A model generated the notes under the pieces. It saw only the letters and a program-made list of their open reading frames with translations. It was not told the DNA's origin and ran no database searches. This document shows positions 1 through 38,414 of a stretch of DNA of 38,414 nt, one piece after another. Source of the stretch: an uncultured Burkholderiaceae bacterium (GTDB lineage Bacteria > Pseudomonadota > Gammaproteobacteria > Burkholderiales > Burkholderiaceae_C); the NCBI GenBank assembly GCA_964517545.1, contig CAZFET010000001.1:1-38414 (forward strand), in the 5' to 3' direction. Position 1 is the stretch's first letter; each line of letters begins with the position of its first letter. The translations under genes and the position numbers were made by a program.

Positions 1-514
1 AGTGCGGCGGCCGCGGCGGGTTCAGCAGGAACCGCGCGCTCGCCTTGGCCGCGTGGGCCACCAGCACGGCGCGCGACTCGATCACCTCGCTTTGCGGCGA
101 GGCCCACGCGCCGATGCGCGAGTCGAGCGGTCGCGACGCGAAGTAGGCGTCGGACTCCGCGTCGCTGGTCTTCTCGACGCGGCCCTCGATGCGCACCACG
201 CGCTCGAGCTCGACCCAGTGGAACTGCAGCGCGGCGAACGGATGGGTCGCCAGCTCGCGTCCCTTGCGGCTGTGGTAGTTCGTGTACCAGACGATGCCGC
301 GCTCGTCGAAGCCCTTGATGAGCACCACGCGCGTGGAGGGCCTCGCGTCGGCGCCGACGGTGGCCACCGTCATCGCGTTGGGTTCGGGCAGTTCGGCCTT
401 CAGCGCCTCGTCCATCCAGCGCGCGAACTGGCGCAGCGGGTCGGCATCGGCGTGGGTTTCGTCGAGCTCGGCGCGCTCGTAGCTCTTGCGCAGATCGGCG
501 AGTCGATGGTTCAT
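1..514 (-). CDS. pdxH: pyridoxamine 5'-phosphate oxidase; the 3' end runs off the window
   Basis: Not in the ORF track because it is open at the window edge. My minus-strand translation from ATG 514-512 reads [89 protein letters not shown]... This is the canonical PdxH N-terminus and FMN-binding core. Confidence 0.85.
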
Positions 515-690
515 GGAACGAGGATAAACCCTCGGCGTTGCGCGTTCGTCGCGCGGCGCGGCGGCTGCGGTGTGCCACGCGCTCCACAGTACTGCTTACG
601 TGGAACGCCTTAGGTGAAGCTCCCACTGTTTCGCGTCGTGGCGCGCGCCCATGCTCCGTGCAGGGGTCACACGAACAAGGGAGCAGGCCG

Positions 691-1314
691 ATGTCGTCGC
701 GGCCGGTGGTGGTGGTGCTGGCAGCGGGCCGCAGTTCGCGCTACGGCGCGGGGCGGCACAAGCTCGAGCAGCCGCTCGGCGGCACCACGGTGCTCGGCCA
801 CACGCTGCGCCACGTGCGGGCGAGCCATCTGCCGCTGGTCGTGGTGACGAGCGAGCCGCTCGCGCCGCTGGCGCGCGGCAGCGTGGCGGCACGTGATCTC
901 GTGGTGCTCGATCCGCAGGCCCCTTCCGGCATGGGCCACTCGATCGCCGCCGGCGTGGCCGCGCGCGCGCAGGCCGGGGGCTGGCTGGTGCTGCCGGGCG
1001 ACATGCCGCTGGTGCAGCCGCAGACGCTGCAGCAGGTGGCCGCGGCGCTCGCGCATCACCCGCTCGCGTTCGCGCAGTACCGCGGTCAGCGCGGTCACCC
1101 GGTGGGCTTCGGCACGGAGCTGTTCACCGAGCTCGTGATGCTCGATGGCGACGAAGGCGCGCGCCGGCTCGTGGCGCGCTATCCGGCGCACGCGGTGGAG
1201 GTCGACGATCCCGGCGTGCTGGTCGACGTGGACACGCCGGACGACCTGCGCAGCGTGACGGGCGGATCGCGCGCGGTGCCGACGCCGTTCGGCGCGGCGG
1301 GCAGCCCGAAATAG
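691..1314 (+). CDS. MobA/MocA-like nucleotidyltransferase (molybdenum-cofactor cytidylyl/guanylyltransferase family)
   Basis: ORF 538..1314 trimmed to ATG 691, with AAGGGA at 676-681 upstream. It has the VVVLAAGRSSRYG..K NTP-binding N-terminus and an LPGDMP motif. Confidence 0.75.
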   Translation: MSSRPVVVVLAAGRSSRYGAGRHKLEQPLGGTTVLGHTLRHVRASHLPLVVVTSEPLAPLARGSVAARDLVVLDPQAPSGMGHSIAAGVAARAQAGGWLVLPGDMPLVQPQTLQQVAAALAHHPLAFAQYRGQRGHPVGFGTELFTELVMLDGDEGARRLVARYPAHAVEVDDPGVLVDVDTPDDLRSVTGGSRAVPTPFGAAGSPK

Positions 1315-1332
1315 CGGCGGCGAGTCCGCCGC
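1314..1332. terminator. GC hairpin between the convergent stop codons of the MocA-like gene and chaC
   Basis: GCGGCGG (1314-1320), loop CGAGT, CCGCCGC (1326-1332). This is a 7-bp perfect stem lying exactly between TAG 1312-1314 and the chaC stop at 1334-1336. There is no U-tract. Confidence 0.3.
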
Positions 1333-1333
1333 C

Positions 1334-1972
1334 TCAGCGCGCCAGCGCGTGACGTCGCGCGAGCCGCACGAGCCGGTCGATCTCCTGGTCGCGGATGCCG
1401 TGGTCGGCCAGGCACTGCGCCGTGCACATCAGGTACTCGAGCGTGGTGCCGTAGCGTCCGCGCGCGTGGCGCAGGATCTCCAGCAGCTCCGCGTCGTCGA
1501 GGCGGCCGGTGTAGTTGGGGCTGCGGTGGCTCAAGGTGAACGCGAGCGCGTGCACGAGCCCGTGCTCGGTGCGGCAGGGCAGCCAGCGCGGGTCGTACAC
1601 GCCGGTGGGCATCTCGCGCGCCCACAGGCGCTCGAGCACCTCTGCCGCCTCGTGCTTCGCGATGCGGTACACCACGCCCCGGCAGCTGCCGCCGCGCATG
1701 AGCGCGAACACCAGGCCCGGCCGCTCGGGCGTGCCGCGGTTGACCCTCGAGCGCATGCGCAGCGCGCGGTGGTAGCCGTGCACGGTGGCGAGGCGGCGTT
1801 CGACCGCGTGAAAGTCGGGCCGCCAGATGAGCGAGGCATAGCCGAACAGCCACAGGTCCGCTTCGCCGCCCCACTGCGCCCGCGTGCGCTCGAGCAGCGG
1901 CGCCGGGTCGCGCAGTGGCAGGACCTCGGGAGCCGCGAAGGCGCCGGCGCTGACCCGTTCGTCGTCGGACAT
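1334..1972 (-). CDS. chaC: ChaC-family gamma-glutamylcyclotransferase
   Basis: 212-aa ORF with LFGYASLIWRP and GTPERPGLVFAL motifs characteristic of the ChaC family. Confidence 0.85.
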   Translation of the reverse strand: MSDDERVSAGAFAAPEVLPLRDPAPLLERTRAQWGGEADLWLFGYASLIWRPDFHAVERRLATVHGYHRALRMRSRVNRGTPERPGLVFALMRGGSCRGVVYRIAKHEAAEVLERLWAREMPTGVYDPRWLPCRTEHGLVHALAFTLSHRSPNYTGRLDDAELLEILRHARGRYGTTLEYLMCTAQCLADHGIRDQEIDRLVRLARRHALAR

Positions 1973-2021
1973 GCCGCCACTCTAGAAGATGCCGCACCCC
2001 GGCGCATGGGCATGAATTGAC

Positions 2022-2063
2022 GATGTAACCCGGTTACTCAAGAATCGAGGCCCTGGTTACATC
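2022..2063 (+). promoter_or_regulatory. candidate operator palindromes upstream of edd
   Basis: Near-palindrome TGTAAC-CCG-GTTACT at 2024-2038. A 9-bp inverted repeat GATGTAACC (2022-2030) / GGTTACATC (2055-2063) lies in the chaC/edd divergent intergenic region. Confidence 0.3.
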
Positions 2064-2099
2064 GCCGGCGGCCTGCGGTCCCCGGCCGGCAGTCCCCAC

Positions 2100-3917
2100 A
2101 TGAAACCCGCCATCCTCGCCGTCACCGACCGCATCCGCGCGCGCAGCGCGTCGACGCGGCGCGCCTACCTCGAGCGCGTCGAGCGCCTGATCGAGCGCCC
2201 GCGTCGCAGCGATGCGCTCGGGTGCTCCAACGTCGCGCACGCGTTCGCCGCGCTGCCCGCGAGCGACAAGCTGCGCATCGTGGCCGAACGCGCACCGCAC
2301 CTCGGCATCGTGACCGCCTACAACGACATGCTGTCGGCGCACCAGCCCTACGAGGACTATCCGAAGCTCATCCGCGACGAGGCGCATCGGCGCGGCGCGA
2401 CGGCCCAGGTGGCCGGCGGCGTGCCGGCGATGTGCGACGGCGTGACGCAGGGTCTGCCCGGCATGGAGCTGAGCCTGTTCTCGCGCGACACGATCGCGAT
2501 GGGCACCGCGATCGCGCTCACGCACGACGTGTTCGACGGCGCGCTGCTGCTCGGCGTGTGCGACAAGATCGTGCCGGGCCTGCTGATCGGCGCGCTGCAC
2601 TTCGGGCATCTGCCTTGCGTGTTCGTGCCGGCCGGGCCGATGTCCACGGGCATCTCCAACAGCGAGAAGGCGCGCGTGCGCGAGCAGTACGCGCAAGGGC
2701 AGGTCGGCCGCGCCGAGCTGCTGGCCGCCGAGAGCGCGGCCTACCACGGCCCCGGCACCTGCACCTTCTACGGCACCGCCAACAGCAACCAGATGCTGCT
2801 CGAGGCGATGGGGCTGCACGTGCCCGGCACGGCCTTCGTGCATCCGCACGCCGGGCTGCGCGAGGCGCTCACGCGCGAGGCGGTGCGCACCGCGCTCGGC
2901 ATCGTGCGCGGCGGCGAGCGCTTCACGCCGATCGGCCGGCTGGTCGACGAGCGCAGCATCGTCAACGCGATGGTGGCGCTGCTGGCCACCGGCGGCTCGA
3001 CCAACCATCTCATCCACTGGGTGGCGGTCGCGCGCGCGGCCGGCATCGTGATCGACTGGACCGACTTCGCCGAGCTGTCGGCCGCGGTGCCGCTGCTGGC
3101 GCGCGTGTACCCGAACGGCAGCGCCGACGTGAACCAGTTCCAGGCCGCGGGCGGACCAGGCTTCGTGCTGCGCGAACTGCTCGCCGCGGGCTGCCTGCAC
3201 CCCGATGCCGCAACCGTGGCCGCGGGCGGCCTGGCGGCCTACACGCAGGTGCCGGTGCTGCGCGACGGCACGCTCGCATGGCAGCGCCTGCCTGCCGACA
3301 GCGGCGACGCGGGCATCGTGCGCCGTGCCGACGAACCCTTCTCCGCGACCGGCGGGCTGACGCTTCTCTGCGGCAACCTCGGCCGCGCCGTCATCAAGGT
3401 CTCCGCCGTGCCGGAAGACCGCCACGTGATCGAGGCGCCGGCGCTGGTGTTCGACAGCCAGGAGGCGCTGCAACAGGCGTTCAAGGCCGGCGCGCTGCAG
3501 CGCGACTTCGTCGCGGTCGTGCGCTTCCAGGGACCTCGCGCCAACGGCATGCCGGAGCTGCACAAGCTCACGCCGCCGCTGGCCGTGCTGCAGGGGCAGG
3601 GGCATCGCGTCGCGCTCGTGACCGACGGGCGCATGAGCGGCGCGTCGGGCAAGGTGCCCGCGGCCATCCACGTGAGCCCCGAGGCGCTGAGCGGCGGGCC
3701 TCTGGCGAAGGTGCGCGACGGCGACGTGATCCGCCTCGACGCCGTGGCCGGCACGCTCGACGTGCGGGTCGATGCGGCCGAGTGGGCGGCGCGCGTGCCG
3801 GCGACGATCACCGACGCGCAGGCCGACGATCACGCGCATGGCCTCGGCCGCGAACTCTTCGCCGGCCTGCGGCGCAACGTCACCACCGCCGAGGAGGGCG
3901 CGTGCACATGGCTGTGA
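2100..3917 (+). CDS. edd: phosphogluconate dehydratase (Entner-Doudoroff pathway)
   Basis: 605-aa ORF of the IlvD/Edd dehydratase family ([16 protein letters not shown]..., [22 protein letters not shown]). It sits immediately upstream of eda and overlaps it. Confidence 0.95.
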
Positions 3918-4564
3918 GTCCCGCTGCGTCCAGGCCGCCGCTCGACACGCTCGAACTCGCGTCGCTCGGGCCGGTGATTCCGGTGATCGTGCTGCAGCGC
4001 GTGGAGCACGCGGTGCCGCTGGCCGAGGCGCTGGTGGCCGGCGGCGTGCGCGTGCTCGAGGTGACCTTGCGCACGCCGGCGGCGCTGGCGTGCATCGAGG
4101 CCATCGCGGCGAAGGTGCCCGACGCCGTGGTCGGTGCAGGCACCTTGCGCTCGGCGGCCGATGCCGCGGCCGCGAAGCGCGCGGGCAGCGCGTTCGGCGT
4201 GAGTCCCGGCTACACCGACGACGTCGCGCGCGCCTGTCGCGATACAGGCCTGCCGCTGCTGCCCGGCGTGGCGACGGCCAGCGAGGTGATGGCCGCGCAG
4301 TCGGCGGGCTTCTCGTTCCTGAAGTTCTTCCCGGCCACCGCCGCCGGCGGCGTGCCGATGCTCAAGGCGCTGGCCGGCCCGTTTCCCGACGTCGCGTTCT
4401 GTCCGACGGGCGGCATCACGCCGCAGACGGCGCCGCAGTTCCTCGCGCTGCCGAACGTGAAGGTGTGCGGCGGGTCGTGGCTCACCCCGCCCGATGCCGT
4501 CGAGTCGGGCGACTGGGCGCGCGTCACGCGGCTGGCGCGCGAGGCCGCGGCGTTGCGCGCCTGA
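3908..4564 (+). CDS. eda: 2-keto-3-deoxy-6-phosphogluconate (KDPG/KHG) aldolase
   Basis: Frame of track ORF 2222..4564 trimmed to ATG 3908, which overlaps the edd stop by 10 nt. Motifs: [18 protein letters not shown] and LKFFPA (Schiff-base Lys). Confidence 0.9.
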
Positions 4565-4621
4565 CGCGCGAGACCATGACGTTGCGTCCCTGACGCGCGT
4601 GGCCAACGCGCCGTCGGTGCG

Positions 4622-5257
4622 TCAGCCGCCGCGAACCAGCGCGGCCATCGCCGGCTGGCCGTCGGCAAGCAGGCCCTCGGCCGTGCCTTCGCGGTCGGCT
4701 GCGCTGCGGTTCTGGCTGACCTTCCACTTCGCCACGACGCGCGTCACCTCGATCTCGAGTCCGACGATCGCGCGCAGCATCTGGTCGACGTAGTCCGCCG
4801 GCGCGTCGCTCACGTGCCAGCGCGCGGCGCGGTGCGACTCGTTCGCGTCGGTCAGGCGCGTCACGAAGGCGCGCAGCCACGCGGGGTCATCGACCGCGCG
4901 CAGCCGGCCGTGCATCTGCACGACCGCGTAGTTCCACGTCGGGACTGCCTTGCCGTGTTCGTGCTTGCTCGGGTACCAGCCGGGCGACACGTAGGCCTGC
5001 GGGCCCTGGAAGATCGCGAGCACGTCGCGCTCGTGCGCGTCGCGCCACAGCGGGTTGGCGCGCGCCACGTGTCCGCGCAAGGTGCCGCGCAGGGCGCCGG
5101 CGGTGCCGCTGCCGTCGGCCACATCGAACAGCAGCGGGATCGGCTCGGCGTCGAGGCCGGCGTCGCCGTGGCGGACGATCATCGCCAGCGGCTGCTCGCG
5201 CACGAGCGCGGCGATCGCGCCCGGCTCGTGCTGCTCGAAATGCTTGGGCAGGTACAT
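4622..5257 (-). CDS. PaiB-family FMN-binding negative transcriptional regulator
   Basis: 211-aa ORF with an MYLPKHF N-terminus and VSQNR near the C-terminus, typical of the PaiB family. Confidence 0.85.
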   Translation of the reverse strand: MYLPKHFEQHEPGAIAALVREQPLAMIVRHGDAGLDAEPIPLLFDVADGSGTAGALRGTLRGHVARANPLWRDAHERDVLAIFQGPQAYVSPGWYPSKHEHGKAVPTWNYAVVQMHGRLRAVDDPAWLRAFVTRLTDANESHRAARWHVSDAPADYVDQMLRAIVGLEIEVTRVVAKWKVSQNRSAADREGTAEGLLADGQPAMAALVRGG

Positions 5258-5270
5258 CGCGTGGCAGGGA

Positions 5271-5672
5271 TCAGGCGTCGCGACGTTCGATCAGTTCGAT
5301 CTTGTAGCCGTCGGGGTCGGTGATGAAGGCGATGACGGTCGAGCCGCCCTTGACCGGGCCGGGCTCGCGCGTGATCGCGCCACCGAGCGCCGCGGCCTTC
5401 TCGCGCACCGCGGCACAGGTGGCCGCCACGTCGGGCACGCCGATGGCGATGTGGCCGTAGGCGGTGCCGAGCTCGTAGCGTTCGACGCCGTAGTTGTAGG
5501 TCAGCTCGATCTCGGCGTGCTCGGGGTTGCGGCCGTAGCCGAGGAACGCGAGGTCGTACTTCTGCTCGGGCCGCTCGGTCGTGCGCAGCAGCTGCATGCC
5601 GAGCACCTGCGTGTAGAAGTCGATCGAGCGCCGGAGGTTGCCGACGCGCAGCATGGTGTGCAGGAGTCTCAT
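5271..5672 (-). CDS. gloA: lactoylglutathione lyase (glyoxalase I)
   Basis: C-terminal 133 codons of track ORF 5271..7451, from ATG 5672. Reads [26 protein letters not shown]...YGHIAIGV...GYKIELIE, the canonical GloA sequence. Confidence 0.92.
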
Positions 5673-6217
5673 CGTGGGGCGGGGAAGTCGAACACGAGGC
5701 AGGTGGTGCTCGCGTGAGCGTACAGCTTTCCGTCCGGCCCCGTCAGCCGGCCTTCGGCGGTGGCCACCTGGTTGCCGGCGTGCACCACCGTGCCCTCGGC
5801 GCGCACCAGCGGCACCTTGTCGGTCAGCGCGCGCACGATGTTGATCTTCAGCTCCAGCGTGGTGTAGCCCTTGCCGGCCGGCAACGACGAGTGCACGGCG
5901 CAGCCCACCGCCGAGTCGAGCAAGGTGGCGAACCAGCCGCCGTGCACGGTGCCCAGCGGGTTGTAGTGGCGCGCGCTGGGCCGGCCCTGGAAGACGGCAC
6001 GACCGGGTTCGACGTGCACCGGCAGGAAGTCGAGCGTCTGCCCGATCGGCGGACGCGGCAGCGCGCCGCTGAAGATGCCGTCGAACACGGCCATGCCCGG
6101 CTTGCCGGCGAGATGCTCGCGCGGCACCGAGCCGACCTCCTGCGACAGGCGCTCGCGCACGGCGCGTTCCTCGGCTTCCCAGCGGGCCAGTACGGCGGAG
6201 ACTTCCACGGTGTTCAC
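5669..6217 (-). CDS. PaaI-family hotdog-fold thioesterase
   Basis: 182-aa ORF with the GTVHGG hotdog motif. Its stop overlaps the gloA start by 4 nt (ATGA). Confidence 0.8.
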
Positions 6218-6245
6218 TCCTCGATGCGGCAGGTCCGGTCAAGTA

Positions 6246-6313
6246 CTTGCGTATGCAGAGCTTGCGTGTGCAGAGCTTGCATATGCAAATGATGCAGCTA
6301 CAATAATCTGCAT
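6246..6313. promoter_or_regulatory. operator/promoter array in the PaaI-marR divergent region
   Basis: Three tandem 15-bp units, CTTGCGTATGCAGAG / CTTGCGTGTGCAGAG / CTTGCATATGCAAAT, span 6246-6290. A perfect palindrome TTGCATATGCAA lies at 6277-6288. An inverted repeat ATGCAG (6292-6297) / CTGCAT (6308-6313) lies over the marR ATG. Promoter-like hexamers are TTGCAT (6277-6282), 16 nt, TACAAT (6299-6304). Confidence 0.5.
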
Positions 6314-6779
6314 GCCCGACGCCGTCAAGCCGATCGGCTGCACCAACCTCAAGCTGCGCCAGCTCAGCCGCCGCGTGGCGCGCGTGTTCGAGGCCGACGT
6401 GCGCGAGCTGGGCCTGAAGAACACGCAGTACTCGCTGCTGTCGCACGTGGTGAAGCTCGGGCCGATCCAGCCGTCGGTGCTGGCCGCCGAGATGCGGCTC
6501 GACCCTTCGACCCTCACGCGCAACCTGCAGCCGCTGCTCGCGCAGGGCTGGGTCGAGGTGCAGCCCGGGCCCGACGCGCGCAGCCATCGGGTCGCGGCCA
6601 CCGAGTCCGGCCGCGCCTTGCGCGCCGAGGCGCAGCGCGCCTGGAAGCGCTCGCAATTGCGCGTGAACGAGTTGCTCGGCGTGCAACGCGTGGCCGCGCT
6701 GCACGCGCTGATCGACGAATGCCTCGAGCGCCTCGATGCCGCCGACGCGCCCGACCATGCGGGGACCGCCGATGAGTGA
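6312..6779 (+). CDS. MarR-family transcriptional regulator
   Basis: Frame of ORF 6075..6779 trimmed to ATG 6312. Winged-HTH core: [45 protein letters not shown]. There is no SD, and the -10-like TACAAT ends 7 nt upstream of the ATG. Confidence 0.85.
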
Positions 6780-8034
6780 CGCTTCGCGGGCGTCGGCACC
6801 GGCGGCATCGGCGACACCGTCGGCGGCATGGCCCGTGGTGCTCGTGCTGCTCGCCGCCGGCGGCACCTTCGCGCTCACGATGGGGGCACGCCAGTCGATG
6901 GGCCTGTTCGTCGGCACCTTGAACACGTCCACCGGCCTCGGGCTGGCCAGCGTGAGCCTCGCGTTCGCCTTCGGCCAGCTGTGGTGGGGCCTGACCCAGC
7001 CCTTCGCCGGCATGGTCGCCGACCGCGTCGGCGCCGGCCGCGTGCTGGTCGCCGGCGTGGTGCTCGTGGCGGTCGGCACCGCGCTCACGCCCTTCATGAC
7101 CACCACCGCCGGCCTCGTGTTCGCCATCGGCGTGCTCGCCGCGGGCGGCGCAGGCATGGCCGGCCCGTCGGTGCTGATGGCCGCGACCACGCGGCTGGTG
7201 CCGCCCGACAAGCGCGGCATGGCCAGCGGTGTCGTGAACGCAGGCGGCTCGTTCGGCCAGTTCGTCTTCGCGCCGATCGCGCAGGGCCTCACCGCCGCGG
7301 CCGGCTGGGTGGCGGCGCTGCAGAGCCTGGCCGTTCTCACCTTGCTGGCCTTGCCGGCGGCGTGGGTGCTGCGCGGCAGGTCGGTGGCGTCTGCCGGAGC
7401 CTCTGCGGCCGCCCCTCGACTCGGCACGCGCGCGGCCATCGCGCAGGCCATGGCCGATCCGAGCTATCGGCTGCTGTGTGCGGGCTTCTTCGTGTGCGGC
7501 TTCCACGTCGCCTTCATCGCGACGCACCTGCCGGGCGTGGTGGCCGCCTGCCAGCTGCCGCCGGAGGTGGGCGCGTGGTCGCTGGCGGTGATCGGCCTGT
7601 TCAACATCCTCGGCAGCCTGACGATGGGCTGGGCCATCGGGTTCCGCGGCGGGCGCTGGCGCATGAAGTCGCTGCTGTCGCTGGTGTACGCGGCGCGCGC
7701 GCTGGCGGTGCTCGCGTTCCTGTGGGCCCCGAAGACGCCGACGACGATGCTCGTGTTCGCCGCCGTGATCGGCTTCACCTACCTGTCGACGGTGCCGCCC
7801 ACCGCGGGGCTCGTCGCCCGCTTCTTCGGTCCGTCGAACATGGCCACCTTGTTCGGCATCGTGATGCTCGCGCACCAGGTGGGCGGCTTCCTCGGTGCGT
7901 ACCTCGGCGGCAAGGCCTTCGAGCTGACCGGCAGCTACGACTGGATGTGGTACGCCGACATCGTGCTGGCCGTCGGTGCCGCGCTGGTGCACCTGCCGAT
8001 CCGCGAGCCGCGGCCGGCGCTGCAGGCCGCCTGA
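6772..8034 (+). CDS. MFS transporter
   Basis: ORF 6736..8034 has roughly 12 hydrophobic segments and an MFS-like loop ([12 protein letters not shown]). The start is uncertain among 6736, 6757 and 6772. I prefer ATG 6772, which overlaps the marR stop. Confidence 0.85.
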
Positions 8035-8053
8035 GCGCGCCGGGCCGCGGCCG

Positions 8054-8620
8054 CTACGGGCCCACGGCCGCGAGCACCAACACCCCGGGCGCGGCGAACA
8101 CGAGCGCCGCGACGCGGTGCACCCACGTCACCGGCACGCGCTTCATCGCGCGATCGCCGAGCAGCACCACCGGCACGTTCGCGACCATCATGCCGAGGGT
8201 CGTGCCCGCGGTCACCGCCACCAGCGCGTCGAACTTCGCGGCGAGCATCACCGTGGCGATCTGCGTCTTGTCGCCCATCTCGGCCAGGAAGAAGGCCAAG
8301 GTGGTGAGGCCGAACACGCCCAGCCCGCTGCGGCGGTGCCCCTCGACCTTGCCGGCCTGGTCGGGCACCAGCATCCACGCGGCCACCGCGAGGAACGAGG
8401 CGCCGAGGATCCAGCGCAGCCACTGCGGATCGATCACGCGCGCCAGCCACGCACCGAGGCCGGCCGCCACCGCGTGGTTCGCCAGGGTGGCGACGAGGAC
8501 GCCGAGGATGATCGGCCGCGGCCGGCGAAAGCGCGCGGCCAGCAGCAGCGCGAGCAGCTGGGTCTTGTCGCCGACTTCGCCCAGCGCGACGACGCCGGTC
8601 GAGACGAGGAAGGCCTCCAA
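8054..8620 (-). CDS. UPF0016/GDT1 (TMEM165)-family cation (Mn2+/Ca2+) transporter
   Basis: Two E-x-G-D-K-T repeats, LGEVGDKTQLLALLLAARF and LAEMGDKTQIATVMLAAKF. No ATG precedes the first repeat. The proposed TTG start at 8620 lies 5 nt after the upstream gene's stop. Confidence 0.75.
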   Translation of the reverse strand: MEAFLVSTGVVALGEVGDKTQLLALLLAARFRRPRPIILGVLVATLANHAVAAGLGAWLARVIDPQWLRWILGASFLAVAAWMLVPDQAGKVEGHRRSGLGVFGLTTLAFFLAEMGDKTQIATVMLAAKFDALVAVTAGTTLGMMVANVPVVLLGDRAMKRVPVTWVHRVAALVFAAPGVLVLAAVGP

Positions 8621-8624
8621 CGCG

Positions 8625-9266
8625 CTAGTCGCCAGACGGCCCGACGACCGACTCGACGCGGCGCACCAGCTCGTCCGGCGGCGTCCAGCCGGGCGAGACC
8701 ACCTCGCCGCGGCCGTCGCGCACCGCGGCCAGCATCGGGAAGCCGCGCACGCCGAGTCGTTGCGCGAACAGGAAGTCCGCGGCCGCGGCGTCGCGCATCG
8801 CGGGCGATGCGAACGACGACTCGAACGCCGCGCGGTCGAGGCCGACCGACGCGGCCACGTCGGCGAGCACGCCGGCGTCGGTGGTGTCGCGCGCCTCGGC
8901 GTAGAACGCGCGCTGCACGGCGTGCAGCATCGGCAGCGCCTTGGACGCATCGGCGGCGCGCGCGGTCACCACCGCGCGGCACGCGGGCTCGGTGGTGTAG
9001 GTCCAGCCCTCGCGCTCGAGGCCGCGCAGGTCGAACGCCTGCCCGCTGCGCGCGGCCACCTCCTGCCAGTGGTGCGCGAGGAACTCGCGCAGCCGCGCGT
9101 CGAGCGGCTCGCCGTCGACGCGCAGCCCGCCCATCACCAGCCGCAGCGGCAGATCGGGCCGCGCACGGCGCAGCGCGTCGAGGCTGGCCGAGAAACCCCA
9201 GCACCACGAGCACATCGGGTCGGCCACGTACAGCAGCGACCAGCCGGCGGCGGGCGCGTCGCTCAC
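8625..9266 (-). CDS. DsbA-family thiol:disulfide oxidoreductase-like protein
   Basis: C-terminal part of track ORF 8625..9974. CSWC thioredoxin-fold motif in LLYVADPMCSWCWGF. The proposed GTG start at 9266 overlaps the SDR stop (GTGA). Confidence 0.8.
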   Translation of the reverse strand: MSDAPAAGWSLLYVADPMCSWCWGFSASLDALRRARPDLPLRLVMGGLRVDGEPLDARLREFLAHHWQEVAARSGQAFDLRGLEREGWTYTTEPACRAVVTARAADASKALPMLHAVQRAFYAEARDTTDAGVLADVAASVGLDRAAFESSFASPAMRDAAAADFLFAQRLGVRGFPMLAAVRDGRGEVVSPGWTPPDELVRRVESVVGPSGD

Positions 9267-10048
9267 GATGCGCGCTCCGGCATCGTGTAGTTCAGCGCGC
9301 GCCGGCCACCGTCGACGTAGACGATCTCGCCGGTCATGTAGCTCGACGCGTCGCTGAGCAGGAACGCCACCACGTCGGCCACCTCGGCCGGCTCGCCGAG
9401 CCGGCGCAGCGGCGTGCGGCCGAGGATGCGCTGCCGCGCCTCGTCGCTGGTGAGCACCGCGGCCTTCGCGAGCTCGGTGGCGATGGTGCCGGGCGCCACC
9501 GCGTTGACGCGGATGCCGCGATCGGCCAGCGCCAGCGCCATCGCGCGCGTGAGCTGGTCGATGCCGCCCTTGCTGGCGTTGTAGCTCGCGATGCTCGGGA
9601 TCGCCATCGCGCCGTTGACCGAACTCATGTGGACGATCGCGCCGCCGCCGGCCGCGGCCATCGCGCGCGCGACCGCCTGGCCGACGAGGAACGAGCCCTT
9701 CAGGTTCACCGCGATCACCGCGTCCCAGTCGGCCTCGGTCACCTCGAGGAAGTCCGCGGCCTTGAAGATGCCGGCGTTGCTGACCAGCCCGTCGACACGG
9801 CCGAACGCATCGAGCGTGGCCTGCAGCGCCGCGTCGACCTCGGCCTTGCGCGACACGTCGCAGCGGACGTAGTGCGCCTGCGCTCCGAGCGACTGCGCCA
9901 GCGCGCGACCGTGCGCGTCGTCGACGTCCCACAGCGCGACGCGCGCGCCGTCGTCGACCAGGCGGCGCGCGCACGCCGCGCCGATGCCCTGCGCCGCGCC
10001 GGTGACCACCACCGTGCGGCCTTCGAGATGGAAGCGGACCTTGCCCAT
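9263..10048 (-). CDS. SDR-family oxidoreductase
   Basis: 261-aa ORF with TGAAQGIG (NAD(P) binding), NAG and the catalytic YNASK. Confidence 0.9.
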   Translation of the reverse strand: MGKVRFHLEGRTVVVTGAAQGIGAACARRLVDDGARVALWDVDDAHGRALAQSLGAQAHYVRCDVSRKAEVDAALQATLDAFGRVDGLVSNAGIFKAADFLEVTEADWDAVIAVNLKGSFLVGQAVARAMAAAGGGAIVHMSSVNGAMAIPSIASYNASKGGIDQLTRAMALALADRGIRVNAVAPGTIATELAKAAVLTSDEARQRILGRTPLRRLGEPAEVADVVAFLLSDASSYMTGEIVYVDGGRRALNYTMPERAS

Positions 10049-10103
10049 GCGGATCTCCGTGCCCCGGTGGCGCGACGCCGTGTGTGGTCGGACGACGACG
10101 CGG

Positions 10104-11057
10104 CTACGCGGCCTCGCGGTCGAGCCAGATGCCCAGGCCCTGCGCGTTGAGCTCGATGTCGATGGCCAGCAGCCGCTCGATCTCGTCGCGCCGCAGGCCG
10201 CAGCCGTGCGCGATGGCGCTCGATGCGTGCAGCTCGGCCACGCCGCGCCGCAGCGCCGCGTGGCGGTCGGCGGCGTCGCGCACGCTGCGACCGAGCGCGG
10301 CCATCGCGTCGATCTGCTCGACGAGCGTGGCGCCCAGGCGGGCCACGTCGCCGACGCCGCCGTAGTGCGTGAGGTACATGCGCTCGGGGCCGAACGACAG
10401 CATGCGCTGCACCGAGGCCTTCAGCGCGTCGGGCTCGAACTGCACCGGGGTCGTGGTCGGCAGGATCCACGGGCCGTTCGCGTTGTCGAACTCGCGGTAG
10501 CTCAGGCCGAACGTGTCGCCGGTGAAGAAGGCGCGGCTGCGCGCGTCCCAGATGCAGTGGTGGTGGCGTGCGTGGCCCGGCGTGTCGATGAACTGCAGCG
10601 GGCGGCCGGCGAGCTCGAGGGTCATGCCGTCGCTCGTCGCGATCACGCGCTCGGCGGCGACGCCCGGCACCTCGCCGTAGGAGCGCGCGACTTCCTCGTC
10701 GCCGTACACGGCGCGCGCGCCGGCCAGCAGCGCGGCCGGGTCGATCATGTGGCGCGCGCCGCGCGGGTGCACGACCAGCTTCGCGTTCGGCAGCTCGCGC
10801 ATCAACACGCCGGCGCCGCCGGCATGGTCGAGGTGCGCGTGCGTGACGATCACGTAGTCGACCTCGGCGCGCGCGAGGCCGGCGGCCTCGAGGGCGGCCA
10901 GCAGGCGCGGCAGCGAGTGCGACGTGCCGGTGTCGATGAACGCCCCGCGGCCGCGCTCGACCATCAGGTAGGCGGCGTCGAAATTCGGGCGGTGGAAGCC
11001 GGTGTCGACGACATGGATGCCGTGCGGCTCGGTCGTCACAAAGGGGACTGCGGACAT
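10104..11057 (-). CDS. MBL-fold metallo-hydrolase
   Basis: 317-aa ORF with the HAHLDHAGG metal-binding motif. Confidence 0.9.
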   Translation of the reverse strand: MSAVPFVTTEPHGIHVVDTGFHRPNFDAAYLMVERGRGAFIDTGTSHSLPRLLAALEAAGLARAEVDYVIVTHAHLDHAGGAGVLMRELPNAKLVVHPRGARHMIDPAALLAGARAVYGDEEVARSYGEVPGVAAERVIATSDGMTLELAGRPLQFIDTPGHARHHHCIWDARSRAFFTGDTFGLSYREFDNANGPWILPTTTPVQFEPDALKASVQRMLSFGPERMYLTHYGGVGDVARLGATLVEQIDAMAALGRSVRDAADRHAALRRGVAELHASSAIAHGCGLRRDEIERLLAIDIELNAQGLGIWLDREAA

Positions 11058-11126
11058 GGCGGCATTCTAGGGAGCCGGCCGTATGTGTGTTGAATCATCT
11101 ACATTGATGTCATATAGTCGACACCA

Positions 11127-12068
11127 ATGGACTGGTGTCTGCTCGTGATGTCGCTGCCGACCGAGAACGCCACGGCGCGCATGCGCGCCTGGCGGGCGCT
11201 CAAGGCGAGCGGGGCAGCCGTGCTGCGCGACGGCGTGTACCTGCTGCCGGCGGGCGACGCCCACGAGGCGCAGCTCGCCGCCGTGGCCGACGACGTGCGG
11301 GCTGCCGGCGGCAGCGCCGAACTGCTGAGCACGGTCGATCCCGCAGGCGCGGGCGGCCGCTTCGTCGCGCGCTTCGACCGCACGGCCGAGTTCGCCGAGG
11401 TCATCGCCGGCGCGGCGGCACTGCGCCAGTCGATGTCGGCGACCGACCCGGAGGACGGGCTGCGTCAGCTGCGTCGCCTGCGCAAGGCCTTCATGGCCGC
11501 GGCCACGATCGACTTCTTCCCCGGCGAGGCGCAGCGCCAGGCGGCGGCGGCCCTCGACGACCTCGAAGCCGACCTGCAACGCCTGCTGTCGCCCGACGAG
11601 CCGCACGCGGCGGCGCGTGCCATCGAGCCGCGCCGCGCGGCCGACTACCGCGCACGCACCTGGGCCACGCGGCGCCGGCCCTGGGTCGACCGGCTGGCCA
11701 GCGCGTGGCTCATCCGGCGCTTCATCGACCGTCGCGCGCAGTTCGTGTGGCTGTCGTCGCCGGCCCGCTGCCCGCGCGGCGCGGTGGGCTTCGACTTCGA
11801 CGGCGCCGAGTTCAGCCACGTCGGCGCGCGCGTGACCTTCGAGACCTTGCTCGCGAGCTTCGGCCTCGAGCGCCCGGCGCTGCTGCGGATCGGCGCGATC
11901 GTGCACTTCCTCGACGCCGGGGGCGTGCAGCCGCCGGAGTCCGAAGGCGTGCGTCGCGTGCTCGCGGGCCTGCGCGAGTCGATCGACGACGACGACCGCC
12001 TGCTCGCGTCGGCGCTGCCCGTGTTCGATGCGTTGCTCGCCTCGTTCGAGGCGGAGGCGGCCGAGTGA
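11127..12068 (+). CDS. chrB: chromate resistance regulator ChrB (N- and C-terminal ChrB domains)
   Basis: 313-aa ORF. The N-terminus LLVMSLPTENATARMRAWRALKASGAAVLRDGVYLLP and the C-terminal WATRRRPWVDRLASAWLIRRFID block are typical of ChrB. It lies directly upstream of chrA. Confidence 0.85.
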   Translation: MDWCLLVMSLPTENATARMRAWRALKASGAAVLRDGVYLLPAGDAHEAQLAAVADDVRAAGGSAELLSTVDPAGAGGRFVARFDRTAEFAEVIAGAAALRQSMSATDPEDGLRQLRRLRKAFMAAATIDFFPGEAQRQAAAALDDLEADLQRLLSPDEPHAAARAIEPRRAADYRARTWATRRRPWVDRLASAWLIRRFIDRRAQFVWLSSPARCPRGAVGFDFDGAEFSHVGARVTFETLLASFGLERPALLRIGAIVHFLDAGGVQPPESEGVRRVLAGLRESIDDDDRLLASALPVFDALLASFEAEAAE

Positions 12069-13438
12069 GCGCGCCGGCGGCCGAGCCGCGCGGAGAGGCG
12101 AACGAGGCAGTGCGCGAAGAGCCGCGCGCCGTGAGCTTCGCCGAGGCCTTCCGCTTCTGGCTCAAGCTCGGCTTCATCAGCTTCGGCGGGCCGGCCGGGC
12201 AGATCGCGATCATGCACGCCGAGCTGGTCGAGAAGCGGCGCTGGGTCAGCGAGCGGCGCTTCCTGCACGCACTGAACTACTGCATGCTGCTGCCCGGCCC
12301 CGAGGCGCAGCAGCTCGCCACCTACATCGGCTGGCTGATGCACCGCACCTGGGGCGGCATCGTGGCCGGCACGCTGTTCGTGCTGCCGTCGCTGGTGCTG
12401 CTGATCGCGCTGTCGTGGGTGTACGTCGCGCTCGGCGACGTGCCGCTGGTGGCCGGACTCTTCTACGGCATCAAGCCCGCGGTGACGGCGATCGTCGTGC
12501 ACGCGGCGTGGCGCATCGGCTCGCGCGCGCTGAAGAACGGCTGGCTGTGGGCGATCGCCGCGGCGTCGTTCGTCGCGATCCACGTGCTGCAGGTGCCGTT
12601 CCCGGCGATCGTCGGCACGGCCGCACTCGTGGGTCTGGTGGGCGGGCGCCTCGCGCCGTCCGTGTTCGGTGGCGGCGGCGGTCATGGCCAGGCGCAGAAG
12701 GACTACGGCGCGGCGCTGATCGACGATCACACACCCACGCCGGAGCACGCGCGCTACCGGCCGGCACGGCTCGCGGCGGTCGCGGCCACCGGTCTCGCGC
12801 TGGGCGTGCTGCCGCTCGCCGCGCTCGTGCTCGCGTTCGGCTGGGCGCACACCTTCACGCAGATGGCGTGGTTCTTCACCAAGGCCGCGCTGCTGACCTT
12901 CGGCGGCGCGTACGCGGTGCTGCCCTACGTGGTGCAAGGCGCGGTGGGTCACTACGGCTGGCTCACGGCCGCGCAGATGATCGACGGCCTCGCGCTCGGC
13001 GAGACCACGCCGGGCCCGCTGATCATGGTGGTGGCCTTCGTCGCGTTCGTCGGCGGCTGGACCCACGCACCGTTCGGCCCCGATCAGCTCTTCGCGGCGG
13101 GCGCGTTCGCGGCGGTGCTGGTGACCTGGTTCACCTTCCTGCCGTCGTTCGTGTTCATCCTCGCCGGCGGGCCGCTGGTGGAGTCGACGCACGGCGACCT
13201 GAAGTTCACCGCGCCGCTGGTGGCGATCACCGCGGCCGTGGTCGGCGTGATCGTCAACCTGGCGGTCTTCTTCGGCCTGCACGTGCTGTGGCCCGACGGC
13301 GCGGGCGGGCGATTCGAGGCGGCCTCGGCGCTGATCGCGCTGGCCGCGGCCGTCGCGCTGTTCCGCTTCAGGCGCGGCGTCATCGAGGTCATCGCGGCGT
13401 GCGCCGTCGCCGGCCTCGCCATCCACCTGATGCGCTAG
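12065..13438 (+). CDS. chrA: chromate efflux transporter ChrA (CHR family)
   Basis: Frame of ORF 11135..13438 trimmed to GTG 12065, giving a GTGA overlap with the chrB stop. Motifs: FISFGGPAGQIAIMH and LTFGGAYAVLPYV (duplicated CHR domains). Many TM segments. Confidence 0.9.
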   Translation: MSAPAAEPRGEANEAVREEPRAVSFAEAFRFWLKLGFISFGGPAGQIAIMHAELVEKRRWVSERRFLHALNYCMLLPGPEAQQLATYIGWLMHRTWGGIVAGTLFVLPSLVLLIALSWVYVALGDVPLVAGLFYGIKPAVTAIVVHAAWRIGSRALKNGWLWAIAAASFVAIHVLQVPFPAIVGTAALVGLVGGRLAPSVFGGGGGHGQAQKDYGAALIDDHTPTPEHARYRPARLAAVAATGLALGVLPLAALVLAFGWAHTFTQMAWFFTKAALLTFGGAYAVLPYVVQGAVGHYGWLTAAQMIDGLALGETTPGPLIMVVAFVAFVGGWTHAPFGPDQLFAAGAFAAVLVTWFTFLPSFVFILAGGPLVESTHGDLKFTAPLVAITAAVVGVIVNLAVFFGLHVLWPDGAGGRFEAASALIALAAAVALFRFRRGVIEVIAACAVAGLAIHLMR

Positions 13439-13451
13439 GAGGATCGTGAGC

Positions 13452-13793
13452 ATGAGCCACATCACCATCGACGAGCTCGCGCTGTGGCAGCGCGCGGGCT
13501 TCGCGTTCGACCTGATCGACGTGCGGCGGGCATCCGCCCGTGCGCAGGACGGCACCGACATCGCCGGGGCGCGCTGGCTCGACCCGGCGCGCTGGCTCGA
13601 CTGGAAGGACGGCGTGCGCGCCGATCGGCCGGTGGTCGTCTACTGCGCGTTCGGCCACGAGATCAGCCAGGGGCTCGTCGCCGCGCTGCGCGCGATGGGT
13701 GTCGACGCGCGCCATCTCGACGGCGGCATCGCCGCCTGGAAGGCCGCGGGCCACGGCACCGTGCCCGCGTCGCAGGCGGAGCCGGTGTCATGA
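13452..13793 (+). CDS. rhodanese-domain sulfurtransferase-like protein
   Basis: ORF 13446..13793 trimmed to ATG 13452, 8 nt after AGGAGGA (13437-13443). Active-site loop CAFGHEIS after VVVY. Confidence 0.8.
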   Translation: MSHITIDELALWQRAGFAFDLIDVRRASARAQDGTDIAGARWLDPARWLDWKDGVRADRPVVVYCAFGHEISQGLVAALRAMGVDARHLDGGIAAWKAAGHGTVPASQAEPVS

Positions 13794-14239
13794 AGTGGGT
13801 CACGCGCGAACGACCGAAGATCGACCGCATCGCCTGCCCGTGGCTGGTGGCGCGCTTCATCGACCCCGAGGCCGAGTTCCTGTTCGTGCCGACGGACAAC
13901 GTGGCGCGCGTGGCGGCGCAGACCGGGGCCACCGCCTACGACGTGCCCGGCGTGGCGCTCAGCCACGTGGGCGAGCACTGCAGCTTCGACGCCTTTGTCG
14001 ATCGCTACCGGCTCGACGACCCGGCGCTGCGGCACCTGGCCGTCATCGTGCGCGGCGCCGACACCGACCGGCTCGACCTCGCGCCGCAGTGCGCCGGCCT
14101 GCTGGCCGTGTCGCTCGGGCTGTCGCGCGTGGTCGCCGACGACCACGAGATGCTGCGTCACGGCATGGTGCTGTACGACGCGCTGTACGCCTGGTGCCGC
14201 GACGCGCGCGGCGAGCGTCACGCGTGGGCCGGCGGCTGA
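13790..14239 (+). CDS. stand-alone ChrB C-terminal (Chrome_Resist) domain protein
   Basis: Frame of ORF 13484..14239 trimmed to ATG 13790, giving an ATGA overlap with the rhodanese stop. RERPKIDRIACPWLVARFIDPEAEFLFV parallels the chrB C-terminal block RRRPWVDRLASAWLIRRFIDRRAQFVWL. Confidence 0.8.
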   Translation: MKWVTRERPKIDRIACPWLVARFIDPEAEFLFVPTDNVARVAAQTGATAYDVPGVALSHVGEHCSFDAFVDRYRLDDPALRHLAVIVRGADTDRLDLAPQCAGLLAVSLGLSRVVADDHEMLRHGMVLYDALYAWCRDARGERHAWAGG

Positions 14240-15264
14240 GCGCGCTCGGCGTACACGCGGCGCCAGGTCTGCGCGAACGTGCGCACCTCGGCGCCGTCGA
14301 GCAGGCCGCGCTCGCGCAGCAGCGCGTGCAGCGCGGGCAGCCGGTAGTGCGGCACGGCCGGGTACAGGTGGTGCTCGATGTGGTAGCCCACGTGGTGCGG
14401 GAACATGAACCAGCGCAGCAGCGGGTTCGGCAGGTGGGTGCGCGCGGCGGTGAACGGTGAATCGGTGGCCGGCGGCGCGCCGTGCTCGGCGATCGCGCGC
14501 AGGCGCAGGATGGCCTGCAGCACCGTCAGCGCCGGCAGCACCCACAGCACGAGGTACTTCAGCAGGCCGCCGGGGCCGGCCAGCGCGAGCACGATCGCCG
14601 GCAGCGCGAGCTGCACCGCGATGACGCTGCGGCTGTCCGCGCGGGCGGCCGCGCGCAGTGCGGGCGAGGTGTCGTCGAGCGGACGCTGCGCGGTCTGCGT
14701 CTCGGCGTTGGCGGCCGGCGCGCCGAAGAAGTAGCGGTAGGTCTTCCACGCGGTGAGCCCGCTCAGGTCGGTGGCCAGCTTGCGCAGCAGGTAGGCCTTG
14801 CCGCGCGGGTAGCCGCCGTTGAGCGCGACGTCGGGGTCGACGTCGGTGCAGAGGTGGTTGTGGTGCAGCCGGTGCACCACGCGGTAGGTGCACATCGAGA
14901 TGCCCGCGAGCGACGCGAGCGCGCGGCCCGCGGCGTCGTTCAGGCGTCGATCGGCGAAGAGCCGGTAGTGCGCGGCCTCGTGCGCCAGCACGAACAGCGC
15001 GTGCTGCAGCGCGGCCACGAGCGGCACGGCGGCGAGCACGGCCCACCACGTCCACCACGTCGCCGCCGCAGCGAGCACGAGCGCGAGCGGCAGCACGGTG
15101 CCGAGGATCGACGCGAGCGAGCGGCGCGCGTCGAGCCGCGTCAGCGGCTCCAGTTCGCGCGCCGTCAGGTAGTCGCCGCCACCGCGCACCGCGCGGGCGG
15201 GGGCGCGCGCATCGGCGCGGAACTCCTCTCCGCGCGGGCCGTCGTCCGAAGGCGCCTGGTCCAT
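14218..15264 (-). CDS. membrane fatty-acid desaturase family protein
   Basis: Track ORF 14218..15672 trimmed to ATG 15264 (MDQAPSDD). Three His boxes: HEAAH, HRLHHNH and HIEHH. It has TM segments. Confidence 0.85.
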   Translation of the reverse strand: MDQAPSDDGPRGEEFRADARAPARAVRGGGDYLTARELEPLTRLDARRSLASILGTVLPLALVLAAAATWWTWWAVLAAVPLVAALQHALFVLAHEAAHYRLFADRRLNDAAGRALASLAGISMCTYRVVHRLHHNHLCTDVDPDVALNGGYPRGKAYLLRKLATDLSGLTAWKTYRYFFGAPAANAETQTAQRPLDDTSPALRAAARADSRSVIAVQLALPAIVLALAGPGGLLKYLVLWVLPALTVLQAILRLRAIAEHGAPPATDSPFTAARTHLPNPLLRWFMFPHHVGYHIEHHLYPAVPHYRLPALHALLRERGLLDGAEVRTFAQTWRRVYAERAQPPAHA

Positions 15265-15308
15265 GCGGGCGAGTGTGCACGCGGCGCGTGCGCGGCTACA
15301 TTGGGGAA

Positions 15309-16004
15309 ATGTCGCGTCTTGCGCCCTCGGCCGATCCGTGTCTCGACCGCCCCGTCGCGTCGCTGCGCCGCTACGCCGGCGAGTACGCGGCGCACGCACA
15401 CGCGCACGCGCAGGTGCTGATCGGCGTGGAGGGCCGGCTCGAACTCGAGCTCGACGGGCGCGGCGCCTGCGTCGATGCGTCGTGTGCGCTCGTCGTGCCG
15501 CCCGGCGTCGCGCACGCCTACCTCGCGCGGCAGCCGGCGCGCGTGGTCGTGATCGACAGTCCGCTGCGGCACGGGCTCGAACGCGTGCGCCGCTTCGCCG
15601 CGCCGGCTCGGTGGCGCGACGCGGCCTGCGCGTTCGACGCCGCGGCGGCGGTGGAGGCGGTGGCCGGCGCACCGACCCTGCTGCCGCGCCGCACGCTCGA
15701 CCTGGCGCGCCTCGAGTCGGCGCTGGGCGCCGCGCTGCATCGTCCGTGGACCACCGCCGACATGGCGGCGCTGTGCAGCCTGAGTCCGCAGCGCTTCCAT
15801 GCGCGCTTCGTCGAACTCACGGGCCGCACGCCCGGCGAGTGGCTGCGCGCCCGCAGGCTCGACGAGGCCGAGCGCCTGCTGCGCGCGGGACGCTCGCTGG
15901 AGGCCGCAGCCCTGCAGGTGGGCTACGCGAGCGCGAGCGCGCTCGCCTTCGCGCTGCGTCGCGAGCGCGGCACCGGCGCGCGCGCCCTGCGGCGTCGGGG
16001 CTGA
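15309..16004 (+). CDS. AraC-family transcriptional regulator
   Basis: ORF 15273..16004. I prefer ATG 15309, after GGGGAA. It has an N-terminal cupin-like sensor region and a C-terminal double HTH (MAALCSLSPQRFHARFVELTGRTPGEWLRARRL...VGYASASALAFALRRE). It is divergent from the desaturase gene. Confidence 0.8.
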   Translation: MSRLAPSADPCLDRPVASLRRYAGEYAAHAHAHAQVLIGVEGRLELELDGRGACVDASCALVVPPGVAHAYLARQPARVVVIDSPLRHGLERVRRFAAPARWRDAACAFDAAAAVEAVAGAPTLLPRRTLDLARLESALGAALHRPWTTADMAALCSLSPQRFHARFVELTGRTPGEWLRARRLDEAERLLRAGRSLEAAALQVGYASASALAFALRRERGTGARALRRRG

Positions 16005-16047
16005 CGCGCGGCTTCGCGACGGCTGCGACGACATCGACGACTGCGAC

Positions 16048-16074
16048 GGCCGCAACGGCCGCAACGGCCGCGAC
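16048..16074. repeat. 9-bp x3 tandem repeat (GGCCGCAAC, GGCCGCAAC, GGCCGCGAC) in an intergenic region
   Basis: Read directly from the sequence between the AraC stop and the EamA start. Confidence 0.7.
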
Positions 16075-16116
16075 GACGAGAGTCCCTCGACATTTCGGCG
16101 CGGCCGCTTCGGCAGC

Positions 16117-17097
16117 ATGGCGGGCATGGTTCCCGATCCCCGTCTCGGCGTCGTGATGGTGCTCGCGGCCGCGTGCCTGTGGGGCACGACCGGCACCGCG
16201 CAGACCTTCGCCGGCGCGAGCCTGTCGTCGCTGTGGTTCGGCGCGCTGCGCCTGGCCGTGGCGGCGGTGTTCTTCGCGGCGTACGGCGCGCTCGTCGAGC
16301 GGCGCGCGGCGCGCGCTGCTCACGCGCCGGGCGGAAGCCTGCCGGTCACGGCCGTGCTGCTGGCCGGGCTGAGCATGGCCGCCTACAACCTCGCGTTCTT
16401 CGCCGGCGTGCGAAGCACCGGCGTGGCGGTCGGCACCGCCGTGGCCCTGGGCAGCGGGCCGGTGTGGGCCGGCGTGCTGCAGTCGCTGCTGAGTCGGCAG
16501 CCGCCGCCCGCGAGCTGGTGGGCCGGCACGGCCGTCGCCGTGGTCGGCGGCGTGCTGATGACCGGCGTGGGCCGCGACGCCGGCGTGCCGGTGAGCGGGC
16601 TTGGCATCGGGCTGTGCCTGCTGTCGGGGCTGAGCTATGCGGTCTACACCTTGGTGAACAAGACGCTGGTCGCGCGAGCGTCGGCGGCGCGCGTCACGTT
16701 CAGCGCCTTCGGCGTGGCCGCACTGATCGCGCTGCCGGCCGCGTGGGTCGAGTCGGGCGCGCCACGCCTCGCGGCGAACGACGCGATCGCGGTGCTGTAC
16801 GTCGGCGTGGTGACGGCCGGTGTCGCGTACCTGCTGTTCAGCCACGCGCTGCGCCACATCTCGGCCGCGACGGGCGTCACCCTGGCGCTCGGCGAGCCGG
16901 TCATGGCGTTCGCGCTGGCGGTGCTGGTGGTGGGCGAACGGCCGGGCGGCGCGGCCATGGTCGGCCTGCTGCTGGTCGTCGGCGGTGTGCTGACGGTCGT
17001 GCGGGCGGAACTGCGCGGGTCGCGGCCGACCGCGGTGCCGGTCACGCTCGCTGACACCGACGACGCCGAGCGTGGCGCCGCCGCGCAGCGCTCATGA
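16117..17097 (+). CDS. EamA/DMT-family transporter
   Basis: Frame of ORF 15799..17097 trimmed to ATG 16117. About 10 hydrophobic segments in a duplicated EamA-like architecture. Confidence 0.85.
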   Translation: MAGMVPDPRLGVVMVLAAACLWGTTGTAQTFAGASLSSLWFGALRLAVAAVFFAAYGALVERRAARAAHAPGGSLPVTAVLLAGLSMAAYNLAFFAGVRSTGVAVGTAVALGSGPVWAGVLQSLLSRQPPPASWWAGTAVAVVGGVLMTGVGRDAGVPVSGLGIGLCLLSGLSYAVYTLVNKTLVARASAARVTFSAFGVAALIALPAAWVESGAPRLAANDAIAVLYVGVVTAGVAYLLFSHALRHISAATGVTLALGEPVMAFALAVLVVGERPGGAAMVGLLLVVGGVLTVVRAELRGSRPTAVPVTLADTDDAERGAAAQRS

Positions 17098-17406
17098 GCC
17101 GCGGACTTCGCGTGTGCTCCAGCCTTCTTCGATGAGGCGCAGCCACGCCGATTCGGCGAGCGTGTCGGTGCTGCGTGTCCGCGACGTGCCGCGGTCGAAG
17201 TCGGTCACGACCACGCGCGTCTCCTCCTTCTCGTCGCCGGCGTAGACCACGGCCAGCGCCCACTCGTCGTTATGGATCGCCAGCGAAACCAGCAGGTCGT
17301 TCGGCCGCAGGCCGAGCGCGAGGCGCAGCAGCTCGAGTGCCGTCGTCGGCGCTTCGCACACGCCGCGCGAGCGGCCGGAGGGGTCGAGCAGTTCCACGTA
17401 CTTCAT
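17092..17406 (-). CDS. hypothetical protein (104 aa)
   Basis: ATG-initiated ORF. By my reading nearly every codon ends in G or C, and the amino-acid composition is balanced (MKYVELLDPSGRSRGVCEAP...). I recognise no domain. Confidence 0.55.
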   Translation of the reverse strand: MKYVELLDPSGRSRGVCEAPTTALELLRLALGLRPNDLLVSLAIHNDEWALAVVYAGDEKEETRVVVTDFDRGTSRTRSTDTLAESAWLRLIEEGWSTREVRGS

Positions 17407-17522
17407 GGCGCTGGCCGCTGCGGGTTGCGGCGGGCGATGCCGGGGCTTGCAGGCGGTGGGTCCACCGAGACGCCTCGCGACGGGCGCGTGGCACGCGCCT
17501 CGGCGGGTGCGGCAGGAATCGG

Positions 17523-17598
<76 letters not shown>

Positions 17599-17635
17599 GA
17601 AAGAGCGCGCATTATAGCCAGCGCTTCGGCGTCGC

Positions 17636-18517
17636 TCAGTCCATCGCGTTGCGCCGGGCGAGCTCGAGAAAGAGGGCGCTGTGGTCGAGGTCGGCGAAGC
17701 CGTGATCGGCCGCGTCGGCGAACAGTGCTTCGAAGCGCGCGGTGATGGGCGCGTCGAAGCCGAGCTCGGCGGCGGTGTCGAGCGCGTTGCGCATGTCCTT
17801 GAGCTGCACGGCCAGCGCGCCTCGCTTGGCGAAGTCGCGCTCGACCATGCGCTGGCCGTGCACTTCGAGGATGCGGCTGTCGGCGAAGCCGCCGCGCATC
17901 GCCTCGCGCACGCGCGCCATGTCGGCGCCGCCCTTCGATGCGAGCAGCAGCGCCTCGGCCACCGCGCCGATGGTGATGCCGACGATCATCTGGTTGGCCA
18001 GCTTGGCGAGCTGGCCGGCGCCGTGCGGGCCGACATGCGTGGCGCGGCCCAGCGGCGCGAACAGCGGCGCCGCGCGTTCGAAGTCGTCCTGCTCGCCGCC
18101 GCACATGATGGCCAGGGTGCCGGCCGCCGCGCCGAGCGTGCCGCCCGAGACCGGCGCGTCGAGGTGGCCGATGCCGCGTGCGCGCAGCCGGGCGGCGTGG
18201 TCGCGTGCCTCGCGCGGCTTGATCGAGCTCATGTCGACGACGAGGCTTCCCGCGGGCAGTGCGTCGGCCACGCCTTGCGCGAACAGCACGTCGGCGACCA
18301 CCGGGCCGTGCTCGAGCATCGTGATCGCGGCTTCGGCGTCGCGCACGGCTGCCGCGGGGCTGGCGGCCACCGTGCAGCCGAACGCGGCCAGCGGCTCGGC
18401 CTTGGCCCGGGTGCGGTTCCAGACGGTGACGGTGTGGCCGGCCTCGGCCAGGCGGCGGGCCATCGGCGCGCCCATCAGGCCGGTGCCGATCACGGCCACG
18501 CGCATCGGATTCGGCAT
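17636..18517 (-). CDS. NAD(P)-dependent oxidoreductase, 3-hydroxyisobutyrate dehydrogenase (HIBADH) family
   Basis: 293-aa ORF with the Rossmann motif VAVIGTGLMGAPMARRL. AAGGAGA lies upstream of ATG 18517. Confidence 0.88.
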   Translation of the reverse strand: MPNPMRVAVIGTGLMGAPMARRLAEAGHTVTVWNRTRAKAEPLAAFGCTVAASPAAAVRDAEAAITMLEHGPVVADVLFAQGVADALPAGSLVVDMSSIKPREARDHAARLRARGIGHLDAPVSGGTLGAAAGTLAIMCGGEQDDFERAAPLFAPLGRATHVGPHGAGQLAKLANQMIVGITIGAVAEALLLASKGGADMARVREAMRGGFADSRILEVHGQRMVERDFAKRGALAVQLKDMRNALDTAAELGFDAPITARFEALFADAADHGFADLDHSALFLELARRNAMD

Positions 18518-18597
18518 GCGTGTCTCCTTGAGACCTTCGGGTTGCCATCGGGTGGCGAACGGGTCCGGGCGAGTATAGAAACGGGTCTTCGTGTTCG

Positions 18598-19464
18598 ATG
18601 GAGACCGTGATGCCGCGACTGGACCCTGCCTGGCTCGATGCGCAGTACAACAACCGGGCGCGCATCCCCGAGCATCCGCAGATCTTCGAGCGCTGGGCCA
18701 GGGCCTCCGCGCTGACGCGCGAGCAGGCCTCGCGGCGGCTCGACCTGCGCTACGGCGACGGGCCGAACGAGTTGCTCGACGTCTTTCCGGCGCCGCGCGA
18801 CAAGGCGCCGGTGCTCGTGTACATCCACGGCGGCTACTGGCGCGCGCTGGACAAGTCGGACCAGTCCTTCATCGCGGCCTCGTTCGTGCACGAGGGCGTG
18901 ATGGTCGTGCTGCCGAACTACGAGCTGTGCCCGGCGGTGACGATCGTGACGCTCGCGATGCAGCGCGCCGCGGCGGTCGCCTGGACGTTTAGTCACGCCG
19001 CGTTGTATGGCGGCGACCCGTCACGCATCGTGGTGGCGGGTCACTCGGCCGGCGGCCACCTGGCGGCGATGCTGCTCGCGTGCGACTGGAAGCGGCTCGG
19101 CCGCGACCTGCCGGCCGACGTGGTGAAGGCGGCGCTGTCGATCTCGGGGCTGTTCGACCTGGAGCCCATCCGGCGCACGCCGTTCCTGCAGCCCGACCTG
19201 CGGCTCACGCCGGCGTCGGTGCGCCGGCTCAGCCCGGCCGGCTTTGCGCCGCCGCGACGCGGCGTGCTCGCGGCCGTGGTCGGCGCGGACGAGACCGACG
19301 AGTTCCGCCGGCAGAACCGCCTGATCCGCGAGGCGTGGGGCGCCAAGGTCGTGCCGGTGTGCGAGGAGATCCCGAAGACGAATCACCTGACGGTGCTGCA
19401 CGACCTGGCCGATCCGGACGGCCGCACGCACCGCATCGCGCTGGACTTGACGCGGCGCGCCTGA
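18598..19464 (+). CDS. alpha/beta hydrolase (esterase / arylformamidase-like)
   Basis: 288-aa ORF with the HGGYW oxyanion motif and the GHSAGGH nucleophile elbow. An alternative start is ATG 18610. Confidence 0.85.
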   Translation: METVMPRLDPAWLDAQYNNRARIPEHPQIFERWARASALTREQASRRLDLRYGDGPNELLDVFPAPRDKAPVLVYIHGGYWRALDKSDQSFIAASFVHEGVMVVLPNYELCPAVTIVTLAMQRAAAVAWTFSHAALYGGDPSRIVVAGHSAGGHLAAMLLACDWKRLGRDLPADVVKAALSISGLFDLEPIRRTPFLQPDLRLTPASVRRLSPAGFAPPRRGVLAAVVGADETDEFRRQNRLIREAWGAKVVPVCEEIPKTNHLTVLHDLADPDGRTHRIALDLTRRA

Positions 19465-19479
19465 GCGCGCCAGCATTCG

Positions 19480-19514
19480 CTATACGATCGATGCGCTTCA
19501 TAGTGAAGTGCTAT
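19480..19514 (+). promoter_or_regulatory. candidate OxyR/LysR-type site upstream of the rubrerythrin gene
   Basis: ATAG-N7-CTAT at 19500-19514 (ATAGTGAAGTGCTAT). CTAT at 19480-19483 and ATCGATG at 19487-19493 lie in a relatively AT-rich intergenic stretch. Confidence 0.3.
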
Positions 19515-19630
19515 TGACCGCATTGAGCGTTTGTATTGGAAGTGGCGCCGCCGCTTTGGTCGCGTCCATGGGTGTCGCCCGCCGCGGCGGGCGAACACGA
19601 ACGCATGCGTAGACCACACAGGAGAGCGAC

Positions 19631-20050
19631 ATGGGCTAGAAAGGATCGAAGACCGAAGAGAACCTGAAGGACGCCTTCGCGGGCGAATCCCAGGCCAACC
19701 GCCGTTACCTGTACTTCGCGAACAAGGCGGACGTGGAAGGCCAGAACGACGTGGCCGCGCTGTTCCGCTCCACCGCCGAAGGCGAGACCGGCCACGCGCA
19801 CGGCCACCTCGAGTTCCTCGAGGCGGTGGGCGACCCGGCCACGGGCCTGCCGATCGGCGCGACGCGCGACAACCTCAAGGCCGCCGTCGCCGGCGAGACG
19901 CACGAGTACACCGACATGTACCCCGGCATGGCCAAGACGGCCCGCGAGGAAGGCTTCGACGAGATCGCCGACTGGTTCGAGACCCTGGCCAAGGCCGAGC
20001 GCTCGCACGCCAACCGCTACCAGAAGGCGCTGGACGCGCTGGTCGACTGA
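19631..20050 (+). pseudogene. rubrerythrin-family diiron protein with an in-frame TAG at codon 3
   Basis: AGGAGA (19619-19624) then ATG 19631. The frame reads [37 protein letters not shown] ..., continuous with track ORF 19733..20050. It contains the EGETGHAH and [10 protein letters not shown] ExxH helices. The TAG is at 19637-19639. Confidence 0.7.
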
Positions 20051-20111
20051 CGCCGGCCGGCCGGTTTGCAAGGGGCTTCGGCCCCTTGTTTGTTTGTGCA
20101 GGAGCAACCCG

Positions 20112-21461
20112 ATGTCCGTTCGCGAAGGCAACCTCGAAGCGCCGACCCGCCATCCTCTGGACTGGAAGAACCCGCGCTTCTACGACGAGGCCGACTGCTT
20201 CAAGGAGCTCGAGCGCATCTTCGACATCTGCCACGGCTGCCGCCGTTGCGTGAGCCTGTGCCAGGCCTTCCCGACCCTGTTCGACCTGGTCGACGCGACC
20301 GACGACGGCGAGGTGCACGGCGTCAGGAAGGAGGCGTACTGGAAGGTGGTCGACCAGTGCTACCTGTGCGACCTCTGCTACATGACCAAGTGCCCGTACG
20401 TGCCGCCGCACGAGTGGAACCTGGACTTCCCGCACACCATGCTGCGTGCCAAGGCCATCAAGTTCCGCAAGGGCGAGGTGAAGGCCGGCGAGAAGTTCCT
20501 CGCCAGCACCGACGTGCACGGGCAGTTCGCCGGCATCCCGATCGTGGTGCAGACGGTCAACGCGGTGAACCGCACGAAGACCGCGCGCAAGATGATGGAC
20601 CGCACGCTCGGCGTGCACCCCGACGCGTGGATGCCCGAGCTGGCCGGCCGCCGCTTCCGCTGGAGCGCACCGAAGTCCGCCGCGCAGGCCGTCACCCACG
20701 GACAGCGCACGCCGGGCAAGGTCGCGATCTTCTCGACCTGCTACGTCAACTACAACGAGCCCGGCATCGGCCACGACCTGCTGAAGGTGCTGCGGCACAA
20801 CGACATCCCGTACGTCGTCGTCGAGAAGGAGAAGTGCTGCGGCATGCCCAAGCTGGAGCTGGGCGACCTCGACACGGTCGAGAAGCACAAGGACGCGAAC
20901 ATCCCGGTGCTCGCGAAGTACGCGAAGGAGGGCTGGGCGATCCTGTCGGCCATCCCGTCGTGCACCCTGATGTTCAAGCAGGAGCTGCCGCTGATGTTCC
21001 CGGACGATCCGGACACGCAGCTGGTGAAGGACGCGATGTGGGACCCGTTCGAGTACCTCGTCGCGCGCCACAAGGACGGCCTGCTGAAGACCGACTTCAA
21101 GACCGCGCTGGGCAAGGTGAGCTACCACATCCCCTGCCACGGCCGCGTGCAGAACGTCGGTCGCAAGACCGAGGAGATGTTCAAGCTGATCGGCCAGACG
21201 GTGGACGTGAAACTCAACACGGTCGAGCGCTGCTCCGGACACGCCGGCACGTACGGCGTCAAGACGCCATACCACCCGCTGGCCATGAAGATCGGCCGGC
21301 CGGTGTTCAAGGCGATGGCCAAGGACGAGCCCGACGTCATCAGCAGCGACTGCGCGCTGGCCGGGCACCACATCGCGCAGGGCATGGAACAGGCCGGCAC
21401 GCCGGCGAAGGCGCTGCAGCACCCGCTGAGCCTCGTGCGCCGCGCCTACGGACTCGAATGA
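20112..21461 (+). CDS. heterodisulfide-reductase-related (HdrD/GlpC-like) iron-sulfur protein with CCG domains
   Basis: ORF 20094..21461 trimmed to ATG 20112, after AGGAG. Two 4Fe-4S motifs, [11 protein letters not shown] and [15 protein letters not shown]-type Cys motifs, EKCCGMP and ERCSGHAG. Confidence 0.88.
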
Positions 21462-21478
21462 CGCAACGGAGTGAAGCC

Positions 21479-22057
21479 ATGACGATCACCCGCGACAGCC
21501 TCATGACGCTGGAGGCGTATGCCAGGTACCGCAAGGAACACAAGCCGCGCATCGTGGCGCACCGCAAGCTGCGCAGCGTGCCGCTCGGCGATCACGTGAC
21601 GGTGCAGTTCGAGGACGAGACGACGGTCCGCTACCAGATCCAGGAAATGCTGCGCGTCGAAAAGATCTTCGAGGAAGACGGCATCCAGCACGAGATCGAC
21701 GCCTACGCGCCGCTGGTGCCCGACGGCACGAACTGGAAGGCGACGATGCTGATCGAGTACCCCGATCCGAACGAGCGCAAGCGCGAGCTGGCGAGGCTGA
21801 TCGGCATCGAGGACCGCATGTTCGTCGAGGTCGAGGGCCATCCGCGCGTCTACGCGATCGCCGACGAGGACCTCGAGCGCGAGAACGCCGAGAAGACGTC
21901 GTCGGTCCACTTCCTGCGCTTCGAGTTCCCGCCCGCCGCGCGCGAGGCCGTGCGCGCGGGAGCCGCGGTGAAGCTCGGCTGCGACCACACGAACTATCCG
22001 GCGCACACCACCATCGCGCCGGAAACGCTGGCCAGCCTGGCCGGCGACCTGAAGTAG
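21479..22057 (+). CDS. DUF3501-family protein
   Basis: Frame of ORF 20066..22057 trimmed to ATG 21479, after ACGGAG. A 192-aa soluble protein. In my recollection this family sits downstream of rubrerythrin and the Fe-S oxidoreductase in betaproteobacteria. Confidence 0.75.
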   Translation: MTITRDSLMTLEAYARYRKEHKPRIVAHRKLRSVPLGDHVTVQFEDETTVRYQIQEMLRVEKIFEEDGIQHEIDAYAPLVPDGTNWKATMLIEYPDPNERKRELARLIGIEDRMFVEVEGHPRVYAIADEDLERENAEKTSSVHFLRFEFPPAAREAVRAGAAVKLGCDHTNYPAHTTIAPETLASLAGDLK

Positions 22058-22077
22058 CGCGCGCGAGCCGGCGCGCT
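22056..22077. terminator. hairpin spanning the convergent stops of the DUF3501 gene and the histidine kinase gene
   Basis: AGCGCGC (22056-22062), 8-nt loop, GCGCGCT (22071-22077). Confidence 0.3.
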
Positions 22078-23891
22078 CAGGCGCGCCGCAGGCGCACGGT
22101 GAAGACCGAGCCGGCGCCCGGCGAGCTGGTGGCCTCGATCGAGCCGCCCATGCGCTCGAGCAGCGCGCGTGCGATGGCCAGCCCGAGCCCGGTGCCGGCG
22201 CTGCGCGGCGTGTCCGCGTCGGCACGCTCGAACGGCTGGAACAGCCGCGCGAGCTGCGACGAGCTCAAGCCGGCGCCGGTGTCGGCGACGGCCACCCGCA
22301 CACCCGCGTCGTCGGCCCGGCACTCGATCGACACGCGGCCGCCCGGGCGGTTGTAGCCGATCGCGTTGGCCAGCAGGCTCACGAAGACCTGGCGCAGCCG
22401 GCGCGGATCGGCCAGCACGACCAGGTCGGCCGCGCCGACCGGCCCCGCGAGCTCGATGCCATGCAGCGCCCGCAGCGGCTCGACGCGCTCGATCGCCGCC
22501 GACAGCACGTCGGCCAGCGAGACCTCGCGCGAGACCAGCCCCGACGCGTCGGCGCCGGTCAGGTCGAGCACGTCGTTCACCAGTTCGAGCAGATGCCGCC
22601 CGCCGCCGAGGATGTGCTCGACGCGTCGCGCCTGCGCGGCACCGAGCGGCTCGTCGCGATCGATCTGCATGAGCTGCGCGAAGCCGATCACCGCATTGAG
22701 CGGTGTGCGCAGTTCGTGGCTCACGCGCGAAAGGAACTCGGTCTTGGCGCGCGCCGAGCGCTCGGCGGCGTCCTTCTCGCGCTGCAGCTGCTCGATGCGG
22801 ACCTGCCCGGAGACGTCGCGCACGATGCCCACCACGCGAACGTTGCCGTCGGCGCCGTGCTGCGGCGCGCCCATCAGCTCGAGATGGCGCGCGCCGGCCT
22901 CGGGCGCACCGACGCGGCAGCGCAGGGTGAAGGGCTCGCCGTGGTCGGCTGCGGCGGCGCGCAAGGTCCGCTGCGCGTGCTCCCGGTCGTCGGGGTGCAC
23001 GCGCTCGAGGGGGCCGCGCAGCGGGAGCGCGTCGGCGTGGCGATCGTCGGCGCCGCACAGCGCGCGCGCACGCGGGTCGAGGCGCACGTGGTCGCGCGAC
23101 GTGTCCCAGTCGAGCACGCCCATCCCGACCGCTCGCGCCGCCAGTTCCCACTCGGCGTTGCGGGCCTGGAGCGCGGCCTCCGCCTGCTGCCGACGCCCCA
23201 CGGCATGGCCGATGAACCAGGCGCCGGCGGCCGCGATCAGCGCCGCCATCCCACCCAGCGCCAACATCAGCACGGCCAGCCGCTGCCCCGCGGCATCGCC
23301 CAGGCGCTGCGAGAAGCGCCGCTCCGCGTCGGTGAGGCGGCGGTCGAGCGCGTCGATCTGCTCCAGCACGGCAGCCTGGCGCGCCGCGTCGAAGTCGCCG
23401 CGCGCGCGTTCGTTCACCACCTGCCGCGCCAGGTCGTCGAGCGCCGCGATCAGGCGGTCGCCCTCGGCCCAGGCGTCGATCGAATCGGCCATCAGCGCGC
23501 TGCCGCCGAACCAGCGATACAGGCGGATCATCCCCGGCACGTCGTCGGGATGGTTGCCGCCGGCGATGAAGCCTTCGCGCACCCGCGCGAGGTCCGGCGT
23601 CGGGCGGTCGAGCTCGATGCGCGCGCGGTGATCGCCCAGCGGCACCGCGAGGGCGTCCTTGTAGCGCTGCAGCGCGGCCTCGTCGCCGCCGGCCACGTAG
23701 CGGCGCAGCTCCGCCACCGCTGCCTTCTGCGCCTTGCTCCACAGGCTCTCGCCCGCGACGTAGGCGCGCGCAGCCGACAAGGTCAGCAAGGTCGCCGCCG
23801 CCACCGTGAACAGCAGCGCCACCGAAGCGACGTAGACGCCGATCAGCAGCAGTCGAAAGCCGGGGACGGAGGACAGGGACGGCATGTGCAA
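22077..23891 (-). CDS. sensor histidine kinase (two-TM periplasmic sensor domain, PAS, HisKA, HATPase_c)
   Basis: 604-aa ORF with H-box SHELRTPLN, N-box LLANAIGYN and G-boxes DTGAGL / GTGLGLAI. No response regulator gene is present in the window. Confidence 0.9.
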   Translation of the reverse strand: MHMPSLSSVPGFRLLLIGVYVASVALLFTVAAATLLTLSAARAYVAGESLWSKAQKAAVAELRRYVAGGDEAALQRYKDALAVPLGDHRARIELDRPTPDLARVREGFIAGGNHPDDVPGMIRLYRWFGGSALMADSIDAWAEGDRLIAALDDLARQVVNERARGDFDAARQAAVLEQIDALDRRLTDAERRFSQRLGDAAGQRLAVLMLALGGMAALIAAAGAWFIGHAVGRRQQAEAALQARNAEWELAARAVGMGVLDWDTSRDHVRLDPRARALCGADDRHADALPLRGPLERVHPDDREHAQRTLRAAAADHGEPFTLRCRVGAPEAGARHLELMGAPQHGADGNVRVVGIVRDVSGQVRIEQLQREKDAAERSARAKTEFLSRVSHELRTPLNAVIGFAQLMQIDRDEPLGAAQARRVEHILGGGRHLLELVNDVLDLTGADASGLVSREVSLADVLSAAIERVEPLRALHGIELAGPVGAADLVVLADPRRLRQVFVSLLANAIGYNRPGGRVSIECRADDAGVRVAVADTGAGLSSSQLARLFQPFERADADTPRSAGTGLGLAIARALLERMGGSIEATSSPGAGSVFTVRLRRA

Positions 23892-23949
23892 CGACAGCGC
23901 CCGGCAGGCGGCGACGCAGTGTCGCCGATGCGCCCGCCGGCCGCGAGGC

Positions 23950-23999
23950 GGCTATCGATGTTTTTGCGAAACGCAATCGATGAGCCTGTCGCGATAGCC
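23950..23999 (+). promoter_or_regulatory. candidate OxyR/LysR-type operator upstream of ahpC
   Basis: 8-bp inverted repeat GGCTATCG (23950-23957) / CGATAGCC (23992-23999). It encloses two ATCGATG copies 22 bp apart (23954-23960 and 23976-23982) in an AT-richer stretch. Confidence 0.35.
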
Positions 24000-24044
24000 A
24001 ACAATCCGGGCATCGCTTCCCTGTACCTCACGAAAGGACACTGC

Positions 24045-24593
24045 ATGAAGACCGTCGGCGACAAGCTCGAAGCATTCAAGGTGACCGGCGTCAAGCCGGG
24101 GTTCAACCACCACGAGGAGAACGGCGTCCCGGCATTCGAGACGCTCACCGAGCAGAGCTTCCCGGGCAAGTGGAAGGTCATCTACTTCTGGCCCAAGGAC
24201 TTCACGTTCGTCTGCCCGACCGAGATCGTCGGCTTCGACAAGCTGGCCCGGCAGTTCGAGGAGCGCGACGCCGTGCTGCTCGGCGGCTCGACCGACAACG
24301 AGTTCAGCAAGCTCGGCTGGCGTCGCGAGCACAAGGACCTGAACCGCCTGAGGCACTGGAGCTTCGGCGACAGCAACGGCTCCCTGGTCGACCAGCTCGG
24401 CGTGCGCGACAAGACCGAAGGCGTGGCGCTGCGCGCGACCTTCATCGTCGATCCCGACAACACGATCCAGCACGTGTCGGTGAACAACCTCAACGTGGGC
24501 CGCAACCCTGACGAGATCCTGCGCATCCTCGACGGCCTGCAGACCGACGAGCTGTGCCCGTGCAACCGCACGGTCGGCGGCTCGACGCTCTGA
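24045..24593 (+). CDS. ahpC: peroxiredoxin AhpC (AhpD-dependent type)
   Basis: Frame of ORF 22461..24593 trimmed to ATG 24045, after AAAGGA. Peroxidatic Cys in DFTFVCPTE and a C-terminal ELCPCN Cys pair. Confidence 0.93.
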   Translation: MKTVGDKLEAFKVTGVKPGFNHHEENGVPAFETLTEQSFPGKWKVIYFWPKDFTFVCPTEIVGFDKLARQFEERDAVLLGGSTDNEFSKLGWRREHKDLNRLRHWSFGDSNGSLVDQLGVRDKTEGVALRATFIVDPDNTIQHVSVNNLNVGRNPDEILRILDGLQTDELCPCNRTVGGSTL

Positions 24594-24606
24594 ACGGGGG
24601 CACGGC

Positions 24607-25119
24607 ATGGAGTTCCTGCAGGCCCTGAAGGACCGGCTGCCCGAGCACGCCAAGGACATCCGGCTGAACCTCGACGCCGTGATCGCGCGTTCGAGCCTTG
24701 CGCCGGAAGACGCGCTCGGCGTCGCGCTGGCGGCGGCGTTCGCGGCGCGCTCGAAGGAGCTGGTCGACGCGTTCGAGGCGGCGGTGCCGCCGGCCGAAGG
24801 CCACGCGGCGCTCACCGCCGCGGCGCTGATGGGCATGAACAACGTCTGGTACCCGTACGTCGAGATGGCGGGCGACGACGAGCTGAAGACCCTGCGGCCC
24901 GAGCTGCGCATGAATGCCTACGCCAGCCACGGCGGCGTGAGCAAGGCGAAGTTCGAGTCGTACGCGCTGGCCGCCTCGATCGTCGGCAAGTGCCACTTCT
25001 GCGTGAAGTCGCACTTCGGCCTGCTCAAGGCCGAAGGACTCACGACGCAGCAGCTGCGCGACATTGGCCGCATCGCGGCGGTGGTCAGTGCGACGGCGCA
25101 GGTGCTGCACGCCGGCTGA
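24607..25119 (+). CDS. ahpD: alkylhydroperoxidase AhpD
   Basis: 170-aa ORF of the carboxymuconolactone-decarboxylase fold with the CxxC motif (GKCHFCVKSH). It lies 13 nt downstream of ahpC. Confidence 0.9.
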   Translation: MEFLQALKDRLPEHAKDIRLNLDAVIARSSLAPEDALGVALAAAFAARSKELVDAFEAAVPPAEGHAALTAAALMGMNNVWYPYVEMAGDDELKTLRPELRMNAYASHGGVSKAKFESYALAASIVGKCHFCVKSHFGLLKAEGLTTQQLRDIGRIAAVVSATAQVLHAG

Positions 25120-25972
25120 CCCACCAGCCTTCGGCGCTGTACAGCGCCAGCGCGGCCCAGATCAGCGCGAAGCCGGCGATCCGCGAGCCCGAGAAGGGCT
25201 CGCGGTACAGCCACACGCCCAGCACGAGCTGCAGGGTCGGGCCGATGTACTGCAGCAGCCCGAGCAGGGTGAGCGTGATGCGCCGGGCGCCGTAGGCGAA
25301 CAGCAGCAGCGGCGCGGCCGTCAGCGGGCCGGCGAACACCAGCCACGCGACGAGCGACGGGTCACCGGTGGCCAGCGCGCTGTCGCCGCGCCAGGTCCAC
25401 GCGGCCAGCAGCGGCACCGTCAGCGAGGCCAGCAGCAGGGTCTCCAGCGCGAGGCCTTCCAGGGTGCCCAGCGGTGCGGTCTTGCGGATCAGGCCGTACA
25501 GGCCGAAGCTCGCGGCCAGCGCGAGCGCCACCCACGGCACCTGAGCGCCTTGCCACGTGAGCCACAGCACGCCGAGCGCGGCCAGCGCGACCGCCGCCCA
25601 CTGCGCGCGGCGCAGCCGCTCGTGCAGCACCAGCCAGCCGAGCAGCACGTAGACGAGCGGGTTGATGAAGTAGCCCAGGCTCGCGTCCACCACGCGGTCG
25701 TTGTTCACCGCCCACACGTACAGCAGCCAGTTGCCCGACACGAGCGCCGCGCTCAGCGCAAACAGCCCCAGCAGCTTCGGCCGGCGCAGCACGTCGCGCA
25801 GCCAGGCGAGGCGCCGCATGGCCGCGAGCACGATCAAGAGGAACACCATCGACCACACCGCGCGGTGCAGCACGATCTCGAACGGCTGGGCCGCGGCGAC
25901 CTGCTTGAAGTACAGCGGGAACAGGCCCCACATGAAGTAGGCCGCGGCGGCCGCGAGGACGGCGTGATTCAT
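25085..25972 (-). CDS. rarD: RarD (EamA/DMT-family) transporter
   Basis: Track ORF 25085..26269 trimmed to ATG 25972 (MNHAVLAAAAAYFMWGLFPLYFK...GYFINPLV). The 3' end overlaps ahpD by 35 bp in convergent orientation. Confidence 0.85.
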   Translation of the reverse strand: MNHAVLAAAAAYFMWGLFPLYFKQVAAAQPFEIVLHRAVWSMVFLLIVLAAMRRLAWLRDVLRRPKLLGLFALSAALVSGNWLLYVWAVNNDRVVDASLGYFINPLVYVLLGWLVLHERLRRAQWAAVALAALGVLWLTWQGAQVPWVALALAASFGLYGLIRKTAPLGTLEGLALETLLLASLTVPLLAAWTWRGDSALATGDPSLVAWLVFAGPLTAAPLLLFAYGARRITLTLLGLLQYIGPTLQLVLGVWLYREPFSGSRIAGFALIWAALALYSAEGWWVSRRAAPAPSH

Positions 25973-26026
25973 CGGCCGGGATTGTCGCGGTTGGCAGCGG
26001 GCGTCCGGCGGCGCATCATCGCGGCC

Positions 26027-26296
26027 GTGCCCGTGGTCGAGTTCACGCCGCAGTTGCGGCGCTTCACCGAGACGCCGCGAGTCGAGTGCGGCGCCACGAC
26101 CTTGCGCGACGCGCTCGAGGCCGCGTTCGACGTGAACCCGCGCCTGCGCGGCTACGTGCTCGACGACCAGGGCCACCTGCGGGCCAACGTGGTCGTCTTC
26201 ATCGACGGGCGGCGCAGCACCGACCGCACGGGCCTGGCCGATGCGCTGAGCGCGTCGAGCCGCGTGCACGTGATGCAGGCGCTGTCGGGCGGCTGA
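26027..26296 (+). CDS. MoaD/ThiS-family ubiquitin-like beta-grasp protein with a C-terminal Gly-Gly
   Basis: Frame of ORF 25064..26296. About 89 aa from GTG 26027 (or GTG 26033), ending ...VHVMQALSGG immediately before the stop. Confidence 0.7.
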   Translation: MPVVEFTPQLRRFTETPRVECGATTLRDALEAAFDVNPRLRGYVLDDQGHLRANVVVFIDGRRSTDRTGLADALSASSRVHVMQALSGG

Positions 26297-26337
26297 GCGG
26301 CGACCGGGCGACGGCGGATCGAACTTCGGAGGCGGAC

Positions 26338-27414
26338 ATGAACGATCGGGCGTGGGTGGCGACGCGCAAGGGACTCATCGAGCTGCGGCGCCGCGGCAGC
26401 GCGTGGAAGATCGAGCGCACGAGCTTCCTCGGCGAGCCCGTGTCGATGCTGCTGCCGCCGGTCGGAGGGTCGGGCCGCATGCTCGCCGCGCTGGCGCTCG
26501 GGCACTTCGGCGTGAAGGTGCACGCCTCCGACGACGGCGGCGCGACCTGGGCCGAGGTGGCCACGCCGGCCTATCCGGCACAGCCGGCCGACGCCGCAGG
26601 GCCGCCGTGGAAGCTGGTGCAGATCTGGTCGATGACCGAGGCGCACGGCACGCTGTGGGCCGGCACCTTGCCCGGCGGCCTGTTCCGCTCGACCGACGGC
26701 GGCCGCTCGTGGGAGCTGGTCGAGGCGCTGTGGAACCGCGCGGAGCGGCTCGAGTGGTTCGGCGGCGGCTACGACGTGCCAGGCATCCACTCGCTGTGCC
26801 CGCATCCGCAGCGCGAGGGCGACCTGCTGGTGGGCATCAGCTGCGGCGGCGCCTGGGGCACGCGCGACGGCGGCCGCAGCTGGTCGCTGCAGGCGCAGGG
26901 CATGGTGGCCGCCTACATGCCGCCGGAGCAGGCCGGCAACCCGAACACGCAGGACCCGCACCTGATCGTGCGCTGCCCGGCGGCGCCCGACGTGTTGTGG
27001 TGCCAGCATCACAACGGCATCTGGCGCTCGACCGACGGCGCCGCGTCGTGGCAGGAGGTGACCGGCGCGCCGCTGTCGAACTTCGGCTTTGCGGTGGCCG
27101 TGCACCCGGCCGACGCCGACACCGCGTGGTTCGTGCCGGGCGTGGCCGACCAGTGCCGCGTGCCGGTGAATGGCGCGCTGGCCGTCAACCGCACGCGCGA
27201 CGGCGGGCGCAGCTTCGAGACCCTGCGCGAGGGGCTGCCGCAGCGCGACTGCTACGAGCTCGTCTACCGCCACGGTCTGGCGGTGGCCGGCGATGGCCGC
27301 TCGCTGCTCATGGGCAGCACCACCGGCGGGCTCTGGGCGAGCGCCGACGGCGGCGACGCGTGGAGCACCGTGTCGCTGCATCTGCCGCCGATCTTCGCGG
27401 TGCGCTTCGGCTGA
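26338..27414 (+). CDS. BNR/Asp-box repeat beta-propeller protein (sialidase-like fold)
   Basis: Frame of ORF 26086..27414 trimmed to ATG 26338, after GGAGG. Six Asp-boxes (S/T-x-D-x-G-x-x-W/F): SDDGGATW, STDGGRSW, TRDGGRSW, STDGAASW, TRDGGRSF and SADGGDAW. There is no signal peptide. Confidence 0.85.
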   Translation: MNDRAWVATRKGLIELRRRGSAWKIERTSFLGEPVSMLLPPVGGSGRMLAALALGHFGVKVHASDDGGATWAEVATPAYPAQPADAAGPPWKLVQIWSMTEAHGTLWAGTLPGGLFRSTDGGRSWELVEALWNRAERLEWFGGGYDVPGIHSLCPHPQREGDLLVGISCGGAWGTRDGGRSWSLQAQGMVAAYMPPEQAGNPNTQDPHLIVRCPAAPDVLWCQHHNGIWRSTDGAASWQEVTGAPLSNFGFAVAVHPADADTAWFVPGVADQCRVPVNGALAVNRTRDGGRSFETLREGLPQRDCYELVYRHGLAVAGDGRSLLMGSTTGGLWASADGGDAWSTVSLHLPPIFAVRFG

Positions 27415-27454
27415 CGGCGCGACGAGCCGCGCGGCGCGGCCGGACGGTCGGCGG

Positions 27455-27496
27455 GAGCGGGCCGACCGGAGCGGGCCGACGGGAACGCGCCGACGG
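27455..27496. repeat. 14-bp period x3 imperfect tandem repeat
   Basis: GAGCGGGCCGAC at 27455 and 27469, and GAACGCGCCGAC at 27483, in the 250-bp intergenic region after the BNR gene. Confidence 0.6.
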
Positions 27497-27577
27497 CGGC
27501 ACGCCGGCTGTTGCAGGTCGTCGCGCGTCACCGACAGCCGCGGCCCTCGATTCGCGGGTGCCACTCTTGTTGGGGAA

Positions 27578-27639
27578 TGACACCGTGCCGGCCGCTTCAC
27601 AGAATTCCTGTCACGCGGGGCCGGCACTATGGAGTGTCA
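27578..27639 (+). promoter_or_regulatory. extended imperfect hairpin/palindrome in the leader of the downstream membrane-protein gene
   Basis: Outer stem TGACAC (27578-27583) / GTGTCA (27634-27639). Inner 9-bp stem GTGCCGGCC (27585-27593) / GGCCGGCAC (27619-27627). Apical stem ACAG (27599-27602) / CTGT (27608-27611). Confidence 0.35.
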
Positions 27640-27664
27640 GTCCCCCGCGGGCAGGAGAGCCGCC

Positions 27665-28207
27665 ATGCCGCAGACCTTCAACGTCGGAGCCCGATCGCTG
27701 TTCGTCACCGTCACGGCGTGGGTGTTCATCGCGCTGAGCGGCCTGGCCACGGTCTCGGCGCTGATCCAGAACGCCGCCGTGGCGTCGCTGCTGCCGGCGC
27801 CCGTCGCCGCGATGCCGTCGCAGCCGCTGCCGCTGCTCACCGGCCTGCTGCTGGGCTACCTGCCCTGGGTCGTCGGATTCGGCCTGCTGATGTCGGTGGC
27901 GACGCTCGCCTCGGCCATCGGCCTGCTGCTGCGCCTGGACTGGGCGCGTCGTGTGTTCATCGGCCTGCTGGCCGTGGCGATCGTCTTCAACCTGCTCGGC
28001 CTGTGGCTGCAGCACGAGGTGGTGCAGTCGCTGGTGCAGGCCACGATCGGCCGCGCGCAGCTGCCGCCTCAGGCGGCCGACGTGTTCGGCGGCTTCGTGA
28101 CCGTGGCGCGCGTCCTCGCGGTGGCGCTCACCCTCGTGGCCTGCGGACTGCTCGGCTGGATCATCCGGCGACTGATGTCGCCGCTGGTGCGCCAGGAGTT
28201 CGCGTAG
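27665..28207 (+). CDS. hypothetical integral membrane protein (about 4 TM segments)
   Basis: ORF 27629..28207. I prefer ATG 27665, 6 nt after AGGAGA (27653-27658). Hydrophobic segments include FVTVTAWVFIALSGLATV and LLTGLLLGYLPWVVGFGLLMSV. Confidence 0.65.
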   Translation: MPQTFNVGARSLFVTVTAWVFIALSGLATVSALIQNAAVASLLPAPVAAMPSQPLPLLTGLLLGYLPWVVGFGLLMSVATLASAIGLLLRLDWARRVFIGLLAVAIVFNLLGLWLQHEVVQSLVQATIGRAQLPPQAADVFGGFVTVARVLAVALTLVACGLLGWIIRRLMSPLVRQEFA

Positions 28208-29051
28208 CCCACAGCCCGGCGCCGACCAGCGCCAGCGCCAGCCACAGCCGCGCCGGCACCGGCTCGCCGAGCACGGCGGCGCCGAGCGCCAGCGCCGTCA
28301 GCGGGCTGAGCGCGAGATAGAGGGTCACGCGCGACGCGTCGGCATGGCGCAGCGCCCACAGCCACAGCCAGTAGCCGACGCCGCTGGAGGCGCCGACCGC
28401 GCCCAGCACGATCCAGCCCGACACGCTGATCTGCGGCAGCCGCGCGAAGCCGCCTTCGATCCACGCGCCGGCGGCGAGGCTCGCGACCGCGGCGCCGAGC
28501 GCCCAGACCGTGAGGGGCAGCAGCGGATGGCGCCGCAGGTAGGGCCGGTACAGCACGCTGCACACGGCGCCCGTCAGCGCGCTGGCGAGCACGGCGAGTT
28601 CGCCCCACCAGGCGCTGCGCGCCGCGACGCCGGAGCCCAGGGCGACCGCCACACCGCCCAGCGTGAGGGCCACCGCGACGAGCTTGCGTGCGGTGAGGCG
28701 CTCGTGCCCGAGCGCCGCCGCCACGCCGAGCGCCAGCAGCGGGAAGCTCGCGAAGATCAACGCGGCGGGCGCGGCCGGCACGCTCTGCAGCCCGAAGTTC
28801 AGCAGCGCGATCAGCAGCGCGAACTGGCCGATGCCGAGGGCCATCGCCGGCAGCCGGTCGCGCCGGTCGATCGCGCGCACGGCCCGCCAGTCGACGAAGG
28901 GCAGCAAGGTCGCCAGCGCGACCGCGTAGCGCACGAAGGCGATCGAGGCGGGGCCGAGCTCGTCGACTACCGCGCGCGTGCCGACGATGGCCGCGCCGAC
29001 CTGCACGCCGACCGCGGCCGCCGCCGCGAGGGCGAGGCGGGCCGCGTTCAA
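28161..29051 (-). CDS. EamA/DMT-family transporter
   Basis: C-terminal 296 codons of track ORF 28161..29510, with about 10 TM segments. The proposed TTG start at 29051 overlaps the GNAT stop (TTGA). Confidence 0.8.
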   Translation of the reverse strand: MNAARLALAAAAAVGVQVGAAIVGTRAVVDELGPASIAFVRYAVALATLLPFVDWRAVRAIDRRDRLPAMALGIGQFALLIALLNFGLQSVPAAPAALIFASFPLLALGVAAALGHERLTARKLVAVALTLGGVAVALGSGVAARSAWWGELAVLASALTGAVCSVLYRPYLRRHPLLPLTVWALGAAVASLAAGAWIEGGFARLPQISVSGWIVLGAVGASSGVGYWLWLWALRHADASRVTLYLALSPLTALALGAAVLGEPVPARLWLALALVGAGLWATRTPGAPAATSVAG

Positions 29052-29665
29052 AGCGCCAGTTCCCAGGTTTCGCCGACGAGGTCGTGGCCGAAACTGTGGT
29101 GCGGCTCGCTCGCGACGAGCCGGTAGCCGGCGCGCTGGTAGATCGCGCGCGCGGCGAGCAGCACGCTGTTCGTCCACAGGCGGATACGTGCGTAGCCGGC
29201 CGCTTTCGCGAAGGCGGTGCACTCGTCGGTCAGGCGCCGGCCCAGCCCGAGGCCGCGAGCCGCCGGCTCGACCAGCAGCATGCGCAGCTGCGCCACCCGC
29301 GGAATCGGACGCCCGGTGCGCTCGTCGCGCGCCTGCACGAGGAAGACGCAGCCGGCGCGCGCGCCGTCGTGCTCGGCGATCCACGCGGCTTCGCGCCCGG
29401 CCTCGAACTGCTCGACGACGCGCGCCGCGATGTGGGCCACCAGCGCCTCGAAGCTCATGTCCCAGCCGTACTCCTGCGCGTACAGCGCGCCGTGGCGCGA
29501 GACCACCCATCCGATGTCGCCGGGCTGCAGCGAGCGCAGGATCACGGGCTCATCGCGCCGGCGCTCGTGGCCGAGCAGCCGTCGCTGCAGCACGCCGATG
29601 CGCCGCGCGCAGAAGCGGTCGAACGCGCGCAGCGCGTCGACGCGATCGGATGCGGTGCCGGCCAT
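29048..29665 (-). CDS. GNAT-family N-acetyltransferase with a vestigial MarR-type N-terminal segment
   Basis: Track ORF 29048..29845 trimmed to ATG 29665. Acetyl-CoA motif VEPAARGLGLGRRL. The PGDIGWVVSRHGALYAQEYGWD block is typical of the acetyltransferase half of bifunctional MarR-GNAT proteins. Confidence 0.85.
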   Translation of the reverse strand: MAGTASDRVDALRAFDRFCARRIGVLQRRLLGHERRRDEPVILRSLQPGDIGWVVSRHGALYAQEYGWDMSFEALVAHIAARVVEQFEAGREAAWIAEHDGARAGCVFLVQARDERTGRPIPRVAQLRMLLVEPAARGLGLGRRLTDECTAFAKAAGYARIRLWTNSVLLAARAIYQRAGYRLVASEPHHSFGHDLVGETWELAL

Positions 29666-29805
29666 GCGGGCCAGTATCGGCAGGGCCCCTGACCTTGGCA
29701 ACGACCGGCGTCGCGGCTGGGCTCCGGCGAGGGCGCCGGGGTCGAGCTCCGGCCGGCGGACGCCGGTGGCGTGAAGCGGGGAGCCCGTTCGCAGGTTCGC
29801 GCGAG

Positions 29806-29847
29806 GCGCGGAGGCTCGCGCCAAACGCGCCGAGGCTCGCGCCAAAC
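29806..29847. repeat. 21-bp tandem duplication
   Basis: GCGCGGAGGCTCGCGCCAAAC (29806-29826) and GCGCCGAGGCTCGCGCCAAAC (29827-29847), matching at 20 of 21 positions. Confidence 0.7.
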
Positions 29848-29849
29848 GA

Positions 29850-29874
29850 AACGGCCGCGCAGTGCGCGGCCGTT
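29850..29874 (-). terminator. intrinsic-terminator-like hairpin downstream of the cytochrome c gene
   Basis: An 11-bp perfect stem AACGGCCGCGC / GCGCGGCCGTT with a 3-nt loop. On the minus strand it is followed by TCGTTTGG. A second hairpin CTGGCCC-GT-GGGCCAG lies at 29882-29897. Confidence 0.55.
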
Positions 29875-29905
29875 CGATGGCTGGCCCGTGGGCCAGGCCG
29901 GTCGA

Positions 29906-30217
29906 TCACTTCTGGGTCATGATCCACTGCACCAGCTGCTTGGCCTCTGCCGGAGAGACCTGGGCATTGGCCGGCATCGGGACCGGGCCCCAGACGCCCT
30001 GGCCGCCCTTGATGATCTTCTCGGCGAGCTTGTCGACGGCGTCCTTCTGACCGGCGTACTTGGCTGCGACGTCCTTGTACGACGGCCCGACGAGTTTCTT
30101 GTCGACGGCGTGGCAGGCCATGCAGTTCTTCTTCTGCGCCAGGTCGGCGCTGGCGAACGCGGCGGTCGAGGACAGGCCGGCGACGGCAACGGCCAGGGTG
30201 GCAAGCAGCGGCTTCAT
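29906..30217 (-). CDS. class I c-type cytochrome (c551/c552-like), periplasmic
   Basis: 103-aa ORF with a signal peptide (MKPLLATLAVAVAGLSSTAAFA), heme motif CMACH and a distal Met in PMP. Confidence 0.9.
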   Translation of the reverse strand: MKPLLATLAVAVAGLSSTAAFASADLAQKKNCMACHAVDKKLVGPSYKDVAAKYAGQKDAVDKLAEKIIKGGQGVWGPVPMPANAQVSPAEAKQLVQWIMTQK

Positions 30218-30321
30218 GGGGTCCTTTCGGGTTGGCGTGAATTGCGAGCTTTACAGCGCGGTCAACGGATTGTAAAAGCCCCGGTTGACAGGGCGCGCCG
30301 CGCCCGTGGAGAAGCCCGCAC

Positions 30322-30750
30322 ATGTTCTTCGTCGTGGTCGGCACGCTCATGGTGCTGCTGAAGTTCGCCGACGTCTCGCCGGTCGCGGGCTGGTCGTGGT
30401 GGGTCGTGCTCGCGCCGTTCGGCCTGGCGGTGCTGTGGTGGTCGTATGCCGACAGCTCGGGCCTCACGAAGAAGCGCGAGATGCAGAAGATGGAAGACCG
30501 CAAGGAGGCGCGGCGCCGCAAGGCGTTCGAGGCCCTGGGCATCGACCACCGCCGCTTCGACCGCAACAAGCGCAAGGCCGCGGCCTACAAGGCGCAGCAC
30601 CAGGAGAAGGTGCGCGAAGTCGAGGCCGAACGCGCGGCCGAGCGCCAGCGCCACGCCGACACGGTCACGCGCAGCAGCCAGTTCCACAGCCAGGTCGAGT
30701 CGACCAACTTCACCGACCTCGAAGAGCCGGTGCCGCCGAAGAAGCTCTGA
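30322..30750 (+). CDS. small Trp-rich membrane protein (TIGR04438-like) with a long charged tail
   Basis: 142-aa ORF. The N-terminal hydrophobic region has clustered Trp (AGWSWWVVLAPFGLAVLWWSY). It is followed by a Lys/Arg/Glu-rich region. Confidence 0.75.
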   Translation: MFFVVVGTLMVLLKFADVSPVAGWSWWVVLAPFGLAVLWWSYADSSGLTKKREMQKMEDRKEARRRKAFEALGIDHRRFDRNKRKAAAYKAQHQEKVREVEAERAAERQRHADTVTRSSQFHSQVESTNFTDLEEPVPPKKL

Positions 30751-30760
30751 ACGGGCTCCG

Positions 30761-32446
30761 TCAGTCGCGGTCGAGCACGGCGCCGGTGCTGGCGCTCGAC
30801 GTGTTCTTCGCGAACTTGGCCAGCACGCCGCGCGTGTAGCGCGGCTTCGGCGCCTGCCACGCGGCGCGTCGGCGTGCGAGCTCCGCGTCGTCGACGTTGA
30901 GCTGCAGCAGCAGCTTGTGCGCGTCGATCGTGATCGAGTCGCCCTCGCGCACGAGCGCGATCGTGCCGCCGACCGCCGCCTCGGGTGCGACGTGGCCGAC
31001 GACCATGCCCCACGTGCCGCCGGAGAAGCGACCGTCGGTGACGAGGCCCACCGACTCACCGAGCCCCTGGCCGATGAGCGCGGACGTCGGCGCGAGCATC
31101 TCCGGCATGCCGGGCGCGCCCTTCGGACCGAGGTAGCGCAGCACCATCACGTCGCCCGGCTGGATGCGGCGATCCATGATCGCCGCCAGCGCGCTCTGCT
31201 CGTCGTCGAACACGCGCGCGGGTCCGGTGATCACCGGGTTCTTCAGCCCGGTGATCTTGGCGACGCTGCCTTCGGTCGACAGGTTGCCCTTGAGGATGGC
31301 GAGGTGGCCCTGTGCGTACAGCGGCCGGTCGACCGGGCGGATCACGTCCTGGTCGGCGCGCGGCGCCGCGGGCACGTCGGCGAGGTTCTCGGCCAGGGTC
31401 TTGCCGGTCATGGTGATGCAGTCGCCGTGCAGCAGGCCGGCGTCGAGCAGCAGCTTCATCACCTGCGGAATGCCGCCGGCGCGGTGCAGGTCGATCGCGA
31501 GGTACCGGCCCGACGGCTTGAGGTCGCAGATCACCGGCACCTTGCGGCGCACGCGCTCGAAGTCGTCGATGCTCCACTCGACGCCGGCGGCGTGCGCGAT
31601 GAACGGCTCGTGCAGCACCGCGTTGGTCGAGCCGCCGGTGGCCATGATGACGGCGACGGCGTTCTCGATGCTCTGGCGCGTGACGATGTCGCGCGGTTTC
31701 AGGTCGCGGCGCACCGCCTCGACCACGGCGCCGGCGGCGCGATCCATCAGGGCGACGATCTCGTCCTCGACGTTGGCCATCGTGCTCGAGCCCGGCAGGC
31801 TCATGCCGAGTGCTTCGAACGCGCTGCTCATCGTGTTGGCCGTGTACATGCCGCCGCAGGAGCCGCTGCCGGGGATGGCGCGGCGCTCGATCTGGCAGAA
31901 GTCCTCCTCGCTCATGCGGCCGGCGGAGAACTCGCCCACCGCCTCGAACACGCTGACGATGTTGAGGTCCTTGCCCTTGTAGTGACCGGGCAGGATGGTG
32001 CCGCCGTAGACGAAGAGCCCCGGCACGTTGGCGCGCAGCATGCCCATCATCGCGCCGGGCATGTTCTTGTCGCAGCCGCCGATCGTGATGACGCCGTCCA
32101 TCCACTGGCCGCCCACGCAGGTCTCGATGCAGTCGGCGATCACCTCGCGCGAGACCAGCGAGTACTTCATGCCCTCGGTGCCCATCGCCATGCCGTCGCT
32201 GATGGTCGGCGTGCCGAAGACCTGCGGGTTGGCGCCGGCCTTCTTCAGCGACGCGATCGCGGCGTCGGCGAGCCGCTGCAGCCCCGAGTTGCACGGCGTG
32301 ATGGTCGAGTGGCCGTTGGCCACGCCGATCATCGGCTTGGCGAAGTCCTCGGGCTGGTAGCCCATGCCGTAGAACATCGAGCGGTTGGGCGCGCGTGCGA
32401 CGCCTTCGGTGATGTTCCTCGAGCGGGGATTGAGCTTGTCGGTCAT
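30761..32446 (-). CDS. ilvD: dihydroxy-acid dehydratase
   Basis: 561-aa ORF: [30 protein letters not shown]..., [20 protein letters not shown]. Confidence 0.96.
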
Positions 32447-32547
32447 GGCAGGTACGGCGAAGGGGCGGGCGGGGCGGCGGGCAGGAGAGTGCGCAGCGGC
32501 GGTGCTGCCGGGGCATTCTAGGTCGCGCTGCTAGCATTCCGGCCGTC

Positions 32548-33351
32548 ATGCTCGTCCACCCGCAGTTCGACCCCATCGCGATCCGCATCGGATCGTTCGG
32601 CATCCACTGGTACGGACTGACCTACCTGGTCGCCTTCGGCCTGTTCCTGTGGCTCGCGACCCTGCGCACGCGCCGCGAGCCGTACGCGTCGGCCGGCTGG
32701 TCGCGGCGCGACGTCGAGGACCTGCTGTTCTGGGGCGTGGTCGGCGTGATCATCGGCGGGCGCCTGGGCTACGTGCTGTTCTACAAGCCCGGCTACTACG
32801 CCGCGAACCCGCTCGAGGCGCTCGCGGTGTGGAAGGGCGGCATGTCGTTCCACGGCGGGCTGCTGGGCGTGATCGCGGCGATGGCGTGGTTCGCGCGCTC
32901 GCGCGCGCGGCCCTTCCTGCAGGTGGCCGACCTCGTGGCGCCGTGCGTGCCCGTCGGGCTCGCGAGCGGGCGGCTCGGCAACTTCATCAACGGCGAGCTG
33001 TGGGGCCGCGCCGCCGATCCGTCCTTGCCGTGGGCGATGGTGTTCCCGCAGTCCGGCACGCCGATCCCGCGGCATCCGTCGCCGCTGTACCAGTTCGCGC
33101 TCGAAGGGCTGCTGCTGTTCGTGCTGCTGTGGTGGTTCGCGCGCCGCCCGCGGCCGCTCGGTGCGGTGTCGGGCGCCTTTCTCGTGGGGTACGGCGTGCT
33201 GCGCTTCGTGGCCGAGTACTTCCGCGAACCCGACAGCTTCCTCGGTCTGCTCGCGCTGAACCTCAGCATGGGGCAGTGGTTGTGCCTGCCGATGATCGCG
33301 GCCGGCGCGTGGCTGTGGGCGACGAGCGCAAAGCGGGGGGCCGGCGCATGA
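32548..33351 (+). CDS. lgt: prolipoprotein diacylglyceryl transferase
   Basis: 267-aa ORF with [26 protein letters not shown] and [13 protein letters not shown]. Confidence 0.93.
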
Positions 33352-34052
33352 GACAGGTCTTCCTCGACACCGAGACCACGGGCCTCAGCCCGGAGAGCGG
33401 CGACCGCATCATCGAGATCGGCTGCATCGAGATGGTCAACCGCCGGCTCACGGGTCACAACAAGCACTTCTACGTCAACCCCGAGCGCCGCAACAGCGAA
33501 GACGCGGTCAAGATCCACGGCCTCACCGACGAGTTCCTCGCCGACAAGCCCGTGTTCGCCGCGATCGCCGACGAGCTGCTCGAGTACCTGGCCGGCGCCG
33601 AGGTGGTGATCCACAACGCGAGCTTCGACGTCGGCTTCCTCGACATGGAGCTGCGCCGTCTCGGCAAGCCGCCGTTCGCCAGCTTCGTCGAGCGCGTGAC
33701 CGACAGCCTCGCCATGGCGCGCGAGCAGTTCCCGGGCAAGTCGAACTCGCTCGACGCGCTGTGCAAGCGGCTCGAGGTCGACAACAGCAACCGCACCTTG
33801 CACGGCGCGCTGCTCGACGCCGGGCTGCTGGCCGAGGTGTACATCCGCATGACGCGCGGCCAGGAGTCGCTGGTCATCGACCCGACCGACGCCGGCCCGC
33901 AGATCGCGACCGCGGAAGACGTGGACCTGGCGGCGTTCGAGCTGCCGGTGATCGAGCCCGATGCCGACGAGCGCGCGGCGCACGAAGCCGTGCTGGCCGA
34001 GCTCGACAAGGCCTGCGGCGGCGCGGCGGTGTGGCGCAGGGCCATGGCATAA
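33348..34052 (+). CDS. dnaQ: DNA polymerase III epsilon subunit (3'-5' proofreading exonuclease)
   Basis: Frame of ORF 32649..34052 trimmed to ATG 33348, giving an ATGA overlap with the lgt stop. Exo motifs: [18 protein letters not shown] and [14 protein letters not shown]. Confidence 0.93.
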
Positions 34053-34078
34053 TTCGCGCCTTGCCGCGCCAGCGGCGC

Positions 34079-34153
34079 GGGTGGTTAGCTCAGCGGTAGA
34101 GCACTGCCTTCACACGGCAGGGGTCGCAGGTTCGAACCCTGCACCACCCACCA
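34079..34153 (+). tRNA. tRNA-Val (anticodon CAC)
   Basis: GGGTGGTTAGCTCAGCGGTAGAGCACTGCCTTCACACGGCAGGGGTCGCAGGTTCGAACCCTGCACCACCCACCA folds as a 75-nt cloverleaf with all four stems Watson-Crick paired. Anticodon loop TT-CAC-AC, and CCA is encoded. Confidence 0.93.
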
Positions 34154-34169
34154 TCGGATCTCCGGACTC

Positions 34170-34391
34170 ATGACCAAAGCCACTACGACCCGCATCACGG
34201 GCGACGGGCTGCGTTACGCGAGCAAGGTCGGCGGCTCGCCGTTCATCGGGCGGGGCAACACGCGGTCGTGCTTCAAGTGCGGCCGCCACCGCTCGCCCGA
34301 CCAGCTCCAGAGCAAGCGGCTGCTCGGCAAGGTGCAGATGGTGTGCAAGCCCTCGTGCGAGGAACTGCGCGCCGCCGAGAACTCGCGCTGA
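34170..34391 (+). CDS. hypothetical small Cys4 (zinc-ribbon-like) protein, 73 aa
   Basis: ATG ORF beginning 16 nt after the tRNA-Val 3' end. Codons are strongly GC3-biased. Cys pattern CFKC...VCKPSC. Confidence 0.55.
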   Translation: MTKATTTRITGDGLRYASKVGGSPFIGRGNTRSCFKCGRHRSPDQLQSKRLLGKVQMVCKPSCEELRAAENSR

Positions 34392-34448
34392 CGTCTCGCG
34401 GGTCTCGCGGCCGCGCGCCGGTGTTCGTCCCGTCGCCGACCCGGCGCT

Positions 34449-35189
34449 TCAGGCCGCCGAAGCGTCGCGCCACACGCCGTCCAGCAGCAGCTGGTGCGGC
34501 CTGAACTGCGCCTTGTAGGCCATCTTCGTGCTCTCGGCGATCCAGTAGCCGAGGTACACGTGCGGCAGCCGCAGCTGCCGCGCCTGGTCGATCTGCCACA
34601 GCACGCTGTAGGTGCCGTAGCTCGCGCGCGGCTCGGGCTCGTAGAAGGTGTACACCGCCGACAGCCCGTCGTTCAGGATGTCGAGGATCGACACCATCTT
34701 GAGCGGCCCGAGGCCGCCCGGCGCCGGCTCGCGGAACTCCACCAGCCGCGAGTTCACGCGGCTTTGCAGCAGGAACTGCGTGTACTGGTCGATGCTGTCG
34801 TGGTCCATGCCGCCGCCGGCGTGGCGGCCGGCCTGGTAGCGCAGGTAGAGCTGGTAGTGCTCGGGCACGAAGCACAGACGCAGCACCCGCGCCTGCAAGG
34901 CGTGATGCGCCGTCCACGCGCGGCGCTGGCTGCGCGACGGCTCGAAGCGCTCGACCGGCACGCGCAGCGGCACGCACGCGCGGCAGCCGTCGCAATAGGG
35001 GCGGTAGGTGAACATGCCGCTGCGCCGGAAGCCGTTGGCCACCAGCCCCGAGTACGCGTCGGCATGGATCAGGTGGCTGGGCGTGGCCACCTGCGAGCGC
35101 GCCATGCGCCCCGACAGGTAGCTGCACGGGTAGGGCGCCGTCGCATAGAACTGCAGCGACGCGAGCGGGAGCTCCTTCGGGTGGGTCAT
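34449..35189 (-). CDS. bpt: arginyltransferase-family aspartate/glutamate leucyltransferase (N-degron pathway)
   Basis: Track ORF 34449..35237 trimmed to ATG 35189. Motifs: [29 protein letters not shown] and YLGYWI. Confidence 0.88.
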
Positions 35190-35953
35190 GGCGCGGTGCT
35201 CGCGGGCGCGGCCAGTCGTTCGTCGAGCTGCGCCCACAGCCGTGGATCATAGGTCCAGCGTGCGATCGCCGGAGGGCCGGGGACATGGGTGGCGAGATGG
35301 CGCTCGAACTCGTCGCGCGGGATCTCGCGCGCGCCCATCGACGCCAGGTGCTCGGTGGACTGCTGGCAATCGATGAGCGGGACGTGGTGCGCGCGACACA
35401 GCGCCACCAGCGCGGCCAGCGCGATCTTCGACGCGTCGGTGCGGCGCGCGAACATCGACTCGCCGAAGAACATGCGCCCGAGGTGCACGCCGTACAGGCC
35501 GCCGGCGAGTTCGCCGTCGATCCAGGTCTCCACGCTGTGTGCCTTGCCGGCCGCGTGCCACGCGCAGTACGCGTCGACCATCGCCGGCACGATCCACGTG
35601 CCGTCCTGCCCCCGGCGCGGCGTGCGCGAGCAGGTCTCGATCACCTCGCGGAACGCGCTGTCGCAGCGGATCTCGCAGCCCGGCGTCGAGACGAAGCGCG
35701 CGAGCGTCTTGCGCAGCGAGCGCGTCAGGCGGAACTCGCCGACCGGCAGCACCATGCGCGGATCGAGCGTCCACCACAGCACCGGCTGGCCTTCGCCGAA
35801 CCACGGGAACACGCCGTGCGAGTAGGCCTCCTCGAGCCGCGCGAGATTCAGCGTGCCGCCGGCGGCCAGCAAGCCCGGCGCCTCGCTCTGCGCGGGCAGC
35901 GCGAGGTGCGTGGGCGGCAGCGGCGTGTCGTCGTCGATCCAGGCGATGTGCAC
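35186..35953 (-). CDS. aat: leucyl/phenylalanyl-tRNA--protein transferase
   Basis: Track ORF 35186..36223 trimmed to GTG 35953. The upstream part of the track ORF is an Arg/Ser/Cys-rich shadow. Motifs: [10 protein letters not shown] and FFGESMF. The stop overlaps the bpt start (ATGA). Confidence 0.85.
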
Positions 35954-35981
35954 GCCGCCAGCATAGACGCGCCGCGCCGGC

Positions 35982-36245
35982 TCACGCGGCCGACAGCTTG
36001 CCGCGCCGCTGCAGCAGCAGGTCCTGCAGCCACAGGGCCGAGTGCGACAGGCCGTCGAACTGGCGCTTCGGCTGGTGCCGCAGCCCGATCGCGACGCGGC
36101 CGGTCCACCAGATGGTGCGGCCGCTGCCCGGCAGCACGACGGGGCCGACATGCCCGGGCGGGATGTCGACCGGCGGCGCCGCGTGCGGCCGCCGGATCGA
36201 CGGCGCGGGCGCGGCGGGGACATCGAGGCGGTGATCGTCGAGCAT
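35982..36245 (-). CDS. hypothetical protein (87 aa)
   Basis: Track ORF 35982..36278 trimmed to ATG 36245, 8 nt after GGGAG. By my reading nearly all codons end in G or C (only GAT, GAT and CAT do not). I recognise no domain. Confidence 0.45.
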   Translation of the reverse strand: MLDDHRLDVPAAPAPSIRRPHAAPPVDIPPGHVGPVVLPGSGRTIWWTGRVAIGLRHQPKRQFDGLSHSALWLQDLLLQRRGKLSAA

Positions 36246-36405
36246 GTGAACTACTCCCGAAGTGACGGCGCAGATCATTGCGGCACCTCGGGGTCGGGAT
36301 CACTGCCCCGTTTGGGGGACGCCGGCTCGCGCCCGCCCCCGCAACCCGGAGGGAGCGGCGCGCGGGCGTGGTCACAAATGGGTCGGCGGTCGCTCGCTCA
36401 CCCAT

Positions 36406-36425
36406 GCGCACGATCGAGCGTGCGC
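36406..36425 (-). terminator. hairpin just downstream of the Bug-family gene stop
   Basis: GCGCACG (36406-36412), 6-nt loop, CGTGCGC (36419-36425). There is no clear U-tract. Confidence 0.3.
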
Positions 36426-36435
36426 GGTCGCGCCG

Positions 36436-37413
36436 TCAGGAGTCGACGCGCACCTGAGCATCCGGGACGACCCGCGTCCACTTCGCGATCTCGCTGTCGA
36501 TGAACTGCGAGAACTTCTCGGTCGTGCCGCCGCCGTCCTCGGCGCCGAACGAGTCGAGGCGCTCCTGCACGTCGGGCATCGCGAGCACCGTGTTCACGTC
36601 GGCGTTGATCTTCTTCGCGATCGGCGTGGGCAGCTTGCCCGGGCCGGCGAGCCCGTACCACGTCGTGGCCTCGAAGCCGGCGAAGCCCTGCTCCTGCATC
36701 GTCGGCACGTTCGGGTGGCCCTTGGCGCGCTTCGCGCGCGTCTGCGCGACGGCGATCACCTTGCCGCTCTTCACGTGCGGCGTCGCCGCGGTCATCGTCT
36801 CGAAGCTGTACTGGATCTGGCCGCCGATCAGGTCGGTGAGCAGCGGCCCCGAGCCCTTGTACGGCACGTGCAGCGCGTCGACCTTCGCGCGCAGCTTGAA
36901 CATCTCCAGCGCGAGGTGCTGCGCCGAGCCGGCGCCAGCCGAGCCGAAGCTCACCCGGCCCGGCTGCGCCTTGCACAGCGCGACGATGTCCTTCACCGTC
37001 TGCGCCGGTTGCGCCGTGTTGGCGATCAGCAGGTTCGGCGTCACGCCCACCAGCACGATCGGCACGAAGTCGCGCGCCACGCTGTAGCGCAGCTTGGGCT
37101 GCAGGCTGGGCGCGAGCGCGTGGCTGTTGATGTGCGCCATCAGCAAGGTGCTGCCGTCGCTCGGCTGCTGCGCGACGTACTCGGCCGCCAGCACCCCGGC
37201 GACGCCGGCCTTGTTCTCGACCACGACCTGCTGCCCCCACATCGCGCCGAGCTTCGCACCCACCACGCGCGCGAGCGCATCGGTGCCGCCGCCCGGCGGG
37301 AACCCGACGACGATGCGCACGGGGCCGCTCGGCCAGGTCTGCGCGAACACGCGCGGCAGGCCGAGCGCGGCCACGCTGGCGCCGGCGGCGCGGAGGACGG
37401 ATCGTCGATGCAT
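36436..37413 (-). CDS. Bug/TctC-family tripartite tricarboxylate transporter substrate-binding protein
   Basis: Track ORF 36436..38103 trimmed to ATG 37413, after GGGAGA. Signal peptide MHRRSVLRAAGASVAALGLPRVFAQ. Motifs: VVGFPPGGGTD and VPYKGSGP. Confidence 0.9.
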   Translation of the reverse strand: MHRRSVLRAAGASVAALGLPRVFAQTWPSGPVRIVVGFPPGGGTDALARVVGAKLGAMWGQQVVVENKAGVAGVLAAEYVAQQPSDGSTLLMAHINSHALAPSLQPKLRYSVARDFVPIVLVGVTPNLLIANTAQPAQTVKDIVALCKAQPGRVSFGSAGAGSAQHLALEMFKLRAKVDALHVPYKGSGPLLTDLIGGQIQYSFETMTAATPHVKSGKVIAVAQTRAKRAKGHPNVPTMQEQGFAGFEATTWYGLAGPGKLPTPIAKKINADVNTVLAMPDVQERLDSFGAEDGGGTTEKFSQFIDSEIAKWTRVVPDAQVRVDS

Positions 37414-37463
37414 CGTGAGGTCTCCCTGGAGGTGATCTGTCGGTGCCGGCGCGCGTCCCGGCG

Positions 37464-38297
37464 TCACGCCGCCGCGCGCAGTGCCGAACCCTGTGGATGC
37501 GACGCGAAATGCTCCATCGCCGCCTGCACGCCGCTGCCGGCCAGCTTGACGCCGGCGAGCTTCAGCCCCATCTCGACACCCGCGACCATCGCCACCAGGG
37601 TGAGGTCGTTGCTGTCGCCGAGGTGGCCCATGCGGAACATGCGGCCCTTGAGCTTGCCGAGGCCGGTGCCGAGCGACAGGTCGAAGCGCTGGTGGATCAG
37701 GCGCCGCACCGCGTCGGCGTCGACGCCCGGCGGCGTGATCACGCCGGTGAGCACCGGCGAGTACACCGCCGGATCGGCGCACTGGATCGGCAGGCCCCAC
37801 GCGCCGACGGCCGCGCGCACGCCGGCGGCCCAGCGCCGGTGGCGCGCGAACACGTTGTCGAGGCCTTCGTCCAGCAGCATGTCCAGCGCCTCGCTCAGCC
37901 CGTACAGGAGGTTGGTGTTCGGCGTGTACGGCCAGTAGCCGTCCTTGTTCATCTCGACGATCTCGTCCCAGGCCCAGAACGAGCGCGGCAAGGTGGCCGA
38001 CTTCGACGCCTCCAGCGCGCGCGGCGACAGCGCGTTGAAGCCGATGCCCGGCGGCAGCATGAGGCCCTTCTGCGAGCCGCTGACCGTGACGTCGACGCCA
38101 CATTCGTCGGGGCGGTAGTCGGCACTGGCGAGGCCCGAGATCGTGTCGACCATCAGCAGCGCCGGGTGCTTCGCCGCGTCGATTGCCTTGCGCACCTTCT
38201 TGATCGCGGTACGCAAGGTGGAGCGCTGGCTCATGTTGTGAGCACGCTGCTCGGTTGCTTGACGGGCACGCTTGCGGGCTTGGACGGAATTGGCCAT
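37464..38297 (-). CDS. chimeric ORF: the N-terminal ~40 residues of ribosomal protein bS20 (rpsT) fused in frame to the C-terminal ~235 residues of a class-V (serine/alanine--glyoxylate type) aminotransferase
   Basis: Track ORF 37464..38354 trimmed to ATG 38297. Codons 1-39 read [39 protein letters not shown], a bS20 N-terminus, and use CAA/CGT/GCA/GCT/TTG codons. From [15 protein letters not shown]...[13 protein letters not shown] (PLP Lys) onward it is an aminotransferase in GC3-rich codons. Confidence 0.75.
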
Positions 38298-38330
38298 ATC
38301 GATATCCGGTAGATCTGGGGAAAGCGCGAG

Positions 38331-38359
38331 ATTATAAGGGGGTCTTCCACCCATTGCAA
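38331..38359 (-). promoter_or_regulatory. near-consensus sigma70 promoter of the rpsT-type start
   Basis: On the minus strand: TTGCAA (38359-38354), a 17-nt spacer, then TATAAT (38336-38331). The -10 element lies about 34 nt upstream of ATG 38297. Confidence 0.6.
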
Positions 38360-38414
38360 GCGGCTTCTGCCAAGCGCATCCCGGATACCATACCGGCCAT
38401 GAATCTGCTCCGTG

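Follow-up and report, generated by a model that had tools for sequence, protein, structure and literature searches.

Inter-genome chimeric contigs are a described product of metagenome assembly. In benchmarks, low-coverage populations are prone to yield them because unrelated reads share k-mers (PMC7881036), and GUNC (PMC8201837) screens for such contigs across whole genomes. Two ordinary gene arrangements are also closely related to the locus examined here: the rpsT-murJ locus of Sulfuritalea-type Rhodocyclales, and the cluster of Sphaerotilaceae in which genes for a GntR regulator, a class V aminotransferase, a TctC-family receptor, and the Leu/Phe-tRNA protein transferase Aat lie together. 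We analyzed a stretch of 38,414 nucleotides (hereafter called the window) whose end combines parts of both arrangements in a single open reading frame (ORF). Judged on sequence data, the window is very probably an inter-genome chimeric contig in the public record, presumably derived from a metagenome-type assembly.

Content of the fusion ORF

The ORF in question and the features that surround it are given below in window coordinates.

36436 to 37413, minus strand: gene for a TctC/Bug-family receptor of 325 amino acids, the native downstream neighbor of the aminotransferase gene (Pfam TctC, E 4e-57)
37464 to 38297, minus strand: fusion ORF of 277 codons (277 amino acids; ORF list and translation)
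37464 to 38175, minus strand: aminotransferase residues 178–413 and the stop codon (BLASTP against the intact proteins P0002 and P0046; nucleotide identity to loci L001 and L033–L035)
38097 to 38130, no strand: cluster of six differences from intact alleles, adjoining the junction (mismatch list and alignment)
38176 to 38196, minus strand: junction, the 21-nt word GGTGCGCAAGGCAATCGACGC with codons for VRKAIDA, common to rpsT and the aminotransferase gene in the same frame
38197 to 38297, minus strand: rpsT codons 1–34, the bS20-specific part (Pfam and NCBIfam S20; amino acids identical to those of bS20 from locus L008)
38331 to 38359, minus strand: Sulfuritalea/Rhodocyclales-type promoter of rpsT, TTGCAA-17-TATAAT (consensus scan)
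38399 to 38414, plus strand: murJ start with its first five codons, MNLLR (ATGAATCTGCTCCGTG), cut by the window end; part of the Rhodocyclales-type segment and placed as in relatives

The original prediction described the ORF as the N terminus of ribosomal protein bS20 fused to the C-terminal portion of a class V aminotransferase, and Pfam, NCBIfam, and BLASTP agree with this description. Residues 1–41 of bS20 are followed by residues 178–413 of a 413-amino acid aminotransferase. The Pfam family Ribosomal_S20p matches ORF residues 2–43 with a score above the gathering threshold (E 8.5e-11), such that the first ~40 residues are indeed significantly bS20-like, and the NCBIfam S20 model (model size 84) matches residues 1–43. 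Aminotran_5 of Pfam follows the S20 part, and a BhcA-like class V aminotransferase model of NCBIfam aligns its profile positions 145–388 of 395 with ORF residues 26–268. Residues 1–34 are specific to bS20, whereas the VRKAIDA sequence at residues 35–41 is common to both parents. Aminotransferase-specific sequence starts with A42, which corresponds to residue 178 of 413 in BLASTP alignments with the intact 413-amino acid proteins P0002 and P0046.

Neither parent protein is complete in the fusion. With regard to bS20 (PF01649/TIGR00029), the ORF covers only profile positions 1–42 of 83 and does not reach the full S20 domain of ~83 to 86 residues. In contrast, bS20 from L008 matches model positions 1–84 of 84. 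With regard to the AGXT/SGAT-type enzymes (PF00266), the fusion covers only profile positions from ~145/154 onward and lacks the complete PLP fold, although the remnant keeps the PLP-lysine motif SGSQK; the intact homolog P0002 spans positions 7–388 of 395 of the aminotransferase profile. The missing parts, which had been anticipated from the ORF alone, are bS20 residues 42–86 and the N-terminal 170 residues of the aminotransferase, and the divergent GntR neighbor is absent as well. A more specific assignment of the enzyme as the L-aspartate–glyoxylate aminotransferase BhcA (NF045640) was rejected, given that the fragment scores 272 bits and intact P0002 scores 439 bits against an equivalog cutoff of 650. 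The intact parent is an ordinary AGXT/SGAT-type class V enzyme of a GntR-aminotransferase-TctC cluster.

A public protein of 256 amino acids (P0001, from NCBI) is encoded by one 40,980-nt contig, starts at Met22 of the ORF, and is 100% identical to it across the junction. Because P0001 spans the junction, the chimera is present in the deposited sequence and is not a product of how the window was cut. Exact-protein look-ups for the source contig with the 277- and 296-amino acid ORFs, the TctC protein, and P0001 gave no match. Note that the listed ORF is longer, its frame running on to an upstream ATG at 38354 (296 amino acids; added segment 38298–38354, minus strand), which overlaps the promoter. 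The same extension occurs in the intact rpsT gene of L008, where it yields a 105-amino acid ORF, and therefore this ATG is no real start codon.

Lineage of the two sides

The last ~240 nucleotides of the window have the organization expected for an rpsT-murJ locus. The promoter that had been recognized by eye lies at 38359..38331 on the minus strand and matches the consensus at 10 of 12 positions, whereas shuffled sequence averages 0.1 such sites. Likewise, the apparent divergent murJ start at 38399 was read correctly and is the same as in the relatives L008 and L002. A murJ-length ORF starting MNLLRALATVSG... diverges from rpsT in L008, and a MurJ protein (PF03023) is called at the equivalent position in L002.

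We scanned 185,579 species representatives (one genome per species) with a 30-mer from the promoter region in which two N positions were allowed. The sequence was found in 29 loci, most of them labeled Sulfuritalea sp., Rhodocyclales, or Rhodocyclaceae; five carry broader labels (two "uncultured beta proteobacterium" and one each of "Betaproteobacteria bacterium," "Pseudomonadota bacterium," and "Burkholderiaceae bacterium"), and no Sphaerotilaceae occur among the 29 loci recovered from these representatives. The DNA fetched around these loci has a GC content of 55 to 65%. The best match is L008 (MHZX01000047.1, Rhodocyclales bacterium RIFCSPLOWO2_02_FULL_63_24, 63% GC), which is 97.1% identical in nucleotide sequence over positions 38171–38412. 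Its bS20 protein of 86 amino acids has an N terminus identical to that of the window. The remaining rpsT-type loci are 81 to 91% identical to the rpsT segment, and none of the rpsT-type loci exhibits further similarity to the rest of the window. A protein search with the 41-amino acid bS20 N terminus recovered only seven truncated proteins and led to loci L002 and L003. The bS20 proteins of Comamonadaceae and Sphaerotilaceae presumably carry a lysine-rich extension at their start (MA.AKPKKKNPRLASGRKR...), which would set them apart from the bS20 start in the window. As a separate observation, positions 6001–6260 of L002 (a 164-kb JGI metagenome contig) contain an rpsT gene called as two ORFs of 56 and 30 amino acids, both of which hit Ribosomal_S20p. 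This frameshift-like split probably reflects an indel error in the assembly rather than a real division of the gene.

The other 38.2 kb of the window have a different character. GC content is 72.2% over positions 1–38170 and 58.8% over positions 38175–38414, a contrast to be read with the caveat that some lowering of GC is expected in every genome over 240 nucleotides made up of a promoter and a gene with high expression. All 1-kb bins in the rest of the window fall between 66 and 78% GC. The nearest relatives of the dihydroxyacid dehydratase IlvD (30761–32446) are from Calidifontimicrobium, Azohydromonas, Ideonella, Methylibium, Aquabacterium, and Rubrivivax (85 to 88%), and those of the aminotransferase are from Aquincola, Roseateles, Acidovorax, and Variovorax. 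On the basis of such sequence relationships, we assign the 38.2 kb at 72% GC to Sphaerotilaceae (Burkholderiales). The NCBI taxonomy lists Azohydromonas under Burkholderiales/Sphaerotilaceae and Sulfuritalea under Nitrosomonadales/Sterolibacteriaceae, and thus the two sides differ even in order.

The original prediction took the rpsT locus to be the native one. This view does not hold for a ~240-nt piece of a Sulfuritalea-type lineage that is 97% identical to MHZX01000047.1 and is attached to 38.2 kb of Sphaerotilaceae DNA. Vertical inheritance of a native locus cannot account for 97% nucleotide identity, intergenic stretches included, with a genome that is 9 GC points lower and belongs to another order. 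The switch in codon style that had been noted is indeed present at the junction. However, given the lineage mismatch, its cause is a switch of organism and not a difference in expression level only.

Several other features of the Sphaerotilaceae side were recorded. GC content dips to 66 to 67% at 20001–22000 and 24001–25000, against a background of 72 to 75%, around a gene for a CCG-domain protein (20094–21461); no Rhodocyclales-type similarity was found at these dips. The window encodes two paralogous dehydratases of the IlvD/Edd family, one of 605 amino acids (2100–3917, plus strand) and one of 561 amino acids (30761–32446, minus strand), the latter being the conserved ilvD beside lgt. Two N-end-rule transferase genes adjoin each other in an ordinary arrangement (34449–35950, minus strand), namely aat (35186–35950) and a bpt-like gene for an ATE-family arginyl/leucyl transferase (34449–35237). 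Between the TctC gene and aat, an 87-amino acid ORF (35982–36245, minus strand) has no Pfam hit and is called in five same-species assemblies, which says little about its coding status because these assemblies are ~99% identical.

The junction and its surroundings

Assemblies of the same species from four sequencing runs, represented by loci L001 (SRR11582161), L033 (SRR18749964), L034 (SRR13001968), and L035 (SRR13001969), are 98.0 to 99.3% identical to the window. All four retain the native gene order, in which a GntR gene (minus strand) is followed by an intact 413-amino acid aminotransferase gene, the TctC gene, the 87-amino acid ORF, and aat. Synteny with these close relatives breaks exactly at 38196 in four of four cases. 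A further assembly, L036 (ENA ERZ27247351, contig k141_825171), is 99.79% identical over 12.8 kb (25381–38141) and ends at the equivalent of window position 38141, which is 35 nt short of the 21-nt word. The 325-amino acid TctC gene follows the intact aminotransferase gene in the four loci above and is the same in L036. A sixth sequence, L037 (JGI 3300025310), is 99.6% identical over 22547–33431, and together with L036 it backs up the Sphaerotilaceae part of the window.

The alignments of aminotransferase type end at 38196 (4/4 loci) and those of rpsT type end at 38171 (31/31 loci), and thus the two overlap across the junction word. The original prediction had placed a microhomology junction in a VRKAIDA sequence carried by both parent families, and this sequence corresponds precisely to the 21-nt word at 38176–38196. 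The region is translated as (K/S)VRKAIDA in both genes, with no difference in frame, and differing bases flank the word on both sides in both parents. L008 carries the word of the window exactly. The four intact aminotransferase alleles match it at 20 of 21 positions, with G rather than A at 38184, such that their exact identity with the word is limited to stretches of 12 and 8 nt. However, the rpsT alleles L011 and L016 have the exact aminotransferase-type 21-mer, which establishes that natural alleles of the two genes do include pairs identical over all 21 nt. A scan of JGI metagenomes for an aminotransferase allele with GCA (A at 38184) gave no hits. Note also that rpsT and the aminotransferase gene use the word in one common frame and for one common heptapeptide, and therefore an in-frame fusion is automatic and carries no evidential weight.

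The junction itself appears to be confined to one sequence. Exact and wobble-tolerant patterns spanning it yielded no hits elsewhere among genome representatives and JGI metagenome contigs, and the protein that crosses it forms a one-member cluster from a single contig.

Sequence variation is concentrated next to the junction. The window differs from L034 at 23 positions over 3.1 kb, seven of which are in 38097–38184; six of these make up the cluster at 38097–38130, and the A at 38184 completes the set. Within the cluster, four synonymous differences spaced over 34 nt are common to the window and L036 and absent from L001 and L033–L035, and thus represent real strain variation. The other two are found in the window only. 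They cause the substitutions H199P (38110) and W202C (38100) less than 100 nt from the junction, at residues that are invariant in the other 120 homologs. Unique nonconservative changes beside a junction resemble a low-coverage or error-containing path, whereas pseudogene decay would scatter changes across the whole remnant.

The hot spot of strain variation at 38097–38141 corresponds to L036 positions 12717–12761, where the MEGAHIT-style k141 contig ends. This population seems prone to assembly breaks at that point, and the strain variation by the junction is the probable reason.

Origin of the join and comparison with known systems

The lineages differ on the two sides, the breakpoint lies in a word that the two genes share at 20 or 21 of 21 positions, the intact gene is present in the same species elsewhere, and the junction is absent from everything else searched. 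Three properties by which a chimeric contig is judged are seen here: a different taxonomic origin of the two sides (Sulfuritalea/Rhodocyclales versus Sphaerotilaceae), a break in GC composition at the breakpoint, and a join that is not replicated in independent assemblies (four intact and one ending at 38141). Misassembly was among the explanations originally offered, and it is favored by the lineage mismatch and the intact same-species alleles.

The smallest k used by common metagenome assemblers is 20 to 21 bases. We propose that window positions 1–38196 (~38.2 kb) would come from a 72%-GC Sphaerotilaceae population and would have been falsely continued at the contig end into an rpsT-murJ piece from an unrelated Sulfuritalea-type Rhodocyclales population. 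The two sources would meet in the 21-nt VRKAIDA word, a length at which common de Bruijn-graph assemblers, in their smallest k-mer steps, may connect unrelated sequences. Microdiversity in the aminotransferase gene just downstream of the word could have caused an assembly break, leaving an open end that was then wrongly extended. Because the window has A at 38184 and the aminotransferase alleles have G, a pure graph join at k = 21 would call for A at this position on the aminotransferase side, in a variant or in a read with an error, and either one might have provided the link in the sample. A join with a mismatch inside the microhomology is also expected from real illegitimate recombination or from in vitro template switching.

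A real event would have required that a Sphaerotilaceae cell took up Sulfuritalea-type rpsT-murJ DNA and integrated it by microhomology-mediated illegitimate recombination. The incoming DNA would have taken the place of the GntR gene and of 40% of the aminotransferase gene at its 5′ end. What was left, a pseudogene fusion together with the TctC gene, would then stand under a foreign rpsT promoter of high strength. The join within microhomology, with the donor base kept at the sole mismatched position (38184), is typical of recombination, and the two unique nonconservative substitutions could mean relaxed selection on a pseudogene. However, these substitutions lie within 100 nt of the junction and are not spread across the 700-nt remnant, in four to five assemblies at 98 to 99.8% identity the gene is intact or the contig breaks off at this site, the collections searched held no second instance of the junction, and data of this kind commonly contain chimeric contigs (PMC7881036). 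We consequently hold a real event of this kind to be highly unlikely, and the rarity of transfer of a ribosomal-protein gene fragment between orders counts further against it. The inversion or deletion between a genome's own rpsT and aminotransferase loci that the original prediction had raised is practically negligible. In its favor are the microhomology and a murJ/rpsT arrangement of the usual betaproteobacterial kind. Against it, the rpsT piece, with its intergenic DNA, matches a 63%-GC Rhodocyclales MAG at 97% nucleotide identity and is nested among 29 Sulfuritalea-type species, and the contig remainder is Sphaerotilaceae at 72% GC. The two sides are therefore from different genomes. Moreover, within the window there is no reciprocal junction, no second copy of either half, and no other Rhodocyclales-like stretch.

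A chimeric molecule formed in vitro, by a template switch during library PCR or whole-genome amplification, and then assembled faithfully is less probable still than a real event. By this route an incomplete rpsT extension product would prime on an aminotransferase template. Its 3′ eight bases (ATCGACGC) match both templates, and the route accounts for an rpsT-type A at 38184 alongside an aminotransferase-type base at the next diagnostic position, 38175. Against this, a lone chimeric molecule seldom outweighs the true assembly paths unless coverage is very low, and on the contig sequence such a molecule looks the same as an in silico join. Taken together with joins in chimeric library molecules, the artefactual explanations come even closer to certainty than a misassembled contig does by itself. 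The join would have been made in silico, or else in a chimeric library molecule, with no counterpart in a cell, and most likely the fused protein occurs nowhere in nature. We conclude that the fusion is almost certainly not a real feature and that the rpsT piece is an ordinary rpsT-murJ locus of the Sulfuritalea type.

The value of this finding is in data hygiene, because a public 40,980-nt contig and the predicted protein P0001 carry a cross-lineage misjoin. Users of the record could mistake this misjoin for a gene fusion, a promoter capture, or a horizontal transfer, and it puts a fragment of a ribosomal-protein marker in the wrong bin. Where both parents use the shared word for one and the same peptide, an ORF that stays open across the junction is no evidence that the junction is real.

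Fusions made by microhomology-mediated illegitimate recombination have in common with this locus the short shared join and an in-frame hybrid ORF under the promoter of one parent. They differ in that the parents here are from different lineages and that the join here probably did not arise in a cell. Compared with the Sulfuritalea-type rpsT-murJ locus of L008, the window has the same promoter, 5′ UTR, and codons 1–41 (97.1% nucleotide identity) and an equal distance to the murJ start. However, it has only about 41 to 42 of the 86 rpsT codons, and the rest (GDKAAAQAVF...IKAL) is replaced by aminotransferase sequence. Compared with the Sphaerotilaceae GntR/aminotransferase/TctC/aat cluster (P0002, P0121, and P0122; L001 and L033–L035), the window shows ~99% identity over residues 178–413 and has the same genes downstream, whereas residues 1–170 and the GntR gene are missing and H199P and W202C occur at invariant positions. 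The window also resembles the inter-genome chimeric contigs known from metagenomes and MAGs (PMC7881036), with which it shares two lineages and two GC levels on one contig, a breakpoint in a short word that both sources probably had in common, a join that has no independent assembly support, and a short foreign part at the end of the sequence seen. It differs from these contigs in that the word is a chance 21-nt identity and not a conserved gene or mobile element. Because both unrelated genes encode VRKAIDA with the same codons, the frame stays open and a gene fusion is mimicked.
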